Virus record (IMG/VR): IMGVR_UViG_3300023293_000013
Coordinates: 1 to 60,145 of that record
From: a virus
Lineage: Duplodnaviria > Caudoviricetes
DNA length: 60,145 bases
Direction: 5' to 3' (one strand)
Shown here: in pieces, positions 1 through 60,145 of the stretch
How the letters are laid out: every line of letters begins with the position of its first letter
How positions within the stretch are numbered: the first letter of the stretch is position 1
The notes under the pieces: generated by a model
What the model saw: only the letters and a program-made list of their open reading frames with translations
Databases searched by the model: none
Told to the model about the DNA's origin: nothing
Made by a program: the position numbers and the translations under genes

Positions 1-503
1 GATATCCAGAATGGCAAGAAATGGGAGACACAGCTTCTCCGCCTGTAACAACACACTTATCTATTCCAAGTGATGCACAGGAAGAAAGAAATGGTAAGTG
101 GAGATTATCAAATGGTAACTACATAGAGAAGACCGCATATTTTTATGTGATCGTTTTAGGTGATGAGCCTAGACCTGCAGTTATTACAATGAGATCTTCT
201 AACTTAACCGCTGCCAGAGAATTAAATCAGTTGATTAAAAATCTTAGATTTAAGGATGACAAAGGCGTTTATAATCCAGCAGCATATGCAGCAGTTTATA
301 ATTTAAAAACTGTTGGTAAAGTTGCAGGAAGTAAAAGCTGGCATGTCTACAAACCCTCTATGAATAGAGCGTTAGACATATCTAAGAAAGATGACGCTGA
401 CTTATACGTAATGGCACAGGAACTACAAAAAACTGTGTCTAAGGGTTCTGCTAAACCCGAGTATGAGAAGAAGGTGGAATCTAAAACTGAGGACATTGTA
501 TAA
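1..503 (+). CDS. 5'-truncated copy of the putative ssDNA-binding protein (full copy 57226-58005)
   Basis: ORF 21-503 is almost identical to the C-terminal 160 aa of 57226-58005. Confidence 0.8.
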   Translation, partial: YPEWQEMGDTASPPVTTHLSIPSDAQEERNGKWRLSNGNYIEKTAYFYVIVLGDEPRPAVITMRSSNLTAARELNQLIKNLRFKDDKGVYNPAAYAAVYNLKTVGKVAGSKSWHVYKPSMNRALDISKKDDADLYVMAQELQKTVSKGSAKPEYEKKVESKTEDIV

Positions 504-528
504 TTCACTAAGTGAATACTTCGAAGGT

Positions 529-557
529 TGGGCGGCTACGGGAGACTGTGGCCGCCT
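529..557 (+). other. GC-rich RNA hairpin with GAGA tetraloop between the SSB and primase genes
   Basis: GGCGGCTACGG-GAGA-CTGTGGCCGCC; the variants in the second copy keep the pairing; no U tract. Confidence 0.7.
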
Positions 558-583
558 ATATAATAAAAGAATAAGGAATAGAA

Positions 584-2233
584 ATGAAAGATTTTACAGA
601 GTATTTTACAGGTTTACAAAGAGACTTTGGTTTTTGTAATATTGCTAAAGGTTACAAGGATCCAGAAACAGGAAAGATAAAATTTAATTCCGGCGATTAT
701 GGTTGGGCTGGAAAACCAATTGCAGATAAAGATTATCAAGAACATATAGATGGTATAAAATCTATAGGTATTCAACCCTGTAATGATAATGGTTATGCAA
801 GTTTTGGTGCAATAGATATTGATCCTAAGATATATAAAAATTTTGATATAAAATTTTACTTAGATATAATTCAAGCAAAAGAACTACCTTTAATTCCAAT
901 CAAATCAAAAAGTAATGGATTACATTTATATGTATTTACAGAGGAACCTGTTAAAGCTTTAGAGATAAAAGAATTTTTAGAACAGGTATTATTTTTATTT
1001 AACCTTACAATTAAAACAGAAATATTTCCTAAACAAACTAAACTAGGTGCTAATACTGAAGGTCAAAAGATGAATGGAAACTTCATTAACCTTCCATACT
1101 TTAATAAAGTAGAAAGAGTTGCATTAAATCCAGATGGTAGTGAAATGGATTTAGATACATTTTTAAAATGTGTTGAATTAAATAAAGTTAAAGTAGAACA
1201 TTTAAGAAATATAAAAGATAAAATTATTGAAGTTGAATTAAAAGGTGGTGCAGATGAATTTAAAGATGGTCCACCTTGTCTTGGAATACTAACAAAAGAA
1301 ATTATGACGGACAACAGAGACCGTTTTCTTTTTAATTATATGGTGTTTGCTAAGAAAAAGTATGCGGACAATTGGAAAACAAAAGTATTAGAAGCTGCTA
1401 GAAACTATTTTAAATTTGATCAAAACTGGACTGATGATCATGTTAAACAAAAAATAAAGAGTTGGGATAAGCCAACTGCAGGACATACCTGTCATCAAGA
1501 TCCAATTAATATTGTTTGTGTTAAATCTGAATGTGTTAAAAGAAAATATGGTATAGCTAGTGAAGCTAAAGCAAGTTGGCCTGTACTAGGTAACTTACAA
1601 AAAATAGATTTTAAACCAGATCCTGAATATTATTTTACGGTGGAGAGAGAAGATGGTGAGACTGTTCCTGTTCATGCAAAAGATGTAAATAAAATAAAAG
1701 AACAAAAAGAAATGCGTGGTTTAATTATGGCCCAAGCTGATATTCCTCCTCCACCTATTAAAGGAATGGAATTTTTTGAGATTATAAAATCATTATTTTC
1801 TAACATTGATATAGTGCAACCGGCTCCAGGAACCAGGCCTCATGAGATATTACATAAGCATTTAAATAATTTTGTTAATGGTTCAAAGGCTACTAACTAT
1901 CATTCATTTAAAAGTGGAAACGTTTTTAAAGATGAGGTGTACTCATATTTTGTTTATGATGAGTTCTATATTTATTTAAAAGAAAGAGAATGGAAAAAAG
2001 ATTCTTCAAGAACTTCTCATATGATTGAAAAATTATTTGATAAAGAAGAATTTAAAGGTAAACCTAAACCAGAATTTAATAAGAAGAAAAGATTTCCAGG
2101 TAAGGATAAGAAAACAAATAAACCTTTTCCAGGTGTAGGTGGATGTGCAATGGTACCCTTATATATAATTGAAAAAGAAGATGATGATGTAGAAGATATT
2201 TTACATATAGAAGATCAGGAGGATATTGTTTAA
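584..2233 (+). CDS. Archaeo-eukaryotic-type primase (prim-pol)
   Basis: hhDhD motif GAIDID, SKSNGLHLY motif, Cys-containing PriL/PriCT-like region; lies upstream of helicase and PolA. Confidence 0.75.
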   Translation: MKDFTEYFTGLQRDFGFCNIAKGYKDPETGKIKFNSGDYGWAGKPIADKDYQEHIDGIKSIGIQPCNDNGYASFGAIDIDPKIYKNFDIKFYLDIIQAKELPLIPIKSKSNGLHLYVFTEEPVKALEIKEFLEQVLFLFNLTIKTEIFPKQTKLGANTEGQKMNGNFINLPYFNKVERVALNPDGSEMDLDTFLKCVELNKVKVEHLRNIKDKIIEVELKGGADEFKDGPPCLGILTKEIMTDNRDRFLFNYMVFAKKKYADNWKTKVLEAARNYFKFDQNWTDDHVKQKIKSWDKPTAGHTCHQDPINIVCVKSECVKRKYGIASEAKASWPVLGNLQKIDFKPDPEYYFTVEREDGETVPVHAKDVNKIKEQKEMRGLIMAQADIPPPPIKGMEFFEIIKSLFSNIDIVQPAPGTRPHEILHKHLNNFVNGSKATNYHSFKSGNVFKDEVYSYFVYDEFYIYLKEREWKKDSSRTSHMIEKLFDKEEFKGKPKPEFNKKKRFPGKDKKTNKPFPGVGGCAMVPLYIIEKEDDDVEDILHIEDQEDIV

Positions 2234-3657
2234 TGATATATAAATTTTTTGGACCACCGGGTACAGGTAAAACTCATAAATTAATATCTAGAGCTAAAGC
2301 TTATGTTAGAATTGGTACACCTCTTCATAAGATTGGTTACTTTGCATTTACTAAAAAAGCTGCATTAGAAGCTAAAAAGAGAATGCCTGCAGAAGATAAA
2401 AAACTTCCATACTTTCAAACTCTCCATTCGTTTGCTTACCATCAATTAACATTAAATGAAGAAGATGTTATGCAACCTTTTCATTATGAAGAACTTGGAA
2501 AATTATTAAATGTTAAAGTTAAATACTATGACAAATATAATAAAGATGAAGTTAGTTTCTTAAATTGTGATAGTCCCTATTTTCAAATGATAGGTAAAGC
2601 TATGAATAGAGACGTAGATATTAGAGAAGAATTTGATAGGAACGAACACAACAGTAAAGAAATTAAATGGCATTTATTAAAACATATAGATGACAATTTA
2701 AAAGTTTATAAACAAAAAAGAAAACTATTAGACTTTAATGATATGATTAAAAGTTTAATTAACAAACAGAAACTACCTAAATTTAAAGTTATATTTATAG
2801 ATGAAGCTCAAGATCTATCACCTTTACAATGGCAACTGTTTGATAAATTAAAAGAATATGCTGATGATATTTATTTAGCAGGAGATGATGACCAAGCAAT
2901 CTATGCATGGGCTGGAGCAGATGTAGAAAGATTTATAAAAGAACCTGCAAAAGAAACAGTGTTAAAGTATTCAAAAAGAATATCTAAATCAGTTCAAGAA
3001 CAATCAGAACTACCTATTGAAAAAATTATAGGACACAGAAAAGAAAAGAAATATTATCCAAGAGATTTTGAAGGACACACTGAAAACATAAATAACTTAG
3101 ATCAAATAGATTTAACAAAAGGTAAATGGTTAATTCTAACTAGAACCATATCTAGACTAATGAAAATAAAAGATGAATTAATAAAAAGAAATTTATATTT
3201 TGAAAGTAAAAAAGGTAAGAGTTTTAAAGTAAGATTATACAAAGCCGCAATGAATTATGATTTATGGTGTAAGGGTAAAATATTAGATGAGAAAGATGTT
3301 AAAGATATTAATGAATTTACAGGTAAAGAAGAATGGGACAGAGAGATTGATTGGTTTAATGCATTTGAAGAAGCAGATGAAACCGAAAGACTTTATATAA
3401 AAAACATGATTGATAATGGAGAAAATTTAAATGAACCTGCCAGAATATGGATATCTACTATCCATGCTAGTAAAGGTGGGGAAGAAGATAACGTAATTTT
3501 ATGTCTTGATATTGGAGATAAAATAAAAAAAGCTATGTTGAAAAGCGTAGACAAACATGATGAAGAACATCGTGTTTGGTATGTGGGAATAACACGTGCC
3601 AGGAATAATCTATATAAACTAAAAGCTAACTTAAAAAGGAATGAGTATAAACTATGA
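2233..3657 (+). CDS. SF1 UvrD/Rep/PcrA-like helicase
   Basis: GPPGTGKT, IDEAQD, GDDDQAIY, STIHASKGGE, YVGITRA. Confidence 0.92.
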   Translation: MIYKFFGPPGTGKTHKLISRAKAYVRIGTPLHKIGYFAFTKKAALEAKKRMPAEDKKLPYFQTLHSFAYHQLTLNEEDVMQPFHYEELGKLLNVKVKYYDKYNKDEVSFLNCDSPYFQMIGKAMNRDVDIREEFDRNEHNSKEIKWHLLKHIDDNLKVYKQKRKLLDFNDMIKSLINKQKLPKFKVIFIDEAQDLSPLQWQLFDKLKEYADDIYLAGDDDQAIYAWAGADVERFIKEPAKETVLKYSKRISKSVQEQSELPIEKIIGHRKEKKYYPRDFEGHTENINNLDQIDLTKGKWLILTRTISRLMKIKDELIKRNLYFESKKGKSFKVRLYKAAMNYDLWCKGKILDEKDVKDINEFTGKEEWDREIDWFNAFEEADETERLYIKNMIDNGENLNEPARIWISTIHASKGGEEDNVILCLDIGDKIKKAMLKSVDKHDEEHRVWYVGITRARNNLYKLKANLKRNEYKL

Positions 3658-3902
3658 CACATAAAGACATGTTTGAAGGCACATTTCCACAAGATAAACA
3701 AATCGGTGGATCACACTATAAAAAATTTAAAATTCAACCTTATGAGTTTATATCTCACAACGACTTGAGTTTCTTTCAAGGAAATGTTATCAAGTATGTG
3801 TGTCGTTATATGAATAAAAATGGCATACAAGATTTAGAGAAAGTAATTCATTATTGTGAATTAGAAATTAAAAAAATGAAAGATAACAAAGGAAAAAAAT
3901 GA
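3654..3902 (+). CDS. DUF3310 / T7 gp1.7-like putative nucleotide kinase
   Basis: QIGGSHY...IQP...GNVIKYVCRY..KNGIQDLEK..HY signature. Confidence 0.85.
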   Translation: MTHKDMFEGTFPQDKQIGGSHYKKFKIQPYEFISHNDLSFFQGNVIKYVCRYMNKNGIQDLEKVIHYCELEIKKMKDNKGKK

Positions 3903-4138
3903 AAAGAATTAATCACAGTGATCTAACACATTATTTTATTGCTATCTATGATAAGACAGTCAAAAAATTACCTGTTTCATATATAAAATCATGTAATGAA
4001 TGGGTAGCTAAAAATGGTATAGACCTTCAAATTTATAAATATATGACTATAAAAGAATGGAGAAAAGCTAGAAAAAATTTTGAGGAAAATGGATATCCTT
4101 GGGAGAAAAAAAATAGAAATAAAAAGGAAAAAAAATAA
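3899..4138 (+). CDS. Small hypothetical protein
   Basis: Translationally coupled ORF; shares the motif I...DL..YF...LP..Y.K.C.E with 15132-15278. Confidence 0.65.
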   Translation: MKRINHSDLTHYFIAIYDKTVKKLPVSYIKSCNEWVAKNGIDLQIYKYMTIKEWRKARKNFEENGYPWEKKNRNKKEKK

Positions 4139-6075
4139 TGATTATACCAACTACAGAATGGTTAACACCAACAGAATTTCCTGACCTAAGAAAATACGAT
4201 GAGATTGCGATTGACTTAGAAACAAGAGATCCAGATTTAAAGAGTAAGGGTTCAGGGGCCATTATAGGTAATGGTGAAGTTGTAGGTATAGCTGTCGCTG
4301 TAGAAGGTTGGAAAGGTTATTATCCAATTGCTCATGAAGCAGGTCCAAACATGGATCGTAAAAAAGTATTAGAATGGTTTAAAGATATCTGTGAATGTCC
4401 TGCTACAAAAATATTTCATAATGCAATGTATGATGTATCTTGGATTCGTAATTTAGGTATAAAAATCAATGGTTTAATCATAGATACTATGATTGCTGCA
4501 TCTATTATTGATGAGAATAGATTTCAATATTCATTGAATTCTTTATCTTGGGTTTATTTAAATCAAGGTAAGAATGAAGCTCTATTAACTAAAGCTGCTA
4601 AAGAAAGAGGATTAGATCCTAAAGCAGATATGTGGAGATTACCTTCAACAGAAGTTGGTGGTTATGCAGAAAAAGATGCTGAACTAACTTTAATGTTGTG
4701 GCAAAAATTTAAGAAAATAATTATAGAAGATGATCTTCAAAATATATTTAATTTAGAAACTGATCTTTTCCCTTGCCTAGTCGACATGCGTTTTTTAGGA
4801 GTAAGAGTAGACGTTCAAAAAGCTCATACACTGAAGACAGCATTAAGAATAAAAGAAGAAAACTTAATCCAACAGATAAAAATAGAAACTGGAATAGAAG
4901 TTCAGCTAATGGCTGCACGAAGTATTGCACCACTTTTTGATAAATTGAATTTACCTTATGAGCGAACTGAGAAAACAGGTGAACCTTCATTTACTAAAAA
5001 CTTTCTTGTGAATCATAATCATCCAGTAGTTAACATGATAGCAGAAGCAAGAAAAATAAACAAGGTTAGAACTACATTTATAGATTCAATTATTAAACAT
5101 GAACATAAGGGTAGAATTCATGCTGACATAAATCAAATTAGATCTGATGATGGAGGAACGGTTACGGGAAGATTCTCATATTCTAATCCAAACTTACAAC
5201 AAATTCCAGCCAGGGATCCGGAAACAGGTCCATTAATTAGATCTTTATTTATTCCAGATGAAGGTTGTAAGTGGGGAACATTTGATTACTCACAACAGGA
5301 ACCAAGATTGGTTACTCATTACGCATCAAGATTTGGTTTATCATCTGTAGAACCAGTTGCTAATGCTTATGACCAGGATCCAACTACGGACTTTCATAAA
5401 ACCGTAGCACAATTAGCTAACATAGATCGTAAAGAAGCTAAAACAATTAACTTAGGTTTATTCTACGGTATGGGTAAAGCAAAACTAATGAATGAGTTGA
5501 GTGTAACTAAAGAAAAAGCTGATGAATTATTTGCTAACTATCACAACATGGTTCCATTCGTTAAACAATTGATGAATAAGTTAATGAATGCTTCTCAAAC
5601 TAAAGGTCAAATAAAAACATTACTTGGAAGACGTTGTAGGTTTCCTAAATATGAACCAATTCTTAGAGGAAGTGATTGGGGAACTTTTGTTCATGCCGAA
5701 GATCATGAGAGAATGGAAGAATTAAAAGATATGGGTCCTTATTTAAAAGATCATGAAGATAATTTTATTACTGATGAAGATGGTAATAAAAGAAAAAATT
5801 ATTGGCATGGTAATCCTACAAGAAGAGCCTTTACTTATAAAGCATTAAATAAATTAATTCAAGGTAGTGCTGCGGATATGACTAAAAAAGCAATGGTTGA
5901 CCTATATAAAGAGGGTCATTTAGCTCATATACAAATCCACGATGAACTTGATTTTTCTATTGAATCAGATTCACAAGCTGATAAAATAAAAGACATAATG
6001 GAAAAAGCTGTAGAGCTTAAAGTTCCAAACAAAGTTGATTATGAGTCTGGACCTAACTGGGGAGAGATTAAATAA
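4138..6075 (+). CDS. polA: Family A DNA polymerase with 3'-5' exonuclease (Leu762 type)
   Basis: DLET/HNAMYD exonuclease motifs; DYSQQEPR motif A; KTINLGLFYGMG motif B; QIHDEL motif C. Confidence 0.96.
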   Translation: MIIPTTEWLTPTEFPDLRKYDEIAIDLETRDPDLKSKGSGAIIGNGEVVGIAVAVEGWKGYYPIAHEAGPNMDRKKVLEWFKDICECPATKIFHNAMYDVSWIRNLGIKINGLIIDTMIAASIIDENRFQYSLNSLSWVYLNQGKNEALLTKAAKERGLDPKADMWRLPSTEVGGYAEKDAELTLMLWQKFKKIIIEDDLQNIFNLETDLFPCLVDMRFLGVRVDVQKAHTLKTALRIKEENLIQQIKIETGIEVQLMAARSIAPLFDKLNLPYERTEKTGEPSFTKNFLVNHNHPVVNMIAEARKINKVRTTFIDSIIKHEHKGRIHADINQIRSDDGGTVTGRFSYSNPNLQQIPARDPETGPLIRSLFIPDEGCKWGTFDYSQQEPRLVTHYASRFGLSSVEPVANAYDQDPTTDFHKTVAQLANIDRKEAKTINLGLFYGMGKAKLMNELSVTKEKADELFANYHNMVPFVKQLMNKLMNASQTKGQIKTLLGRRCRFPKYEPILRGSDWGTFVHAEDHERMEELKDMGPYLKDHEDNFITDEDGNKRKNYWHGNPTRRAFTYKALNKLIQGSAADMTKKAMVDLYKEGHLAHIQIHDELDFSIESDSQADKIKDIMEKAVELKVPNKVDYESGPNWGEIK

Positions 6076-6087
6076 TGGGAGTCTTTT

Positions 6088-6246
6088 ATGAGTTTAAATA
6101 TATGCAAAATGTGCAAACGTGCACTTCGTAGTTTAAATACATGTGCAATTAAAAATTGTATACAGGGTTTAAATCCTATAGTTTTAAAAGAAGATATCAA
6201 GATTAAGAAATCTTGGTGGCAAACAATCCTTAACTGGTTTAAATAA
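6088..6246 (+). CDS. Small Cys-containing protein (52 aa)
   Basis: Manual translation MSLNICKMCKR...KSWWQTILNWFK; GGAG upstream; below the ORF-track cutoff. Confidence 0.55.
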   Translation: MSLNICKMCKRALRSLNTCAIKNCIQGLNPIVLKEDIKIKKSWWQTILNWFK

Positions 6247-6247
6247 C

Positions 6248-6409
6248 ATGTTTGTAAAGTGCAAAACTTGCGGCCATGGGTGTCATTGCAGTGAGGATAA
6301 AATAGATTCTGAACATTACACACCATTAATGGATTTGTGTGAGTGTAAAAAATGTCTTCATGAAGCAAAAAAAGAAATTGAATACGAGGAGTGTTTATCA
6401 TGTCAATAA
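6248..6409 (+). CDS. Cys/His-rich, metallothionein-like small protein (53 aa)
   Basis: MFVKCKTCGHGCHCS...CECKKC...EECLSCQ; 9 Cys and 4 His. Confidence 0.6.
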   Translation: MFVKCKTCGHGCHCSEDKIDSEHYTPLMDLCECKKCLHEAKKEIEYEECLSCQ

Positions 6410-6423
6410 TGGAGTGTGCCCGG

Positions 6424-6510
6424 ATGGAACCAGATATTAATTACAAATTTACAGCTTTATTAATTGTGGCTATTTGTATTTTAGCATTGTTTGGTGGACC
6501 ACCAAGATGA
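6424..6510 (+). CDS. Small membrane peptide (28 aa)
   Basis: MEPDINYKFTALLIVAICILALFGGPPR; GGAG upstream; ATGA overlap with the next gene. Confidence 0.45.
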   Translation: MEPDINYKFTALLIVAICILALFGGPPR

Positions 6511-6719
6511 AATTTATTTTAGTAATATTTTTATGTTCTTTTGTTGATAATCAATGTTTACCTCCAGTGGAAATTAAACCACCCTATAATTCATGGAAAG
6601 AATGTACTATTGCTGCATACGAATTATCTAGAGAACTAATACTTGCACAAGAAGAAAAGTTTGTTAATAAAAATAAATTATCCACTAAATTTACATGCAC
6701 AGAAGTAGGTATAATTTAA
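6507..6719 (+). CDS. Small secreted/membrane protein
   Basis: Start corrected to MKFILVIFLC; hydrophobic N-terminus, paired Cys. Confidence 0.6.
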   Translation: MKFILVIFLCSFVDNQCLPPVEIKPPYNSWKECTIAAYELSRELILAQEEKFVNKNKLSTKFTCTEVGII

Positions 6720-6908
6720 ATGAGTAGAAAAACCAACACTGCCTTAATTGCCTTATTAGGTACAATCCTTATGGGATTAGCTACATGGACTTTAATCACA
6801 CTTATAGAACTTCAATTAACAGTAACCATGATCCAGTCGGACCTGATGTCTATTGACAAGCAATTTGGTAGAGTTTATAATTTCATCGATTCCGTTAGAG
6901 GAAAATAA
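6720..6908 (+). CDS. Single-TM protein next to the endolysin (possible lysis accessory)
   Basis: N-terminal TM helix followed by a coiled coil; coupled to the M15 peptidase gene. Confidence 0.55.
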   Translation: MSRKTNTALIALLGTILMGLATWTLITLIELQLTVTMIQSDLMSIDKQFGRVYNFIDSVRGK

Positions 6909-7387
6909 TGAACCTTTCCAGAAATTTTACCCTTCAAGAACTGACCAAATCGGACACAGCTGTCCGTAAGGGCATAGATAATAATCCAAACTCAGATCAA
7001 ATAGCAAAACTACAATTACTTTGTGAAAATATTTTACAACCGGTTCGAGATCATTTTGGTCCTGTGGTTGTGACATCCGGCTATAGGTCTCCGGAGTTAT
7101 CAGTTGCAATAGGTAGTTCAGTTAACAGTCAGCACTGTGATGCAGAAGCCATCGATTTTGAATGTCCAGGAGTAGATAATGCTGAGCTATGTGATTGGAT
7201 CTATAAAAATTTAGACTATGATCAAATGATCCTCGAGTACTATAAGCCCGGAGAACCTAGTTCTGGATGGTGCCATTGCTCATATATCGTTGATAAACCT
7301 AGAAAACAATTCTTACTTGCATACCGTAGTGAGAATGGTACAACAAAATATAAACCTATTTTAGGTAAAGCAGTAGATTTAACATGA
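6908..7387 (+). CDS. Peptidase M15A family endolysin
   Basis: SGYRS...SQH...A.DF...WCHCS zinc D-Ala-D-Ala peptidase motifs. Confidence 0.88.
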   Translation: MNLSRNFTLQELTKSDTAVRKGIDNNPNSDQIAKLQLLCENILQPVRDHFGPVVVTSGYRSPELSVAIGSSVNSQHCDAEAIDFECPGVDNAELCDWIYKNLDYDQMILEYYKPGEPSSGWCHCSYIVDKPRKQFLLAYRSENGTTKYKPILGKAVDLT

Positions 7388-7599
7388 GTAAATTAACTAA
7401 AATATTTAATAAAATAGACACTGTTAATGGTATCTGTGAAGAATGCCAAGAAGATACAATTTTAGTTGCAATCGTATCGGATTATTATAGATGTACTGGT
7501 TGTGGACATGATACCAGACAATATATTAATGGTAGAATTAGATACTTAAAATTAGATGAATCTGACAAGGAGTGGATTAAAGAAAATCATATTAAATAA
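7384..7599 (+). CDS. Zinc-ribbon small protein
   Basis: CEEC...CTGC. Confidence 0.65.
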   Translation: MSKLTKIFNKIDTVNGICEECQEDTILVAIVSDYYRCTGCGHDTRQYINGRIRYLKLDESDKEWIKENHIK

Positions 7600-7736
7600 T
7601 GGATAAGAAAAAAATTTTAAAAAAACATAGTAAACATCACAGCGCAAAACATATGAAACAAATGAAAGTTGATATGAAAAAAGGTGATTCATTTACAAAA
7701 GCTCACAAAAAGGCTCTTAAAAAAGTCGGTAAATAG
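7599..7736 (+). CDS. Small basic His/Lys-rich protein (45 aa)
   Basis: Manual translation MDKKKILKKHSKHHSAKHMK...KVGK; TAATG coupling. Confidence 0.6.
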   Translation: MDKKKILKKHSKHHSAKHMKQMKVDMKKGDSFTKAHKKALKKVGK

Positions 7737-7873
7737 TGGCTAAAAAATTTAAGGAACATCACGAACGAGATAAGCCTAAAAAAAGAGGCCCTCGAAAACA
7801 TAAAAAATCTCTAAACAAAGATGAGAAGCGACAAAAACGTACTAAGCGTTACAAAGGCCAAGGTAAAGGCTAA
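7736..7873 (+). CDS. Small highly basic protein (45 aa, GTG start)
   Basis: MAKKFKEHH...KRYKGQGKG; TAGTG coupling. Confidence 0.55.
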   Translation: MAKKFKEHHERDKPKKRGPRKHKKSLNKDEKRQKRTKRYKGQGKG

Positions 7874-7901
7874 AGGGTTCCGGCTTCAGGGATCTTTTTA
7901 T

Positions 7902-7929
7902 TTGACAAATTATTATAAATAACTATAAT
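7902..7929 (+). promoter_or_regulatory. Sigma70-type promoter
   Basis: TTGACA-16 nt-TATAAT, downstream of a terminator-like hairpin (7872-7899). Confidence 0.75.
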
Positions 7930-7976
7930 AATCCTATATAAGTTACTAAATAAATAAAGAAAGAAAAGGAAAAATA

Positions 7977-8156
7977 ATGACTGATATAAGTAAATACAAA
8001 TCTGTTGCCCTCTCACATGTTTCATGTGCGAAGCTAGATAAGATAAGAAAGGTAATTGTACCGTTAGTAGAAGTCTCACGTGCAAAAACATTAGATATAC
8101 TAATCAACGAGAAAGCGAAAAAATTAAATGGCAAACTTAAATTCAAAAACTCTTAA
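7977..8156 (+). CDS. Putative ribbon-helix-helix regulator (59 aa)
   Basis: Manual translation MTDISKYKSVALSH...; AAGGA RBS; first gene after the promoter; beta-alpha-alpha pattern inferred. Confidence 0.6.
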   Translation: MTDISKYKSVALSHVSCAKLDKIRKVIVPLVEVSRAKTLDILINEKAKKLNGKLKFKNS

Positions 8157-8502
8157 AGAACACGAAGACTTTAATCCAATACGTAATTTATGGCGTAATG
8201 TTTTAATTGTTGCAATTGAAGATGTAATTAAAGCAACTAAAGTTTTAGTTAGAGCAAATACATTTGAAGTTACAGATAAATTTAAAAACTATTACTCTCA
8301 TGCACAAAGAACTGAGTTAGAATATTTTACAGTACCTAACAAAGATTTTTATGACCTCTGTCAATTTGCAGAAATAGATCATACGCAAGTAAGACGTAAT
8401 GTTATTAAAAGAGTAAAACAAATACAACTGAAAGAAGGAAAGAATGGAAAAAGTTATATGCCAGGACTGCAGGGGCAACGGTTATATCAAAACTCTCTTT
8501 GA
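8128..8502 (+). CDS. Hypothetical protein
   Basis: ORF track; operon context. Confidence 0.65.
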   Translation: MANLNSKTLKEHEDFNPIRNLWRNVLIVAIEDVIKATKVLVRANTFEVTDKFKNYYSHAQRTELEYFTVPNKDFYDLCQFAEIDHTQVRRNVIKRVKQIQLKEGKNGKSYMPGLQGQRLYQNSL

Positions 8503-8758
8503 AGAAGGTAGAGAAGAGTTAATTATTGATTGTAAAAAATGTAAAAACCAAGGAGAAATTATGATGGATAAAGAACGATTAGAATCAATTTTAAATAAAA
8601 GTAATACTTCAGTTAATACTGAAAGATTAATTTTAGATTCTAAATTAGTAAAAGAACTAAATGGTATTATTAAAAAACTAAATGATGAAGTCGATATGTT
8701 AACTAAACAAAAAGTATTTCTACAATCTAAAATAAGACAAGATGAAAAAAAAACATAA
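8444..8758 (+). CDS. DnaJ-like zinc finger plus coiled-coil protein
   Basis: CQDCRGNG...CKKCKNQG. Confidence 0.7.
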   Translation: MEKVICQDCRGNGYIKTLFEEGREELIIDCKKCKNQGEIMMDKERLESILNKSNTSVNTERLILDSKLVKELNGIIKKLNDEVDMLTKQKVFLQSKIRQDEKKT

Positions 8759-9212
8759 TAAAGCTGATGTAATTATGAAATATAATAATTCTGAAAGGGG
8801 TTATTTAGTTAATAGTATAGGGTGTATGTTTAAACCTTCTGTCATTAAAAGAAAGGGAAGAGTCCCTGAAATTACTAGAGAACAAATATACCAAAAATTA
8901 ATGTTACACATTGAATATATGAAAGATAAATTTCCTGGAAGTGATGGTAGAATTTGTGAATACTGTAGTAAACCATGGACCTACATAACACATACTAATG
9001 GATGTATAACTGGAGAAGGACCTAGAAAAAAAAGTAATGCTACAACTAGTAATTTTTCAATTGATAGATTAGATAATGATTCAACTTACACTGAAAATAA
9101 TATTGTATTTTGTTGTGGTAATTGTAATAATATAAAAAATCAAGTAACTCTTAAAATGTGTGAAAAAATTTTAGAAATAAAAAAGGAAAGAGATGGAAGA
9201 AATAAAAACTAA
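8742..9212 (+). CDS. HNH/His-Me-type endonuclease-like protein
   Basis: CEYC...SIDRLDN...YTENNIVFCCGNCNNIK. Confidence 0.75.
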   Translation: MKKKHNKADVIMKYNNSERGYLVNSIGCMFKPSVIKRKGRVPEITREQIYQKLMLHIEYMKDKFPGSDGRICEYCSKPWTYITHTNGCITGEGPRKKSNATTSNFSIDRLDNDSTYTENNIVFCCGNCNNIKNQVTLKMCEKILEIKKERDGRNKN

Positions 9213-9420
9213 AGAAGATTATATTGAGAATAGAAAATTATTAAAAATAAGATTAGATGATCTTGATTCTTATGACGAACAAGAATGGATTGATATGAGA
9301 AGACATATGTATAGAAATTCAAGAAAATTATGGAGTAAAGACATGGATACTTTTAAATATAAATGTAGAATTAATTGTGCTGAGCAATTAGGTTTTGATA
9401 AAAGAATAATATTACACTAA
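9193..9420 (+). CDS. Hypothetical protein
   Basis: ORF track; AAGGA RBS. Confidence 0.55.
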   Translation: MEEIKTKEDYIENRKLLKIRLDDLDSYDEQEWIDMRRHMYRNSRKLWSKDMDTFKYKCRINCAEQLGFDKRIILH

Positions 9421-9527
9421 TGATTAAATTAATTATTTTATTTTTACTTTTAAGTGGATGCACCAAAGATTTTAATCCTTGGACCAGTGTTTTAAAATAT
9501 ACTTATCAACACGCAACTAAACAATAA
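9420..9527 (+). CDS. Small lipoprotein (35 aa)
   Basis: MIKLIILFLLLSG|C lipobox; TAATG coupling. Confidence 0.6.
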   Translation: MIKLIILFLLLSGCTKDFNPWTSVLKYTYQHATKQ

Positions 9528-9528
9528 A

Positions 9529-9633
9529 ATGACTAGATACATACTTGAAAGAATATATCACTACTCAACTTATTTGACGTCATGGTCATGGCAAAAACTT
9601 TATGGTGATAAAACTAAACGAGGGAAAAAATAA
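9529..9633 (+). CDS. Small peptide (34 aa)
   Basis: MTRYILERIYHYSTYLTSWSWQKLYG...; coupled to 9633; motif shared with 25779-25916. Confidence 0.5.
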   Translation: MTRYILERIYHYSTYLTSWSWQKLYGDKTKRGKK

Positions 9634-10169
9634 TGGCATATACAAAAGAATACTATTTAAAAAATAAAGAAGAAATTATAAGAAAGAAAAAAATATATGA
9701 GTTAAAAAATAAAAAACAAATACTCGAAAGACAAAGAAATTATCAAAGTAAATACAGGAAAAATAATCCCCTCCAATTAAAAAAATCTATTTTAAAATAT
9801 AGTAATTCGGAAAAAGGTTATTTTGTTAATTTATGGCAGGTAATTAAAAGAAGAGATAAATTAAATTTGTTTAAAAATTTTGATGAATTTTATAATCACT
9901 GGTTAAAACAAAAAGTTAAATATGGGATGAAGTGTCCTGCGACAAAAGAAAAAATGACTACTAAAAGAGGTTTTACTAAACCAGGAGAAAAACAAAAAAG
10001 ATGTTTAACTAATATATCCACGGATAGAATAATATGTACAAAAAAATATACACCTAAAAATTTAATTTTTACAACTTGGAGATATAATAATGCTAAACAT
10101 AGTATAACACCTGAAATGGCAAAAGCTTTTTTAAGAATAGTTAAAGAAAGATATGGAGATAAAATATAA
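9633..10169 (+). CDS. HNH-like endonuclease paralog with a basic N-terminus
   Basis: KYSNSEKGY and NISTDRI...YTPKNLIF...NNAK align with 8742-9212; most Zn-binding Cys lost. Confidence 0.65.
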   Translation: MAYTKEYYLKNKEEIIRKKKIYELKNKKQILERQRNYQSKYRKNNPLQLKKSILKYSNSEKGYFVNLWQVIKRRDKLNLFKNFDEFYNHWLKQKVKYGMKCPATKEKMTTKRGFTKPGEKQKRCLTNISTDRIICTKKYTPKNLIFTTWRYNNAKHSITPEMAKAFLRIVKERYGDKI

Positions 10170-10879
10170 TGAATAAATGGACCTTTAAACAATTCGATTA
10201 CCCAACATCAACAAGAGCAATGATAGATGGAGAACGAGTCTATTCTATTAATAACGAAAAGTTACCAAGTGTTACAACTATTTTGCAAGCCACACAATCT
10301 GAAGAGAAGAAAAAAATTTTAGAGAACTGGAAGAAAAAGGTCGGGGCTGAGAATGCTGATAATATTAGAGATCAAGCTGCTGAACGAGGATCAGTGCTTC
10401 ATAGAATAGTTGAAAATCATATAACTAATACAAGACACCTAGATATGACGACACTAGGTGACACTGCTCATAAGATGGCCGATATACTGATTGGGAGCGC
10501 TTTAGACGACCGTTTAACTGAAGTGTGGGGAGTTGAACCTTATTTAGCTTACAAAGGCTTATGGGCCGGCCAAACGGATCTTATAGGTATACATGATGGA
10601 AGACTAACAGTCTGTGATCACAAAAATTCTAATAAGCCTAAACGTAAAGATTGGCTTCATGATTCTTATAGAATACAACTTGCGGCATATGCCATGGCCT
10701 TTGAGGATATGTTTGGTGAGAAAATTTATAGAGGAGTTAATTTTATAGTCACTAAAGATATGTATTACCAGGAGTTTTCTTGGGAAGGTCAAGAGTTTCG
10801 TGACGCTAAATACGATTGGTTAAGAGCGGTTGATAAATACTATAATCTAAGAGATACCGGAAAATTAGAATCACTATAA
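10169..10879 (+). CDS. PD-(D/E)XK exonuclease (MGME1/lambda-exo-like)
   Basis: LPSVTTIL, RGSVLH, E...AGQTD, DHK, QLAAYA. Confidence 0.85.
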   Translation: MNKWTFKQFDYPTSTRAMIDGERVYSINNEKLPSVTTILQATQSEEKKKILENWKKKVGAENADNIRDQAAERGSVLHRIVENHITNTRHLDMTTLGDTAHKMADILIGSALDDRLTEVWGVEPYLAYKGLWAGQTDLIGIHDGRLTVCDHKNSNKPKRKDWLHDSYRIQLAAYAMAFEDMFGEKIYRGVNFIVTKDMYYQEFSWEGQEFRDAKYDWLRAVDKYYNLRDTGKLESL

Positions 10880-10883
10880 ACTG

Positions 10884-10990
10884 ACTGTGGTAAATATGCC
10901 ACATTAGAACACTTTACTGTCACATTTATGCCACATTAGAACACTTTACTGTCACATTTATGCCACATTTAAGAACAATTTAAGAACACT
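10884..10990. repeat. Three 32-bp direct repeats
   Basis: ACTGT(GGTAAA/CACATT)TATGCCACATTAGAACACTTT at 10884, 10916 and 10948 (third copy degenerate). Confidence 0.9.
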
Positions 10991-11110
10991 TGTGTCAATA
11001 ATTTAATAGATGTTTTATTTAGAGAACATTAAAGGGTTACTTATTATTTATTAGTAAGGATTAGTGCGGCTTATTTAAGTAATTTTTAAGAGATGTGTTT
11101 TTAGGGTTTA

Positions 11111-11220
11111 GTTATTCCCTATTCTTCCCTCTACGTCCCTCTACGTCCCTATATGTCCCTATATGTCCCTATATGTCCCGTTGCGTCCCGTTGCGTCCCG
11201 TTGCGTCCCGTTGCGTCCAA
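11111..11220. repeat. Eleven 10-bp tandem repeats (iteron-like)
   Basis: NNNNNTCCC(T/G) units that drift CTACGTCCCT -> ATATGTCCCT -> TTGCGTCCCG. Confidence 0.92.
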
Positions 11221-11289
11221 TCAGGTTTCAGGCCCCAGGCTTCCGGGTGCTTTACATATATAAAATATAATGATAAAGACTATTGACAA

Positions 11290-11887
11290 ATGACATATAA
11301 AAATATAGAAGATAGGAATGCAAGCAGTAGAAGATATTATGCTAGAAACAAAGAAGAGCTTAGGCGTAAGCGTAGGGAACGTTATCGCAGGCTCAAAGGG
11401 AGAGATCAAGAAAGAGAAAAAAAAAATATATCAGAAAAACTGGTATCTTAAAAATGCAGAGATAAAAAAAAAGAAAAGACTTGTTTATTACTATAAAAAC
11501 AAAAATAAAAAGTGGTATAAAAAAATGAGAGCTAAACACTCTAGAAATTTGTATCAAAATAATTTTGAGTCTAAATTAAAAACAATTTTAAGGGTAAGAT
11601 TAATACATGCTTTAAATGGTAAATTAAAAAATGAATCAGCTTTAAACCTTTTAGGTTGTAACACGCAATGGTTGTGGCAACATTTAGAAAAACAATTTAA
11701 ACCAGGTATGACTAGAGAAAACCATGGAGAATGGCATATAGACCATATTAAACCATGTGCAGAATTTGACCTAAATAATCCAGAAGAACAAAAAAAATGC
11801 TTTCATTTCAGTAACTTACAGCCACTTTGGGCCAAAGAAAACATATCTAAAGGCGCTAAGTATGAAATGTTCTCCTATAGTAGATAA
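11290..11887 (+). CDS. HNH endonuclease, apparently split by a frameshift at the A10 tract 11417-11426
   Basis: C-terminal WHIDHIKPC...FHFSNLQPLWAKENISKG; frame-1 ORF 11290-11451 (MTYKNIEDRNASSRRYYARNKE) joins it if one A is removed. Confidence 0.75.
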
Positions 11888-12171
11888 TTTTACTGAATTG
11901 TTTTTTTATTTTTTTTAAAAAAAAAAGTAGTGGAACAAAGGAACATTTGTGTATACTTGAATATAAGTGTTGGTATAAGCAGATAGTAGACGAAAAAATG
12001 TTCTTAAACACCAAGAACATTGAAGAACATGATGGAACATTCAATGATTTCAATGACTTACAACTGTATACTTGAAATAAGCTAATAATAACAACAAAAA
12101 GTAAAAACCCAATAGAGAGTTATCGATTTGTTTCAATTCCTTGAATTGTAAATCAGTAAAAAAAGTGCTAT

Positions 12172-12603
12172 ATGAAAATTATGCGAAAGAAAACTAAAAC
12201 AAAACATTTTAAAAAAACACCTAGACCACTTCCAGTTGAGACTCATGGATTACCCAACAATGTTAGGATTGGTTACAAAGATGTTAAGATTAGATATGTT
12301 AGACCTGATTATAAAAAATGGGAATTGACTGATTGTTTTGGTGAATATGATTACAGACAAAATGTTATACAAGTTCAACATGATTTGTGTGGTCAAGAAA
12401 TGGCTAACACAATATTCCATGAGATTATGCACGCAGCTGTTCAGGTAGCAGGTTTAAATCAAGAAAAGCAAGCGTTAGAAAAACCAGAACATGAAGAGGC
12501 TGTAGTTAATCAATTAACAAATGTTATGATGGGTGTATTTAGAGATAACGATTGGATGATAGATATGCTTAGAACTCAATTAGAAGATACGGACCATGAT
12601 TAA
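12172..12603 (+). CDS. HExxH metallopeptidase (ImmA/IrrE/SprT-like)
   Basis: CFG.Y...I.V...NTIFHEIMHA...HEE.VV. Confidence 0.75.
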   Translation: MKIMRKKTKTKHFKKTPRPLPVETHGLPNNVRIGYKDVKIRYVRPDYKKWELTDCFGEYDYRQNVIQVQHDLCGQEMANTIFHEIMHAAVQVAGLNQEKQALEKPEHEEAVVNQLTNVMMGVFRDNDWMIDMLRTQLEDTDHD

Positions 12604-13115
12604 TCCGACGTTTCTAGGTTCTCTTTTGGCTCTTGCCTTACTTTGTCTATTAATTCTTCATACTCAACACCTTCTAGGATGGGTGAGTAATCATCTATTA
12701 TTTGTTTCATTCTCGATTCTAATTCTTCTGTTGATAAATCTTCAAGTTTCCCAGTCCTAATAATTTTTTGCTCTATATATAAACCTGCTGCTTTACCTCT
12801 AGCTACCTCTGCATTAACTGCAGCTGACCAGGCTTTCTTATCTCTAGCTTCATCTCTAAGTTTACCTAACTCTGATATATGATTACCAAATGTAACTTCA
12901 TATTGTTTTTGCCATTCTTCTCTAAGCTCACCTATGTATTGAACTACTAATGGAAATAATTTTGGATTCTGTAATTTACTAGCTGCTTGTCTTGCTGAGT
13001 CTTCTGCATAACCTGCTTCAATAGCACAAGCTGTAGCAGTTTTTCTACCTTGATCTGATATTAATAAATTAGCAAATCTTATTTGCTGTTCAGTTAATCT
13101 TTTAGGAATTCCCAT
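12600..13115 (-). CDS. terS: Terminase small subunit
   Basis: LTEQQIRFA...TATACAIEAGY...A...ASKL..P...YI.EL HTH pattern of Terminase_2-type proteins. Confidence 0.8.
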   Translation of the reverse strand: MGIPKRLTEQQIRFANLLISDQGRKTATACAIEAGYAEDSARQAASKLQNPKLFPLVVQYIGELREEWQKQYEVTFGNHISELGKLRDEARDKKAWSAAVNAEVARGKAAGLYIEQKIIRTGKLEDLSTEELESRMKQIIDDYSPILEGVEYEELIDKVRQEPKENLETSD

Positions 13116-13291
13116 TATAATTTTTCCTTAATTGAATCTAAATAATCCTGGTTGTCTTCATTCTCATTTTCTCTTTTAATGTCATTAAAACCAGTTTTCT
13201 TTTTACCAAAAATCTCATTCCAACGTTGTGAATAAACGTTATTACTTGGCCTTGATTTACCGTCCCACTGTCTAGCTTTATCTTTAGTCAT
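13115..13291 (-). CDS. Small hypothetical protein (58 aa)
   Basis: Manual translation MTKDKARQWDGKSRPSNNVYSQRWNEIFGKK...; TAATG-coupled to terS. Confidence 0.6.
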   Translation of the reverse strand: MTKDKARQWDGKSRPSNNVYSQRWNEIFGKKKTGFNDIKRENENEDNQDYLDSIKEKL

Positions 13292-13327
13292 TATGTCGCA
13301 TTTGTAAGTATTGATTATTTAACACAA

Positions 13328-13341
13328 CAATGTATACATTG
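13328..13341. promoter_or_regulatory. Perfect 14-bp palindrome between divergent transcription units (operator candidate)
   Basis: CAATGTATACATTG. Confidence 0.45.
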
Positions 13342-13420
13342 CAACAGTAGTTAGGTTAAAAAACATTAACAAATGTATTCTGGTTTACCTAATTATCTTT
13401 GTTTGTTTGTGGTTAAACAT

Positions 13421-13482
13421 ATCTGGCGTCGGCTTACGAAACTCCTGAGTACACTCATTGGGGTAGATACTGGGCGCCGGAT
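13421..13482 (+). ncRNA. Candidate structured 5' leader (extended hairpin with internal loop)
   Basis: ATCTGGCGTC/GGCGCCGGAT, ACTCC/GGGGT, TGAG/CTCA; wobble pairs are G-U on the + strand. Confidence 0.5.
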
Positions 13483-13496
13483 TTAAAATAAAAGTT

Positions 13497-13724
13497 ATGA
13501 ATGGAAGATTATTAAGACAAGTTTTAGACAAGATGATGAAAGGCAATTTGAACACCGGTAATGCTAGAGTTCAAGTTTGTTTGCCTGATGGACAATATTA
13601 TGATATTACATCTTTACAACTCATGGAAAATAAACTATTGGGTGTTAGAGAGTCACACCGACTAGTATTTACAGTTAAAGCTGAGACATGGAATATGGGT
13701 AAAGTTTTAAAGAAAATAGGCTAG
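13497..13724 (+). CDS. Hypothetical protein
   Basis: ORF track. Confidence 0.65.
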   Translation: MNGRLLRQVLDKMMKGNLNTGNARVQVCLPDGQYYDITSLQLMENKLLGVRESHRLVFTVKAETWNMGKVLKKIG

Positions 13725-13744
13725 CCTGTTAACTTAAAAATAAC

Positions 13745-14107
13745 GTGAAACCCGAGACTAAATTCTATGCAAAAGTTAAAAAAAATATTACATCTATATC
13801 CTGGATTAGGATTGAAAACCTTAGCGTTCCTGGTACTCCCGATCTATTGGGTTATAATAATTCTGGCGTCTTTTTCACTGTTGAACTGAAATATACAAAA
13901 ACAAACAAGGTTACCTTTTCCCCACACCAAATAGCGTTCCATGTGAAACATCCTGAGAACACTTTTATCCTAGTAGAGGATGCCTTAAGCCGGACTCCAA
14001 AACTTTATGGGGGCAAAGAGATCCGGAACCTGGTAGCCGGAGGCCTGAAGCTTGCACCAATGCTTCAGGGGTTTCCTCAAATAAAAATTTTTTTAGATAA
14101 TCTTTAG
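13745..14107 (+). CDS. VRR-NUC / Holliday-junction resolvase-like nuclease
   Basis: E...RIEN...PGTPD...VELK...SPHQIAF. Confidence 0.8.
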   Translation: MKPETKFYAKVKKNITSISWIRIENLSVPGTPDLLGYNNSGVFFTVELKYTKTNKVTFSPHQIAFHVKHPENTFILVEDALSRTPKLYGGKEIRNLVAGGLKLAPMLQGFPQIKIFLDNL

Positions 14108-14240
14108 AGCTTGTTGCTTGAAGCTTGAATCCGGAATCCGGGGGCTTCATGTCAATGTGACATATCATCCTGCGTCATTTTGTCGCAGCTTGAGGCTGCT
14201 TGTGGCTTGCAGCTTGAGGCTCCCCAGCTTGTGGCTTTTT
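14108..14240. repeat. GCTTG-core heptamer cluster with a TGCGTC-N5-GTCGCA box (module 1)
   Basis: gcttgtt gcttgaa gcttgaa tccggaatccgg ... ctgcgtcattttgtcgcag cttgagg ... Confidence 0.8.
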
Positions 14241-14273
14241 GTCCCTGCGACAATTTGTAGCACCAGCTGAATC

Positions 14274-14303
14274 AAAAAAAATCCGGGGCCAATGGCCCCG
14301 GAT
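14274..14303 (-). terminator. Intrinsic terminator of the leftward cassette
   Basis: ATCCGGGGCC-AAT-GGCCCCGGAT stem preceded by an A run (U tract on the minus strand). Confidence 0.8.
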
Positions 14304-14314
14304 CCAGGATAAAC

Positions 14315-14524
14315 TTATTTTGATAAACTTGATTTTTTCCAAGCCTCGAATGCTTTTTTCTCCAGCTCTTCTAATTTGTTTTCCCGGTCCAAAGCTTCGA
14401 ACACCGCTGATTGGATGCCTTTTATTTCGCTCCACGTGTCCACCATCATAAGCCTTCGCATAATGTGCAGCTTCAGGTGGTCGTTGTAATATTTGTCTAA
14501 ATCTTTTTTTCTGTCTGTTCGCAT
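14315..14524 (-). CDS. Early small hypothetical protein
   Basis: Has its own box promoter, AAAGGA RBS and terminator. Confidence 0.75.
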   Translation of the reverse strand: MRTDRKKDLDKYYNDHLKLHIMRRLMMVDTWSEIKGIQSAVFEALDRENKLEELEKKAFEAWKKSSLSK

Positions 14525-14562
14525 TTTTTATATCCTTTTTGTTTGTTTGTTTAACTGTATGC

Positions 14563-14607
14563 ATTATAGCAGAACCAGCAGGGATAAAAATATGACAGAT
14601 CGCCGCA
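14563..14607 (-). promoter_or_regulatory. Box-dependent promoter (RegA-like box plus TATAAT)
   Basis: Minus strand TGCGGCGATCTGTCAT-23 nt-TATAAT with extended TG. Confidence 0.75.
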
Positions 14608-14825
14608 GCTTGTCGCTTGAGGCTTGAACCCGGATTCCGGGCTCCTGCGTCAATGTGTCCGTCAACATGACAAATTGCCCTGCGACAATTTGCCGCAGCT
14701 TGCTGCTTCATTTTGACGCAGCCCTGCGGGCTGCGTAATCGGAACCTTTGTATCTTGGAGCTTGAGGCTTTTTGTTAAAGCTGGCTTGTGGCTTTTTTTT
14801 AAAGTTAGCTTGTGGCTTGTAGCCA
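14608..14825. repeat. GCTTG heptamers with three boxes (module 2)
   Basis: gcttgtc gcttgag gcttgaa cccggattccggg; boxes at 14645, 14680-14698 and 14703-14721. Confidence 0.75.
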
Positions 14826-14896
14826 TTGTCCCGGCACCAGGCTTCATGTATCTTTAGAGCCGCTGGGCTCAGTCTTATATCTTGATTATCTATCAT
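14708..14896 (-). CDS. Small hypothetical protein whose C-terminus runs into the repeats (KPQA)
   Basis: TAATG-coupled to 14896-15132. Confidence 0.5.
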   Translation of the reverse strand: MIDNQDIRLSPAALKIHEAWCRDNGYKPQANFKKKPQASFNKKPQAPRYKGSDYAARRAASK

Positions 14897-15132
14897 TATT
14901 TTACTTTCTTTTCTTTTACTTTAACAAATGCCATATATTTTAAATATCCATTTTGTTTATTTTTTTCTTCTTTATAGTTTTTAAATATATCCGTAATTAG
15001 ATCTAGTTTATTAGAAATATTACTTATTTCTTCAAATGTAATTGTTTGATTGTGAATTGATTTAATTTTTAACTTATGTACTAACTCATTAATTTTATAC
15101 AATTTGCTTTTTGTTTTTAAATCTAATTTCAT
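14896..15132 (-). CDS. Hypothetical protein
   Basis: ORF track; coupled. Confidence 0.6.
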   Translation of the reverse strand: MKLDLKTKSKLYKINELVHKLKIKSIHNQTITFEEISNISNKLDLITDIFKNYKEEKNKQNGYLKYMAFVKVKEKKVK

Positions 15133-15278
15133 TAGTTTAGTTTCTTTCTTTCTTTATTATCTTTTTTTAACCATTCAAAAAATTCCAAGCAATCTTTAAG
15201 ATACCAGGCCGGCAGGCTGCTGTGATCTTCTAAAAACCACGGCAGCAAATTACCTCTTTTTATTTTTCTTTTTTTCAT
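15132..15278 (-). CDS. Small hypothetical protein (48 aa)
   Basis: Manual translation MKKRKIKRGNLLPWFLEDHSSLPAWYLKDCLEFFEW... Confidence 0.6.
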   Translation of the reverse strand: MKKRKIKRGNLLPWFLEDHSSLPAWYLKDCLEFFEWLKKDNKERKKLN

Positions 15279-15279
15279 A

Positions 15280-15885
15280 TTAGTGCTTTCCATAACTTAC
15301 GTTTTTAATATCCTTGTTCCAACAGGCCCTGCAATCTAAGCATTGATTGCCCTGAGTCCCTGACGGACAAGTTGGTTTTCCATCTGTAACTACTGTTGAA
15401 GTATGCGGCCAGGCCTTAGGCGCAGCGCCGTCTACTTTAGCCCCGGACAATCTAATAATTAAATTGTCCGGGATCTCTTCAGGGTTAACAGCTAGGATAT
15501 ACTGACGCTCTTGCGTCGGTAACCAGTGTTTTGTGTTTGGTGTACGTTTACAAACATCAAAAATTTTTCTTAAATGATCCACGCTTTGAAGGTCCCCGGC
15601 ATCGTGCCACCTGAACCATTCTTGTTTTTGGATCTGTAGAGCCATAGCCTCGACCCATAAAGGGTGTTCAATTGCATCTAGTCTACGATACTGAGCTGCT
15701 TTAATAGCAGGGTATCTAATGTAATTATTTTTGAATGCATAGCATCCAAAGCATGGGGAGGTTGGTATCTTTCTAAGCTTTGCCCCCGTTTGACAAGCCC
15801 ATGCGGGCAAGCTGTAACTTTTACCAGGCATTTTTGAGGTCCTAGTTAATGAGTCTGTAATCTTTGCTGCTTCTTTTATTAACAT
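15280..15885 (-). CDS. Gp88-family (radical-SAM-like) protein
   Basis: SKMPG.S.SLPA..C..G...C..CYA, FRWHDAGD, HWLPT, CP...C..CRACW. Confidence 0.75.
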   Translation of the reverse strand: MLIKEAAKITDSLTRTSKMPGKSYSLPAWACQTGAKLRKIPTSPCFGCYAFKNNYIRYPAIKAAQYRRLDAIEHPLWVEAMALQIQKQEWFRWHDAGDLQSVDHLRKIFDVCKRTPNTKHWLPTQERQYILAVNPEEIPDNLIIRLSGAKVDGAAPKAWPHTSTVVTDGKPTCPSGTQGNQCLDCRACWNKDIKNVSYGKH

Positions 15886-15910
15886 AATTATATCCCTTTC
15901 TGTTTCCTAT

Positions 15911-15955
15911 ATAATACAGATCTTAAAATAAATTAAAACTGTACATATTGCCGCA
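15911..15955 (-). promoter_or_regulatory. Box-dependent promoter of the Gp88 operon
   Basis: Minus strand TGCGGCAATATGTACA-23 nt-TATTAT; AACAGAAAGGGA RBS downstream. Confidence 0.75.
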
Positions 15956-16066
15956 GGCGCCAAGCTTGCGGCTTGGCGCTTGAAGCTTGAGGCTAGCCTC
16001 AATAATGATTTAACGAATGTCCATTGCATTCAACCGCCTATTTTAACTGTCGCAGTTAACAGTTGA

Positions 16067-16340
16067 TCAGCCTCAACGCTCATGTCATGCCCTGGATTTA
16101 CAGCTTAGGTTTACAACTCCTTAACAGCATGACCATAGTAAACTACCGATCCCAAGCCACTTGCCGAAGACCCTTTCGGGGGTTAACCATAACAAGGTCA
16201 AGTGGCCAGGGATCAGCCCCGTAATTAAAGTCAGCTTCTCACTGACCATTGAACGGGGATCTCCGTACTTGCTTTTTCCGGTGCAAGTCCCGTTAAGATT
16301 TATAGTTTTATTCAGCGATAAATCTTCAAATGAGGCTGAA
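16067..16340 (-). ncRNA. Candidate ~275-nt multi-helix non-coding RNA
   Basis: Closing stem TCAGCCTCA/TGAGGCTGA enclosing several perfect stems; GAAA tetraloop on the minus strand; own promoter. Confidence 0.75.
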
Positions 16341-16345
16341 ATTAA

Positions 16346-16389
16346 ATATTAACATAATTGATTTTTAATTCCACGTGCAAACTGTCGCA
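16346..16389 (-). promoter_or_regulatory. Box-dependent promoter of the ncRNA
   Basis: Minus strand TGCGACAGTTTGCACG-22 nt-TAATAT with extended TG. Confidence 0.7.
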
Positions 16390-16391
16390 CC

Positions 16392-16460
16392 CTGAGGCTT
16401 GAAGCTTGAATCTCAAAATCATGTCAACATGACAAATTGTCCTGCGTCAATTTGTCGCAC
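16392..16460. repeat. GCTTG heptamers plus box (module 3) at the divergence point of early transcription
   Basis: gcttgaa gcttgaa tc...gtcaacatgacaaattgtc ctgcgtcaatttgtcgcac; near-copy of 14661-14698. Confidence 0.75.
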
Positions 16461-16475
16461 CCTGGAAAAATTCCA

Positions 16476-16520
16476 TGCGTCAATTTGGACAATGGTTTTT
16501 TTTTACAGATAAAATAAAAT
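16476..16520 (+). promoter_or_regulatory. Box-dependent promoter, cassette 1
   Basis: TGCGTCAATTTGGACA-23 nt-TAAAAT. Confidence 0.75.
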
Positions 16521-16556
16521 GCAAACTGTTTAACAATTAACAAAAAGGATAATACA

Positions 16557-17147
16557 ATGAAACCAATACGAAGCAATGAGTTAGAGTTTTTCAAAGAAAT
16601 GATTAGAGAAAAATTCTATGATAAAAAAGAAACGTTAAGAACTTATATAACAAGTGAAGCCCAAAAACTAAGCGATAAGAAACAACCTTTTATGGCTAAG
16701 CAATGTGGCGTTGAAACTGAACTCAAGAAACTAAAAGTAGTTGATGAGAAATATAGAGAGTTCAAACAAACAAAGCAACTTCAAGAACAAAAATTACTTG
16801 AAGCAGTTGAGGAAGTGGGTAGAACTTTAAGTGCCAAACTTCAACGAATGGCTAAAGCTAGAGATTGGGATAAAGATTTTTCCAACTTTAGTCCAAGAAT
16901 GGAAGGCGACAGCGTTGATTATTTTGTCAATAAATTAAATGATTGCTGTTATGATGAGGCCTACAAACAGGTCAAATCAAATCATACAGTATATAATCAA
17001 TTAAATAATATGAAGTCCGAATGTGAAATTATTTTGCATACAGGAAGCGACATCAATTCAGTTGTGACCACTTTAAAAGGTGCCATGAAAAAAGCTGATA
17101 TTGAATTACCTGTACCAAGTAATTTATTGCAGTTAGCTATAAAATAG
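16557..17147 (+). CDS. Early hypothetical protein (helical)
   Basis: AAAGGA RBS, own promoter. Confidence 0.8.
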   Translation: MKPIRSNELEFFKEMIREKFYDKKETLRTYITSEAQKLSDKKQPFMAKQCGVETELKKLKVVDEKYREFKQTKQLQEQKLLEAVEEVGRTLSAKLQRMAKARDWDKDFSNFSPRMEGDSVDYFVNKLNDCCYDEAYKQVKSNHTVYNQLNNMKSECEIILHTGSDINSVVTTLKGAMKKADIELPVPSNLLQLAIK

Positions 17148-17149
17148 AC

Positions 17150-17194
17150 TGCGTCAATTTGTGCAGTGGCTTTAATTAGCCACTGTGCTAATAT
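17150..17194 (+). promoter_or_regulatory. Box-dependent promoter with internal inverted repeat, cassette 2
   Basis: TGCGTCAATTTGTGCA GTGGCT...AGCCACTG TGC TAATAT. Confidence 0.8.
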
Positions 17195-17219
17195 AGATTT
17201 ATTAACAGAAAGAGGAAAA

Positions 17220-17399
17220 ATGGCACAACAAAACGAAGAGCACTTTGAAACAATAGACAGCAATAAAGCTAAAGCATACGAGGAACAGAAAGCAATGCGC
17301 CAGGAATTAATGGAATGGGTTAAAACTTGTGACAAATGGCATATGGGTGAATTATTTTCTGAAATGCGTAGAATGAAACGTAGTTGGGAAGTAGAGTAG
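17220..17399 (+). CDS. Early small protein (59 aa)
   Basis: Start corrected to the ATG after AGAAAGAGGA (MAQQNEEHF...). Confidence 0.75.
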   Translation: MAQQNEEHFETIDSNKAKAYEEQKAMRQELMEWVKTCDKWHMGELFSEMRRMKRSWEVE

Positions 17400-17401
17400 C
17401 C

Positions 17402-17446
17402 TGCGTCAATATTGACAGTGGCTTTAATTAGCCACTGTGCTATTAT
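17402..17446 (+). promoter_or_regulatory. Box-dependent promoter, cassette 3
   Basis: TGCGTCAATATTGACA-23 nt-TATTAT. Confidence 0.8.
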
Positions 17447-17473
17447 TCTTTTATTAACAGAAAGGATAAAACA

Positions 17474-17761
17474 ATGGAAAAAGAAAAAACAAGTGGTCTA
17501 CATAAAGACATTAAATATACAACTAGAGAAAATGGTGAGGTGTCTGGTTTTAGATTTACATCAGATGAGGGACGTGAAAAATTTAGACAAATGCAAATTT
17601 TAAATGTTCTTAAAATGGAAGTGATGAGCACAATGGGAATTAGATTTTACAGAGGATCTATTGTTAATGTTCTTAAATCATATTTTCCAGATATACCAAG
17701 AACTAAAAAAGGCGCATATAAATATTTAAAAGCGAGAGGTTATTATCCAGAAGATAAATAA
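17474..17761 (+). CDS. Early hypothetical protein
   Basis: AACAGAAAGGA RBS. Confidence 0.8.
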   Translation: MEKEKTSGLHKDIKYTTRENGEVSGFRFTSDEGREKFRQMQILNVLKMEVMSTMGIRFYRGSIVNVLKSYFPDIPRTKKGAYKYLKARGYYPEDK

Positions 17762-17763
17762 CC

Positions 17764-17808
17764 TGCGTCAAAGTGTGCAATGGCTATTTCTAGCCATTGC
17801 ATTAATAT
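17764..17808 (+). promoter_or_regulatory. Box-dependent promoter, cassette 4
   Basis: TGCGTCAAAGTGTGCA-23 nt-TAATAT. Confidence 0.8.
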
Positions 17809-17842
17809 GTTTGAATATTAATAATTAACAGAAAGATACAAA

Positions 17843-18082
17843 ATGAAAAAACAAACTGATCAAAAATGGATAAGCTACCATGCGACAAGATTAAATTTAA
17901 TTGATTCTTTAAATTCTCATATTAAATCTATGGAAGCAGTAAATGTTTATCATAATGAAACTAACCAATGCGATAGCCATAGTATGAGAAATGAGGACAT
18001 GGGTTTAGATATCATACAGAAATTAATTAAAAAAATAACTAAAGATGGAGATCAAGAACGAGAATACAAAGACGCAGTTTAA
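17843..18082 (+). CDS. Early hypothetical protein
   Basis: AACAGAAAGA RBS. Confidence 0.75.
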   Translation: MKKQTDQKWISYHATRLNLIDSLNSHIKSMEAVNVYHNETNQCDSHSMRNEDMGLDIIQKLIKKITKDGDQEREYKDAV

Positions 18083-18083
18083 C

Positions 18084-18128
18084 TGCGACAATATTGACAA
18101 TGGCGCTAATGCGCCATTGTGCTAATAT
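18084..18128 (+). promoter_or_regulatory. Box-dependent promoter, cassette 5
   Basis: TGCGACAATATTGACA-23 nt-TAATAT. Confidence 0.8.
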
Positions 18129-18152
18129 AAGATATTAACAGAAAGGAATACA

Positions 18153-18332
18153 ATGGGACAATTAACAGAACAATTAAAAAAAGACTTTATTAAAAATGGC
18201 TTTGAAAAAAAAGAAGCTACAAAAAAAGCGCATGAATATATGAGTAAATATAATTTATGTCGTTCATGTGGAGAATCTATACGAATAGATTTCCACAGTT
18301 GGAAACCAGGTTATTGTCAAGGTTGCTGTTAG
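18153..18332 (+). CDS. Early small zinc-finger protein (59 aa)
   Basis: Manual translation MGQLTEQ...CRSCG...YCQGCC; AACAGAAAGGA RBS. Confidence 0.75.
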   Translation: MGQLTEQLKKDFIKNGFEKKEATKKAHEYMSKYNLCRSCGESIRIDFHSWKPGYCQGCC

Positions 18333-18334
18333 CC

Positions 18335-18380
18335 TGCGACAATTATGACAATGGCGCCTAACGGCGCCATGTGTTATTAT
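18335..18380 (+). promoter_or_regulatory. Box-dependent promoter, cassette 6
   Basis: TGCGACAATTATGACA-24 nt-TATTAT. Confidence 0.8.
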
Positions 18381-18405
18381 ACATTCATTAACAGAAAGGA
18401 TATAT

Positions 18406-18699
18406 ATGATTGAATATAACGGAAAAAAAATAGAACTACCATTTGTGGTAAAATCACATTCAACATCAATGGTGACAAGATCTAATAGATTCAATGGTGA
18501 ATCAATTAAGTTGCCTAGCTTTGCAGCATGTGTTTATGATTATACAATGTATATGACTGAACTTACAGAAGCTAAGGATTTAGCAACTAACCAAGAGCCC
18601 GGCTTCAGTGACAATCAAGATGATTGGCAAATAGTACGGAATGGATTGGATTGGTTTCGTCAATACTTTGCAAAAGAATATATGGTGTTGCTAGATTAA
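18406..18699 (+). CDS. Early hypothetical protein
   Basis: AACAGAAAGGA RBS; C-terminal GLDWF...F..EYMVLLD. Confidence 0.8.
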   Translation: MIEYNGKKIELPFVVKSHSTSMVTRSNRFNGESIKLPSFAACVYDYTMYMTELTEAKDLATNQEPGFSDNQDDWQIVRNGLDWFRQYFAKEYMVLLD

Positions 18700-18716
18700 C
18701 ACAGTGACAATATATC

Positions 18717-18777
18717 CTGCGACAATATGTCGCAGGCGCTGTAACAATATACCACAGGGGTGTGACAAGATGTCGCA
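18717..18777. promoter_or_regulatory. Three tandem palindromic boxes closing the early region
   Basis: CTGCGACAATATGTCGCAG, CTGTAACAATATACCACAG, TGTGACAAGATGTCGCA. Confidence 0.7.
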
Positions 18778-19010
18778 GCCTGAGGCTCCGAGCTATACTC
18801 GCTCGCTTCGCTCGCTCGCACATTCAATAGAGGTACCAGACCCATACCGACATTTGAATTTTTGTATATATTAATGTATACCTACGTATATAAAAAGATA
18901 CTTATATGTAGTATATATAGTAACTCATGGATACTTAATGACATAAAATAGTTATTCTTTTTAAAAACACATATGAAAAAATATTATAAAATTTTTTTTC
19001 GAATGCACTT

Positions 19011-20486
19011 ATGGATATAGACAAGTTAAAAAAGTTTGAGAAATTACCACCTGATGTCAAAAGACAATTAGCTTTGTATATGTCTAAGTGGAATGACAAG
19101 AAAAAACAAGCTACTATTAAACAGGACTTCATGGCTTTTGTTAAACATGTATGGCCAGATTTTATTGAAGGATCACATCACAAACAAGTAGCTAAAAAAT
19201 TTAATGACATAGCTAATGGTAAAACAAAACGTGTTATTATCAATATGGCACCTAGACATACTAAGTCTGAATTTGCGTCTTACTTATTACCTGCCTGGAT
19301 GGTAGGTAGAAATCCTAAATTAAAAATTATTCAATCAACTAACACAACTGAATTATCTGTAAGGTTTGGACGTAAAGCAAAAGCTTTAATGGATACTCCA
19401 GAATATAAAGAAGTTTTTGAAACAAGATTAAAAGAAGATTCTCAAGCTGCTGGTAAATGGGAAACTCAACAAGGTGGAGAATATTATGCTGCCGGTGTTG
19501 GATCTGCAATTACTGGAAGGGGTGCTGATTTATTAATTATTGATGATCCCCATACTGAGCAAGATGCAATGAATGCACAAGCCTTGGATAGAACTTATGA
19601 ATGGTATACCTCTGGTCCACGTCAACGTCTTCAACCTGGCGGAACCATTATTATTGTAATGACTAGATGGAATGAAAAAGATTTAGCCGGACGCCTGATT
19701 AAAGCACAAAAGGAACCTAAAGCAGATCAATGGGAACTAATTGAATTTCCTGCAATCCTTCCTAACGATGAACCCTTGTGGCCGGAATATTGGAACATAA
19801 AAGATCTAGAAGCAGTTAAAGCATCTATTCCATTATCAAAGTGGAATGCACAATATATGCAGAATCCTACTGGAGATGAAGGAGCTTTAATTAAAAGAGA
19901 ATGGTGGCAGAAATGGGAAGATGATGAATTACCTAAAGTAGAACATATTATACAATCTTATGACACAGCGTTTATGAAAAAAGAAACAGCCGATTATTCT
20001 GCAATCACCACTTGGGGAGTTTTTCACCCCGATGAAGATAGTGGTCCCTGTTTAATATTATTGGATTCATTAAAAGGAAGATACGAGTTTCCAGAATTAA
20101 GAAGAGTTGCAATGGAGCAGTACGGCTACTGGCAACCCGAAACAGTGATTATAGAGGGCAAGGCATCCGGGCTTCCTCTCACTTATGAATTAAGAAAAAT
20201 GGGAATCCCAGTTATAAATTTCACACCCTCAAAAGGTAATGATAAACACACTAGAGTAAATAGTGTCTCTCCATTATTTGAATCAGGTAAGATATGGGCG
20301 CCTACTGAGATGGAGTTTGCACAAGAAGTTATTGAAGAATGCGCTGCTTTTCCTTATGGAGACCATGATGACTTAGTTGATTCTATGACCCAAGCAGTAA
20401 TGAGATTTAGACAAGGAGGTCTAATTCATCACCCAGATGATTATAAAGATGAGCCTTTACAGCACAAAGAAAAAGTGTATTATTAG
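19011..20486 (+). CDS. terL: Terminase large subunit
   Basis: NMAPRHTKSE Walker A, LLIIDDP Walker B, VMTRW, nuclease motifs SYDTA and HDDLVDSMTQ. Confidence 0.95.
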   Translation: MDIDKLKKFEKLPPDVKRQLALYMSKWNDKKKQATIKQDFMAFVKHVWPDFIEGSHHKQVAKKFNDIANGKTKRVIINMAPRHTKSEFASYLLPAWMVGRNPKLKIIQSTNTTELSVRFGRKAKALMDTPEYKEVFETRLKEDSQAAGKWETQQGGEYYAAGVGSAITGRGADLLIIDDPHTEQDAMNAQALDRTYEWYTSGPRQRLQPGGTIIIVMTRWNEKDLAGRLIKAQKEPKADQWELIEFPAILPNDEPLWPEYWNIKDLEAVKASIPLSKWNAQYMQNPTGDEGALIKREWWQKWEDDELPKVEHIIQSYDTAFMKKETADYSAITTWGVFHPDEDSGPCLILLDSLKGRYEFPELRRVAMEQYGYWQPETVIIEGKASGLPLTYELRKMGIPVINFTPSKGNDKHTRVNSVSPLFESGKIWAPTEMEFAQEVIEECAAFPYGDHDDLVDSMTQAVMRFRQGGLIHHPDDYKDEPLQHKEKVYY

Positions 20487-20489
20487 CAC

Positions 20490-21200
20490 ATGGCAAAATA
20501 TGATGACATGTCTGAGACAGAAGAAATTCCTATGGATTTAGGTCCAATGGAGGAAGACTCAGAAGATATTAGAGATTTTATGAGAGACCAAGGTATTCCG
20601 GGTCCCGGCTCCAAGAATCAAGGAGTTATGGGTGCTGCAGAAAATACTGAGATGGCTGGTATGGGTAAAGTTATGAAAATGTTTGAAACTCCATATGGTT
20701 TTGATAGAGATGGTTTTGAAGAAAATTATATCCAGTTTATGGATTACAAAGATGGTGGTGGAGACATGGGCATTGTAGAATTTACATTAAATGCTTTTGA
20801 CATGGTTAAAGGAAAAGAAAAAGAATCAAGTATTAAAATGGCATCAGAGACTCCTGAAGAAGAATTTGACTTAATGCAAATGCAAGAAGAGATGCAACAA
20901 CAAGAAGAATTAAAAAAACAATTAGAAAAAGATAGAGAACAAGCAATGATGGGTGGTTCTATGAGAGCAAAGTATAATGATGGTACACCTCTTCCAATGA
21001 AAAAGAAATACAACTTTATGGAATTAGTTGATTCATCTAATGATGCTTTAGATGAAGAACGATTAGATAGAAAATATAATGCAAAAAATTATCCACCATC
21101 TCAAAGAAATATGAGTATGGAAGAATTAAAAAAAATGTTTAAAAAAGCAAAAGAAGATAAATTAAAAAGAGCTAAAGGCGGTATTGCAGGAGTTCTGTAA
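20490..21200 (+). CDS. Acidic Met-rich putative virion protein
   Basis: ORF track; carries AxGG motifs. Confidence 0.7.
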   Translation: MAKYDDMSETEEIPMDLGPMEEDSEDIRDFMRDQGIPGPGSKNQGVMGAAENTEMAGMGKVMKMFETPYGFDRDGFEENYIQFMDYKDGGGDMGIVEFTLNAFDMVKGKEKESSIKMASETPEEEFDLMQMQEEMQQQEELKKQLEKDREQAMMGGSMRAKYNDGTPLPMKKKYNFMELVDSSNDALDEERLDRKYNAKNYPPSQRNMSMEELKKMFKKAKEDKLKRAKGGIAGVL

Positions 21201-21598
21201 TGCCTGATATTCTTCCTAAAGCTAAACCAAAAAACTTTACTAAAATTTTAGATATGCTGAATACAAAAGCAGCAGCTAATCAGTTCAGTACACAAACTTA
21301 CACAGATCTAGTATTAGAATTTTCTAAAAAAGCATATGACAATAATGAACTATCTGATGAAGAATATGCAGATATTGTAGAACCTTTAAAAGGAGATACT
21401 GGTATTATGTTACTTAAACAAATTCAAAAAGAAAAAGATTACATAAATAGCTATGCCATTGGTGGTAGAGTTAATTTTTTATCAGGTGGAGATACTAAGT
21501 ATAATTCAATGGTCACAAGGATGTACATTGAAGCCGGAGGCGAGGAAGCCACTGGTATGGATATAGATTCATTTGCAAAGGAGTATTTTCCTAAATAA
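21200..21598 (+). CDS. Hypothetical putative virion protein
   Basis: YAIGGRVNFLSGG motif. Confidence 0.7.
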   Translation: MPDILPKAKPKNFTKILDMLNTKAAANQFSTQTYTDLVLEFSKKAYDNNELSDEEYADIVEPLKGDTGIMLLKQIQKEKDYINSYAIGGRVNFLSGGDTKYNSMVTRMYIEAGGEEATGMDIDSFAKEYFPK

Positions 21599-21771
21599 TG
21601 ATTAAACGACTAACGAGAACTATTCCCCCGGAATCCGGGCCCCAGCCTCAGGGCTTGAATATTTCTTATAATACTGTTAAAGAAGTAGAACTTACGGAGA
21701 AAATAAATAATGGCAGATATAGACAAAGCACTTCCAAACGAAGTCCGAAAAGAATTCGAACTACCGGGTGA
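21598..21771 (+). CDS. Possible small protein overlapping the portal start
   Basis: TAATG-coupled; MIKRLTRTIPPESGPQPQGL... Confidence 0.4.
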   Translation: MIKRLTRTIPPESGPQPQGLNISYNTVKEVELTEKINNGRYRQSTSKRSPKRIRTTG

Positions 21772-24205
21772 AGAAGAAATTCAAGAAACTTTAGTTGAAG
21801 AAGTTTCTGAGTCTCAAGAATCACCAGATGATGTAGAGATACAAGAGAACGAAGATGGTTCTGTTGATATTGATTTAGATCCACAAGCTGCAGCACCAGA
21901 AGGTGGTGATGAGCATTATTCAAACTTAGCAGACTTTTTACCAGATGATGTATTAGGACGTGTGGGTTCTGATTTGTCTCAAAAATATTTAGATTATAGT
22001 TCTTCAAGAAAAGAATGGGAAAAAACTTATACACAAGGTTTAGATTTATTAGGTTTCAAATATAATAATAGAACAGAACCTTTCCAAGGAGCAAGTGGTG
22101 CAACTCACCCAGTATTAGCAGAAGCTGTAACTCAGTTTCAAGCATTAGCTTATAAAGAATTATTACCAGCGGATGGACCTATTAGAACTCAAGTAATGGG
22201 TGTACCAAGTGAACAAAAAACACAACAAGCAGATCGTGTTAAAGATTTCATGAACTATCAATTGATGGAAAAAATGAAAGAGTATGAACCAGAGTTTGAT
22301 CAAATGTTATTTAATTTGCCATTAGCCGGTTCTGCTTTTAAAAAAATTTACTATGATGAAATGCAACAAAGAGCAGTATCAAAGTTTGTTCCTGCAGATG
22401 ATTTAATTGTACCTTACACTGCAACTTCATTAGATGATGCGGAAGCAATTATTCACCGTGTTAAAATGTCTGAGAATGATTTAAAAAAACAACAAGTCGC
22501 AGGTTTTTATTTAGATATTGAATTAAGTAAACCTGAAACTCATGAAACTGATGTTGATAAAAAAGAGAGAGAACTAGAAGGTACCTCATCCACAGCGAAT
22601 GATGATGTATATACATTATTAGAATGTCATATTGATTTAGACTTAGAAGGTTTTGAAGATATGAATCAAGAGACTGGTGAGCCCTCAGGAATTAAAATTC
22701 CTTACATCGTAACTATAGAAGAATCTTCTAGAGAAATTTTATCTATAAGACGTAATTATGAAGTAGGAGATCCATTAAAAAAGAAAGTAGAATATTTTGT
22801 ACACTTTAAATTTTTACCAGGTTTAGGTTTCTATGGTTTTGGTTTGATTCACATGATTGGTGGATTATCAAGAACTGCAACTTCAGCATTAAGACAATTG
22901 TTAGATGCTGGAACTTTATCTAATTTACCTGCTGGATTTAAAATGAGAGGTATTAGAATTAGAGATGATGCACAATCAATTCAACCTGGTGAGTTTAGAG
23001 ATGTAGATGCACCTGGAGGAAATTTAAAAGATTCATTTATGATGTTACCATTCAAAGAACCAAGTCAGACTCTATTAGCTTTAATGGGAGTTGTGGTTCA
23101 AGCAGGTCAAAGATTTGCATCAATTGCAGATCTACAAGTTGGTGATGGTAATCAACAAGCAGCAGTTGGAACTACAGTAGCTCTTTTAGAGAGAGGAAGT
23201 AGAACTATGTCTGCGATCCACAAAAGAATTTACTCAGCTTTAAAAAATGAATTCAGAATTTTAGCTAGAGTATTTAAGTTATATCTACCACAAGAATATC
23301 CGTATGATGTAGTTGGGGGTCAAAGAATGATTAAACAACAGGACTTTGATGATAGAGTAGATATACTGCCAGTTGCGGACCCTAACATTTTCTCTCAAAC
23401 ACAGCGTATTTCACTAGCGCAAACGGAATTGCAGCTGGCAACTTCAAATCCACAAATGCATAATATGTATAATATTTATAGAAATATGTATGAAGCATTA
23501 GGAGTTAAAAACATTGATCAAGTATTAATAAGACCGATGCCACCTCAACCCAAAGATCCAGCGTTAGAACATATTGATGCTTTAGGTGGAAAACAGTTTC
23601 AAGCATTTCCAGGACAAGATCATAGAGCACATATCACTGCTCACTTAAACTTTATGGGAACTAACATTGCCAGAAACAATCCAATGATTTTAGCTTCATT
23701 AGAGAAAAATATTTTTGAACATATTAGTCTAATGTCTCAAGAACAACTTGAAATAGAGTTTAGAGATGAGTTAGTTCAGTTACAACAAATGACAGCAATG
23801 GCTCAACAGAATCCACAGCTTCAACAACAAGTCATGATGATGCAACAAAAACTAGAAGCAAGAAAAGCTCAGTTAATTGCAGAGATGATGGAAGAGTTTA
23901 TGAATGAAGAGAACAAAATTATCGGAGATTTTGGTAATGATCCAATAGCTAAGTTAAGAGCAAGAGAACTTGACCTTAAAGCACAAGAAAATGCTAGAAA
24001 AGAACGTGAAGGTGAAGACAAAATGAATCTTGATAAGATGAAAGCTATGATGAATCAGTCAAATCAAGAGAATAAACTAGAACAGAACGAAGAATTAGCT
24101 AATTTAAGAGCTGATACTTCAATTGAAAAAACTGTTTTAAGTAAAACCTTGCCAAATGCTAAAGATATGATGCCAAATATTAGTATTATGAGAAGTGAAG
24201 ACTAA
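21710..24205 (+). CDS. Portal protein
   Basis: 831 aa after terL; HPVLAEAVTQFQA, GSAFKK, PGLGFYGFG, Gln-rich barrel. Confidence 0.9.
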   Translation: MADIDKALPNEVRKEFELPGEEEIQETLVEEVSESQESPDDVEIQENEDGSVDIDLDPQAAAPEGGDEHYSNLADFLPDDVLGRVGSDLSQKYLDYSSSRKEWEKTYTQGLDLLGFKYNNRTEPFQGASGATHPVLAEAVTQFQALAYKELLPADGPIRTQVMGVPSEQKTQQADRVKDFMNYQLMEKMKEYEPEFDQMLFNLPLAGSAFKKIYYDEMQQRAVSKFVPADDLIVPYTATSLDDAEAIIHRVKMSENDLKKQQVAGFYLDIELSKPETHETDVDKKERELEGTSSTANDDVYTLLECHIDLDLEGFEDMNQETGEPSGIKIPYIVTIEESSREILSIRRNYEVGDPLKKKVEYFVHFKFLPGLGFYGFGLIHMIGGLSRTATSALRQLLDAGTLSNLPAGFKMRGIRIRDDAQSIQPGEFRDVDAPGGNLKDSFMMLPFKEPSQTLLALMGVVVQAGQRFASIADLQVGDGNQQAAVGTTVALLERGSRTMSAIHKRIYSALKNEFRILARVFKLYLPQEYPYDVVGGQRMIKQQDFDDRVDILPVADPNIFSQTQRISLAQTELQLATSNPQMHNMYNIYRNMYEALGVKNIDQVLIRPMPPQPKDPALEHIDALGGKQFQAFPGQDHRAHITAHLNFMGTNIARNNPMILASLEKNIFEHISLMSQEQLEIEFRDELVQLQQMTAMAQQNPQLQQQVMMMQQKLEARKAQLIAEMMEEFMNEENKIIGDFGNDPIAKLRARELDLKAQENARKEREGEDKMNLDKMKAMMNQSNQENKLEQNEELANLRADTSIEKTVLSKTLPNAKDMMPNISIMRSED

Positions 24206-24268
24206 TTATTAAAAATAAAATGACAAAAACAAAAAAACAAGTTAAAATAAATTAATTAAGGAGATAAT

Positions 24269-24463
24269 ATGAAAAAATATAATGATATTTGCGGAAAAAT
24301 TGTTGAGATTCCATCTGAAAACGATATGAATCTTGAAATTGACCCTAGATCTAAAACAACAGCTGATGGTGCTTACAACTACATTGCTAAAGGTGAAGAA
24401 GTTAAAGTAAGAGGAACTAAAAGAATGTTGAAAGAGAAGTCTAAAAAAGCTAAGTGGATCTAA
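24269..24463 (+). CDS. Small hypothetical protein
   Basis: AAGGAG RBS. Confidence 0.7.
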   Translation: MKKYNDICGKIVEIPSENDMNLEIDPRSKTTADGAYNYIAKGEEVKVRGTKRMLKEKSKKAKWI

Positions 24464-24464
24464 C

Positions 24465-24851
24465 ATGTGGATTTCGGCACTAAAATTAGCCGTTTCTGCT
24501 GGAAGTAAAATTTATGCTAACAAGCAGAAGACGAAGATAGCTATGTCTGATGCACAGCTTATGCATGCATCTAGAATGGCTGAAGGCAAGGAAGCTTACC
24601 AAGGAAAACTGTTAGAAGCCCGTCAATCAGATTGGAAGGACGAGGCAGTTTTAATAATTTTAAGTTTGCCTATAGCAATTTTGGCCTGGGCAGTCGTAAG
24701 TGATGATCCAACTGCTATGGACAAGGTAAAACTGTTCTTTGAGATGTTTTCAGAACTTCCTAAATGGTTCACTAATTTATGGATACTTGTTGTGGCGAGC
24801 ATTTATGGTATAAAGGGAACACAGATATTTAAAAACGGAGCAAAAAAATAA
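24465..24851 (+). CDS. Putative holin (3TM/GTA-like)
   Basis: Two TM helices, SDWKDE motif, LPKWF...ASIYG. Confidence 0.6.
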   Translation: MWISALKLAVSAGSKIYANKQKTKIAMSDAQLMHASRMAEGKEAYQGKLLEARQSDWKDEAVLIILSLPIAILAWAVVSDDPTAMDKVKLFFEMFSELPKWFTNLWILVVASIYGIKGTQIFKNGAKK

Positions 24852-24997
24852 TGAGAAATTTTTATAATAAAGGTGGTCCAACTTTAACTAAAGGACAAAA
24901 GACTTTACCAAAAGAATTACAGAAAAAAATTTTAATGTCTAAAGGTAAAAAGAAAAAAACTAAATCACCAAGAGAAAAATCAATGGGGATAGCATAA
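24851..24997 (+). CDS. Small basic protein (48 aa)
   Basis: Manual translation MRNFYNKGGPTLTKGQKTLP...; coupled. Confidence 0.55.
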   Translation: MRNFYNKGGPTLTKGQKTLPKELQKKILMSKGKKKKTKSPREKSMGIA

Positions 24998-25152
24998 TGT
25001 CTAATAATTATCATACTACTAAAGATGGTAAAAAAGCTAAAAAAGGTCTTTGGTATAATATTGCTATGAAGAAAAAACGTGGTGAGAAGATGAGAAAAAA
25101 AGGTGCCAAAGGTGCACCAACAGCAGCAGCCATTAAAAAATCACAGGCGTAA
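24997..25152 (+). CDS. Small basic protein (51 aa)
   Basis: ...KKGLWYNIAMKKKRGEKMRKKGAKGAPT...; coupled. Confidence 0.6.
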   Translation: MSNNYHTTKDGKKAKKGLWYNIAMKKKRGEKMRKKGAKGAPTAAAIKKSQA

Positions 25153-25451
25153 TGTTTAGAAGGCAGTTTGCATCCGGAAGCAAGTCTCCTGCATGGACTA
25201 GAAAAGAAGGCAAATCAGAGTCCGGAGGCCTGAACCAAAAAGGCGTTGACTCTTATAAAAAAGCTAATCCTGGATCAAAACTTAAAACAGCAGTAACTAC
25301 TAAACCCTCTAAACTAAAATCAGGATCCAAAGCAGCAAAGAGACGTAAGTCATTTTGTGCTAGAATGAAGGGTATGAGAAAAAGACAAAAACCTAGTAAT
25401 AATACAGGTGATGATAGATTATCTAAATCACTTAGAAAGTGGAATTGCTAA
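25152..25451 (+). CDS. Basic phage protein (DUF6321-like)
   Basis: GGLNQKG...NPGSKLK...RRKSFCARM...LRKWNC. Confidence 0.7.
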   Translation: MFRRQFASGSKSPAWTRKEGKSESGGLNQKGVDSYKKANPGSKLKTAVTTKPSKLKSGSKAAKRRKSFCARMKGMRKRQKPSNNTGDDRLSKSLRKWNC

Positions 25452-25618
25452 TGATAGATAAATTCTTTTATAAATTTTTTGGAGCTATTGACAATGTTTA
25501 TGATAAAGTTATTAATTGGTTCACTGCACCAAGGTGCAAATGTAAATTAAAAGGAAAAGTAAAAGAAGAAGTAATTTTAGAAGTAGATAAGACTTTTGAA
25601 AATGAAATTAAAAAATGA
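25451..25618 (+). CDS. Small hypothetical protein (55 aa)
   Basis: Manual translation; coupled on both sides. Confidence 0.5.
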   Translation: MIDKFFYKFFGAIDNVYDKVINWFTAPRCKCKLKGKVKEEVILEVDKTFENEIKK

Positions 25619-25782
25619 GAGATACAAAAGCAATAGAAAACTTCTTAAAGAATAATTATAAGAAGTTAAAAGAAATGAGTTTATTTAGAAATCTTAAAAA
25701 AGAAGTTGAGACGGGTGCCAATGGCACTCAAGATTATATTATTAAAAAAGGTGAGAACACAGGTAAGATTGCTAAAAAATGA
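25615..25782 (+). CDS. Small hypothetical protein (55 aa)
   Basis: MRDTKAIE...GANGTQDYIIKKG; ATGA overlaps. Confidence 0.55.
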   Translation: MRDTKAIENFLKNNYKKLKEMSLFRNLKKEVETGANGTQDYIIKKGENTGKIAKK

Positions 25783-25916
25783 AAGATAAATTTTTTAGTG
25801 TATTAGATAGTATTGTTTCTAAAATAGAAACATATTCAATTAAACTTACTTCATGGTGTTGGCATTCAAGAGTCAATTTATTAAATAAAAAAAGGAGAAA
25901 GAAAAATGTTAAGTGA
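25779..25916 (+). CDS. Small hypothetical protein (45 aa)
   Basis: YSIKLTSWCW motif similar to 9529-9633. Confidence 0.5.
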   Translation: MKDKFFSVLDSIVSKIETYSIKLTSWCWHSRVNLLNKKRRKKNVK

Positions 25917-26163
25917 AGAACTAGTAATATTAAACAAATTACAGAAATATCTTAAAGAAGCCTATCAAAACGTTGGTGATAATATGATTGCTGGTGGTAT
26001 TGACAATATGGAAAAATACAAGTATATGATGGGGCAGGCACATGCCTATTTAAGAATATCACAGGAAATATCATCCCTGCTAAACCCTAAGAAGGAGAAA
26101 AAAAATGATACTGAACGAGCAGAAAACGTCGTCGAATTCGACTTCGGAAGAACCGAAAATTAA
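25906..26163 (+). CDS. Hypothetical protein upstream of groES
   Basis: AGGAG RBS. Confidence 0.65.
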   Translation: MLSEELVILNKLQKYLKEAYQNVGDNMIAGGIDNMEKYKYMMGQAHAYLRISQEISSLLNPKKEKKNDTERAENVVEFDFGRTEN

Positions 26164-26572
26164 ATCGGCACTATTAAATAAATACGAAACAGAAGATCAA
26201 AAAGAAATGGACGGTTACGAACGTCTTAAAACAAAAGAATCTAATAAATTACCTAAACCAACTGGATGGAGACTTGTAGTTCTTCCTTTTAAAATGAAGG
26301 AAAAAACTAAAGGTGGATTAATAATTGGACAAGATACACTAGAGAGACAACAAGTAGGATCTACTTGTGGTTTAGTTCTTGCAACAGGTCCACATTGTTA
26401 TGACAAAGAAAAATTTCCTGAAGGTCCTTGGTGTAAAAAAGGGGATTGGGTAATTTTTGCAAGATATGCTGGATCAAGAATTCAGATAGATGGTGGGGAG
26501 ATAAGAATGCTAAATGACGATGAAGTTTTAGCAACCATTGATAGTCCCGAAGATATACTTCATCAATATTAA
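26105..26572 (+). CDS. groES: GroES/cpn10-like co-chaperonin
   Basis: LPKPTGWRLVV..KTKGGLII...VLATGP...KGDWVIFARYAG...DDEVLA. Confidence 0.88.
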   Translation: MILNEQKTSSNSTSEEPKIKSALLNKYETEDQKEMDGYERLKTKESNKLPKPTGWRLVVLPFKMKEKTKGGLIIGQDTLERQQVGSTCGLVLATGPHCYDKEKFPEGPWCKKGDWVIFARYAGSRIQIDGGEIRMLNDDEVLATIDSPEDILHQY

Positions 26573-26586
26573 CATAGGAGAAAACT

Positions 26587-27576
26587 ATGCCTGACGTAGA
26601 AGCTAAAACAGTCGATATAGATACATCTGGTCCAGATATTGAAGTTGAATTAGAAAATGATCAACAAGAAACTGAAACAGAAACAAGTAATATAGAGATT
26701 GCTAATGAAACAACTAATGAAGACAGTGTTGAGTCTAAAGACTCATCTGAGAAACCTAGTGAGCAGTCAGATGTTCAAACTAGTGAAGAAAAGAAAGAAA
26801 AAGAATTAGAACAGTACAGTGATGGTGTTCAAAAAAGAATAGCCAAACTTACTAAGAAGTGGAGAGAAGCTGAGAGACAAAAAGATGAAGCTTTAACTTA
26901 TGCTCAAAGAGTTATGCAGGATAAGAAAGCTGTCGATGAAAAAATCTCTAAACTAGAACCTGGATTTATGAAGTCTACAGAAGACTCTATTGTATCTGGT
27001 CTAGAATCTGCTAAAGCTAAATTAACTGCAGCTAGAGAAGCTGGAGATATTAATGCTGAAGTAGAAGCTCAAACTGCTATTTCTGAACTAGCCTATAAAC
27101 AAGCTAGATTCTCAGAAGCTAAATCTCAACAAGAAGAAATAGCTAAGAGAAGAGAAATTGAAGTTAAAACTCCTGATATTAACTTAAATAGACAACAAGT
27201 AGCACAAGGAACACCTGATCCTAAAGCTGAAACATGGGCTAGTAAAAACTCATGGTTTGGTCAAGATTCAGCAATGACTTATACTGCTTTTGACTTACAT
27301 AAGAAGTTAACAGAAACTGAAGGATTTGATCCATCAAGTGATGAATACTATGTGGAAATAGATAAAAGAATAAGACTTGAATTTCCTCATAAGTTTGATA
27401 CAATTGATGTCAAAGAAACGGCTAAGCCTGTACAAACTGTAGCATCAGCTACTAGAAGTACAAAAACTGGTCGCAAAACTGTGAGGCTCACACCGTCACA
27501 GGTAGCAATTGCTAAAAAATTAGGTGTGCCGCTAGAACTTTATGCGAAACAATTAAACATCACGAAGGAGGCTTAA
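26587..27576 (+). CDS. Putative capsid scaffolding protein
   Basis: Acidic N-terminus, coiled coil, C-terminal LTPSQVAIAKKLGV; upstream of the capsid gene. Confidence 0.65.
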   Translation: MPDVEAKTVDIDTSGPDIEVELENDQQETETETSNIEIANETTNEDSVESKDSSEKPSEQSDVQTSEEKKEKELEQYSDGVQKRIAKLTKKWREAERQKDEALTYAQRVMQDKKAVDEKISKLEPGFMKSTEDSIVSGLESAKAKLTAAREAGDINAEVEAQTAISELAYKQARFSEAKSQQEEIAKRREIEVKTPDINLNRQQVAQGTPDPKAETWASKNSWFGQDSAMTYTAFDLHKKLTETEGFDPSSDEYYVEIDKRIRLEFPHKFDTIDVKETAKPVQTVASATRSTKTGRKTVRLTPSQVAIAKKLGVPLELYAKQLNITKEA

Positions 27577-27580
27577 GCAT

Positions 27581-28051
27581 ATGGAAAATAATATTAAAGA
27601 CGACAAGAGAACCTCACGTGCGAGTCAAACAAGAGAAGAAACATCTCATAAAAAAGTTTGGACTCCACCATCAAGTTTAGATGCACCCCCGGCGCCTACA
27701 GGATTTAGGCACAGATGGATTAGAGTAGAATCTATGGGATTCAACGATACTAAGAATGTTCAAGGCAGATTAAGATCTGGTTATGAACTTGTTAGAGCAG
27801 ATGAATATCCAGACTCAGCTTTTCCAATTGTCGAAGACGGCAAATATTCGGGAGTGATCGGAGTTGGTGGCCTTGTGCTGGCAAGGGTACCGGAAGAGAT
27901 TGCAGAGCAACGTACTGAATACTATCAGAAACAGGCTCAAGATAACGTCGACGCTGTTGACAACGATCTTATGAAGGAGCAGCACCCAAGTATGCCGATC
28001 AATATTGATCGACAAACTCGTGTAACCTTCGGTGGCTCAAAGAAAAGTTAA
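27581..28051 (+). CDS. Conserved head-module protein
   Basis: ORF track; context. Confidence 0.7.
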   Translation: MENNIKDDKRTSRASQTREETSHKKVWTPPSSLDAPPAPTGFRHRWIRVESMGFNDTKNVQGRLRSGYELVRADEYPDSAFPIVEDGKYSGVIGVGGLVLARVPEEIAEQRTEYYQKQAQDNVDAVDNDLMKEQHPSMPINIDRQTRVTFGGSKKS

Positions 28052-28113
28052 TTTTTTAACAATTACTAGACCATTCGAAGATAAACTAACAATGTCTAAG
28101 GAGGACAAATACT

Positions 28114-28680
28114 ATGGCAAATAAAGACGCCGCTTTCGGTTTGAAAGCAATAGGAAAAGTCGGACAGAATAGAGACAATCAAGGTTTATCTGAATACTCA
28201 ATAGCTGCAAGTTCAGCTGCGATCTATCAATGGGATCCAGTTAAAACTGCGGGCGGTTACTTATTAGTAGCTGGCGCAGGTGGCAATATTAGAGGTTCAC
28301 TAAACGGTGTTTTCTATACTGACGCATCAACAAGCAAGCCTACGTGGGCTAACCACTTAGAAGCAGCAAATACAGCAACTGATATTGTTGGTTTTGTTTC
28401 TGACGATCCTTATGAAAGGTTCGAGATTCAATCTAATAATGCAGGCGCTTCAGCAGTAACAGATGTAGGAAAAACTGCAGAACTTGTGTACGCAGCAGGT
28501 TCTTCACCAGACTACATTTCAGGTGCAGAGTTAGATGATTCTACTCTAAACACTACTGCTCAACAATTAAAGATCATGGGAATTTCCAAAGATATTAACA
28601 ATTCTGACGTAGCATCTGCTAACGTTAATTGGGTTGTTATGATTGCGGAACATGAACTTAATTCAACAACTGGTACGTAA
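28114..28680 (+). CDS. Putative capsid decoration/minor head protein
   Basis: GGAGG RBS; directly before the capsid gene. Confidence 0.6.
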   Translation: MANKDAAFGLKAIGKVGQNRDNQGLSEYSIAASSAAIYQWDPVKTAGGYLLVAGAGGNIRGSLNGVFYTDASTSKPTWANHLEAANTATDIVGFVSDDPYERFEIQSNNAGASAVTDVGKTAELVYAAGSSPDYISGAELDDSTLNTTAQQLKIMGISKDINNSDVASANVNWVVMIAEHELNSTTGT

Positions 28681-28692
28681 GGAGTATAGAAC

Positions 28693-29595
28693 ATGGCGAT
28701 ATCAAGAGGACAACTAGTTAAAGAACTAGAACCAGGTTTGAATGCACTATTCGGACTGGAATATAAGCGTTACGAGAATCAGCACGCTGAAATATATACT
28801 ACTGAATCTTCAGACAGAGCGTTTGAAGAAGAAGTTATGTTATCAGGTTTTGCTCAAGCTCAGACTAAAGCAGAAGGAAGTGGAGTTTCATTTGACAATG
28901 CTCAAGAAACTTTCACTGCAAGATATTCACACGAGACTGTGGCTCTTGCTTTTGCAATTACTGAAGAAGCTATTGAGGATAACTTGTATGACAGACTTGC
29001 AAGTAGATATACAAAAGCGTTAGCTAGATCTATGGCGAACACTAAACAAGTTAAAGCGGTACAACCATTGATTAATGGTTTCGGTACATTCACTTCTGGT
29101 GATGGTTCTGCATTATTTGCAACTAACCACCCAACTATAAGTGGAACTGTATCAAACACATTAGCAACAGCTGCTGACTTAAACGAAACTTCACTAGAGC
29201 AATCATTAATTGACGTTGCTGCAATGACAGACGAAAGAGGTCTAAAAATTGCTGCAAGAGGTGTTAAAATGATTATTCCAAGTGAGCTTCAGTTCACTGC
29301 TGAGAGATTGATGAAATCTCAAGGTAGAGTTGGTACTGCTGATAATGACATTAACGCAATTGCGTCTATGGGAATGGTTCCTCAAGGTTATAGAGTGAAC
29401 AACTTCCTAACTGACCCAGATGCGTTTTATCTTATCACAGATGTACCAAATGGTATGAAGTACTTTGACAGAGCGTCTATCAAGACTGCAATGGAAGGTG
29501 ATTTCGATACTGGTAATGTAAGATACAAAGCTAGAGAAAGATACTCTTTTGGAGTTTCTGACTATAGAGGTATTTTTGCTTCACCAGGAGCATAA
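28693..29595 (+). CDS. Major capsid protein
   Basis: MAISRGQLVKELEPGLNALFGLEY...RYKARERYSFG type recalled from 37-F6/HTVC023P-like phages; followed by a strong hairpin. Confidence 0.88.
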   Translation: MAISRGQLVKELEPGLNALFGLEYKRYENQHAEIYTTESSDRAFEEEVMLSGFAQAQTKAEGSGVSFDNAQETFTARYSHETVALAFAITEEAIEDNLYDRLASRYTKALARSMANTKQVKAVQPLINGFGTFTSGDGSALFATNHPTISGTVSNTLATAADLNETSLEQSLIDVAAMTDERGLKIAARGVKMIIPSELQFTAERLMKSQGRVGTADNDINAIASMGMVPQGYRVNNFLTDPDAFYLITDVPNGMKYFDRASIKTAMEGDFDTGNVRYKARERYSFGVSDYRGIFASPGA

Positions 29596-29604
29596 TAATT
29601 AGAA

Positions 29605-29637
29605 ATAATGAGGCGAGACACAATCTCGCCTCATTAT
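29605..29637 (+). terminator. 14-bp hairpin after the capsid gene (terminator/stabilizer)
   Basis: ATAATGAGGCGAGA-CACAA-TCTCGCCTCATTAT. Confidence 0.7.
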
Positions 29638-29654
29638 CAATATAGAAAGAGAAA

Positions 29655-29918
29655 ATGACTAAACATAAATATATTGTGAACATATTTACAAAATATCTTC
29701 AAACTAGTTTTGAAATTGAAAGTGAAAAAGAGATAAATAATATGGAAGAGCTAAATAAACCTATTATTGACTTTCTAGGAAAATCTGATATAAAATGGGA
29801 AAAAAATGATCTGCAGTATCATGGTACTGGAAATGATTTTTATATAACCTATGAGGAGGTTCAAAATGGCTCAGGACAACATGGTATTGTTCGCAAAGAA
29901 ACTGAAACTCGAATCTAA
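29655..29918 (+). CDS. Hypothetical protein
   Basis: ORF track. Confidence 0.6.
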   Translation: MTKHKYIVNIFTKYLQTSFEIESEKEINNMEELNKPIIDFLGKSDIKWEKNDLQYHGTGNDFYITYEEVQNGSGQHGIVRKETETRI

Positions 29919-30078
29919 TTGGAACGAGTTATTTCTTGAGAACAGAGGAAAAATAACACCAGAAATGTCTGTTTTAGGTGATGAGATTAAACGAGTAGTT
30001 AGATCAATCATTAGAGAACAAGAAGCAGAGGTTCTTAATAATCTTAAAGATGGTGAAGTTCATCTTTTTGCTGGTTAA
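29866..30078 (+). CDS. Hypothetical protein
   Basis: Start corrected to the ATG after GAGGAGG. Confidence 0.6.
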   Translation: MAQDNMVLFAKKLKLESNWNELFLENRGKITPEMSVLGDEIKRVVRSIIREQEAEVLNNLKDGEVHLFAG

Positions 30079-30125
30079 TTAGAACTTAGACATTATTAAA
30101 AAAGACCTTTTTCCTTAGGGATCTC

Positions 30126-30154
30126 TTGCACTCTATTCAAAAATCATATATAAA
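30126..30154 (+). promoter_or_regulatory. Sigma70-type promoter of the tail operon
   Basis: TTGCAC-17 nt-TATAAA; predicted TSS ~30161. Confidence 0.6.
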
Positions 30155-30160
30155 TATCTC

Positions 30161-30240
30161 ACTATACATAAATTAATTAATATTTTACATAGACGCGGTA
30201 TAGTCGACGGCCTAGAGACTATGTAGAATTTAACTAGGAG
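30161..30240 (+). ncRNA. Doubly pseudoknotted cis-regulatory RNA candidate that sequesters the RBS
   Basis: 11-bp stem 30182-92/30219-29; loop GTATAGT pairs with ACTATAC 30161-67; loop CCTAG pairs with CTAGG 30234-38. Confidence 0.7.
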
Positions 30241-30247
30241 AATAATC

Positions 30248-30658
30248 ATGGCTAATACTACATTCTCAGGACCAGTCCGATCGGAAAATGGTTTTGAAGA
30301 CATAACAAAAAACGCAGATACAGGTGCAATCACAACTAATGCTACTTATGGAGCAACTATCACAGGTGGTGTTCAATCATTATCTGGTGCAGGTGCAGTT
30401 GATCTTACAAATTTAGTAACAGAACTTACAACAGCAGCAGGTGCTGCTGCAGTTACTTTAGCAGATGGAACAACTTCAGGCCAAATCAAAATCATTAACA
30501 TGATTGTTGATGGTGGTGGAACTGCAACAGTTACTCCAGTTACATTTGCAAACGGAACAACAGTTGCTTTCGATGCAGTAGCTGATTCAGCTACTTTAGT
30601 ATGGAACAGTACTATTGGTTGGGTCGCTACTTCAGTGAATGGGGCAACAGTAGCATAA
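30248..30658 (+). CDS. Virion structural protein
   Basis: MANTTFSGPVRS; Thr/Gly/Ala-rich. Confidence 0.75.
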   Translation: MANTTFSGPVRSENGFEDITKNADTGAITTNATYGATITGGVQSLSGAGAVDLTNLVTELTTAAGAAAVTLADGTTSGQIKIINMIVDGGGTATVTPVTFANGTTVAFDAVADSATLVWNSTIGWVATSVNGATVA

Positions 30659-30670
30659 TAAATAATTAAT

Positions 30671-30688
30671 GGAGCCCTTCGGGGCTCC
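30671..30688 (+). terminator. UUCG hairpin (terminator/processing)
   Basis: GGAGCCC-TTCG-GGGCTCC. Confidence 0.65.
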
Positions 30689-30713
30689 TACAAAATTTTA
30701 AGGAGAAAACAAT

Positions 30714-31004
30714 ATGTCATCAGATCAAAAATTTACAACACTTACAGCTGACGGACAGGTTAAAACTGTTTCAGGTGGATCAACTAATATTGGACCAGCT
30801 AGAGTTACATACATTCAAGGTACAGGAATTACTAACATAAAACTTTATGATGCAGCATCTGCATCTGGAAGTATAGTTTTTGAAGCTACTTTTGGAGACG
30901 AGGGTTTAGATATTTATGTTCCTGGAAATGGAATTAGATTTGAAAACACTATTTATGCAGATGTAACTGGAACAGGTTCTATTACACTTGGATATACTGG
31001 CTAG
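30714..31004 (+). CDS. Virion structural protein
   Basis: AAGGAG RBS; beta-rich. Confidence 0.7.
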   Translation: MSSDQKFTTLTADGQVKTVSGGSTNIGPARVTYIQGTGITNIKLYDAASASGSIVFEATFGDEGLDIYVPGNGIRFENTIYADVTGTGSITLGYTG

Positions 31005-31012
31005 GAGGCTAA

Positions 31013-31741
31013 ATGGCTAATACTACTTCGGGAACTACAATTTTCGATAAGAATTTTTCTATTGATGAAATAATAGAAGAAGCTTATGAACGAATTGGTA
31101 TGCAGGGTGTTTCCGGTAATCAATTAAGATTAGCTAGACGTTCTTTAAATATAATGTTTCAAGAATGGGGTAATAGAGGTCTACATTATTGGGAAGTTGC
31201 AAATAATTCAATTACATTAGTAGATGGTCAAGCAGTTTATACAATGTTTAGATCAACAGATGATGGTACTTCTAGTGCTACAGCTGTTTATGGTGTTGAT
31301 GATGTTTTAGAAGCTAGTTATAGAAATTCTTCAAGTGTTGATACACCTCTTACAAAAATAAGTAGATCAACTTATCAAGCTTTATCAAATAAAAGTTCTG
31401 AAGGTCAACCCACTCAATATTTTGTACAAAGATTTATTGATAAAGTAACAGTTACTTTATATTTAACTCCCGGAAGCTCTGAAGCCGGAAACTTTATTAA
31501 CTATTATTACGTAAAAAGAATTCAAGATGTTGGTGGTTATACTAATGCAACTGATGTACCTTATAGATTCATACCTTGTATGGCTTCAGGATTATCTTTT
31601 TATTTATCACAAAAATTTAAACCAGAAATTACACAACAAATGAAATTATTATATGAAGATGAATTACAAAGAGCTTTATCTGAAGATGGTTCTTCTTCTA
31701 GTTCTTTTATAACTCCTAAAACTTATTACCCGAATATATAA
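31013..31741 (+). CDS. Putative head-tail adaptor / tail tubular protein
   Basis: Position and helical-hairpin-like pattern. Confidence 0.55.
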   Translation: MANTTSGTTIFDKNFSIDEIIEEAYERIGMQGVSGNQLRLARRSLNIMFQEWGNRGLHYWEVANNSITLVDGQAVYTMFRSTDDGTSSATAVYGVDDVLEASYRNSSSVDTPLTKISRSTYQALSNKSSEGQPTQYFVQRFIDKVTVTLYLTPGSSEAGNFINYYYVKRIQDVGGYTNATDVPYRFIPCMASGLSFYLSQKFKPEITQQMKLLYEDELQRALSEDGSSSSSFITPKTYYPNI

Positions 31742-32238
31742 TGGCAAAATTATCTACAGGAAAATACGCACAAGCAATATCAGATAGATCAGGTATGGCA
31801 TTTCCTTATCAAGAAATGGTTACTGAATGGGATGGTACTTTTGTTCATGTTTCAGAATTTGAATCTAAACAACCACAAATTCAACCAACAAGATTTACAG
31901 GTGATCCTCAAGGATTAATGAATGCTAGACCAGCAAGAGTTGAACCTGCAACAGAAAATTTATTACCTGGAAATCCATTTAGTTTAACTTCAGGTTCCGC
32001 TATTGTAACCGTTACAGAACCTGCACATAGAAGATCAACAAGTGATGTTGTTGTATTTAGAAATGTAGATAAAAGCCCCGGAGGCCTGGTGTATTCTTTA
32101 TTTGAAAATTCTGCAGGATTTAGTATAACAGTTATTAATACAAATAGTTATAGTTTTAATTGTGGAAGCAATGCAATTATAACAGAAAACTCAGGAGGAA
32201 TGTCTGTGACCGCTGGTCCAGTTACATTAACACCATAA
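31741..32238 (+). CDS. Virion structural protein
   Basis: Coupled ORF. Confidence 0.7.
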   Translation: MAKLSTGKYAQAISDRSGMAFPYQEMVTEWDGTFVHVSEFESKQPQIQPTRFTGDPQGLMNARPARVEPATENLLPGNPFSLTSGSAIVTVTEPAHRRSTSDVVVFRNVDKSPGGLVYSLFENSAGFSITVINTNSYSFNCGSNAIITENSGGMSVTAGPVTLTP

Positions 32239-32945
32239 TGGCAGGTTTTACTTACGCAACTTTAACAACAGCAATTTTAAATTATACTGAGGTAGATAAT
32301 AATGTTTTAACATCTACTATTACAGATCAAATAATTGAAAATACAGAATTAAGAATTTTAAGAGATGTTCCAATTGATGCATATAAAAAACAAAAAATTG
32401 GTAATTTAGTTACAGGACAAAATACAGTTAACGTTCCTGCTCAAACTTTATTTGTAAAAGGTGTACAAGTTTATGATTCAACATCAGCTTCTACAGGTGC
32501 GAATACTTGGTTAGAGAAAAAAGATGAAACATATTTACAAGAATTTCAACCTTCTACAGAAAATGCAGCTAGAGCTAAACCAAAATACTATGCTATGTTT
32601 GGTGGAGCAACAGGTGTAACAGATACGACTTCAGGAAGATTATTTTTAGCTCCTGCACCAGATACTACTTATGTATTTAAAATAAGTTATGAAACAATTC
32701 CAACTGGATTATCTGGCTCAAATACTACAACTTATATTAGTCAATACTTTGGAAATGGTTTATTATATGCTTGTTTATCAGAAGCATTTTCTTATTTAAA
32801 AGGTCCAATAGATATGTTGACACTATATGAAAATAAGTATAAACAAGAGCTAGAGAAGTTCGCAGCAGAACAACTTGGTAGACGTAAAAGAGATGACTAC
32901 ACGGACGGTACTGTTCGTATACCAGTCCCTTCACCGACACCTTAA
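32238..32945 (+). CDS. Putative adaptor/tail protein
   Basis: Start corrected to MAGFTY; LAPAPD..Y, LLYACLSEA. Confidence 0.6.
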   Translation: MAGFTYATLTTAILNYTEVDNNVLTSTITDQIIENTELRILRDVPIDAYKKQKIGNLVTGQNTVNVPAQTLFVKGVQVYDSTSASTGANTWLEKKDETYLQEFQPSTENAARAKPKYYAMFGGATGVTDTTSGRLFLAPAPDTTYVFKISYETIPTGLSGSNTTTYISQYFGNGLLYACLSEAFSYLKGPIDMLTLYENKYKQELEKFAAEQLGRRKRDDYTDGTVRIPVPSPTP

Positions 32946-32958
32946 TAGGAGATAAATT

Positions 32959-33411
32959 ATGGCAATATCATCAGCAATATGTTCAAGTTTTAAACAAGAA
33001 CTTTTACAAGGCAAACACGATTTCGATTCATCAGGTGGAGACACTTTTAAAATAGCTTTATATACAAGTTCAGCATCTTTAGGTGCTGCAACAACTGATT
33101 ATGCAACTACAAATGAAATATCTAATACTGCAGGATCTGCATACGTTGCAGGTGGTGCTACATTAACAAATACTGGAGTTGGTTTAACTTCAACAACTGC
33201 ATTCACAGACTTTACTGATGTATCTTACACAAGTGCATCTTTCACAGCTAACGGCGCATTAATTTACAACACAACAACTGATGGTGGTTCAGGTACTACT
33301 GACGCTGTTGCAGTGATTGCTTTTGGTTCTGATAAAACTGCAACTAACGGAACTTTTACAATTCAGTTCCCTGCAAACGATTCATCGAACGCAATCATCA
33401 GATTAGCTTAG
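32959..33411 (+). CDS. Tail/virion protein
   Basis: MAISSAICSSFKQELL...FKIALYT. Confidence 0.7.
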   Translation: MAISSAICSSFKQELLQGKHDFDSSGGDTFKIALYTSSASLGAATTDYATTNEISNTAGSAYVAGGATLTNTGVGLTSTTAFTDFTDVSYTSASFTANGALIYNTTTDGGSGTTDAVAVIAFGSDKTATNGTFTIQFPANDSSNAIIRLA

Positions 33412-33420
33412 GAGTAGCCC

Positions 33421-34365
33421 ATGTCTGGATGGGGACGATTCACCTTTGGCCAAGCCGAGTGGGGTGAAGACGAATTATTGGCAACAGGTTGGGGTGCTAA
33501 ATCCTGGGGCGCTGGTGAATGGGGAAATCTCGCAGACGAAACTGTAACTCTTACAGGTTTATCAATATCTACAAATATCGGATCAGTAACTGTAACAGGA
33601 ACAGCTGTTGTCGATTTAATTGGTGAAGAATTTAATTCAAATATTGGATCAATAACAAATGTTATTGACGTTAACTTTATTGCAAATGGTATTTCATTCA
33701 GTGCAGATATTGGAACACTTACAACAGGTATAGATGTTGATGTTTCATTAACAGGTATTGAACTTCCAACTGCATTAGGAGTTATAGATCCTGCAGATCA
33801 AGTCATGGGTCTAACAGGTCAAGAATTTAATGTCATTCAAGGTACAGCAGTTGCACCAAATGAAGATGTATCTATAACAGGATTTCAAATTACCTCGGCT
33901 CAAGGAACAGCAATTGCAGATACTACTACAATTATTAATCCAACAGGATTTGAAATTACATCAGAACAAGGTACAGCAATTGCACCCAATGAAGATGTAA
34001 CTCTAACAGGTCAACAGCTACAATCAGATGTAGGTATTATAATTGGAGGAGGTTCAGCAGTTGTACCTTTAACAGGTATATCAATTACATCTTCTGTAGG
34101 AATCATTGATCCAGCAGATCAGGTTATGGGTTTAACAGGCCAATCTTTCAATGCAAATGTGGGATCTGTTTCTATTGAAGACCAAGTAGTTGGATTAACT
34201 GGATTTACAATAACATCAATAGTTGGAGCACCGTTTATTATACATTACCAAGATGTTGACACAGGCTCAAATACCAATTATAGTGGCGTTTCAACAGGTT
34301 CGAATAGTAACTATTCAGATGTTGCAACTGGATCAAATACAAGTTATAACGACGTAGCAGCATAG
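33421..34365 (+). CDS. Tail-associated repeat protein
   Basis: WG repeats at the N-terminus, LTG...G repeats, GSN.NY repeats. Confidence 0.7.
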   Translation: MSGWGRFTFGQAEWGEDELLATGWGAKSWGAGEWGNLADETVTLTGLSISTNIGSVTVTGTAVVDLIGEEFNSNIGSITNVIDVNFIANGISFSADIGTLTTGIDVDVSLTGIELPTALGVIDPADQVMGLTGQEFNVIQGTAVAPNEDVSITGFQITSAQGTAIADTTTIINPTGFEITSEQGTAIAPNEDVTLTGQQLQSDVGIIIGGGSAVVPLTGISITSSVGIIDPADQVMGLTGQSFNANVGSVSIEDQVVGLTGFTITSIVGAPFIIHYQDVDTGSNTNYSGVSTGSNSNYSDVATGSNTSYNDVAA

Positions 34366-34378
34366 GAGAAAAAAATTT

Positions 34379-35392
34379 ATGGCATCTACATACACACCTC
34401 TCGGTATAGAGATAATGAATACTGGCGAAAACGCTGGTACATGGGGAAATAAAACTAACGCAAACTTAAATCTTTTTGAACAACTAACAGGTGGATTTTC
34501 AACATTATCTATTGCAGGTGGTGCGAATACTACTGACCTAACAGTTATAGATGGTAATACAACAGGTACAGCTCAATACAGAATGATTGAGTTTACAGGT
34601 TCAATTACAGGAAATCAAATTGTAACTATTCCTTTAGATATAGAAACATTTTATTTTTTAAGAAATTCAACAACAGGTGCTTACACGGTACAATTTAAAT
34701 ATGTAACAGGTTCAGGGGATACAACTACTTTTGCAACAACAGATAAAGGTGATAAATTAATTGTTGCTTCAGCAAATGATGGAACTAATCCAGATATAGT
34801 ATCTATTGCATTAGCTTCACCTCCAGGTGGATCGAATACACAAATTCAATTTAATGATGGTGGAACTGCTTTTGGTGGATCCGCTAATTTAGTTTGGGAT
34901 GGTACAAATTTTGTAATAGGTGCACAAGGTGATTTAAGATTATCAGATACAACAGGTGGAGAGTATGTTGGACTACAAGCTCCAGGTACAGTTTCAGCTT
35001 CTTACACTTTAACTTTACCAGCAGCAACAGGTTCAGCGGATCAAATTTTAACAACTAATGGTTCTGGAGTTTTATCTTTTGTAGATAACTCTGGTGGAAC
35101 AGATTGGCAAGCAGTTAAAGCCGTTAGTTTTACAGCAGTAGCTGGAGAAGGATATTTTATAAATACATCAGCTGCAGTTAGAACAATGACTTTACCAGCA
35201 GGAACTTTAGGTGATGAAATATCTTTTGTAGATTATGCAGGAACATTTGATTCTAATGCTTTAACAGTTGCACCCAATGGAGCAGAAAAAATTCAAGGAA
35301 CTGCAGCAAGTTTAACAATTTCAGTAGAAAGAGCAGCTAATACTTTGGTCTATACAGATGGAACTCAAGGTTGGTTGTTAAAGGCTAAATAG
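34379..35392 (+). CDS. Tail fiber (proximal) protein
   Basis: GENAGTWG..TN.NL N-terminus; YTLTLPA..G..QILTTNGSG. Confidence 0.7.
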   Translation: MASTYTPLGIEIMNTGENAGTWGNKTNANLNLFEQLTGGFSTLSIAGGANTTDLTVIDGNTTGTAQYRMIEFTGSITGNQIVTIPLDIETFYFLRNSTTGAYTVQFKYVTGSGDTTTFATTDKGDKLIVASANDGTNPDIVSIALASPPGGSNTQIQFNDGGTAFGGSANLVWDGTNFVIGAQGDLRLSDTTGGEYVGLQAPGTVSASYTLTLPAATGSADQILTTNGSGVLSFVDNSGGTDWQAVKAVSFTAVAGEGYFINTSAAVRTMTLPAGTLGDEISFVDYAGTFDSNALTVAPNGAEKIQGTAASLTISVERAANTLVYTDGTQGWLLKAK

Positions 35393-35394
35393 TC

Positions 35395-37221
35395 ATGACT
35401 ACTTATAAGGGGATCAATGGAACAGCGGTTCAGAATTACGCTGGCAACATTCCTAATCCAGTAGAGGGTCAAGTTTGGTACGACAGTACTAATGCCGATT
35501 TCAAATATCAATATCCAAATTTAACGACAGCAGGAGCATGGAGAACTCAAGCTAGTTTAAATACAGCAAGATATGCTGCGGGAGGAAATGTAGGAACTAC
35601 TTCAGCTGAAAGTTTATGTTTTGGTGGAGCTGGTTCACCTTTAATTGCAAATACAGAAAATTGGAATGGATCCGCTTGGACTGAAGTTAATGATTTAAAC
35701 ACTGCAAGATATGGAATGGGTGGTTTTGGAGTTAATACTGCAGCAATAAGTGCAGGTGGATATGACACTGGACCAACAGTAATTACAGAATCTTGGAATG
35801 GAACAAGTTGGACGGAAGTTAACGATTTAAGTGATGGACGATACGGATCAGCAAGTGCTGGAACTTCCACTGCTGGAATAATAGCTGGTGGAGGAGCAGC
35901 AGGTGACATGGCTACAACAACAGAAATTTGGAATGGTACTAGTTGGACTGAAGTAAACGATTTAAATAAAAAAAGAAGAAACCTTAGGGGATCTGGAACA
36001 ACAACATCTATGGTAGCTTACGCTGGTTTTAATTCTCCTGCTGACCAATTTACTGCTGATACAGAATTATGGAATGGATCTTCATGGACAGAAGTTAATA
36101 ATATGAATACAGGTAAATATAATATGGCAGGAGCTGGTCAATCAAGTACATCTGCTTTATCAGCTGGAGGAGAGACTAGTCCAGATGCAACTTCTGCATT
36201 AACAGAACAATGGAATGGAACAAGTTGGACGGAAGTTAACGATTTAAATACTGGAAGATTTGGTGTTGTAGGAAATGGTAGTGTAACTTCTGCATTAGTT
36301 TTTGGTGGATCTTTACCAGGATATACAACAGTAACCGAAGAATGGACAGGTCCAGGTGCACCAATTGGTGCGTGGTCTACAGGTGGTAGTTTGAATACTG
36401 CTAGACAACATTCAGGTGGAGCAGGAACAACAGCAGCTGGTTTAATTTTTGGTGGAGGAACACCCTCAAATTCAGCACTTACAGAATCTTATGATGGAAC
36501 AACTTGGACAGAAGTAAACGATTTGAATACAGCTAGAACTAGTTTAGGATCAGCAGGTCAAGTTAATACAGCAGCTTTAGCTTTTGGTGGAGGTTATCCA
36601 CCAAATTTTGCACAAACTGAAACTTGGAATGGAACTAGCTGGACTGAAGTTGGTGACTTAAATAGTGCTAGAAGATCTGTAGGTGGTTTTGGAACAAATA
36701 CATCTGCCATATGTTGTGGTGGAATTATATCATCAAACTCAGCATTAACAGAATCTTATAACGGAACTAGTTGGACAGAAGTTGGAGATTTAAATGCTGC
36801 AAGAAGAGATATTGGAGCTGCAGGAACAGATAATACATCTGGTTTAGTTTTTGGTGGAAATCAAGCACCTCCAACTTCAGCATTAACTGAAACTTGGAAT
36901 GGTACTAGTTGGACTGAAGTTGGAGATTTAAATACTGCAAGATTGGGTGTTAGTGGATCTGGAACTAATACAGCTAGTTTAGCTTTTGGTGGTGAAGCAC
37001 CTCCTGCACCAGGTACAGCAGTAACAGAAGAATGGAATGGATCTGCTTGGACAGAAGTTGCGGATTTATCTACAGCTAGAGCAAAACCAGGATCTAGTTC
37101 AGGAACAACAACTAGTAGTGCATTTGCAGCTGGTGGAACTCCAGATGGCAGTGCAGTTACAGCAGCAACAGAAGAGTGGAGTTCTAGCTCAAATGTGGTA
37201 AAAACAATAACAACAAGTTAA
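35395..37221 (+). CDS. Kelch-like repeat receptor-binding protein (two propellers)
   Basis: ~12 units of FGG...TE.WNGTSWTEV.DLNTAR. Confidence 0.75.
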   Translation: MTTYKGINGTAVQNYAGNIPNPVEGQVWYDSTNADFKYQYPNLTTAGAWRTQASLNTARYAAGGNVGTTSAESLCFGGAGSPLIANTENWNGSAWTEVNDLNTARYGMGGFGVNTAAISAGGYDTGPTVITESWNGTSWTEVNDLSDGRYGSASAGTSTAGIIAGGGAAGDMATTTEIWNGTSWTEVNDLNKKRRNLRGSGTTTSMVAYAGFNSPADQFTADTELWNGSSWTEVNNMNTGKYNMAGAGQSSTSALSAGGETSPDATSALTEQWNGTSWTEVNDLNTGRFGVVGNGSVTSALVFGGSLPGYTTVTEEWTGPGAPIGAWSTGGSLNTARQHSGGAGTTAAGLIFGGGTPSNSALTESYDGTTWTEVNDLNTARTSLGSAGQVNTAALAFGGGYPPNFAQTETWNGTSWTEVGDLNSARRSVGGFGTNTSAICCGGIISSNSALTESYNGTSWTEVGDLNAARRDIGAAGTDNTSGLVFGGNQAPPTSALTETWNGTSWTEVGDLNTARLGVSGSGTNTASLAFGGEAPPAPGTAVTEEWNGSAWTEVADLSTARAKPGSSSGTTTSSAFAAGGTPDGSAVTAATEEWSSSSNVVKTITTS

Positions 37222-37237
37222 TAATAAGGAGAAAACT

Positions 37238-37546
37238 ATGGCAAAAACATATCAATACTGTGTAGCGACAAACTGGGGAAAGGGTTTCATCGATCATGTT
37301 GAATCTTCTAGAATCACGTTTAAGGGCTTACCTGGTGATGTTTGGCAAGTTCCCGCATACAACAAACACGGTAATCTTTGGATTGCTAAAGTTGCAGGAG
37401 TTGTTAAAACGGTAACTGAGGCACAGGCGATTGTTGATGCAGAGGTTCAAGCAGCACAAGCTGCGTGGGACGCTTTACCTGATGCTGAGAAAGCACCAGC
37501 AGTAGAGATGAACACAAGACCTACTGACATAACATTAGAGGACTAA
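37238..37546 (+). CDS. Hypothetical tail-associated protein
   Basis: AAGGAG RBS. Confidence 0.7.
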   Translation: MAKTYQYCVATNWGKGFIDHVESSRITFKGLPGDVWQVPAYNKHGNLWIAKVAGVVKTVTEAQAIVDAEVQAAQAAWDALPDAEKAPAVEMNTRPTDITLED

Positions 37547-37553
37547 ATTTAAA

Positions 37554-38528
37554 ATGGCTGAGTACAAAGGCATTCATGGCACGAAGGTGCAAGACTATAC
37601 TACGGATCCCGATAATCCTATAACGGGACAGGTGTGGTATAATGAAACTGCAAATACTTTAAAAGTTCAATCTGTAACAACAGCTGGAGCGTGGGCTACA
37701 GGTGGAAATTTGAATACGGGAAGAACAGCTTCAGCAGCAGCAGGGACTCAAACAGCTGCATTAGCATTTGGTGGAAATCCTCCAGATCCTGCAACAGCTT
37801 TAACGGAATCTTATAACGGAACAGCATGGACAGAAGTTAATGACTTAAACACTGCAAGAAGAGAGTTCTCTGGTGCAGGTACTCAAACTGCTGCTTTAGC
37901 TTTTGCTGGCTTTACAACTCCGCCAGATGTTATGTATGCAAATACAGAAACCTGGAATGGAACTTCTTGGACAGAAGTAGCAGATCTAAACACTGCAAGA
38001 CTACAACTTGCAGGAGGAGGAGCAGATAACACAGCAGCATTAGCTTTTGGAGGTTATACAATACCTACAGTATCTGCATTAACAGAATCTTGGAATGGTT
38101 CCAGTTGGACAGAAGTTGGAGATTTAAATTTAGCAAGACGACTTATATCAGGAGATGGAACAATCACATCAGCTTTAGCTTTTGGTGGTTGGACACCGTA
38201 TTATGCACAAACAGAATCTTGGAACGGAACAAGTTGGACTGAAGTGGCAGATTTGAATACCGCAAGATATGGTATGGGAGGTGCAGGATCAGATAATACT
38301 TCTTCTCTAGGTTTTGGAGGAGTTGCTCCTCCTGGATCAAATACAGCAGCAACAGAATTATGGAATGGTTCTAGTTGGGCTGAAACAACAGATTTAAATG
38401 CTACTAGATTTTATTCATCTGCAACAGGAACATCTACAGCAGCATTATGTATTGGTGGCCCCGGTACAGCAACAGAAGAATGGACAGGTGCAGGTTCACC
38501 ACAAGTAAGAACAATAACAACAGATTAA
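37554..38528 (+). CDS. Kelch-like repeat receptor-binding protein (one propeller)
   Basis: ~6 repeat units; NP.TGQVWYN N-terminal module. Confidence 0.75.
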   Translation: MAEYKGIHGTKVQDYTTDPDNPITGQVWYNETANTLKVQSVTTAGAWATGGNLNTGRTASAAAGTQTAALAFGGNPPDPATALTESYNGTAWTEVNDLNTARREFSGAGTQTAALAFAGFTTPPDVMYANTETWNGTSWTEVADLNTARLQLAGGGADNTAALAFGGYTIPTVSALTESWNGSSWTEVGDLNLARRLISGDGTITSALAFGGWTPYYAQTESWNGTSWTEVADLNTARYGMGGAGSDNTSSLGFGGVAPPGSNTAATELWNGSSWAETTDLNATRFYSSATGTSTAALCIGGPGTATEEWTGAGSPQVRTITTD

Positions 38529-38530
38529 TT

Positions 38531-39481
38531 ATGACAACATACAAAGAAATATTTGGCACAAACATTGAAGCAGTATCCTCGGATCCTGCGAATCCTGTTA
38601 CAGGACAAGTTTGGTACAACACAACAACTAATGTTGTTAAAGGTCAAGGTTATGCAACAGCTGCTTGGGCTACAGGAGGAAATTTAAATACGGCTAGAGT
38701 ATTTATAGGATCAGCGGGAGTTAAAGATTCAACACTAGGTTTTGGTGGTAATCCAGGTATTGTAGCATTAACAGAATCTTATAATGGAACTAGTTGGACT
38801 GAAGTTGCAGATTTAAATACGGGTAGATATACATTAGCAGGAGCGGGTGTAAGTAATACTTCTGCATTAGCTTTTGGTGGAAGACCATCTCCAACCCCAG
38901 TTGGAGCAGAAACTGAAAGTTGGAACGGAACTTCTTGGACAGAAGTTGCTGACTTAAATACAGCTAGATCAACTTTAACAGGTGGTGGAACAAATACTTC
39001 TGCATTAGCTTTTGGAGGTACAACTAATTCTACTGAACTTTGGAATGGAACTAGTTGGACAGCAAATCCAAGTTCTTTAAATACATCAAGAAATTATTTA
39101 GGAGGGGTGGCAACTAATAGCACTTCTGCTTTAGCTTTTGGCGGAACTTCTAGTTCAGCAACAACAGAATCATGGAATGGAAGTAGTTGGACTGAAGTAA
39201 ATGATTTAAACACTGGAAGAGAAAAATTAGCAGGTGCTGGAATTTATACAGCAGCTTTAGCTTTCGGTGGAACACCACCAGCTACAGGGAAAACGGAAGT
39301 TTGGAATGGAACTAGTTGGACTGAAGATACAGATATGTCTACAGCTAGAGATGGTTTAGGTGGAGCTGGAACAAACAGTTCAGCACTAGCTTTTGGTGGA
39401 GGAGATGATGTCCCAGTATCAACAGCAACCGAAGAATGGACAGGAGCAGGACCTGTAACTGTTACATTTACAGATTCTTAA
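38531..39481 (+). CDS. Kelch-like repeat receptor-binding protein (one propeller)
   Basis: Start corrected to MTTYKEIFGT by comparison with its paralogs. Confidence 0.75.
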   Translation: MTTYKEIFGTNIEAVSSDPANPVTGQVWYNTTTNVVKGQGYATAAWATGGNLNTARVFIGSAGVKDSTLGFGGNPGIVALTESYNGTSWTEVADLNTGRYTLAGAGVSNTSALAFGGRPSPTPVGAETESWNGTSWTEVADLNTARSTLTGGGTNTSALAFGGTTNSTELWNGTSWTANPSSLNTSRNYLGGVATNSTSALAFGGTSSSATTESWNGSSWTEVNDLNTGREKLAGAGIYTAALAFGGTPPATGKTEVWNGTSWTEDTDMSTARDGLGGAGTNSSALAFGGGDDVPVSTATEEWTGAGPVTVTFTDS

Positions 39482-39537
39482 ACCTTGTAATAATTTTTAA
39501 ATAGGTTATATATCTATTAAACATAAAGGAGACAGAA

Positions 39538-40215
39538 ATGAAAAAAGACGTAAAAGATTTAATTCAACAAGAAGAAACTCATTTAAATAATCTATTAGAA
39601 CAAAACGATCTTACTGATTTTAAAGGTATGGTTGATGAACTTAGAGACACTTGGAGTAAAAAACAAATGTTTCGAACAGAGACTGAAGCAAGATTTTCAG
39701 TACTTCAAGATAATAGATACCCCACTAAAGCCTCAAAATATTGGCAGTGTGTTAGAGAACAAGCAAGTTACTTAGATAATTTAATGACACTATCCTTTGA
39801 TTACAGAAGAAACGAAGCAAAAATTAAATGGTTAGAGAAAAAAACTGAGTCTGAACAAGACGAATACAAATTAACTAAGTATCAAATTGATTTAGATGAA
39901 GCTAAATTTGGTAAAGCCTCTATGGAGAAAACGGCTAAACATAGAATGAGAGAAATTAAAATGTGGTCTAATTTAAAAGGTGAATTTAATGACGGATCTT
40001 TTAATGACAAAGATGTTAACGCACATCAACTAGAATCTTATGGTATGCAATATCATGAGAAAGCAAAATCATTAAATGCAAGTTCATCAGAAGCTGAAGT
40101 GTTTAATATCATGGGACAACTTCAATCCTTACAAAGAATTAAAAAGTCTGGTGAATTAGAAAACAGTTACAAAGAGAAAGAACAAATTGAACAACATGGA
40201 AAACCAAAATCTTAA
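39538..40215 (+). CDS. Coiled-coil hypothetical protein
   Basis: AAGGAG RBS; YPTKASKYWQCVREQ. Confidence 0.75.
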   Translation: MKKDVKDLIQQEETHLNNLLEQNDLTDFKGMVDELRDTWSKKQMFRTETEARFSVLQDNRYPTKASKYWQCVREQASYLDNLMTLSFDYRRNEAKIKWLEKKTESEQDEYKLTKYQIDLDEAKFGKASMEKTAKHRMREIKMWSNLKGEFNDGSFNDKDVNAHQLESYGMQYHEKAKSLNASSSEAEVFNIMGQLQSLQRIKKSGELENSYKEKEQIEQHGKPKS

Positions 40216-40861
40216 TTTTGATTTTGTATTTTTAGGTCAATCAATACTAAAGTATCAAGTACCATTAGATATTTTTAGTGCTATTAATCAAATTTACGAA
40301 CAGAACTTTCATAACCTTGCACCCGCTAATAAACAGTTAGTAGGTAAGATAGAGAATGAACACTCTTTATTTTATAATGGTCAAGATCAATCCAAGATGA
40401 AGAATCACAATATATTACCAAGAAATGTAACTGATTATTTTATGATGATCTTTAAACACTATTTAGCATTTAATAAAATTAAAGAATATGATACTCATCT
40501 AAATTCTATTTGGGTTAATGAAATGAAACAACATGAATACAATCCTGCACACATTCATAGAGGTATGTTGTTTACAGGTTTATCTTCTGTTATGATTTTA
40601 AAAATGCCATCAACTTTTGGTAAAGAATATTCTAATGATGCCATACCACAAAATGGTAGATTACAAATACTAGGTGCAAGTAATGGTCAGTTTGCAAAAA
40701 TAGATTATCAACCGCCAATGGACCTTAGAGATTTTTATGTGTTTCCTTATGATATGAGACACTGTGTGTATCCATTTAATGGAACGACCGAGACAAGAAG
40801 AACATTAGCTGCAAACTGTGATGTACAGTTTGATCCAATTAAAAACAGAGGAGCCGTATGA
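40196..40861 (+). CDS. 2OG-Fe(II) oxygenase-like protein
   Basis: WVN...EYNPAHIH...FPYDMRHCVYPF...RRTLAAN. Confidence 0.8.
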   Translation: MENQNLNFDFVFLGQSILKYQVPLDIFSAINQIYEQNFHNLAPANKQLVGKIENEHSLFYNGQDQSKMKNHNILPRNVTDYFMMIFKHYLAFNKIKEYDTHLNSIWVNEMKQHEYNPAHIHRGMLFTGLSSVMILKMPSTFGKEYSNDAIPQNGRLQILGASNGQFAKIDYQPPMDLRDFYVFPYDMRHCVYPFNGTTETRRTLAANCDVQFDPIKNRGAV

Positions 40862-41442
40862 TAACAGAACCAAGATGGAGATCGTTTATAGTTGAAACTA
40901 CAACACCTATTTTTACACCTGAACAATGTAAAATGATTATAGATGCAGGAAGATCAGAGCCTAAACAAGATGCTGCAGTTGGAAATAAAGAAGGAATTAA
41001 AGGAGGAGTAGTAGATACTAAAACTAGAACTTCACACATTAGTTGGATACCATTTAAAAAAATGACAGACATGTACAAAGACATTGAGCGTATAATGAAG
41101 ACAACTAATGGTAATCATTTTGGTTTTGATGGAATGACATTAACTGAACCTGCACAATACACAGAGTATCCTGAAGGAGGATTCTATGATTGGCATGTTG
41201 ATAATGATGTGAACATGGCTCATGAACCCCCTGTTAGAAAAATATCAATGACTTGTTTGTTGTCTCCTGAGAATGAATTTGAGGGTGGAGATTTAGAATT
41301 AATGAGTGAGGGTAAGATTGCAAAACTTAAACAAGGTCATGCAGTATTCTTTGCATCATTTATAAGACATAGAGTAACACCTGTTATACGTGGCAAAAGA
41401 AATTCACTTGTTATGTGGTTTGGAGGAACACCCTTTAAATAA
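40858..41442 (+). CDS. 2OG-Fe(II) oxygenase (prolyl-4-hydroxylase/PKHD-like)
   Basis: YDWHVD...RKIS...EGGDL...FASFIRHRVTPV..G.R.SLV.W. Confidence 0.88.
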   Translation: MITEPRWRSFIVETTTPIFTPEQCKMIIDAGRSEPKQDAAVGNKEGIKGGVVDTKTRTSHISWIPFKKMTDMYKDIERIMKTTNGNHFGFDGMTLTEPAQYTEYPEGGFYDWHVDNDVNMAHEPPVRKISMTCLLSPENEFEGGDLELMSEGKIAKLKQGHAVFFASFIRHRVTPVIRGKRNSLVMWFGGTPFK

Positions 41443-42032
41443 TGTTTAGAGAATTACATTTTCCAACACCTATCTATATTGCAGACATAGTTCACCCAAC
41501 TCTTAATCAAGAACTTGAGAGAGATATTGTAGCTTGGTCTAATAAAGATAAAGGATTAACTAGAACTAATGTAAAAGGTTGGCACTCAACAACTAATATG
41601 CATGAACTTCCAGAGTATGCAAAATTAGTTGATATGTTATATGCTTCACAAAGAACTGTTTACAAACAAGAGCATTTAGATAGTGAGCCTTTCTTAGGTA
41701 ATATGTGGGCTAATATAAATCCACCAGGTGGAATGAATAGAGCACATCAACATCCAAACTCATTATGGTCTGGTGTTTATTATATAAAAGCTTCTAAAAA
41801 TTCTGGTCATTTAAAAATAGATGATCCAAGATCTGTCGCTTGTATGTCAAGACCTAAACAAAAAGAAGGTCCAGTACCCGCAAGATTATATAGAGAAACA
41901 CATTACGAACCAAAAGCAGGACGTTTAATTATGTTTCCATCATGGTTAATGCATTGTGTTGATCCTAACGAATCTAATGATATAAGAATATCAGTATCTT
42001 TTAATTTTTTACAAAAAGGTATGTTTGTATGA
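41442..42032 (+). CDS. 2OG-Fe(II) oxygenase (TIGR02466-like)
   Basis: WANINPPGG.N..HQHPNSLWSGVYY...FPSWLMHCV.PN...RISVSFN. Confidence 0.85.
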   Translation: MFRELHFPTPIYIADIVHPTLNQELERDIVAWSNKDKGLTRTNVKGWHSTTNMHELPEYAKLVDMLYASQRTVYKQEHLDSEPFLGNMWANINPPGGMNRAHQHPNSLWSGVYYIKASKNSGHLKIDDPRSVACMSRPKQKEGPVPARLYRETHYEPKAGRLIMFPSWLMHCVDPNESNDIRISVSFNFLQKGMFV

Positions 42033-42352
42033 TGATACATAAAGACCAAATTGTATTCAGAGAAAAACATCTTCAAACAGAAGAAGGTAGAATGAGTCAA
42101 ACGGAAAATGAAACATGGAAAAAATTAAAAATAGATATAGAAAAAAATGGTATAATTAATCCTTTAATATGCACTGAAAAAGATGGTAAGTATAGATTGT
42201 GCATGGGGATGAGAAGATTTATTGCCGGTTGTATACTTGGTATAGAAAATTATAAAATAGAAATAGTGCCTGATGAAGAAGTAGATACTCTTATGAATGC
42301 TACAAGTAAGTATCAAAAAAAACATAAAGATGGAACAGATATATCACTATGA
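42029..42352 (+). CDS. ParB/Srx-like N-terminal domain protein
   Basis: LK.DIEKNGIINPLI...Y.L..G.RR..A...LG. Confidence 0.7.
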   Translation: MMIHKDQIVFREKHLQTEEGRMSQTENETWKKLKIDIEKNGIINPLICTEKDGKYRLCMGMRRFIAGCILGIENYKIEIVPDEEVDTLMNATSKYQKKHKDGTDISL

Positions 42353-42999
42353 CATTTCAAACTAATAAATATCAAGTAATCAAGAACGCTTTATCTTATG
42401 ATATGGCTAACTTTATATTAAATTACTTCCTACTTAAAAGAGATGCAGTTAATTTTATGTATCAAAATAATCTACATTCACAGTCCCCTATACTTGGAAT
42501 ATGGACAGATCAACAGATACCTAATACTTTTTCTTGTTATGGGGATTTTGTAATGGATACATTGCTAATGAAGATGTTACCTGTTATGAAACAACAAACA
42601 AACTTAGATCTTATCCCAACGTATTCTTATGCTAGAGCCTATAAAAAAGGGGACGAACTTAAAAGACACAAAGATAGACCTTCTTGTGAGATATCTTGTA
42701 CCCTTAATTTAGGAGGAGACCCTTGGCCTATATTCATAGATGGCACGGGAGCAAACAATGTTATAGATGAGTATAAAAATATTCATAAACCAGGCGCTCC
42801 TGCAGGCACTAAAGTCTTGCTTGAAGTAGGAGATATGTTAGTATATAGTGGCTGTGAACTTGAACATTGGCGAGAGCCTTTTGACGGGAACATATGCGGT
42901 CAAGTATTTCTACATTATAATCATGTAAATGGCCCATTTGCTGAGAAAAACAAATTCGATGGAAGACCTATGTTAGGCCTACCCGCATTTGTAAAATAG
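42349..42999 (+). CDS. 2OG-Fe(II) oxygenase-like protein
   Basis: PTYSYAR.Y..G..L..HKDRPSCEIS...GDMLVY.GC.LEHWRE. Confidence 0.82.
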   Translation: MTFQTNKYQVIKNALSYDMANFILNYFLLKRDAVNFMYQNNLHSQSPILGIWTDQQIPNTFSCYGDFVMDTLLMKMLPVMKQQTNLDLIPTYSYARAYKKGDELKRHKDRPSCEISCTLNLGGDPWPIFIDGTGANNVIDEYKNIHKPGAPAGTKVLLEVGDMLVYSGCELEHWREPFDGNICGQVFLHYNHVNGPFAEKNKFDGRPMLGLPAFVK

Positions 43000-43016
43000 T
43001 ATTATAATGGATTTAT

Positions 43017-45194
43017 ATGTTACAAAAAATAGGTTTTCAACCAGGTTTTAACAAACAAATTACAGAAACCACTGCCGAAGGACAATGGGTAGATGGTGAT
43101 AATGTAAGGTTTCGTTATGGTACACCAGAGAAGATAGGCGGCTGGGCTCAACTAGGTGAAAATAAAATGACAGGTTCTGCAAGAGCCTTGTTTCATTTAG
43201 TTAATAAATCAGGAAACAAATATTCAATTATAGGTACTAACAGAATTTTATACGCTTATACAGGTGGTGTATTTTATGACATCCATCCAATCAAATCGAC
43301 AACAACTTTAACTAATGCATTCTCAACTACTAATGGTTCAACAACGGTTACTATAACTTTTGCAACAGCTCATAATATAGATGCAAATGATATAATTTTA
43401 TTAGATAGTTTTACAGCAATTACAGGTTCCGATTATACCGCAGCAGATTTTGATGAAAAAAAATTCATGGTTACTTCTAAAGTGAATAATACAACTATTA
43501 CAATTACTATGCCAAGTGCTGAAACAGGTGCGGGTGCTACAACATCTGGTGGTATTAGAATACAACATTATTATCCAGTAGGACCCGCAGAACAACTTCC
43601 AGGTTTTGGTTGGGGTTTAGGTCAGTATGGTGGAACTGTTACAGGAGAAGCAACAACTACTTTAGTAAATAGTATTAATGCAGTTCAAACAACAGGTATT
43701 TTACTAACTGATGCATCACAGTTTCCAACAGCAGGAACTAACTTTGTTCAAATAGGTACAGAGGAATTATCTTATACTGGAATTTCTTCTAATGAATTAA
43801 CAGGGGTCACAAGAGGAGTTAGAAACACAACTGCAGCAATTCATAATGCAGGAGTAACAATTACTAATTCTTCTGATTACATTGCATGGGGAGAAGCTGC
43901 ATCAGGTGATTTAGTTATTGATCCAGGCTTATGGAGTCTTGACGGTTTTGGTACAAAAGTAATTGCATTAATCCATAATGCACAAGTATTTGAATGGGAT
44001 TCAAATCTTTCAAATGCTGTAACAACTAGAGCAACAATTATTAGTGGTGCACCAACAGCATCCCGTGATATGTTAGTGTCAACTCCCGATCGTCACTTAG
44101 TATTCTTTGGAACTGAATTAACAATTGGTGATCCAACAACACAAGATGAAATGTTTATTAGATTCTCTAATCAAGAAGATATTAATACCTATCAACCTAC
44201 AGCAGTTAATACCGCAGGTACACAAAGACTTGCCGATGGATCTAAAATTGTAGGTGCCGTTAGAGGTAGAGATGCAACCTATGTTTGGACCGATACATCT
44301 TTATTTACTATGAGATTTATTGGTCAACCATTTACATTTGGTTTTCAACAAGTAGGAACTAACTGTGGATTAATTGGTCAAAACGCAGCACTTGAAGTTG
44401 ATGGTGCAGCTTATTGGATGTCAGAAAATGGTTTCTTTAAATACTCTGGTAATCTAGAGTCAATGGTTTGTTTAGTAGAAGATTTTGTTTTTGATGATTT
44501 AAATACAACAGCTAACCAATTAATTAATGTTGGTTTAAATAATTTATTTGGTGAAATTACTTGGTTCTATTGCACATCAAGTTCAACTATTGTTAATAGA
44601 TGTGTAACCTATAATTATCTAGACTCACGTCCAGAAAGACCTGTTTGGACAACAGGAAGTTTGGCTCGTGGCTCATGGACAGATTCTTCTGTATTTGGTT
44701 TACCTCATGCAACTTCATTTAATGCATCAGATAATTCATCTTATGATGTAATAGGAAACACAGATGGTACTTCAATTTACTTTGAACATGAAAAAGGAAC
44801 TGATCAAGTAGCAAGTGGAACAGTCACAGCCATTACATCTAACATTGAATCAGGAGACTTTGATATTACTCAAGCTCGTACTTCTCAAGGACAACAAACA
44901 GGTGTTGCAACCTTTAAAGGAGATGGTGAATACATTATGAAGATTAGAAGATTTATACCTGACTTTTTATCACAAACAGGTGATACTCAAGTGACATTAC
45001 AATTAAGAGACTATCCAAATAATTCACAATCAAGTTCACCACTTGGACCCTTTACAATTACAAGTTCTACTGATAAGGTAGATACACGTGCAAGGGCTAG
45101 AGCAATTGCATTAAAGGTAGCTAATACAGGTGTTTCTCAAAGTTGGAAACTAGGTACATTTAGATTAGATACACAACCGGATGGACGTAGATAA
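43017..45194 (+). CDS. Tail nozzle / packaged-DNA stabilization protein (gp10/tubular B-like)
   Basis: 725 aa; RFRYGTPEKIGGW N-terminus; position before the ejection genes. Confidence 0.65.
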   Translation: MLQKIGFQPGFNKQITETTAEGQWVDGDNVRFRYGTPEKIGGWAQLGENKMTGSARALFHLVNKSGNKYSIIGTNRILYAYTGGVFYDIHPIKSTTTLTNAFSTTNGSTTVTITFATAHNIDANDIILLDSFTAITGSDYTAADFDEKKFMVTSKVNNTTITITMPSAETGAGATTSGGIRIQHYYPVGPAEQLPGFGWGLGQYGGTVTGEATTTLVNSINAVQTTGILLTDASQFPTAGTNFVQIGTEELSYTGISSNELTGVTRGVRNTTAAIHNAGVTITNSSDYIAWGEAASGDLVIDPGLWSLDGFGTKVIALIHNAQVFEWDSNLSNAVTTRATIISGAPTASRDMLVSTPDRHLVFFGTELTIGDPTTQDEMFIRFSNQEDINTYQPTAVNTAGTQRLADGSKIVGAVRGRDATYVWTDTSLFTMRFIGQPFTFGFQQVGTNCGLIGQNAALEVDGAAYWMSENGFFKYSGNLESMVCLVEDFVFDDLNTTANQLINVGLNNLFGEITWFYCTSSSTIVNRCVTYNYLDSRPERPVWTTGSLARGSWTDSSVFGLPHATSFNASDNSSYDVIGNTDGTSIYFEHEKGTDQVASGTVTAITSNIESGDFDITQARTSQGQQTGVATFKGDGEYIMKIRRFIPDFLSQTGDTQVTLQLRDYPNNSQSSSPLGPFTITSSTDKVDTRARARAIALKVANTGVSQSWKLGTFRLDTQPDGRR

Positions 45195-45373
45195 TGGCTA
45201 AAGTAACTGTAGTATTTACAAGGCCTAGTAAAGAATACAAACAACAAGATGCTAATTCTTTGGTTAGAGATTTAGACGGATTGATCGAAAAATTAAACTC
45301 AACTTTTCAACAAGATTTAAGAGATGAACAACAAAGATTTAGTTGGTTCATGAGCAGTGGAAGTAAAACATAA
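45194..45373 (+). CDS. Small structural protein (59 aa)
   Basis: Manual translation; TAATG-coupled on both sides. Confidence 0.6.
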   Translation: MAKVTVVFTRPSKEYKQQDANSLVRDLDGLIEKLNSTFQQDLRDEQQRFSWFMSSGSKT

Positions 45374-45702
45374 TGGCTAATAGATATAGAAATGCACAAT
45401 TTGATTTAACGACAACTAATGCAACAGACATTTATACTGTACCCTCTGAGTCTAGAGCAATCATTCAAAATATTCATACAGCTAATGTGGGTGGTGGTAA
45501 CACTGAAATTAAAGCTTTTATATATGATACGTCTGAAGGTAGAGCTTATCAATTTGCTGAACATACTGTTAACTCAGGTGATTCTAAATCTATATCTGAT
45601 GGAACAATTATATTAGAAGAGAGTGACAAATTACAATTACAATCAGCAACAGCTGATATATTTGAAGGAACAATATCAATATTAGAATTTGACAGGACAT
45701 AG
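45373..45702 (+). CDS. Virion structural protein
   Basis: YTVP...ILEESDKL pattern. Confidence 0.7.
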   Translation: MANRYRNAQFDLTTTNATDIYTVPSESRAIIQNIHTANVGGGNTEIKAFIYDTSEGRAYQFAEHTVNSGDSKSISDGTIILEESDKLQLQSATADIFEGTISILEFDRT

Positions 45703-45703
45703 T

Positions 45704-45874
45704 ATGATAGAAATAAAACCTGAAGATATAATAGAAACTATAAGTAATCTTAAAACAGGCGAAGTATATAAGGACGATAATGAGTGGAAATCAAAGGGAA
45801 TACCTGTAGAAGACATTCGAAGAGACATAAAACTTATCATGCCAAGCCTTGATATTTTTGGAAAAACAAAATAG
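45704..45874 (+). CDS. Small hypothetical protein
   Basis: ATG after AGGA. Confidence 0.55.
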   Translation: MIEIKPEDIIETISNLKTGEVYKDDNEWKSKGIPVEDIRRDIKLIMPSLDIFGKTK

Positions 45875-45886
45875 AATAGATAAATT

Positions 45887-47356
45887 ATGCCAATTTCAAG
45901 ATCACAGATGAATAGACAATTACGTATGGGTGGAGGTATTATGAATATTCAACCTAGACAACAATACGGATTAGGAAGTATTGTTAAATCTATTGGTAAA
46001 GGTGTGAAGAAAGCTGTATCAGGTGTTAAAGACTTTGCTAAATCAGATTTAGGTAAAGCAGCAATAATGGCTGGAATAGGTTTTGGTATACCAGGAACTA
46101 GTATGGGTGGTTTATTTGGTAGAGCTAGTTTTGGTGGAGCAGCTACAGGTATGTTTGGACAAGCAGGAATTGGTGCAACATTTGGTGCTGCAAAAACTGC
46201 ATTAGGAACAAAACTTGCTTCAATAGGGCAAGCACAAAAATTAAAAGGTTTAGGAGTTGGAAATCCTACAACAGGAGGTAGCTTAGGAAAAACTTTAGGT
46301 GTATTTGCAGGTGGTTCAGCACTAGGAGCTTTAATGGGTGCAGCTGAAGAAGGTGACCAAGAAGCAATTGCAGCAACAAGAGATGTTGGAGCATTAAAAG
46401 GATACTTAGCATCATACTATTCAAATTTAGGTTATAGCGCAGATCAAATAGCAACTAATGTTGAAAGAGACACTGCTGAATATACATCAGGTAGTGGTGG
46501 TTATGCTGTTGGGGGTAGAGTAGGTTATGGTTTAGGTGATTTAGTTAAAACATCTTCAATGTTTCAACCTGTATCAGCTTCAATGAGTTCAGGAGATGCA
46601 CCATCTATGCCAAGTAGTGGTATGGGAGGAATGCTTTCTAAATTAATTAATAATAATCCACAACTTTTTAAAAATGTTAGTAGTAAAAAATCTAATAATT
46701 TCATAGATGAAAATTTTAATGGTATAGATGACAGGCAAGAAGTAGCATATGGTGGACGAATAGGTTTAAAAGATGGAACAGATTTTGAAAATTATTTAAA
46801 AGGTAGAAAACAATTTGAAAAAGAACAAGGTAAAGAACAGCTTTACAGAGAATACAAAGAAGATATGCGTAGACAAAAAATAGCTGAACAAAGAAGTATG
46901 GTAGCATATGGTGGAAGAATGAAACTTGCAGAATCTTTAGATCCAAAAATAAGAGAGATAGTAATAGACCTTATGGATAATGAAGGTTTTGAATTTGGTG
47001 AAGCGGTTAAAGAAGCTTATAGAAGAGTTGAGTCAACTGAAAATAAAGCTAATGGTGGAAGAATGGGCTATGCTATGGGAAGCGATGATTTAGTGGATCA
47101 GGCTTCAGGGATCATGAATTTACCAAAAAGAGTTAATAATGCTGGTGTTAAAGAATTAGATTTACGAGATAGTGGTGGATTTATTCCTCCAGTTGGTGTA
47201 AAAGAAAAGGCAGATGACATTCCTGCAATGTTATCAAATAACGAATTTGTATTCACAGCAGATTCTGTTAGAGAATTTGGTGATGGTGACGTTAACAAAG
47301 GTGCACAACGTATGTACGATATGATGAAAAAATTAGAAAAAGGCGGTAGAGTATAA
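45887..47356 (+). CDS. Putative internal virion/ejection protein
   Basis: Gly/Ala-rich hydrophobic segments, repeated AxGGR motifs, DDIPAMLS.NEFVF. Confidence 0.6.
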   Translation: MPISRSQMNRQLRMGGGIMNIQPRQQYGLGSIVKSIGKGVKKAVSGVKDFAKSDLGKAAIMAGIGFGIPGTSMGGLFGRASFGGAATGMFGQAGIGATFGAAKTALGTKLASIGQAQKLKGLGVGNPTTGGSLGKTLGVFAGGSALGALMGAAEEGDQEAIAATRDVGALKGYLASYYSNLGYSADQIATNVERDTAEYTSGSGGYAVGGRVGYGLGDLVKTSSMFQPVSASMSSGDAPSMPSSGMGGMLSKLINNNPQLFKNVSSKKSNNFIDENFNGIDDRQEVAYGGRIGLKDGTDFENYLKGRKQFEKEQGKEQLYREYKEDMRRQKIAEQRSMVAYGGRMKLAESLDPKIREIVIDLMDNEGFEFGEAVKEAYRRVESTENKANGGRMGYAMGSDDLVDQASGIMNLPKRVNNAGVKELDLRDSGGFIPPVGVKEKADDIPAMLSNNEFVFTADSVREFGDGDVNKGAQRMYDMMKKLEKGGRV

Positions 47357-48183
47357 TGGCAGAAGTACAAACAGTAAGACAAGCTCCAGCAGAATTTATA
47401 GAAGCAGCAGCTAAACCTTATTTACAAGAATTAACATCAGCAGTAGGTGGTTATAAAGGTGCTGATCTTTCAAAAGTTTACGGTTCACAATTTGTAGCAG
47501 GACAAGATCCCCTACAACAAAGAGCTCAATTATTAGCAACTCAAGGTATTGGTGGATACCAACCTTATCTAACCGCAGCAGAAGCTGCAACCGGTCCTAC
47601 AGGTTATCAGTCTTACATGTCTCCGTATCAACAGGATGTTATAGATGCAACTTTAGGAGAATATGATATTCAAGCACAAAGAGGTTTAGGTTCAATTGCA
47701 GATCAAGCAATTGCATCCGGTGCATTTGGTGGAGGACGTGAAGGTGTTCAAAGAGCAGAATATATGTCAAATTCAGATAGAAACAGAGCAGCTTTGCAAT
47801 CTGGATTATTACAACAAGGTTTTAGTCAAGCTAATCAATTAGCACAACAAGATTATATGAATCAATTAAATTTAGGTACATCACAACAAGCATTCTTAGG
47901 TCAAGATGTTGGAGCTTTATCTACACTTGGAACAGGTCTTCAAGGACAAAGACAAGCAGAATTAAGTGCACAACAACAATTAGCTCAACAGCAATTAAAT
48001 CAACCATTGCAAGCGGCACAAACTTTAGGTTCAGGAGTTATGGGACTAATAAATGGATACCCTCAAACAACTCAAACAACAACTAGTCCATCTCCAACTG
48101 CTTTAAACACTGCATTGGGTGCGGGTACAACATTAGCTGGAATATACAGAGCGTTTAATCCGGCTCCATTATTTGGAAAATAA
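47356..48183 (+). CDS. Putative DNA ejection/pilot protein
   Basis: Gln/Gly-rich; YMSPYQQDVID, GAFGGGREG. Confidence 0.6.
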   Translation: MAEVQTVRQAPAEFIEAAAKPYLQELTSAVGGYKGADLSKVYGSQFVAGQDPLQQRAQLLATQGIGGYQPYLTAAEAATGPTGYQSYMSPYQQDVIDATLGEYDIQAQRGLGSIADQAIASGAFGGGREGVQRAEYMSNSDRNRAALQSGLLQQGFSQANQLAQQDYMNQLNLGTSQQAFLGQDVGALSTLGTGLQGQRQAELSAQQQLAQQQLNQPLQAAQTLGSGVMGLINGYPQTTQTTTSPSPTALNTALGAGTTLAGIYRAFNPAPLFGK

Positions 48184-48184
48184 T

Positions 48185-49165
48185 ATGAGTAGAATATTTA
48201 GAAGACCTATGTTTAGAAAAGGTGGTAATGTTGGAGAAGGCATTATGACTGGTATCGTTGATAGAGAAATGCATGCTGTATCAGATCCCAATGGAGTAGG
48301 TGCACAAAATGCTCCTGTAGATTTTGAACAACAATATATTGATAAAATAACTGCTGCCGGTGCTGGTAGTCAAGGTATGGATCCATTAACTGCTTATTTA
48401 TTAGCTGCTGGTCCAGCAATTTCTAGTGGTACATCTTTTTCTGATGCTGTTGGAAAATTAGCAGATCCTAATAAACAATTAATAGAGTTAATGAATAAAA
48501 GAGCTTCAGATGAGAGAAACCTAAAAGTAGGTGCAGCACAATTTGGTTTAGAAAAAGGTTTTGAGAAAAGTCAAACTGAATCGGATAGAGCATTTAAAGA
48601 AAGAATGCTAGACAAAGAATTAGATTTTAAAAAACAAGATTTAGATAATATTGATAGAGATATTGAAAATATTTCAAAAGATCAAGTAAGCAAAGGTGAG
48701 TATTCTAATTTACAAGAAGCAAGAAGAGTTAATACTTGGAAATTTAAAACAATTGATTCTCCAGAACTTTCAGGTAAAAAAATTGGTGGTTTGTTAAAAG
48801 AGTCAGATCTTAAAAATGAATCTAAATTTGCTAAAACTTTGATAAACAAAAACAAAGAAGGTTACGTTTTTTATGATAGATTTAATGATAGAATTTTAGA
48901 AGTAGGAAGAATAGATGGAGAACCTGCATTAATAGAAATACAAATGGGAGGAGCTTCACCAGTTGTAACAAAAGTTCCAATAGTTCCTACAGTTCCGGTT
49001 AAAGAAAAAACTAATTATGAATTATTAACTGGAAAAGAACCAGTAGCTACTTCTTACGAAGATATGATTAAAGAAACCGAAGAAAATACTCAAAAAATAA
49101 AAGATGTTTTAACCACTCCAGTGGATATGTCTAAAATAGATACTACGAATATTAGAAAAAGATAG
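48185..49165 (+). CDS. Putative internal virion protein
   Basis: Start corrected to MSRIFRRPMFRKGG. Confidence 0.6.
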   Translation: MSRIFRRPMFRKGGNVGEGIMTGIVDREMHAVSDPNGVGAQNAPVDFEQQYIDKITAAGAGSQGMDPLTAYLLAAGPAISSGTSFSDAVGKLADPNKQLIELMNKRASDERNLKVGAAQFGLEKGFEKSQTESDRAFKERMLDKELDFKKQDLDNIDRDIENISKDQVSKGEYSNLQEARRVNTWKFKTIDSPELSGKKIGGLLKESDLKNESKFAKTLINKNKEGYVFYDRFNDRILEVGRIDGEPALIEIQMGGASPVVTKVPIVPTVPVKEKTNYELLTGKEPVATSYEDMIKETEENTQKIKDVLTTPVDMSKIDTTNIRKR

Positions 49166-49173
49166 GAGGCTAA

Positions 49174-52100
49174 ATGGCTGTAGATAATCTACCTTTAAAC
49201 TCAGCAGAACAAGACAACGAAACTAGCTGGTATAAAGCTTTTGGTGCAGGTTTAGTATCAGGTGCAATTAAAATACCAGAAGGTATAGTATCATTAGGTG
49301 CAGAGCTTATTGATCTTGGAGCAGATTCAGATCTTGCTGCAGATGTTGAAGAATTTTTTGACAACATAAATCCTTTTGAAGAAGTTGCAGAAGAAAGAAC
49401 AATCGGTAAGTTAACAGAAGCTATAATTCAAATAGGTGTACCTGGTGGCATAGGTTTTAAAGCAGCCAGTAATGCAGCTAGAAAATTAAGTACAAAAGCA
49501 TTAAAAGCAAAACGTACTAAAGCTTATGCAGAGTTTGGTAAAGGAGATAAATTTTATAAAACCAAAAAAGTAGGAGACATTTCTAAAAAATATAATCCAA
49601 ATGAATTAAGAACTTCTCTTCAAGAAGTTAATAAATTAAATAAAAAAGCTAAGTACGGTAGATATTCAGTTGCAGTTCTTGGAGGAGCAGCGGGAGAAAC
49701 TATGGTTGTTGACAATGATGAGATAGGTACTTTTGGAGATATGTTTGATGGACCTACAATGCTGAGTAGAGAAGAAAATTTATCGGGTAGAGAAGATGCT
49801 GTAAGAAAATTAATGAATAGAATTAAATTTGGTTCTGAATCTATTCTTTTAACTCCAATTGTTTCAGGGGTAGGTAGCACTGCTAAAGCATTAGCTAAAA
49901 GAGGAAAAGATTTAGCTTATAGTAATAGTAAGTTTGATAGATGGATTAATAAATATATTAGATCTCAATTTAGTTCTACAGGAGATCAGCCAGAACAACT
50001 GTTTTTAGAAGGAATGAAAAAAGAAGGTTTTAAAGTTAGAGATTCTTTTAGAGCTAAACAAATTGTTGGTAACATAACTAAAGTAATAGATGGTATTTTT
50101 CCTGTATCACAAGAAATAGCAGATAAATCAATTAAATCAAAAAAATTAGAATTTACTAAAAAATTAAATGAAATTCTTTTAGAAGGAGATGATTTATCTA
50201 AGGGGATTGATGAGACTAAACTTAAAAAATTAATACAAGGTTTAGATCAAAAAGGAATTTCTAAAGAAGTACAAAAAACTTTATTAAATAATTTAAATGC
50301 GGGTAGATTTGAATTTAATAACCTTGTAGGAATATTAAAAAAAACATCTGGAGGAGCAAATAAAAATGCTCAAACTGAATTAAAAGAATTATTTAAAAAT
50401 AGATTAGAAGGTTACACAGGAAATACTTTTAAAATTTTTGAACATAAAAGTAATATATTTAATGGTTTTAGTAAATATAAACCTACTGATGAAGTTAAAC
50501 AATCTACTATAAAAGTATTTAGACAATCTTTGGCTAGAGAAAATAAAGATTTTGGTTTTAATATTGATAATAAAACTAATACCAAATATTATCAAGAAGC
50601 TAGAGAGATAGTTGATAATATCTTAAAACAAGCAGAAAAAATTAAGACTCCTAAACAATTACCTGACTTTAAATATATAGCTAAAACAATGGAAGGTACA
50701 AAATCAAATTTTATAGAAAAAAGTATAGGTTTATCTAAAGGTGCAAAAGGTAGTGAAGGAGAAAAGAGAGCATTAAGAGAATTATTTGGAGAAGTAAAAG
50801 ATGCTAGATTTACATTGTTTAATGGAATTACTAATTTATCATTATTAGCTAGAACTACAAATTATCTAGGAGAAATAGAAGCTAGAAATGCAGAATTACA
50901 AGCTAAAGGTCAAAGAGGATTTTTTTGGAAATCAAAAGATGAAGCTATAAAAGCCGTAGATCAAAAAAATACAAATATAGAAATAGTTTCAATGGATGAG
51001 GTGTTAGGTGAAATAGATGCTACTAAAAATCTTATAAATCCTTTATCTAAAAAATTTACTACTAGAGAAATAGCTGAAGCCATGAAAGTTGCTAACGATG
51101 TTCCAACAGCATTTCAAGCATTTATTAGAGGTGAAAAAAAAAATATGACTGGCACAGAAAAAGCAGTTAGTTTTATGTATAGAAATTTATTATTATTTCC
51201 CAAAGGTATTTCACAAATGGCTAAAACTATTTTTTCAATACCAACTCACATAAGAAATTTTATGAGTGCTGGTGCTTTTACAGCAGCCAATGGTATTATG
51301 TTTGATGGGTTAAGAAATCCAAAACTATTTAAAGAAGCTTTTCAACAAGGTATTGATGTATCTGGTTTATTAAAAGCAGGTGCAGGTTCTAAATATGCAC
51401 AAAAAGAATATCAAGATATGATAGAATTAGGTATTGCTAATTCATCTGTTCAATTAGGAGACATGTTATCTCTTTTAAAAGACTCAGCGGGTGGAATAGG
51501 TTTTTTAAATTTAGATACGTCACTAGGACGTTTTTTCAATAAATTTAAAAAAGGTGGAGAATTTTTACAGGGTAAATACATGGCTGAGGATGACACTTTT
51601 AAAATAACTAACTTTGTAGTGGAGTTAGATAGAATAATAAAAACTAGTGCCAAAAGATCAGGAATGTCTTTAGATGATTTTAAAAAAACTCTCACAGAAA
51701 CTAAAGGTAAAGATGGACTTAAAATAAGAAATGAAAAATTATGGTCATTAAAAAAAGAAGCAGCAGAAATTGTTAAAAATACAGTTCCCAATTATGCTTA
51801 TGTTGGACAAGCTGTTAAGACAGCAAGATTATTACCTATCGGTAACTTCATGTCTTTTCCTTCTGAAATAATAAGAACTACTTCTAATATCGCAAGACAA
51901 GGTATTAAAGAGATGAGCCATCAAAAAGGTGAAGGTGTAAGAAAAATTATAGGGAGTGATATGGGCCCAACAGTTACTGAATTACTGGAAGATGGAACTA
52001 CTCGAATAGTTAAAAATAATGCCATGACTAGTGGCAGCTACACTACTGGAATGAAAAGAATTGCAGGTATGGCAACCACTTTAACTGCTGTTCCAATTGC

Positions 52101-53439
52101 AGTTACTGAAGGAGCTAAAGCTTTATATGATGTAACAGAAGATGAATTAGATGCAATGAGAAGATTTGTTCCAGATTGGTCAAAAAATTCTACATTAGTT
52201 CCTGTTAGATTAGATGATGGAGAATTAAGATATATTGATTTTAGTAAAAGTAATGCTTACGATTTAATGGCAAGACCTTTTAGAACTTTAATGAATAATT
52301 TACAAGATGCAGATGTTAATGGTGATACTTTACTTGAAGGTTTTTCAAGTGGAGTTATGGAAGCAAGTGGAGAAATTATGAATCCATTTATTTCTGAATC
52401 TATTTGGACAGAAGCTATGGCTGATTTATTTATTAGAGGTGGTAGAACAAGTGAGGGAAAACAATTATATACAGATCAAACAGCTATAGGTGATAAACTA
52501 GCTATTCAATTTATGCATTTAGGAAATGCTCTTGCACCTTCTTACAAACAAGGATTAAGAATTGGTCAAGCTTCTTTTGGAATACCTGATAAAAGAGGAG
52601 AAACATTACAGATAGGTCCAGAACTTGCAGGCTTCATGGGTCTAAGACCTGTAAAAGTAGATCCTATGAGAGCAATGGAATTTAAAATAGCTCAGTATCA
52701 AGGGGGTATAAGAAATTCTAGAAGAGAATTTACAGGAGGTGTGTTTGGTTTGCTTAGAGGTGGACCTGTGGATGAAAATGATGTTATCTCAAGATACATA
52801 GCGTCAAACAAAGCTAGATTTAAAGTACAGCAAGAAATTTTTAGAGATTTAGAAGCTGCTCAAACTTTAGGGGAAACAGAATTTGATTTAAGAAGAGTAT
52901 TTAAAGAAAGACAAATTAGTTCTAAAAACTTTAATAAATTAAGTAATGGACAATTTGATTCTTATTATCCATCCGAAGATATTAGAAAAAAATTTAGAGA
53001 AATTGCAATTAATATTGATAGAGAAAATCCATTTTTAAATGCATCTCCAACTATAAATGAAATTAAAAGTGATTTTAGAAATTTAGGTTTAGATGAAAGA
53101 TTTAGAACAGGTTTGGCTCAAGGGGGATCTCCTAATGTTCCAGGACTCGCTCAAAATTCTTTAAATGAAATATTCCCTACTTTAAAATTAATTGATAATG
53201 ATATGCAAGATTTAGATTTAGAAGAAGATTTTGATTCACAAATAGATATAGCTGATTATATTGAACCAATACCAGCACCTTCACCATTACCCCAAACACC
53301 AGTACCTAGTGCTGAAATTCTTCAACAAGCCCAGGCTCAGGCTTCAGGGATGGCACCAAACGGATTGACACCAACTGAAAATGCTTTATTATCAGAGGAA
53401 GAAAAACAAATTACATTAAGAAACAGAGGATTAGCATAA
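49174..53439 (+). CDS. Large internal virion (ejection) protein
   Basis: 1421 aa at the end of the virion operon; helical. Confidence 0.6.
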   Translation: MAVDNLPLNSAEQDNETSWYKAFGAGLVSGAIKIPEGIVSLGAELIDLGADSDLAADVEEFFDNINPFEEVAEERTIGKLTEAIIQIGVPGGIGFKAASNAARKLSTKALKAKRTKAYAEFGKGDKFYKTKKVGDISKKYNPNELRTSLQEVNKLNKKAKYGRYSVAVLGGAAGETMVVDNDEIGTFGDMFDGPTMLSREENLSGREDAVRKLMNRIKFGSESILLTPIVSGVGSTAKALAKRGKDLAYSNSKFDRWINKYIRSQFSSTGDQPEQLFLEGMKKEGFKVRDSFRAKQIVGNITKVIDGIFPVSQEIADKSIKSKKLEFTKKLNEILLEGDDLSKGIDETKLKKLIQGLDQKGISKEVQKTLLNNLNAGRFEFNNLVGILKKTSGGANKNAQTELKELFKNRLEGYTGNTFKIFEHKSNIFNGFSKYKPTDEVKQSTIKVFRQSLARENKDFGFNIDNKTNTKYYQEAREIVDNILKQAEKIKTPKQLPDFKYIAKTMEGTKSNFIEKSIGLSKGAKGSEGEKRALRELFGEVKDARFTLFNGITNLSLLARTTNYLGEIEARNAELQAKGQRGFFWKSKDEAIKAVDQKNTNIEIVSMDEVLGEIDATKNLINPLSKKFTTREIAEAMKVANDVPTAFQAFIRGEKKNMTGTEKAVSFMYRNLLLFPKGISQMAKTIFSIPTHIRNFMSAGAFTAANGIMFDGLRNPKLFKEAFQQGIDVSGLLKAGAGSKYAQKEYQDMIELGIANSSVQLGDMLSLLKDSAGGIGFLNLDTSLGRFFNKFKKGGEFLQGKYMAEDDTFKITNFVVELDRIIKTSAKRSGMSLDDFKKTLTETKGKDGLKIRNEKLWSLKKEAAEIVKNTVPNYAYVGQAVKTARLLPIGNFMSFPSEIIRTTSNIARQGIKEMSHQKGEGVRKIIGSDMGPTVTELLEDGTTRIVKNNAMTSGSYTTGMKRIAGMATTLTAVPIAVTEGAKALYDVTEDELDAMRRFVPDWSKNSTLVPVRLDDGELRYIDFSKSNAYDLMARPFRTLMNNLQDADVNGDTLLEGFSSGVMEASGEIMNPFISESIWTEAMADLFIRGGRTSEGKQLYTDQTAIGDKLAIQFMHLGNALAPSYKQGLRIGQASFGIPDKRGETLQIGPELAGFMGLRPVKVDPMRAMEFKIAQYQGGIRNSRREFTGGVFGLLRGGPVDENDVISRYIASNKARFKVQQEIFRDLEAAQTLGETEFDLRRVFKERQISSKNFNKLSNGQFDSYYPSEDIRKKFREIAINIDRENPFLNASPTINEIKSDFRNLGLDERFRTGLAQGGSPNVPGLAQNSLNEIFPTLKLIDNDMQDLDLEEDFDSQIDIADYIEPIPAPSPLPQTPVPSAEILQQAQAQASGMAPNGLTPTENALLSEEEKQITLRNRGLA

Positions 53440-54353
53440 TGGCTACTTTATATGATCTAGCACAAGCTTATTTAAATAGAGGTTTACCTGATATATCTGG
53501 TATTTTTGGTGATAATACCAATAATACATTATCACCTATAGATTTTGGTGGAGAAGAACCCGTTTCTCCTCAAGGTTTAACTTCTGAACAATTAGCTTTA
53601 CTTTATCCACAAAATCAAGGTGGTGGTGGAGATGATTACAGAGGCGGCGGCGCTTTTAATAATTTAGATTTATCTAAATCAAAATCTTTTACTAAAGATA
53701 TTTATGATGAGGAGCAAGGTGATTTTGTTCCAACAGAAATGACAGCATACTACAATCCTTCTTTAGGAAATTATCAAACTTTTGATGGTAAAAATATAAA
53801 TCCAGCTTTTTCAAATACTGGAATGACTTTTGGTATTGGTGGAGGAATTATGAATATGTTAGGTATGCAACCTAAAACAGTTGGTGGATATGTTCCGGGT
53901 TCTATAAGAGGATATTATGATACTCCAATGGATTTTTTTAAAAATAAAAAAAATGAACAAGAAAGCACAATGCAACAAATTGCAGAAAATATAAAAGCAG
54001 ATGAAATAAAAATGAACAATTTACGTACAGCACAAATCACGGGTGGTGGAGGAAAAGATTCTGGCGGTGGTGGTGGTGAAGCAAGAAGTGGAGGATCTAG
54101 TAGTGGTGGAACAAGTTCAACAAATTCTAGCATGGGAAATTTAGGTTTCAGTGATATAAGATTAAAAGAAAATGTAGAGTTAATAGGTAAGTCACCATCT
54201 AATATTAATATCTATAAATTTAATTACAAAGATAACCCCACAACTTATCAAGGGGCCATGGCTCATGAAGTACCTTGGGCATCCATAAAACATTCTAATG
54301 GATATATGATGGTTGATTATGATAAATTAGATGTGAAATTTAAAAAACTATAA
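53439..54353 (+). CDS. Protein with a C-terminal peptidase S74 intramolecular chaperone domain
   Basis: FSDIRLKEN...IYKFNY...GAMAHEV...VDY after a Gly/Ser linker. Confidence 0.75.
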   Translation: MATLYDLAQAYLNRGLPDISGIFGDNTNNTLSPIDFGGEEPVSPQGLTSEQLALLYPQNQGGGGDDYRGGGAFNNLDLSKSKSFTKDIYDEEQGDFVPTEMTAYYNPSLGNYQTFDGKNINPAFSNTGMTFGIGGGIMNMLGMQPKTVGGYVPGSIRGYYDTPMDFFKNKKNEQESTMQQIAENIKADEIKMNNLRTAQITGGGGKDSGGGGGEARSGGSSSGGTSSTNSSMGNLGFSDIRLKENVELIGKSPSNINIYKFNYKDNPTTYQGAMAHEVPWASIKHSNGYMMVDYDKLDVKFKKL

Positions 54354-54547
54354 TGCCTAAAAACGTTGCTTTACAAAAAATAGAATCTCACGAAAAACTC
54401 TGTAGAATAATGCAAAAACAAACTCACGAAAAAATTAATAAATTAGAAATTCAAATAGATAGAATTGAAAAAATATTATTAACATGTGCCGGTACTTTAT
54501 TAATAGGTATGGGTGGTGTTATTACAGCTTTAGTATTAAATACGTAA
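54353..54547 (+). CDS. Small coiled-coil protein with C-terminal TM (XhlA/holin-like)
   Basis: HEKLC...IDRIE followed by a hydrophobic tail. Confidence 0.6.
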   Translation: MPKNVALQKIESHEKLCRIMQKQTHEKINKLEIQIDRIEKILLTCAGTLLIGMGGVITALVLNT

Positions 54548-54553
54548 TTTTTT

Positions 54554-54704
54554 GGGAGGTTGGCACTTAGCTGCCGGGATTGATTGTAGCGGGGGCTATA
54601 ATCTTTATATGTAGTGGCAGTTGTTGGTTTAACGGTGAATAATCCCAGGAGCAAAAGAAACCGAACCAACTCCGACATTGCTGCCAGGAACCTACCACTA
54701 TCCC
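54554..54704 (+). ncRNA. Candidate ~150-nt multi-stem, pseudoknotted RNA at the convergent junction
   Basis: Several stems plus GGGATT/AATCCC loop pairing (see findings). Confidence 0.6.
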
Positions 54705-54737
54705 TAATGATTATCTTTTGTCCTATTCTGTAATTCT

Positions 54738-56180
54738 TTAAATCCATTCTCTAAAATCTTCATCCATGATTGTATTAGCAATATTAACTTTTTGTCTTAA
54801 TGCTTTAACTATTCTTTCATCAATAGTATCTTGAGCCATAATATCAATGTAAGTCATTTTTTGTGTTTGACCAATACGATCAATACGTGCTTCTGATTGT
54901 TGACGTTTCTCAAGGTCATAACCGTTAGAAAAATAAACCATATTACTTCCCGCAGTTAAAGTAATACCATAACCACCTGTATGAGTAGTACCTACAAAAA
55001 ATCTACACTTATCATCATTTTGAAATTTTTTAATATTAGCTGATCTTGCATCAGTGTCTGTTGCACCGTAGTAATCAACAACTGATTCTTCACCATATAC
55101 TTTTTTAATAGCCTTAATTATTCTTCTAACATCATGAGTATAGTGTGACCAAATAATAGTTTTACCTTCTATGTTTTCAAGAACACTCATTAATTCAGTT
55201 AATCGACTACAAGGTAAATCTTTTATCGTACCGTCATCAGCAGTGAAATGTCCACAAGTAATTTGATGAAGTCTCATTAATTGAGTCATAACGGTTGCAG
55301 ACGATTGCATTTTACCATCTAAGAAAGCTATAGCTTCTTGTTTCATTTGATTATAAACTGATTTTTGTTCTTTAGTTAATTCAACATAATGTTTAACAAA
55401 TGTTTTTTCTGGTAGATCTAAACAATCTTCTTTTAATATTCTTTTAGAAAATGGTTTTATTTTATCTGATAGTTCACCAAGATTCATGTAGCCTGTAACA
55501 ATTTCTATTCTTCTACCATTGACTTCAATCTTTTTCATGTTGGCATATCGTGAACGAAATGTCCAAAATGAATCATGCCCCAGGAGCCAGGGATCAAGGA
55601 ACAAACATTGAGAATATAAATCTAATGGTGATTTAGTAACAGGAGAACCAGTTAAAATTCTTCTGTATTTAGCTTCATCGCTTAAAGTTAAAATATTTTT
55701 AGTTCTATTAGATGTTGGTGTTTTAATTGTAGTAGACTCATCAATTGCAATCATTGCCTTATGACATGACAGAAATTTTCTTGCAAATTCAGTTCCATCA
55801 CCTGTAGAAAAAGTTTCTACATTCATAATTAAAATATGTAAATCAGTTCCCGTTTCAAATAAAGTATTTAATATTTCTTTTTGTTTTTTTGATTTGTCAG
55901 TTGTTTTCCAAAGTACAACTTTTTTATGTATGTGATCTGGTAAATGAATTGGTATTTCATTATCATACCAGTTTTTATATACACCTTTAGGTGCTATTAA
56001 TAATAGACCATTTATTAAGCCTTTATCATATAAAACAGCAGCATTATCTAATAATACTTTAGATTTACCTGTACCCATTTCCATAAAATAGGCAAAGTTT
56101 TCTTTATCCCAAGAGGCTTCTAATGCATCTAATTGATGATCAAAAGGTTTAGTTTTGAACTTATAATTTTTTATATCCAT
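54738..56180 (-). CDS. SNF2-family SF2 helicase
   Basis: MEMGTGKS, IDES, LTGSP, GGYGITLT, QSEARIDRIGQ. Confidence 0.92.
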   Translation of the reverse strand: MDIKNYKFKTKPFDHQLDALEASWDKENFAYFMEMGTGKSKVLLDNAAVLYDKGLINGLLLIAPKGVYKNWYDNEIPIHLPDHIHKKVVLWKTTDKSKKQKEILNTLFETGTDLHILIMNVETFSTGDGTEFARKFLSCHKAMIAIDESTTIKTPTSNRTKNILTLSDEAKYRRILTGSPVTKSPLDLYSQCLFLDPWLLGHDSFWTFRSRYANMKKIEVNGRRIEIVTGYMNLGELSDKIKPFSKRILKEDCLDLPEKTFVKHYVELTKEQKSVYNQMKQEAIAFLDGKMQSSATVMTQLMRLHQITCGHFTADDGTIKDLPCSRLTELMSVLENIEGKTIIWSHYTHDVRRIIKAIKKVYGEESVVDYYGATDTDARSANIKKFQNDDKCRFFVGTTHTGGYGITLTAGSNMVYFSNGYDLEKRQQSEARIDRIGQTQKMTYIDIMAQDTIDERIVKALRQKVNIANTIMDEDFREWI

Positions 56181-56238
56181 AATATATACTTTACTTTTCT
56201 TTCTAATAACTATAATAATACTTTAAAATAAAAAGTCA

Positions 56239-56577
56239 ATGAGCAAAGTATATTTAACACAAGAGATACCTGTCGATAGAGACACAGGACAGCCTAAATA
56301 CAACGTATTAGGTGCGCAAAAGTATGGCGACATAATGACGCTGCTACCTATGTATTCTCAAATTATATTATCACCAGGACCATTAATAATGAAACTTAGA
56401 ACTCTTCTAAAAGACTTCACTACTGATGATTATTTACTACTTTCAGGCGATCCAGCAATTATTGGCGTTGTATGTTCAGTTTGTTCAGATATTACAAATG
56501 GCAAGTACAAGTTGTTAAAATGGGACCGTCAAGAAAAAACTTATTATCCAATAGAAATAAATATTTTTCAAAATTAG
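56239..56577 (+). CDS. Conserved replication-module hypothetical protein
   Basis: DDYLLLSGDPAII; divergent from the SNF2 gene. Confidence 0.75.
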   Translation: MSKVYLTQEIPVDRDTGQPKYNVLGAQKYGDIMTLLPMYSQIILSPGPLIMKLRTLLKDFTTDDYLLLSGDPAIIGVVCSVCSDITNGKYKLLKWDRQEKTYYPIEINIFQN

Positions 56578-56579
56578 AC

Positions 56580-56607
56580 TTGACTTTTAATTAAAAGTTA
56601 TTATTAT
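56580..56607 (+). promoter_or_regulatory. Sigma70 promoter with a 16-bp palindrome over the spacer
   Basis: TTGACT-16 nt-TATTAT; ACTTTTAATTAAAAGT at 56583-56598. Confidence 0.6.
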
Positions 56608-56649
56608 CCTATCTATGAAAGTTAAACAGATAACCAATAGGAATAATGT

Positions 56650-57198
56650 ATGTTAATAGATATGCGTAAAGATGCACCGGATCAGGCAAACACAGTTGAT
56701 CCAGAAAAACTATCAACTGAGGTTGAAAAGTTAAGATCCATCCAAAATGAAATTTTATCTCATGAAGATAAAATAAAAGATTTAAAACAAGATGAAAAAC
56801 ATTTTAGTTGTGTTGTCATTCCAAAATTAATGGAAGACATGAATCTACAAAGTTTAAAATTAAAAGATGGTTCAGAATTAACCGTTAAACAAATTTATAG
56901 TGCCACTTTAAAAGCTGATAAAAAAGCTGAAGGCATACACTGGCTTCGAGACAATGGCTTAGGTGATATAGTAAAAAATAATATTACTGTATCGTTTGGT
57001 CAAGGCGAAGATAACAAGGCTGTCGATTACGCTGGCCTTGCGAGGTCGAATGGGTATGAACCTATCCAAGAGGAGAAAGTTCACCCATCGACACTCAAAG
57101 TAGTTATGAAGGAATGGAAAGAAAAAGGTAAAGAAGTTCCTGAAGAACTATTCAATACATTTGATGGAAATCAAACGTATTTTAAAAATAAAAAATAA
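56650..57198 (+). CDS. Conserved replication-module protein
   Basis: Coiled coil; WLRDNGLGDIVK, VHPSTLK. Confidence 0.75.
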   Translation: MLIDMRKDAPDQANTVDPEKLSTEVEKLRSIQNEILSHEDKIKDLKQDEKHFSCVVIPKLMEDMNLQSLKLKDGSELTVKQIYSATLKADKKAEGIHWLRDNGLGDIVKNNITVSFGQGEDNKAVDYAGLARSNGYEPIQEEKVHPSTLKVVMKEWKEKGKEVPEELFNTFDGNQTYFKNKK

Positions 57199-57225
57199 AT
57201 AATAACTCACTAAGGAGATATAACT

Positions 57226-58005
57226 ATGGCTAATACAAATGCTATGACGAAGAAAGATGATGCAGGTGCATTATCTACAATCAATCTCAGAAGCGATTCT
57301 GGGAGAGGTTCTGAAGAAATAAAATCGGATGATATGTCAACACCGATTTTAAAAATCCTACACCAACTATCACCAGAGTGTAATGCGACTAATGCAAAAT
57401 ATGTTGAAGGTTCAAAACCTGGAATGATATTTGCTAAAGGTCTCGGTACACTAGTTGATGGTACTAAAGGAGTGGATGTTTTAATTTGCCACGTGCAAAC
57501 AAGATATCCAGAATGGCAAGAAATGGGAGACACAGCTTCTCCGCCTGTAACAACACACTTATCTATTCCAAGTGATGCACAGGAAGAAAGAAATGGTAAG
57601 TGGAGATTATCAAATGGTAACTACATAGAAAAGACCGCATATTTTTATGTGATTGTTTTAGGTGATGAGCCTAGACCTGCAGTTATTACTATGAGATCTT
57701 CTAACTTAACAGCTGCCAGAGAATTAAATCAGTTGATTAAAAATCTTAGATTTAAGGATGACAAAGGCATTTATAATCCAGCAGCATATGCAGCAGTTTA
57801 TAATTTAAAAACTGTTGGTAAAGTTGCAGGAAGTAAAAGCTGGCATGTTTACAAACCCTCTATGAATAGAGCGTTAGATATATCTAAGAAAGATGACGCT
57901 GACTTATACGTAATGGCACAGGAACTACAAAAAACTGTGTCTAAGGGTTCTGCTAAACCCGAGTATGAGAAGAAGGTGGAATTTAAAACTGAGGACATTG
58001 TATAA
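57226..58005 (+). CDS. Putative ssDNA-binding protein
   Basis: PILKILHQLSPE...KPG; acidic C-terminus; position before the primase. Confidence 0.55.
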   Translation: MANTNAMTKKDDAGALSTINLRSDSGRGSEEIKSDDMSTPILKILHQLSPECNATNAKYVEGSKPGMIFAKGLGTLVDGTKGVDVLICHVQTRYPEWQEMGDTASPPVTTHLSIPSDAQEERNGKWRLSNGNYIEKTAYFYVIVLGDEPRPAVITMRSSNLTAARELNQLIKNLRFKDDKGIYNPAAYAAVYNLKTVGKVAGSKSWHVYKPSMNRALDISKKDDADLYVMAQELQKTVSKGSAKPEYEKKVEFKTEDIV

Positions 58006-58085
58006 TTCACTAAGTGAATACTTCGAAGGTTGGGCGGCTACGGGAGACTGTAGCTGCCCATATAATAAAAGAATAAGGAATAGAT

Positions 58086-59735
58086 ATGAAAGATTTTACA
58101 AGATATTTTACAGGTTTACAAAGAGACTTTGGTTTCTGTAACATTAATAAAGGTTACAAGGATCCAGAAACAGGAAAGATAAAATTTAACAATGGTGATT
58201 ATGGTTGGGCCGGAAAACCAATTTCAGATAAAGATTACGAAGAACATATAGAAGGTATAAAATCTATAGGTATTCAACCTTGTAACGATAATGGTTATGC
58301 AAGTTTTGGTGCAATAGATATTGATCCTAAAATATATAAAAACTTTGATGTAAAATTTTATTTAGATATTATTCAAGAAAAAGAATTACCTTTAATACCT
58401 ATTAAATCAAAAAGTAACGGATTACATTTATATGTATTTACAGAAGAACCTGTTAAAGCTTTAGAGATAAAAGAATTTTTAGAACAGGTATTATTTTTAT
58501 TTAATCTAACTATTAAAACAGAAATATTTCCTAAACAAACTAAACTAGGTTCTAATACTGAAGGTCAAAAGATGAATGGTAATTTTATTAACCTTCCATA
58601 CTTTAATAAAATAGAAAGAGTTGCATTAAATCCAGATGGTAGTGAGATGGATTTAGATACATTTTTAAAATGTATTGAGTTAAATAAAGTTAAGGTAGAA
58701 CATTTAAGAAATATAAAAAGTAAAATTATTGAGAACGAATTAAAAGGTGGTGCTGATGAATTTAATGATGGTCCACCATGTCTTGGAATATTAACTAAAA
58801 ATATAATGGTTGAAGGTAGAGATCGTTTTCTTTTTAATTATATGGTGTTTGCTAAGAAAAAATATGCAGACAACTGGAAAACAAAAGTATTAGAAGCTGC
58901 TAGAAACTATTTTAAATTTGATCAGAACTGGACAGATGATCATGTTAAACAAAAGATAAAGAGTTGGGACAAAGCAACAGCAGGACATACTTGTCATCAA
59001 GATCCAATCAATACAGTTTGTGTTAAATCAGAATGTATAAAAAGAAAATTTGGTATAGCTAGTGAAGCTAAAGCAAGTTGGCCTGTACTAGGTAACTTAC
59101 AAAAGATAGACTTTAAACCAGATCCAGAATACTATTTTACGGTTGAGAGAGAAGATGGTGAGACTATTCCAATCCATGCAAAAGATGTAAATAAAATAAA
59201 AGAACAAAAAGAAATGCGTGGTTTAATTATGGCTCAAGCGGATATTCCACCTCCACCTATCAAAGGTATGGAGTTTTTTGAAATTATAAAAGCGTTGTTC
59301 TCTAACATTGATACAGTGCAACCGGCTCCAGGGACCAGGCCTCATGAGATATTACATAAACATTTAAATAATTTTGTTAATGGTTCAAAGGCTACTAACT
59401 ACCATTCATTTAAAAGTGGAAACGTTTTTAAAGATGAGGTGTATGCATATTTTGTTTATGATGAGTTCTATATTTATTTAAAAGAAAGAGAATGGAGAAA
59501 AGATTCTTCAAGAACTTCTCATATGATTGAAAAATTATTTGATAAAGAAGAATTTGAAGGTCGACCTAAACCGGAGTTTAACAAAAAGAAAAGATTTCCA
59601 GGTAAAGATAAAAAAACAAATAAACCTTATCCAGGTGTAGGGGGATGTGCAATGATACCTTTATCTATTATTGAAAAAGAAGATGAAGATGTAGAAGACA
59701 TTGTACACATAGAAGATCAAGAGGATATTGTTTAA
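58086..59735 (+). CDS. AEP primase, second (divergent) copy
   Basis: Same length as 584-2233, with dozens of amino-acid differences. Confidence 0.75.
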   Translation: MKDFTRYFTGLQRDFGFCNINKGYKDPETGKIKFNNGDYGWAGKPISDKDYEEHIEGIKSIGIQPCNDNGYASFGAIDIDPKIYKNFDVKFYLDIIQEKELPLIPIKSKSNGLHLYVFTEEPVKALEIKEFLEQVLFLFNLTIKTEIFPKQTKLGSNTEGQKMNGNFINLPYFNKIERVALNPDGSEMDLDTFLKCIELNKVKVEHLRNIKSKIIENELKGGADEFNDGPPCLGILTKNIMVEGRDRFLFNYMVFAKKKYADNWKTKVLEAARNYFKFDQNWTDDHVKQKIKSWDKATAGHTCHQDPINTVCVKSECIKRKFGIASEAKASWPVLGNLQKIDFKPDPEYYFTVEREDGETIPIHAKDVNKIKEQKEMRGLIMAQADIPPPPIKGMEFFEIIKALFSNIDTVQPAPGTRPHEILHKHLNNFVNGSKATNYHSFKSGNVFKDEVYAYFVYDEFYIYLKEREWRKDSSRTSHMIEKLFDKEEFEGRPKPEFNKKKRFPGKDKKTNKPYPGVGGCAMIPLSIIEKEDEDVEDIVHIEDQEDIV

Positions 59736-60145
59736 TGATATATAAATTTTTTGGACCACCAGGTACAGGTAAAACCCATAGACTAATATCTAGAGCTAAA
59801 GCTTATGCTAGAATGGGTACTCCTCTACATAAGATTGGTTACTTTGCATTTACTAAAAAAGCTGCATTGGAAGCTAAAAAAAGAATGCCTGCAGAAGATA
59901 AAAAACTTCCATACTTTCAAACTCTTCATTCATTTGCTTATCATCAATTAACATTAAATGAAGAAGATGTTATGCAACCTTTTCATTATGAAGAACTTGG
60001 AAAATTATTAAATGTTAAAGTTAAATACTATGACAAATATAATAAAGATGAAGTTAGTTTTTTAAATTGTGATAGTCCCTATTTTCAAATGATAGGTAAA
60101 GCTATGAATAGAGATGTAGGTATTAGAGAAGAATTTGATAGGAAA
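59735..60145 (+). CDS. UvrD-like helicase, 3'-truncated second copy
   Basis: MIYKFFGPPGTGKT; runs off the window end. Confidence 0.85.
   Translation, partial: MIYKFFGPPGTGKTHRLISRAKAYARMGTPLHKIGYFAFTKKAALEAKKRMPAEDKKLPYFQTLHSFAYHQLTLNEEDVMQPFHYEELGKLLNVKVKYYDKYNKDEVSFLNCDSPYFQMIGKAMNRDVGIREEFDRK

Follow-up and report, generated by a model that had tools for sequence, protein, structure and literature searches.

The window analysed here, the whole 60,145 nucleotides of the IMG/VR virus record IMGVR_UViG_3300023293_000013, is a nearly complete HTVC023P-type pelagiphage. Its nearest named phages, HTVC027P and HTVC023P, are both HTCC1062 isolates, in agreement with the alphaproteobacterial (SAR11) host proposed in the initial annotation. 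A phage without an RNA polymerase of its own had also been proposed, and indeed no RNA polymerase domain was found by a Pfam scan of 50 window proteins, while HTVC027P has none according to the excerpted text of PMC12753301.

Between the two terminase genes lies a 4.6-kb stretch that would be a divergent cluster of promoters for the host RNA polymerase (sigma-70). Its left boundary is marked by a free-standing full palindrome, TGCGTCATTTTGTCGCA (14171-14187), followed by a near-full one with one mismatch, TGCGACAATTTGTAGCA (14246-14262), and by a predicted intrinsic terminator, GGATCCGGGGCC...GGCCCCGGATTTTTTTT (14263-14312, minus strand, -22.2 kcal/mol), at which the leftward units would end. 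On the same strand, a 69-aa ORFan gene (14315-14524) is located downstream of a putative promoter unit at 14563-14607, which contains the box TGCGGCGATCTGTCATA (14591-14607) and the extended -10 tgcTATAAT (-10 at 14563-14568). Three upstream sites occupy 14646-14720, namely a degenerate copy (14646-14662), TGCGACAATTTGCCGCA (14681-14697) and a third at 14704-14720. The leftward operon (14708-15885, minus strand) encodes a GP88-family protein (15280-15885; PF17338, E 8e-28) and a basic protein of 62 aa with KPQA repeats (14708-14896), along with small ORFs at 15132-15293 and 14896-15132. Two more minus-strand promoter units are predicted, one at 15911-15955 (box TGCGGCAATATGTACAG at 15939-15955, -10 TATTAT at 15911-15916) and the other at 16346-16389 (box TGCGACAGTTTGCACGT at 16373-16389, extended -10 tgtTAATAT, 16346-16351), the latter upstream of a structured non-coding stretch on that strand (16040-16345), a candidate phage ncRNA.

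A central composite unit (16419-16464), made of TGTCAACATGACA, AATTGTCC and the full palindrome TGCGTCAATTTGTCGCA (16443-16459), separates the divergent promoters. On the plus strand, the predicted promoter units are 16476-16520 (box, -10 TAAAAT) for a 196-aa gene (16557-17147); 17150-17194 (box, hairpin, extended -10 tgcTAATAT) for gene 17220-17399; 17402-17446 (box, hairpin, extended -10 tgcTATTAT) for gene 17474-17761; 17764-17808 (box, hairpin, -10 TAATAT) for gene 17843-18082; 18084-18128 (box, hairpin, extended -10 tgcTAATAT) for gene 18153-18332; and 18335-18380 (box, hairpin, extended -10 tgtTATTAT, 40-nt spacing) for gene 18406-18699. Two free-standing palindromes (18718-18777), TGCGACAATATGTCGCA at 18718-18734 and TGTGACAAGATGTCGCA at 18761-18777, close the cluster on the right, immediately before the gene for the large terminase. 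GCTTGWGGCT arrays adjoin the free-standing palindromes that flank the cluster.

The palindrome TGCGWC-N5-GWCGCA and the half-site CTGCGWCAA are strongly over-represented and concentrated at about 14.1-18.8 kb. A search for TGCGWCAANNTGTCGCA with at most 3 mismatches gave 18 strand-matches in the window, corresponding to 11 distinct places, as compared with 0.97 on average and never more than 4 in 100 shuffles; nine of these places are within 14171-18777 and the remaining two at 13284 and 56326. CTGCGWCAA has 13 matches where 0.23 would be expected, 12 of them inside 14180-18725, and the strict core GCGNC-N5-GNCGC occurs five times in the 60-kb phage (control, 1). Palindromes with 0-1 mismatch to TGCGWC-N5-GWCGCA are located at 14171, 14246, 14681, 14704, 16443, 18718 and 18761, the copy at 14646 being degenerate. 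The clustering described in the initial annotation is confirmed, but its statement that only an isolated half-site lies elsewhere does not hold, since CTGCGACAA is found at 9937, a tandem array of decamers at 11182-11217 contains TGCGTC four times, and a strict GCGWC-N5-GWCGC core lies at 56327-56341.

Nine box copies start 38-40 nt upstream of a -10 hexamer. The distance is 39 nt for the plus-strand boxes at 16476, 17150, 17402, 17764 and 18084 and 40 nt for that at 18335, and on the minus strand it is 39 nt for 14607 and 15955 and 38 nt for 16389, a recomputed tally identical to the one first given (nine copies, seven at exactly 39 nt). This spacing is constant although the intervening sequence varies among copies; the expected -35 position is indeed poor, as had been claimed, and the -10 is extended (TGn directly 5' of it) in six of the nine units. 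A hairpin is present at the five plus-strand promoters that come after another gene, and none was found at the first plus-strand promoter (16476) or at the three minus-strand ones. In the promoter copies, conservation is limited to the distal half, CTGCGWCAA, the proximal half being GACAAT or GTGCAR, and because of this degeneracy they resemble a direct repeat GWCAAT-N3-GACAAT as much as a palindrome.

We propose that each promoter would have a good -10, extended in most cases, but lack a usable -35, and would carry a 17-bp box, TGCGWC-N5-(degenerate half), centred some 43 nt before the expected start (hand count from the predicted -10 elements). The box is a candidate site for a host protein, the most probable being RegA, the response regulator in the RegB/RegA redox system of SAR11, which would bind alongside RNA polymerase, compensate for the absent -35 contact and so activate the GP88 operon, the candidate small RNA and some eight small ORFan genes. 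Perfect palindromes next to these promoters and around them may be high-affinity sites, used for cooperative loading or for soaking up the protein. We infer RegA as the binder, activation, the early nature of the genes and a start about 7 nt after the -10.

Close relatives were represented by 80 contigs whose large terminase (TerL) is 89-96% identical. In 39 of them the sequence extends 1.5 kb or more upstream of TerL; of these 39, 38 carry at least one box and 32 at least two half-sites, and the genes between the boxes differ largely from phage to phage. In 210 distinct promoter-type copies, a -10-like hexamer is most frequent at an offset of 40 (56 copies), followed by 39 (15 copies). Strict sites were absent from HTVC027P, HTVC023P and 023Pt_psg01, the last being uncultured and with its host recorded as unknown, and this was counted against RegA. 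In the equivalent region, the repeats of these box-less relatives are TTGACA-N17-TAGGAT, GGGCCCACCC or AT-rich repeats.

The palindrome is also found in other, unrelated phage lineages. Eleven uncultured contigs hold 2-6 exact 17-mers each (control, 0), and nine of them have one common promoter architecture. One of these nine, the complete 172-kb genome G304, is a T4-like myovirus by Pfam Gp23 and its nearest capsid matches, an assignment with which the RNase H matches of L099 and L118 agree. In this T4-like clade, the palindrome lies upstream of predicted sigma-70 promoters: it is followed by a -35-like hexamer at offset 37-38 and by TAnnnT 16-17 nt later in 17 of 60 oriented rows (30 sites), so that its centre falls near -65 by hand count, versus about -43 in the window phage. 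That difference weighs against RegA, as does the clade's capsid protein, which resembles equally, at 64-66% identity, its counterparts in phages of SAR11, OM43, cyanobacteria and Stenotrophomonas. The cultured pelagimyophage HTVC008M has three sites with one mismatch (control, 0), one of them upstream of TTGACT-N17-TAGGAT, and five cultured phages of other alphaproteobacteria have none, a further point against RegA.

Alternatively, the box could be read by a phage-encoded sequence-specific DNA-binding protein, either an activator or a repressor, made early or borne by the virion, its likeness to host sites being due to chance or mimicry; we regard this as rather unlikely. The box is clade-specific, with related phages, two of them from HTCC1062, having other repeats at equivalent places, and clade-specific motifs are typical of co-evolving operator/regulator pairs and expected from a phage-encoded specificity factor too. 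Most of the small proteins are without a family assignment, so a novel DNA binder could hide there; the 62-aa KPQA-repeat protein is present in 11 box-bearing loci and in none of three box-less genomes; and the flank GG-TGCGWCA is common to phage sites and missing at the host site. Nevertheless, no helix-turn-helix or other DNA-binding family was found among 50 window proteins with Pfam or 30 with PHROGs, and BLAST of all window reading frames detected no DNA-binding protein common to the window, G304 and HTVC008M, what is shared being a nuclease, two paralogous families of roughly 195 aa and a few others. Moreover, the box persists in close relatives although they freely exchange the genes that lie between its copies, and the low-complexity KPQA repeats would by appearance bind DNA at most non-specifically. 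GP88, the sole shared gene adjoining boxes, was considered as a box-binding regulator and rejected, as it does not track the box: it is present in G304 but not in HTVC008M, and also in the box-less HTVC027P (76% identity) and psg01.

The box had been likened to the RegA/PrrA/RegR-type consensus, and it does fit both motifs quoted in the excerpted methods of PMC5506826: the minus-strand reading of 14681-14697 matches the PrrA motif YSCGGC(5)GWCRMA exactly, and other window sites fit the RegR motif GNGRCRTTNNGNCGC with one mismatch. Neither motif is stringent, and agreement with them counts as weak evidence, given that PrrA ChIP-seq in Rhodobacter yielded no strong consensus in the excerpt of PMC4263372, where hemA, hemC, hemE, cycA and fbcFBC are among the direct PrrA targets. 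SAR11 encodes RegA, as the initial annotation had it, and its helix-turn-helix is conserved and PrrA-like: each of the five SAR11 genomes searched contains RegA-sized reading frames with an HTH_8 domain, and the last 60 residues of one that was read (187 aa) align to the PrrA effector domain 1UMQ (E 2e-25), with 24 of the final 26 residues identical to PrrA (hand count) and an almost identical recognition helix.

The suggested scan of SAR11 genomes for the box at respiratory genes was positive, at cytochrome c and also at hemC. Strict GCGWC-N5-GWCGC is found in 138 of 301 Pelagibacteraceae genomes, almost always as one copy, and the reversed control is non-zero in 10 of the 301 (read off the table). 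Out of 31 host sites read, 24 are in the divergent intergenic region between kdsB and a membrane cytochrome c gene, six in the hemC/tsaD intergenic region and one elsewhere; the unpublished genome G054 contributes once to the 24 and once to the 138. The kdsB/cytochrome c site is kept despite divergence of the flanking proteins to 42-56% identity. In five SAR11 genomes, GCGNC-N5-GNCGC was counted 0, 0, 0, 1 and 1 times and the motif with at most 2 mismatches was not enriched (5, 7, 4, 3 and 10 versus controls of 8, 10, 7, 13 and 14), and the palindrome is missing upstream of cytochrome c in HIMB4, HTCC8051 and HIMB1412; this missing enrichment and these three genomes count against RegA.

The phage box is the same in type as the conserved host site at cytochrome c and hemC, and because the palindrome is shared with these cytochrome c and haem genes, the virus probably reads RegA. 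As binder and activator, assigned by motif resemblance and gene context, RegA has in our estimation about an even chance. The wiring to RegA first proposed is partly supported, namely by its host, the presence of RegA, the motif fit and the SAR11 boxes at cytochrome c and hemC; against its generality are the three related phages without the box and the position, the SAR11 site being about 59-67 nt upstream of the start (hand count from the predicted -10) versus about -43 in the phage. Besides this position, the single half-site of the promoter copies and the core flanks, TGCGWC(T/C)...(A/G)GWCGCA in the host versus TGCGWCA...TGWCGCA in phages, were held against RegA.

Another host protein, be it NtrX, SAR11's other Fis-type helix-turn-helix protein, or an uncharacterised regulator, might bind both host and phage sites, which we judge unlikely. 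The SciP family (DUF1153), whose motif is TGTCGCG, was unmatched in all five SAR11 genomes, with a control that finds Caulobacter SciP. A second, stronger HTH_8 match does exist in SAR11, in a protein of about 450 aa taken as NtrX-like, the factor at the host sites is assigned by motif and gene context only, and PrrA motifs are loose (excerpt of PMC4263372); on the other hand, the published PrrA/RegR pattern consists of inverted GCG...CGC repeats separated by 5 nt (excerpt of PMC5506826), and cytochrome c and haem-synthesis genes are PrrA targets in the same excerpt of PMC4263372. Very improbable are structural DNA or RNA elements (terminator or processing hairpins, cruciforms), cassette recombination boundaries, or signals for packaging or replication close to the terminase genes: although free-standing copies flank the cluster beside the GCTTGWGGCT arrays, cargo genes are mosaic between relatives and many related contigs end just upstream of TerL, the stem sequence is invariant, without co-variation, across phage lineages and host, the W position disrupts pairing in many host sites (e.g. 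GCGAC...GACGC), the promoter copies are non-palindromic yet fixed 39-40 nt from the -10, and no T-run follows the palindromes.

SAR11 is the ocean's most abundant bacterium, and a phage clade that puts a host-type palindrome before a cluster of small genes, with RegA as the preferred reader, is probably a new example of host transcription factor co-option by a phage. Class II activator promoters and the T4 middle promoters (MotA box) lack a -35 but have a good -10 with a protein site at a fixed distance, and resemble the window promoters in that this site overlaps the -35 region or takes its place. MotA is encoded by the phage and acts together with AsiA, whereas MotA/AsiA-like proteins were not found in the window; the box centre is at -30 for MotA and -41.5 for CRP/FNR, versus about -43 here. 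In cyanophages, pho boxes (PhoB) reportedly control a few auxiliary metabolic genes, as described by Zeng and Chisholm in 2012; there too, marine phage genes are wired to a host two-component response regulator via its site, whereas in the window a whole ORFan cluster at -35-less promoters is the proposed target. Phage use of host transcription factors is not new in kind, with PhoB, CtrA, LexA and Spo0A as precedents in the excerpt of PMC9437464. Known RegA/PrrA/RegR/ActR sites share the inverted GCG...CGC repeat with a 5-nt spacer (excerpt of PMC5506826), as well as the conserved recognition helix of the host regulator and the host sites at cytochrome c/hemC; the present, putative sites differ in being phage-borne, at about 17 copies in 4.6 kb, and in keeping one half-site only in the promoter copies. 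The CtrA sites of Alphaproteobacteria phages ('lytic deferment', excerpt of PMC9437464) belong to a cell-cycle regulator instead of a redox system, with another motif and other hosts, and their binding and regulation were experimentally shown, whereas ours are predicted sites. In both cases, host response-regulator sites are concentrated in one intergenic or promoter region and have arisen in unrelated phage lineages, with the proposed purpose that the phage reads the state of its host.

The 60,145-base window record is 96% complete by CheckV estimate, and its DNA is weakly related to the Pelagibacter phages HTVC027P and HTVC023P and to phage 023Pt_psg01, with large terminase identities of 78%, 60% and 72%, respectively. 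Its first and last 2642 bases (1-2642 and 57503-60144) are 94% identical. Such redundant ends, diverged by 6%, point to circular permutation of the genome and to an assembly of two strain variants. Nearly all genes lie on the plus strand. The genome encodes a replication module (AEP primase, UvrD-like helicase and family A DNA polymerase), a small terminase subunit on the minus strand (12600-13115) and a large terminase (19011-20486) that is followed by the portal and virion genes, and the box-bearing stretch lies between the two terminase genes. No tRNAs were found in the window, and no Rfam family reaches its gathering score in the window; within 15900-16420 there is still no match when E is relaxed to 1. 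Adjoining decamer tandem arrays in an intergenic stretch at 11150-11220, ATATGTCCCT x3 and GTTGCGTCCC x4, look like iterons. The phage had been described as lacking an RNA polymerase of its own, which agrees with the Pfam search, where none of 50 window proteins has a polymerase domain, and with passages of PMC12753301 in which HTVC027P is likewise said to lack an RNA polymerase and to depend on the host enzyme.

The box is a 17-bp palindrome (TGCGWC-N5-GWCGCA) or its half-site CTGCGWCAA, and its clustering, as claimed in the initial annotation, is borne out: with up to three mismatches the 17-mer pattern gives 18 strand-matches in the window against 0.97 expected, and the 9-mer CTGCGWCAA gives 13 against 0.23 expected, 12 of them inside 14180-18725. 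Seven sites are full palindromes with at most one mismatch to the 17-mer, and strict cores (GCGNC-N5-GNCGC) number five in the 60 kb, compared with one for the control pattern. A strict GCGWC-N5-GWCGC core (GCGACATAATGACGC) at 56327-56341, within the coding sequence of a Pam3 gp32-like gene and far from the cluster, may be due to chance. Nine copies are of the promoter type, and recomputing the distance from box start to -10 hexamer gave the figures originally reported, 38-40 nt in all nine and exactly 39 in seven; the -10 is extended in six. This spacing, with a peak at 39-40 nt in relatives, would suit a class II-like sigma-70 promoter, where an activator bound over a poor -35 region assists a good -10; the transcription starts are predicted ones.

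The cluster has a divergent control region centred at about 16389-16480. The leftward units are a structured non-coding stretch, the operon of GP88 (a PF17338 protein gene; promoter at 15955) and a 69-aa gene (promoter at 14607), closed by a strong intrinsic terminator at about 14270-14300, and the rightward units are six small genes that are each served by a separate box, -10 and ribosome-binding stretch (TTAACAGAAAGGA). Five plus-strand promoters are preceded by a gene, and these have a hairpin between box and -10 (-16 to -19 kcal/mol, 9-13 bp; 17158-17191, 17410-17443, 17772-17805, 18092-18125 and 18343-18376), with three different stem sequences (GTGGCT, ATGGCTA and ATGGCGC(C)), pairing kept in all, and a 3' arm that overlaps the TGn of the extended -10. 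Since the spacing is the same in the four promoters that have no hairpin (the first on the plus strand and all three on the minus strand), the hairpin is more likely part of the upstream gene's 3' end than of the promoter; it may serve the preceding gene as a 3'-end or processing signal. A GC-rich, ORF-free stretch at 16040-16345 on the minus strand lies 3' of the 16389 box promoter; it folds with a minimum free energy of -142.9 kcal/mol (z -4.9 versus shuffles), no Rfam family matches it at E of 1 or below, and differing pieces of about 80 nt are kept at 80-95% in differing relatives, HTVC023P included, making it a candidate modular phage ncRNA. Among metatranscriptomes, four marine runs contain pieces that match parts of the region at 90-99%; being contigs only, they are uninformative on starts, and, as possible DNA carry-over, they are neutral on the promoters.

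The relatives compared are 80 IMG/VR contigs whose large terminase is 89-96% identical to that of the window, and the box is present in 38 of the 39 that have at least 1.5 kb upstream of this gene. Their promoter-type consensus is TGCGACAATaTggaCAATggc...attgTg.tA..AT, with the -10 peaking at offsets 40 and 39, and the small genes between boxes are mostly unlike from contig to contig. As the box is conserved where the inter-box genes differ, it moves with the promoter, independent of any particular cargo gene. The strict box site occurs 0 times in the whole genomes of HTVC027P, HTVC023P and 023Pt_psg01, whose equivalent regions have, respectively, canonical TTGACA-N17-TAGGAT promoters with GCTTGWGGCTTG arrays, AT-rich repeats of 31 and 58 nt, and GGGCCCACCC elements. 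The GCTTGWGGCTTG arrays, of 7- or 14-nt period, are common to the window (14106-14250, 14605-14631, 14743-14831, 15968-15994 and 16387-16413) and HTVC027P (L001 5756-5892 and 6646-6703); some code for the KPQA repeats of a small basic protein (14708-14896), and the rest are non-coding and adjoin palindromes. In 023Pt_psg01 (L003), GGGCCCACCCNCCCC elements at 5731, 6544, 7301, 8084 and 8139 stand at the places of the window's free-standing palindromes, including the pair just 5' of the large terminase, and contigs L126, L129 and L132 have both box-type palindromes and GGGCCCACCCNCCCC elements. HTVC027P (L001 6633, 6958, 7448, 8481 and 9031) and HTVC008M (L413) share the promoter form TTGAC(A/T)-N17-TAGGAT, often as gtgaTAGGATat, which may be a favoured SAR11 sigma-70 promoter variant.

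The exact 17-mer is present in many further viral contigs, among them a group of 11 with 2-6 copies each and 0 for the control. The Gp23 capsid protein of one member of this group, the complete 172-kb genome G304, marks it as a T4-like myovirus, and the RNase H matches of contigs L099 and L118 agree with this assignment; pelagimyophages, OM43 phages and cyanophages all have a Gp23 with 64-66% identity to that of G304. In nine of the 11, one predicted early-promoter architecture is conserved, a module of about 75 bp that runs from the palindrome, centred near -65, through TTTACA/TTGACA, ACGATTT, a -35-like TTGACT (offset 37-38) and a 16-17-nt spacer to an extended -10 (G304, L379-L387, 112477-117382; L118, L116, L163 and L093). 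Four copies of the module fall inside a 5-kb part of the G304 genome, around a GP88 homologue. In cultured HTVC008M, a SAR11 myovirus, three sites have one mismatch, and one of these lies upstream of a TTGACT-N17-TAGGAT promoter. Box sites were found neither in Mosig, Melnitz-3, HTVC010P, HTVC011P and HTVC019P nor in five of five cultured phages of other alphaproteobacteria.

SAR11 genomes were reached with the SAR11-441R probe from PMC5604061, and all five have reading frames of about 190 aa with an HTH_8 match. The SAR11 RegA that was read has 187 aa, its C-terminal 60 residues align with the PrrA effector domain (1UMQ, E 2e-25), and a conserved Fis-type helix-turn-helix is present. The strict core GCGNC-N5-GNCGC occurs 0, 0, 0, 1 and 1 times in the five genomes, and GCGWC-N5-GWCGC is found, nearly always once, in 138 of 301 Pelagibacteraceae genomes (a set that includes the unpublished G054), compared with 10 of 301 for the reversed control. 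The search for the box at SAR11 respiratory genes, proposed in the initial annotation, succeeded: 24 of the 31 host sites read lie at kdsB/membrane cytochrome c, six at hemC/tsaD and one elsewhere. The kdsB/cytochrome c site persists in its short divergent intergenic region even when identity between the proteins on either side has dropped to 42-56%. One conserved palindrome per genome is seen in SAR11 L321, L322 and L345-L373; the sequence is TGCGWC(Y)-N3-(R)GWCGCA at kdsB/membrane cytochrome c and GCGACSSSAGGTCGC at hemC/tsaD, and in HIMB4, HTCC8051 and HIMB1412 the palindrome is absent upstream of cytochrome c, with GGGGCAAAATTGnnCAG there instead. Because the arm sequence is kept, the inner three bases vary and the W position is often unpaired, breaking the hairpin, the host palindrome reads as a protein site and not as a stem.

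The PrrA/RegR motif strings, as excerpted from PMC5506826, are YSCGGC(5)GWCRMA and GNGRCRTTNNGNCGC, and the box fits them as a GCG...CGC inverted repeat with a 5-nt spacer (GCGNC-N5-GNCGC), a resemblance to be read with the looseness of these published motifs in mind. Phage boxes and host sites belong to one type, down to the flanking T and A. Cytochromes c and hemA/hemC/hemE are given as direct PrrA targets in Rhodobacter in PMC4263372. Since RegA is present, the PrrA targets match and the box fits the PrrA/RegR motifs, RegA is the best candidate binder of the SAR11 host sites, from which we infer that it would control those genes, and the kdsB/cytochrome c and hemC/tsaD palindromes mark a candidate minimal SAR11 RegA regulon.

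With respect to a possible co-option of a host regulator, the boxes cluster at phage promoters and recur in unrelated lineages, and a phage binder, though it may exist, was not found. Some host factor probably binds the box, because host and unrelated phage lineages have this palindrome in common, the searches turned up no regulator shared by the phages, and the cargo genes between boxes are interchangeable. That the binder is RegA specifically is about as likely as not. The published motifs, the conserved helix-turn-helix and the cytochrome c and hemC contexts favour RegA. Against it, the box is missing from the sister phages HTVC027P, HTVC023P and 023Pt_psg01, host and phage differ in the bases next to the core, the promoter distance is -43 in the window phage versus about -59 to -67 in SAR11, the SAR11 enrichment is gone when mismatches are allowed, three SAR11 isolates have no palindrome 5' of cytochrome c, and the capsid protein of the palindrome-bearing T4-like clade is as close to those of OM43 phages and cyanophages as to those of pelagimyophages.

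Recognition of the box by a phage-encoded factor is unlikely. GP88 (15280-15885, minus strand) is the sole gene adjoining boxes in both the window and G304, but it is rejected as the binder, as HTVC027P, with a 76% identical GP88, and 023Pt_psg01 are box-less, and HTVC008M has boxes and no GP88. When all window reading frames were compared by BLAST with G304 and HTVC008M, no shared candidate regulator emerged, and neither a helix-turn-helix candidate nor a convincing regulator came from setting the gene content of box-bearing contigs against that of the three box-less genomes, which left only a 62-aa basic protein with KPQA repeats encoded by GCTTGTGGCTT arrays; apparent matches at 24242-24466 and 24862-25014 on the minus strand are antisense artefacts. 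No DNA-binding family was found among the proteins of 12172-21200, and an immunity-type operator/repressor system is not supported, for want of a recognisable helix-turn-helix regulator gene adjoining the boxes in this interval, although one may be concealed among the ORFans. The probability that remains falls to palindromes with non-transcriptional roles. TGTCGCG is the SciP family motif, and a SciP-like host factor is rejected, the DUF1153 family having no match in the five SAR11 genomes. An N4-like virion RNA polymerase reading the hairpins is rejected because four promoters keep their spacing without one and because the 1421-aa window protein has no Pfam, PHROGs or PDB sequence match, and a pho box is dismissed because the spacing of the direct repeats is 9 nt, against a period of 11 nt in the E. 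coli pho box.

If RegA is the binder, a further and rather doubtful reading is that the phage both senses and disarms this host redox regulator and that unrelated marine myoviruses independently do likewise. Early promoters would then fire only with RegA available and active, and the roughly 17 sites of each genome copy, amplified as the phage replicates, would titrate the scarce RegA of a tiny SAR11 cell, whose own genome has no more than one or two of them (cytochrome c and hemC); HTVC008M and the uncultured T4-like clade would have converged on this independently. RegA would thus be a common entry point for viruses of the ocean's most abundant bacteria. Even on the simpler reading of RegA as the binder, RegB/RegA-dependent phage promoters would couple viral takeover to the host's respiratory and energy state in a globally important virus-host pair. 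A by-product is the first concrete cis-element and candidate RegA regulon (membrane cytochrome c and hemC) for SAR11, useful in bacteria that are hard to study genetically.

The literature searched holds no account of RegA/PrrA-type boxes in phages, and the word 'promoter' is absent from PMC9599517 and PMC12753301. Host transcription-factor sites at phage promoters are already known, with LexA, Spo0A in phi29, CtrA and PhoB as examples in PMC9437464 and PMC12753301, and for CtrA the former describes sites in several alphaproteobacterial phages, with experimental support. PhoB in cyanophages is a known use of a host regulator, and, if the RegA reading is true, a redox system would join PhoB, CtrA, LexA and Spo0A on the short list of host regulators exploited by phages.

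Follow-up and report, generated by a model that had tools for sequence, protein, structure and literature searches.

The window analysed here, i.e., the whole 60,145-base stretch of an IMG/VR record with an estimated completeness of 96%, is a relative of Pelagibacter phage HTVC023P—the only deposited phage with a DNA match to the flagged region (blastn, 86 nt). HTVC027P, a phage with infection RNA-seq, gave no blastn match to this region. Genes assigned by Pfam or PHROGs to an AEP primase, a UvrD helicase, a family-A DNA polymerase, the large terminase and the portal lie on the plus strand, and a short minus-strand block (12.6-16.3 kb) contains a small-terminase-like gene and a GP88-family gene. 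The flagged stretch is located between this GP88 gene and a divergent promoter region. The features of the locus are as follows:

15280..15955, minus strand: downstream unit, comprising a second promoter and the GP88 gene
15280-15885, minus strand: GP88-family gene (PF17338, E 8.4e-28)
15955-15911, minus strand: second box promoter (box 15955-15939, TG-TATTAT 15918-15911), read by analogy, with no detection by a tool
15957..16064, minus strand: tail, a variable spacer followed by GC-rich hairpins (16002-15987 and 15979-15957) with no U-tract, obtained by folding
16065..16151, minus strand: core, a pseudoknotted 3' module compared over 22 distinct sequences, with helix P1 (16146-51/16065-70, from comparison with relatives), helix P2 (16126-33/16084-91, 8/8 pairs with double changes) and a pseudoknot of six pairs (GUUUAC 16143-38 with GUAAAC 16114-09, one compensatory change)
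16148..16214, minus strand: module A, the 'clamp' hairpin (-35.9 kcal/mol, z -4.88)
16217..16258, minus strand: module B, a variable hairpin of high stability (CCCCGU.../...ACGGGG, enclosing GUCAG/CUGAC; -20.2 kcal/mol, z -4.52)
16267..16288, minus strand: module C, a hairpin (ACUUGC/GCAAGU) whose loop, ACCGGAAAAA, is conserved
16295..16340, minus strand: module D, a 5'-terminal H-type pseudoknot found by sequence comparison, with stems S1 (UUCAGC 16340-16335 with GCUGAA 16316-16311) and S2 (AAGAUUUAU 16326-16318 with AUAAAUCUU 16303-16295)
16346..16389, minus strand: putative promoter, with box TGCGACAGTTTGCACG 16389-16374, about 20 nt of spacer and the extended -10 TGT-TAATAT 16354-16346
16557-17147, plus strand: gene for a 196-aa protein, driven from the divergent promoter region

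The GP88 protein of the window gave no sequence match in NCBIfam, PADLOC or the PDB, and its sole further Pfam match, a weak one, is to DUF7227; the portions of the literature that were searched yielded no paper on PF17338. Proteins of the window type share six conserved cysteines—C31, C45, C48 (CxxCYA), C173, C185 and C188—and a FRWHDxGD motif, their relatives form 5752 protein clusters, every one of them unnamed, and GP88 is the gene constantly found downstream of the arrays of RNA modules described below. The 196-aa protein has neither a family match nor an Atlas match, and the neighbouring proteins showed no match to defence families except one weak hit (E 0.0083). A 78-aa ORF (14896-15132, minus strand) has a sub-threshold match to LAGLIDADG endonucleases (E 0.005; 18.1 bits vs. 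a cut-off of 23.1). Two 549-aa AEP-primase ORFs near the two record ends (584-2233 and 58086-59735) suggest a terminal overlap, with a circularly permuted or terminally redundant genome; GC skew, tried as an origin signal, tracks gene direction only. Additionally, in the close relatives L127, L132, L134, L135 and L148 (L numbers denote loci of relatives) the interval from the RNA to the divergent promoter holds two or three further minus-strand ORFs; these are missing from the window (16340-16556), and the locus is a hot spot of gene gain and loss.

An earlier, sequence-only reading had described the stretch as a minus-strand RNA of several helices that codes for no protein and begins at a promoter of its own, and our analysis supports this description. 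ORFs overlapping the flagged stretch are short and not conserved, and each of the six helices that had been listed lies where it had been placed. Folding the minus strand of 16065-16340 gave -101 kcal/mol vs. -76.2 ± 5.1 for shuffled sequences (z -4.83; none of 200 shuffles equalled it), and the plus strand of the same stretch gave a z of -5.51. The dissimilarity to tRNA and tmRNA, previously judged by eye, agrees with ARAGORN (0 genes). The Rfam scan proposed at that time has now been run: no family of Rfam 15—which covers tRNA, tmRNA, 6S, SRP, RNase P, riboswitches, ribozymes, GOLLD/ROOL, IMES and others—reaches its gathering threshold anywhere in the window. At E values up to 10, the region 15850-16560 produced five weak matches, the best at 22.6 bits vs. 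a threshold of 90, and no match was obtained in the loci of 20 relatives (125,525 bases). The parts consulted of the literature, including PMC12753301, PMC9599517 and bioRxiv 10.64898/2026.10.21.760802, do not describe such a pelagiphage RNA. Another of the proposed checks, covariation, was applied to relatives, and several helices (in the core and in modules C and D) do covary.

What failed was the notion of a single closed fold of about 275 nt, as the number and identity of modules differ among near-identical phages. The closing stem (16067-75/16331-39) is present in the sequence but not conserved among relatives: its 3' half is missing in L007, L127, L132, L134 and L148, all of which possess the core, it is degraded in L129, and it is present in L205, which is without the core. 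Wherever it could be tested, the pairing is lost or degraded. The stem would join the loop of the 5' pseudoknot to a junction of the core—two modules that occur independently—and RNAfold draws it only because pseudoknots are outside its reach. Our analysis shows that the minus-strand RNA from 16340 to about 16065, possibly on to about 15987, is a non-coding structured RNA, built as a chain of five independently folding modules: the D pseudoknot, the C hairpin, the B hairpin, the A clamp and the pseudoknotted core.

Relatives were collected by pattern scans as viral contigs, metagenome contigs and one genome-bin contig. Near-identical phages have their flanks in common and differ in their interiors, with modules gained, lost and swapped from one to another; their content ranges from zero to four clamp hairpins, with the core either present or replaced. 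The window, L007, L127, L132 and L134 have one clamp hairpin apiece, with a different interior in each, two to four are found in L138, L146 and L148, and L135 contains the 3' core alone. The 5' domain (D) occurs as two sequence types. Arrays entirely without the core are found in the relatives of the 196-aa protein (35 loci), in which other pseudoknotted domains occupy its place; a covariance model of the core, run on 30 loci of such relatives plus the window, matched the window only.

The core was aligned over 22 distinct sequences out of 41 loci, some of which are the same contig from two collections. In this alignment, 90.3% of 484 cells are paired vs. 27-37% in controls with slid partners, and the covariation score is 0.542 vs. 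0.225 for shuffles, none of 500 being as high. P2, the GTCATGC helix (16084-90/16127-33) of the earlier list, has double changes at 8/8 pairs over the 22 distinct sequences; P1 and the two pseudoknots of the RNA were absent from that list. In the core pseudoknot, G-C is replaced by A-U in two sequences and U-A by U.G in one. About 60 nearly invariant unpaired bases stand between the freely covarying stems; the 35-nt loop and both junctions are nearly invariant, and part of this invariance is ascertainment, because the search anchors lie in the loop and the 5' junction. P1 and the base of module A overlap by 4 nt, so that both cannot form fully. Unpaired cells among the inner 19 pairs number 9/418 on the minus strand vs. 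19/418 on the plus strand—a modest strand signal from the core by itself.

The core is found in 5' UTR, 3' UTR-like and array contexts. In other lineages it lies 28-37 nt ahead of the start codons of at least four different genes, and the genes that follow it at this distance include a GP88-family gene (in HTVC023P-like phages), ORFs of 82, 111 and 137 aa, and a homologue of the 196-aa protein gene. Upstream of the HTVC-type core, TTGACA-15/16-TATAAA(T) was read by eye, and the promoter scan did not report it.

Modules D and C, each present in 12 other loci, show the same type of support. Over eight distinct sequences, 98.7% of their cells are paired vs. 24-38% in slid controls. The helix AAGATTTAT (16295-303/16318-26), i.e., stem S2 of D, is double-changed at 3/9 pairs over eight distinct sequences, and the ACTTGC helix of module C (16267-72/16283-88) at 4/6 pairs over eight sequences, with the variants ACCUAC/GUAGGU, ACCAUC/GAUGGU and AUCUGC/GCAGAU and 100% of cells paired; both had been proposed from the single sequence. 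Stem S1 of D is invariant and thus offers no evidence for or against itself in this sequence type. In the second sequence type of D, read from the sequences by eye, the pseudoknot topology is the same and both stems are changed in a compensatory manner.

Module A combines a base, GAUCCC/GGGAUC, with an adjoining U.U mismatch and an interior consisting of GCCACUUG/CAAGUGGC and a GAAA-capped arm, in the general form GAUCCC-U-GG...CC-U-GGGAUC. The base pairing of GATCCC (16148-53/16209-14), already part of the sequence-only reading, proved to be the conserved base of a hairpin family, with GATCCT/AGGATC in L188, L190 and L191. The inner helix GCCACTTG and its GAAA cap are likewise present, in four loci, in which they are unchanged and hence provide no covariation by which to judge them. 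For module B, the very stable CCCCGT/GTCAG hairpin (16217-58) exists as described, as a window-only sequence (0/338 loci) without comparative support; relatives carry unrelated hairpins at its position. A scan for the clamp base retrieved at least 120 viral contigs with the family consensus GAUCCCUGGUC...GGACCUGGGAUC. Extended stems are present in 114 of the 118 new loci among the clamp matches listed; their interiors measure 50-125 nt and comprise 161 distinct sequences. At the seventh position, 172 of the 178 hairpins listed carry a homo-mismatch, which reads A.A or T.T on the locus strand. No apical motif shared among the listed clamp hairpins was found.

The relationship of the clamp hairpins to GP88, and their strand bias, are the most informative aspects of this survey. 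A GP88 homologue is present in 98 of the 118 loci fetched by the clamp pattern, and all 144 clamp hairpins in GP88 loci lie upstream of GP88, on its coding strand, at distances of 105-1516 nt (both counts among the matches listed). The divergent intergenic region is the commonest setting (93/172 hairpins among the matches listed). Moreover, when each distinct clamp hairpin among the matches listed is compared with its reverse complement, the version read in the direction of the downstream gene is the more stable in 147 of 167 cases, with a mean difference of -4.07 kcal/mol (Wilcoxon p 7.5e-24) and 368 vs. 190 G.U pairs. This stability bias towards the GP88 strand is our main argument that selection acts on the RNA strand, the minus strand of the window. 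The clamp pattern occurs in 1/401 sampled bacterial genomes (all of one class). A separate genome scan gave five matches, of which only L183, a 1.6-kb contig binned in a 3.8-Mb MAG, is true.

Several candidates from the wider scans were set aside. Four loci of a metagenome 18-mer scan (L124, L140, L142 and L145) are chance matches and were left out, and a loose pattern, TAGGTTTAC...TAGTAAAC, retrieved 118 viral loci that are nearly all chance, with L110 alone both new and true. L142 (from 4668) and L145 show a metagenome CRISPR-like array with a repeat of about 47 nt that ends in a 16-nt string equal to the plus strand of the core loop; the RNA loop of the core would be complementary to this repeat if the array is transcribed as shown, and the match is probably due to chance, because it was found via an 18-mer scan of a very large collection. 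Other observations concern the organisation of relatives. One of them, L195 (1305-2614), has two separate arrays. In L198 (5600-5950) and L146 the array is preceded by a GC hairpin and by the stop codon of a small ORF, placing clamp hairpins in 3' UTR-like positions too. In L188, L190, L191, L195, L201 and L205, promoters and arrays have copies of a GC-rich palindrome, GTGGGCGGGACCCACCC, to either side, in many cases with T-runs behind it; these palindromes resemble mobile promoter/terminator cassettes that could drive mosaic shuffling.

At the 5' end of the RNA, the predicted start falls around 16339-16342, and the extended -10 ends about 7 nt before module D. The promoter that had been claimed for the RNA is there as a box/extended -10 layout, and is absent from the output of a strict two-hexamer sigma-70 scan (-35 and -10 at a spacing of 16-18 nt); its -35 is weak, and there is a U at the base 7 nt past the -10. 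The same box/spacer/TGnTAnnAT layout is common to four plus-strand gene promoters (17150, 17402, 18084 and 18335), and shuffled sequences contained a mean of 0.06 such sites for a pattern that was written post hoc. Box GGGTGCGACA and TGnTAnnA are kept in five relatives, and in other relatives TTGACA-17-TATATA stops 5-8 nt short of the same D pseudoknot. According to the available parts of PMC12753301, the RNA polymerase is specific to HTVC022P, and the HTVC023P-type group is without an RNA polymerase of its own. Two further sequence elements mark the regulatory regions. A 17-bp palindrome, TGCGNCAANTTGNCGCA, is found in all of them (14147-14702, 16440-16492 and 17147-18357), is often doubled and lies about 20 nt upstream of extended -10 elements; it has the look of an operator bound by a dimeric regulator of the phage. 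Heptad repeats (plus strand GCTTGNN, RNA strand NCAAGC) occur in 3 to 9 copies, in the window at 14106-14831, 15968-15994 and 16387-16413 and in relatives L235, L276, L290 and L332; in relatives they abut the -35 TTGACA of downstream promoters, and they may be an activator site or a UP-like element.

At the 3' end, hairpin 16002-15987 is a constant boundary in relatives. Read by eye, U-tract hairpins follow the array in L146, L188, L190/L191, L195 and L257, with a true U8 terminator at the tail position in L146. Among the matches listed, 9/98 loci contain a terminator-like site in the interval from the last clamp hairpin to GP88, vs. 9 in the opposite-strand control. RNA-library contigs of three studies contain the core with 0-1 mismatches, together with flanking genes; such contigs carry no strand, ends or level. 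One of them (918 nt) extends beyond the predicted start, which suggests either DNA carry-over or an upstream start. Contig ends at 15996/7 fall inside a palindrome and are uninformative, and the summed contig depth at 16272-16338, higher than in neighbouring bins in two runs of one study, is not valid as a measure of expression.

Taken together, these results show an undescribed modular RNA family of HTVC023P-type pelagiphages, located in the divergent promoter region, and we regard as secure that a new, widespread, modular structured RNA stands at the head of the GP88-side transcription unit. As to what it does, our tentative preference, held at somewhat less than even chances, is that the modules act in cis and co-transcriptionally, as a promoter-proximal leader on their own transcript. 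In this scheme, host sigma-70 RNA polymerase would start at the extended -10, a few bases ahead of module D, and the RNA would form the 5' leader of a transcript that usually runs on into the downstream genes—a continuation suggested by most relatives being without a terminator after the array. Recognition, by proteins or by the polymerase itself, would take place at the core's invariant single-stranded loops and at the conserved base of the clamp with its U.U mismatch, and may decide what becomes of the transcript: whether hairpins further along are read through, the 5' end is protected, or the RNA is processed in a defined way into stable fragments. On this view the tops of the hairpins would be free to vary as tolerated filler, and other phage lineages might obtain the same effect from the core on its own, as a 5' UTR element 28-37 nt before a start codon. 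The variation in module content speaks against a leader: cis-regulatory elements seldom vary in this way, and accessory or counter-defence loci typically do. In addition, many relatives have a repeat-plus-promoter cassette, sometimes with a small ORF, between the array and GP88, so that the link to GP88 may be one of synteny only.

That same variability lends some appeal to a trans-acting function, which we consider possible but rather unlikely. The RNA would here be, in line with the suggestion of the sequence-only reading, a modular decoy or anti-defence RNA, abundant, stable and possibly cut at the clamp bases, whose modules sequester host or defence proteins and are shuffled in an arms race. 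Its hypervariable module sets, present or absent even among near-identical phages, the 161 distinct interiors among the clamp matches listed, the sporadic core (the window being the sole match among 30 relatives' loci plus the window), the strong promoter of its own and the U-tract hairpins after the array in some relatives all favour this account. Yet 89 of the 98 loci among the matches listed have no terminator-like site, no conserved apical loop motif marks a shared ligand, and the core serves as a 5' UTR element in other lineages; the neighbouring proteins, apart from the one weak hit at E 0.0083, match no defence family, antisense targets in the phage are at about chance level (17 complementary 11-mers), and the fixed position heading the GP88-side transcription unit fits a decoy less well. 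We give an equally doubtful rating to a promoter-proximal cassette array, in which a strictly conserved 11-bp U.U clamp would hold hypervariable payloads next to exchangeable pseudoknots, at least one of these, the core, would be a new ribozyme or aptamer, and the whole would supply diversifying decoys or effectors in the arms race between phage and SAR11.

A cluster of small catalytic or processing RNAs is improbable in our judgement. One or more modules, and the core above all, would then be new self-cleaving ribozymes or nuclease sites that cut a polycistronic transcript; invariant unpaired bases, covarying stems and a pseudoknot are the conservation pattern of a ribozyme or aptamer, the core's 5' UTR, 3' UTR-like and array contexts agree with this, and so do several compact pseudoknots in tandem. 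However, no Rfam ribozyme or riboswitch model matches, even at E up to 10, and the sampled phages are closely related, so that the invariance may be overstated. Even less probable is an element acting at the DNA level with no RNA function, i.e., mobile or recombinogenic palindromes (REP/REPIN- or MITE-like) or a replication-origin structure. Clamp halves that alternate in orientation, 10-11-nt inverted repeats flanking variable segments, a mosaic region with repeated promoter and palindrome cassettes, and heptad repeats close by speak for such an element, but the strong strand asymmetry in stability and G.U content, the covariation of the core pseudoknot, an interior that differs in every copy, the fixed orientation relative to GP88 (144/144 among the matches listed), the clamp pattern in just 1/401 sampled bacterial genomes and a GC skew that follows gene direction only all argue against it.

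Few biological entities in the sea are as numerous as SAR11 and its phages. The family described here would be one of structured RNAs that have no match in Rfam and no paper in the literature searched; its covariation is clear, and its architecture—a conserved clamp, a variable payload and exchangeable pseudoknots—is not known from elsewhere. It offers new folds for RNA biologists to solve and, for phage biologists, a way into regulation or host takeover where the host polymerase is relied on; the link with the very abundant, uncharacterised GP88 family is a first lead to that protein. The HTVC023P-type group accounts for about 7.6% of viromic reads, according to the sections available of PMC12753301.

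Several known systems share individual traits with this RNA. CRISPR arrays and solitary-repeat RNA anti-CRISPRs were considered and rejected, the conserved pieces being inverted halves of a hairpin base, not direct repeats of 24-48 nt with unique spacers between them. REP, BIME and REPIN elements are palindromic repeats, scattered over a host chromosome in many near-identical copies, and are similar in having inverted-repeat units of alternating orientation in intergenic clusters of variable number; they differ in that the clamp occurs in 1/401 sampled bacterial genomes, its interiors are all different and its stability is that of a strand-specific RNA. ToxI is an antitoxin RNA array of type III systems, of which phages carry pseudo-ToxI mimics, and it resembles our RNA in being a non-coding array carried by phages, whose units vary in number, fold as pseudoknots and stand upstream of a protein gene. 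ToxI consists of tandem direct repeats of one unit of about 34-45 nt; in contrast, there is no direct-repeat family inside 16065-16340 and the sequences of the modules show no relationship to one another; the protein encoded downstream is GP88 (PF17338 only), not a ToxN/AbiQ-type endoribonuclease, with no matching PADLOC model; and a terminator-like site lies between array and GP88 in just 9/98 loci among the matches listed.

Intergenic regions of phages and metagenomes may contain clusters of small self-cleaving ribozymes, e.g., hammerhead, twister, pistol and hatchet. Like these, the modules are compact, pseudoknotted, mutually unrelated and arranged in tandem in non-coding phage DNA, with conserved loops and covarying stems, whereas no Rfam ribozyme model matches the present RNA. 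The early transcript of T7 contains hairpins processed by RNase III, to which the clamp hairpins are similar as long, internally mismatched structures of a putative early transcript made by the host polymerase, with function presumably residing in the stem and not in the loop sequence; the difference is that up to four hairpins stand here in tandem, with no cistrons between them, and that the base, including U.U, is strictly conserved. For the core only, T4 gene 32 provides a parallel: its 5' leader likewise opens a phage mRNA with an H-type pseudoknot, a few tens of nt before an A-rich ribosome-binding region. The core differs by its invariant 35-nt loop and closing helix, and by preceding at least four unrelated genes.

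The comparison closest to our preferred reading is with HK022 putL/putR and EAR, leader RNAs of processive antitermination, the latter of which contains a pseudoknot. Judged by description, the present RNA differs from put and EAR in being much longer, modular and hypervariable, and most of its relatives are without canonical downstream terminators. Its position is that of a put- or EAR-type element, with the promoter about 7 nt before D and an orientation fixed relative to the downstream genes; like them, it is a promoter-proximal, sense-strand structured RNA upstream of hairpins and genes, and could act in cis on the polymerase.

Follow-up and report, generated by a model that had tools for sequence, protein, structure and literature searches.

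What is a structured RNA doing at the very start of a phage message whose protein product is hypervariable? The question is raised by positions 30161-30247 of the window, i.e., the whole stretch of 60,145 bp that was analysed here, a 96 %-complete virus genome of the HTVC023P/HTVC027P type of pelagiphage. These positions make up the entire predicted 5' leader of ORF 30248-30658 (Table 1). The sole match of the DNA to a cultured phage, Pelagibacter phage HTVC027P, covers just positions 30119-30295 at 80 % identity, a region that spans the promoter, the leader, and the first codons of the downstream gene. The leader starts 565 nt past the stop codon of a Mu gpT-like capsid gene in the window, while the distance between capsid gene and leader is about 110-155 nt in two related loci (L127 and L189) and in HTVC023P. 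The genes 3' of the one headed by the leader specify proteins of unknown function and an SU10-type adaptor. The element occurs once per genome, the next best match to its covariance model scoring 19 bits; second copies were found neither in the window nor in the genome, and the promoter and core motifs are unique in the window. Sites of the form TTGC-N18-20-TATAWA are not in excess there either (three, vs. 2.6 expected).

Table 1 Predicted features of the leader, its promoter, and the flanking genes in the window
Feature	Position	Strand	Remarks
Mu gpT-like major capsid gene, upstream	28693-29595		PF10124, 30 bits vs. cut-off of 20.1
Predicted sigma-70-type promoter (-35 TTGCAC, 17-nt spacer, -10 TATAAA)	30126-30131 (-35), 30149-30154 (-10)	+	Sequence, conserved
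Pseudoknot 1, 5' strand ACUAUAC	30161-30167	+	Starts at predicted +1; 7 nt past -10
A/U-rich 5' linker	30168-30181	+	
P1, 5' strand ATTTTACATAG	30182-30192	+	Conserved core is the 8-9 bp adjoining the junction
GAC 1	30192-30194	+	G30192-C30219 (P1); A30193 unpaired; C30194-G30206 (P2)
Hairpin loop ACGCGGTATAGTCGACGGCCTAGAGA, 26 nt	30193-30218	+	
Second P2 pair G30195-C30205, closing loop 1 (C G GUAUAGU)	30195-30205	+	
Pseudoknot 1, loop strand GTATAGT	30198-30204	+	Complementary to 30161-30167
GAC 2	30206-30208	+	G30206-C30194; A30207 unpaired; C30208-G30217 (P3)
Loop 2 (GG CCUAG A)	30209-30216	+	
Pseudoknot 2, loop strand CCTAG	30211-30215	+	Complementary to CTAGG, 30234-30238
GAC 3	30217-30219	+	G30217-C30208; A30218 unpaired; C30219-G30192
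P1, 3' strand CTATGTAGAAT	30219-30229	+	Covariation, RNAalifold
Pseudoknot 2, 3' strand CUAGG (30234-30238), overlapping Shine-Dalgarno AGGAG (30236-30240)	30234-30240	+	
Gene for a 136-aa protein (MANTTFSGPVRSENGF...)	30248-30658	+	ATG at 30248
GC-rich UUCG hairpin directly past the stop codon	30671-30688	+	U-tract weak; 3' boundary of cassette

The folding energy of the leader is ordinary (MFE -12.4 kcal/mol, z = 0.25) and does not single it out, so that the case for a structure rests on conservation and covariation. Relatives were collected with the capsid protein as bait, which kept the sample blind to the RNA, and 80 IMG/VR loci were fetched. When the locus of the window is included, the element was present in 66 of the 81 capsid-anchored loci. 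By coordinate arithmetic, the remaining 15 end at most 527 nt past the capsid gene, short of the leader; the element was thus seen in all 66 loci that extend far enough downstream. From these, 57 unique leaders of the type found in the window (class A) were aligned, and the structure with both pseudoknots was scored over its 24 pairs. Pairing was found in 98.6 % of the pair cells vs. 88.2 % in shuffled alignments, none of 500 of which reached the former value, and in 19-39 % when the partners were slid along each other as a control. Compensatory changes were observed at 16 of the 24 pairs. All nine scored pairs of P1, a stem of 11 bp with one G-U pair in the window, covary across the 57 leaders, and RNAalifold independently predicted this stem, with eight out of eight pairs compensated. 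In the same leaders, the seven pairs of pseudoknot 1 and the five of pseudoknot 2 are 100 % paired, three and two of them, respectively, showing covariation. Even the very short arms vary in a compensated manner: G30195-C30205 is changed to C-G in L032, L057, and L058, and C30208-G30217 to U-A in L012, L014, and L073 as well as in a short class of leaders (GAU..AAC) described below.

A second set of leaders, obtained with a pattern in which the bases of pseudoknot 1 were left free and aligned to the covariance model, gave 96.9 % pairing. Three more positions of pseudoknot 1 proved to be compensated in L098/L127, where ACUGCG is accompanied by CGCAGU, and an additional compensated variant of this helix was found in L189. 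A pattern with a changed loop 2 returned 85 stretches; after chance matches had been dropped, 40 real elements were kept, and in all 40 the CCAAG loop has a CUUGG partner. An earlier note on this DNA, made from the letters of the window, had proposed the hairpin and the two pseudoknots and had suggested an alignment of homologous leaders; at the positions given in Table 1, the hairpin is backed by covariation, and both pseudoknot pairings are conserved in the homologues and covary. The same note had listed a mutually exclusive alternative helix, TATAGTC/GACTATG. This helix is present in the window and was discarded upon alignment, as it has no compensatory pairs and is paired to 92.5 %, the level of shuffled sequences (92.6 %).

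The three GAC motifs, which had likewise been pointed out before, turn out to be meaningful: they form a predicted, covariation-supported three-way junction, in which the C of one triplet is paired to the G of the following one, and the third C back to the first G. The A residues in the junction (30193, 30207, and 30218) are invariant in the 57 leaders; these residues and the sequences of the loops tolerate far less variation than P1. Loop 1 is 8-9 nt long and bears the loop strand of pseudoknot 1; loop 2 has the form GG-N5-A and bears that of pseudoknot 2. From the 5' strand of pseudoknot 1 to the first GAC, relatives have 14-24 nt, the 5' strand of P1 included. The 5'-terminal A30161 may stack beside the 2-bp arm, in the centre of the junction.

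The position of the structure with respect to the start of transcription was assessed in 175 class-A leaders that were unique under the search expression, two of them being spurious matches of that expression. A promoter of the form TTG[CA]NN-17-TANNN[ATC] precedes 166 of the 175. In 162 of these 166 leaders, 6 nt separate the -10 sequence from the first paired base, as they separate TATAAA from ACTATAC in the window; the gap is 7 nt in three leaders and 5 nt in one. Four other leaders carry a terminator followed by TATAAT or TATATT, with a 6-nt gap as well, and two others have a -10 sequence, TATAAG, that falls outside the expression. An exception is L189, in which the 5' strand lies about 6 nt beyond the predicted +1. 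A terminator is located directly 5' of the promoter in some relatives. A simple promoter scan did not list the promoter of the window. From the conserved spacing, the structure appears to begin at the predicted +1, and the start near 30161 that had been proposed in the earlier note is upheld as a prediction with conserved geometry. At its other end, the class-A structure stops 8-15 nt before the AUG. Matches were also found in 24 sequencing runs, 11 of which are recorded as RNA, all in the form of contigs. Contigs from four runs span positions 30119-30224, and their summed depth is higher over the conserved core; no start, end, or expression level can be read from contigs, and those of the metatranscriptomes, which cross the promoter region, have no bearing on the transcription start.

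The core is highly conserved and doubly pseudoknotted, with a helix that starts right at a defined 5' end. This would also suit a self-cleaving ribozyme, the transcript of the capsid gene being cut immediately before ACUAUAC, and some copies of the sister class described below have no visible promoter. Such a function is nevertheless extremely improbable: a conserved promoter at the right distance is present in 166 of the 175 leaders, both the sequence and the register of the 5' strand vary between classes, and no Rfam match to a ribozyme class (hammerhead, twister, pistol, hatchet, HDV-like) was obtained at E ≤ 10.

The covariance model of class A does not find the leader of the type phage, HTVC023P. 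Its intergenic region contains, in this order, a terminator, TATAAT, ACCUAG, a linker, an 8-bp P1, the junction, the 3' strand of P1, GCUAUAC-AGGAG, and the AUG. The junction reads G-AC-U[ GACUAGGC ]A-G-AC-[ GGUAUAGA ]-G-AC. In this class, class B, CCUAG at the 5' end pairs with CUAGG in loop 1, and GUAUAG in loop 2 pairs with CUAUAC beside the Shine-Dalgarno sequence. As read from the sequences, class B is class A with its two helices exchanged in place around the same GAC junction, a natural swap experiment that supports both pseudoknots. A pattern scan revealed at least 120 class-B stretches. The pattern fixed both loops and the selection required an upstream CCTAG, which leaves P1 and the sixth pair of pseudoknot 2 as the free tests in the following counts: both partners are present in 89 of 89 unique leaders, 99.1 % of the cells in an alignment of 79 leaders are paired, P1 covaries at seven of its eight pairs, and the sixth pair of pseudoknot 2 occurs in three forms, G-C, C-G, and A-U. 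In about 11 class-B leaders, inspected by eye, a GC hairpin ends 3-5 nt before CCUAG. This leaves no room for a -10 sequence, and the 5' strand of these leaders would therefore not be located at the start of transcription.

A further suggestion in the earlier note was that the leader might correspond to Mu-gpT-DE, a motif reported downstream of gpT-like capsid genes. This motif (RF03012) is of unknown function and stems from the work of Weinberg et al. (2017), in the main text of which, supplements aside, the term "gpT" does not occur. Rfam gives its type as "Gene; sRNA". In the accessible part of a 2020 paper, Mu-gpT-DE is mentioned as one entry in a listing of families that have additional covarying pairs. 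The supplement of the 2017 paper and the CaCoFold tables may already hold extra pairs for RF03012. A description of the present leader was not found in the literature on pelagiphages, structured phage RNAs, xrRNAs, or Mu-gpT-DE, supplements aside, and term searches of the accessible parts of the pelagiphage papers returned nothing on promoters, intergenic regions, or RNA structure at this locus.

Comparison with Rfam, which the note had put forward as a check, gave no match to the window. There were no gathering-level matches, and RF03012 was absent even at E ≤ 10 from positions 29950-30450 and 29560-29960; L189 and HTVC023P gave nothing beyond terminator-driven noise. A link to Mu-gpT-DE was nonetheless obtained through a second RNA-blind sample, for which the capsid protein of L307, 56 % identical to that of the window, was used as bait. 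Of the 80 additional loci, 70 have a gene of the MAxTxF type, and these provided 64 unique leaders. The strict pattern GAC..GA[CU]..[GA]AC, in combination with P1 and all pairs required of the junction, is present in 51 of the 64 leaders vs. 0-2 in 20 rounds of dinucleotide shuffling. The junction is kept while the neighbouring capsid protein drops to 56 % identity. When 20 of the 80 loci were scanned against Rfam at E ≤ 0.1, the sole match was in L457, which had been found via capsid homology and scores 70.6 bits with RF03012 (gathering score 49, E = 2e-14). The RF03012 consensus, CCCU-GAC-AGcc..ggCU-GAC-AcUAGCCAc-GAC-AGGAGAUuaACAUG, contains the same three triplets, and its model extends up to the AUG. 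At least 120 canonical copies of Mu-gpT-DE are present in viral contigs; others are found in five contigs of four MAGs, labelled as Rhodobacteraceae-type genera (Salibaculum, Marinovum), Gammaproteobacteria, and Sansalvadorimonas.

The leader in the window resembles canonical Mu-gpT-DE in being located 3' of a gpT-like capsid gene (PF10124) and 5' of a homologous MAxTTFxGP gene, in its P1-closed junction of three GAC triplets that each have a single unpaired A and equal roles, and in its connection with the ribosome-binding site. Differences are an arm 2 shortened to 2 bp, the loop of which is paired to the 5' end, and an arm-3 loop that pairs with the Shine-Dalgarno sequence, whereas the canonical motif carries this sequence in P1; in the window, the 3' strand of P1 (30219-29) ends 6 nt upstream of AGGAG. 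The leader is also longer, about 90 nt vs. 53 nt. As the junction, the capsid gene, and the downstream gene are shared and yet the Rfam model misses the window, we read the element as a new variant, i.e., a class of the Mu-gpT-DE RNA family that has pseudoknots and had not been modelled before. The suggestion in the earlier note is thus borne out for the wider family, by the junction, the gene neighbours, and the true RF03012 match in L457, albeit not for the Rfam model itself.

Several more arrangements were encountered around the same junction; for classes C-F, the reading was done by eye on few sequences and not from alignments. They include further pseudoknotted classes with the helices CUUGG/CCAAG, UAUAA/UUAUA, and CUCGUA/UACGAG, the last overlapping GAGG; GC-rich classes with CCGGG/CCCGG and CUGCAC/GUGCAG-GAG; and the short class, in which arm 2 is a closed tetraloop hairpin. 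A start-codon pseudoknot in canonical Mu-gpT-DE, between the loop UAGCC and GGCUA, was considered as well and is partly supported only: GCA codons are seen exclusively with the loop UUGCC (16 of 77, vs. 0 of 137 for other loops), but GCU lies opposite 60 of the 77 UUGCC loops, and GCG opposite 16 of 114 UAGCC loops.

How the junction is connected to the ribosome-binding site varies between the classes. GGAG starts 2 nt inside the pseudoknot 2 strand in 165 of 172 class-A leaders; in the other seven, it lies 4 nt past this strand, and a separate AAGGAG is found downstream. In class B, GGAG is located 1-8 nt past the pseudoknot strand in 89 out of 89 leaders and never inside it. The 3' strand of P1 in canonical Mu-gpT-DE, CAGG, is part of CAGGAG. 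In the short class, read by eye, the 3' strand of P1 contains the AUG and the loop of arm 3 the Shine-Dalgarno sequence. Loop 2 of yet another class, also read by eye, pairs with the start codon (GCCA/UGGC), the pairing being CCCA/UGGG where the second codon is one for Gly. In all readable classes, then, either P1 or the third arm is predicted to touch the ribosome-binding site.

This coupling bears on the sRNA label in Rfam. That the element heads a transcription unit and that a hairpin follows the first gene would fit a trans-acting small RNA, or an RNA polymerase-modifying antitermination RNA like put of HK022. Both are very improbable, as the conserved structure takes in the Shine-Dalgarno sequence and stops only 8-15 nt short of the AUG, the Rfam consensus itself ends in AGGAG..AUG, no terminator is located between the element and the gene, and the ribosome-binding site is involved in all classes. 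Somewhat less improbable, although still quite unlikely, is a small-molecule riboswitch in which the GAC junction serves as the aptamer and a ligand stabilises the pseudoknots over the ribosome-binding site. An invariant junction core combined with "expression platforms" that vary between classes is what such a switch would look like, and sequestration of the Shine-Dalgarno sequence in a pseudoknot is familiar from known translational riboswitches. The gene context is structural and not metabolic, however, the neighbouring genes do not suggest a ligand, and positions 29950-30450 have no match to any Rfam riboswitch family at E ≤ 10.

The earlier note had stated that the leader locks the ribosome-binding site. 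The class of the window has the overlap that this calls for, between pseudoknot 2 and the Shine-Dalgarno sequence, whereas in class B the pairing stops 1-8 nt before GGAG. With GGAG free in class B and in seven class-A leaders, direct pairing is no general means of occlusion, and the leader may act sterically or be purely architectural. The leader might accordingly be a constitutive 5' stabiliser or insulator, and not a switch, that offers a fixed context to the ribosome-binding site. The 5' terminus would be buried from RNase E and pyrophosphohydrolase, the hypervariable coding sequence could not disturb expression, and the leader and the UUCG hairpin at the 3' end would together delimit a long-lived monocistronic message. 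Several observations agree with this. The 5' terminus is paired from the predicted +1 onward, a GC hairpin directly follows the stop codon not only in the window but also in nearly all of the 60 downstream regions that were printed, and the coding sequence is hypervariable past codon 16 or so. According to the accessible parts of the respective papers, HTVC027P has a latent period of about 18 h (PMC12753301), and RNase E is present in Pelagibacterales (PMC5436854). For protection, however, a plain 5' hairpin would suffice; the short class lacks 5'-end pairing and has its AUG inside P1; and purely stabilising architecture does not account well for junction A residues and loops that are so much more constrained than P1. 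A constitutive role is therefore held to be unlikely, albeit worth keeping in mind. The invariance of the junction together with the variety of routes to the ribosome-binding site led us to rank a factor-responsive gate above a constitutive stabiliser.

The gene that would be gated specifies a protein of which little is conserved. A total of 134 unique complete products range from 67 to 332 aa in length and share only the N-terminal 16 or so residues (MAxTTFxGPVxSxxGF), the remainder being hypervariable. The 136-aa product in the window belongs to no Pfam family, and its match to PHROG 36974 is confined to residues 1-39. Among 2,408 database relatives, none of the 120 listed has an informative name. 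AlphaFold2 models are poor, with pLDDT values of 38.9 for the single sequence and 44.7 with an alignment of 33 rows. Neighbours in the ESM Atlas, an N-like domain of T4 gp9/10 and a depolymerase C beta-sandwich, serve as leads only; these neighbours hint that the product may have a fibre- or baseplate-like beta structure. For a hypervariable protein with a poorly modelled fold and about 16 conserved N-terminal residues, the labels "virion gene" and "tail operon" in the earlier note go further than the data.

Taken together, the leader is probably a cis-acting gate on the initiation of translation of this hypervariable gene and probably also protects the 5' end of the message. The data show how the leader folds, that this fold is conserved, where it lies, and that it reaches into the ribosome-binding site; an effect on both translation and stability is what we infer. 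The leader 30161-30247 would act in cis, as RNA and as the complete 5' untranslated leader. Arm 1 of its junction is the covarying hairpin stem of 8-11 bp. Arm 2 is a stem of 2 bp whose loop is complementary to the seven nucleotides at the predicted start of the message (pseudoknot 1), and arm 3 a stem of 1 bp whose loop has its partner in CUAGG (pseudoknot 2); two or three bases at the 3' end of CUAGG are part of the Shine-Dalgarno sequence. The fold would thereby clamp the 5' terminus, along with the 5' half of the ribosome-binding site, onto one compact body. In the folded state, access of the 30S subunit would be limited, with both G residues of GGAG in the window held in pseudoknot 2, and the 5' end would be hidden and thereby shielded from 5'-end-dependent decay. 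The junction would constitute a binding core with interchangeable expression platforms.

Switching of such a gate could be driven by a ligand or a protein. Our favoured guess for the trigger is protein feedback, most plausibly by the conserved N-terminal module of the gene's own product. That the GAC junction is the sensor of such an autogenous loop, with the N-terminal anchor (MAxTTFxGPVxSxxGF) binding its own mRNA, is a more specific and doubtful proposal, put forward tentatively. Fibre-like proteins are usually trimers. If the product is one as well, three anchors that have yet to dock on virions could bind to the three-armed junction, tighten the pseudoknots, and shut the ribosome-binding site.

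For Mu-gpT-DE, an orphan motif filed as an sRNA, the evidence argues for a cis-acting leader with the transcription start at one end and the start codon at the other. The Rfam model captures only part of a family that is much larger and architecturally more varied, with doubly pseudoknotted and helix-swapped forms. An invariant three-GAC junction with variable routes to the ribosome-binding site represents a testable design for the post-transcriptional control of a hypervariable, phage surface-type gene. With the cultured phages HTVC027P (class A) and HTVC023P (class B) and a published infection transcriptome at hand, the question can be put to the test directly.

Among known structured RNAs, the xrRNAs of flaviviruses have a three-way junction, a 5' end that is tucked in by a pseudoknot, and a hairpin loop that pairs 3' of P1. 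All three properties are found in the leader as well. In xrRNAs, however, the 5' end pairs with a junction strand and abuts P1, whereas in the window it pairs with loop 1 and is connected to P1 by an A/U linker of about 14 nt; the enzymology of the hosts differs, and no ring topology is claimed for the leader. The SAM-II/SAM-V and preQ1-II riboswitches sequester the Shine-Dalgarno sequence in a pseudoknot. They share with the leader a pseudoknot over part of this sequence and the fusion of aptamer and expression platform, but the leader has another fold, no Rfam match, and no metabolic gene context. The leaders of E. coli rpsO, bound by S15, and of T4 gene 32 are autogenous operators, in which the ribosome-binding site adjoins or lies in a pseudoknot or a junction. 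The window has no sequence or model match to either of them, and we know of no counterpart of a junction with two pseudoknots among autogenous operators. The likeness to rpsO/S15 and gene 32 is that a structured leader involves the Shine-Dalgarno region here too, and by analogy, an mRNA could be repressed by an excess of its own product if the primary partner of this product is a large assembly.

The gene that follows the leader RNA, together with its homologues, is a hotspot of variation: 134 unique products, ranging from 67 to 332 aa, have only some 16 residues in common, all of them N-terminal. On its 5' side, this hypervariable gene is flanked by a conserved block of DNA that runs from the promoter through the leader into the first codons. 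On the 3' side lies a hairpin that occupies the same position in most loci and of which the GC stem and UUCG-type loop are kept in nearly all of the relatives printed. Its U-tract is weak only; the hairpin could serve either in termination or as a stabiliser of the 3' end.

Features around the leader in the window
Feature	Positions	Remarks
16-bp hairpin AATAATGAGGCGAGACACAATCTCGCCTCATTATC	29604-29638	Begins 9 nt past the stop codon of the capsid gene
Pair of small ORFs (87 and 75 aa) that overlap	29655-30078	No family matches
Hypervariable gene	30248-30658	
Hairpin GGAGCCC-UUCG-GGGCUCC	30671-30688	Immediately 3' of the hypervariable gene
SU10 adaptor-family product, 236 aa	32235-32945	PF24175, 61.9 bits; PHROG 10775 'tail protein'

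The two small ORFs separate the Mu gpT-like capsid gene from the leader both in the window and in HTVC027P; in HTVC023P and at the database loci L127 and L189, the leader directly follows the capsid gene. The hairpin after the capsid gene is without a clear U-tract on the + strand, and in relatives of class A (the leader type of the window) and class B (the HTVC023P type, with the two pseudoknot helices exchanged) the same site holds a GC-rich hairpin with a T-run. Given the PF24175 and PHROG matches, the head-tail connector genes start approximately 2 kb past the leader.

Variants of the leader itself were also observed. In some classes (L430, L433, L434, L455, L458, L460, and others), the 3' partner of loop 2 (the loop of arm 3) is located within the loop of an extra small hairpin, such as GGGA-CUAUA-UCCC or GGUC-UAUAC-GACC; in these classes, pseudoknot 2 would amount to a kissing interaction between two loops. 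At L113, the strands GAATGTAG and CTAGATCT of P1, the stem closing the three-GAC junction, mismatch each other, and this locus looks like a recombinant, or a chimeric assembly, of two leader variants.

Canonical cores of Mu-gpT-DE, the Rfam motif RF03012, are carried by the MAG contigs L484-L488, labelled Salibaculum, Marinovum, Gammaproteobacteria, and Sansalvadorimonas; these may represent either prophages or phage contigs that were binned into the MAGs.
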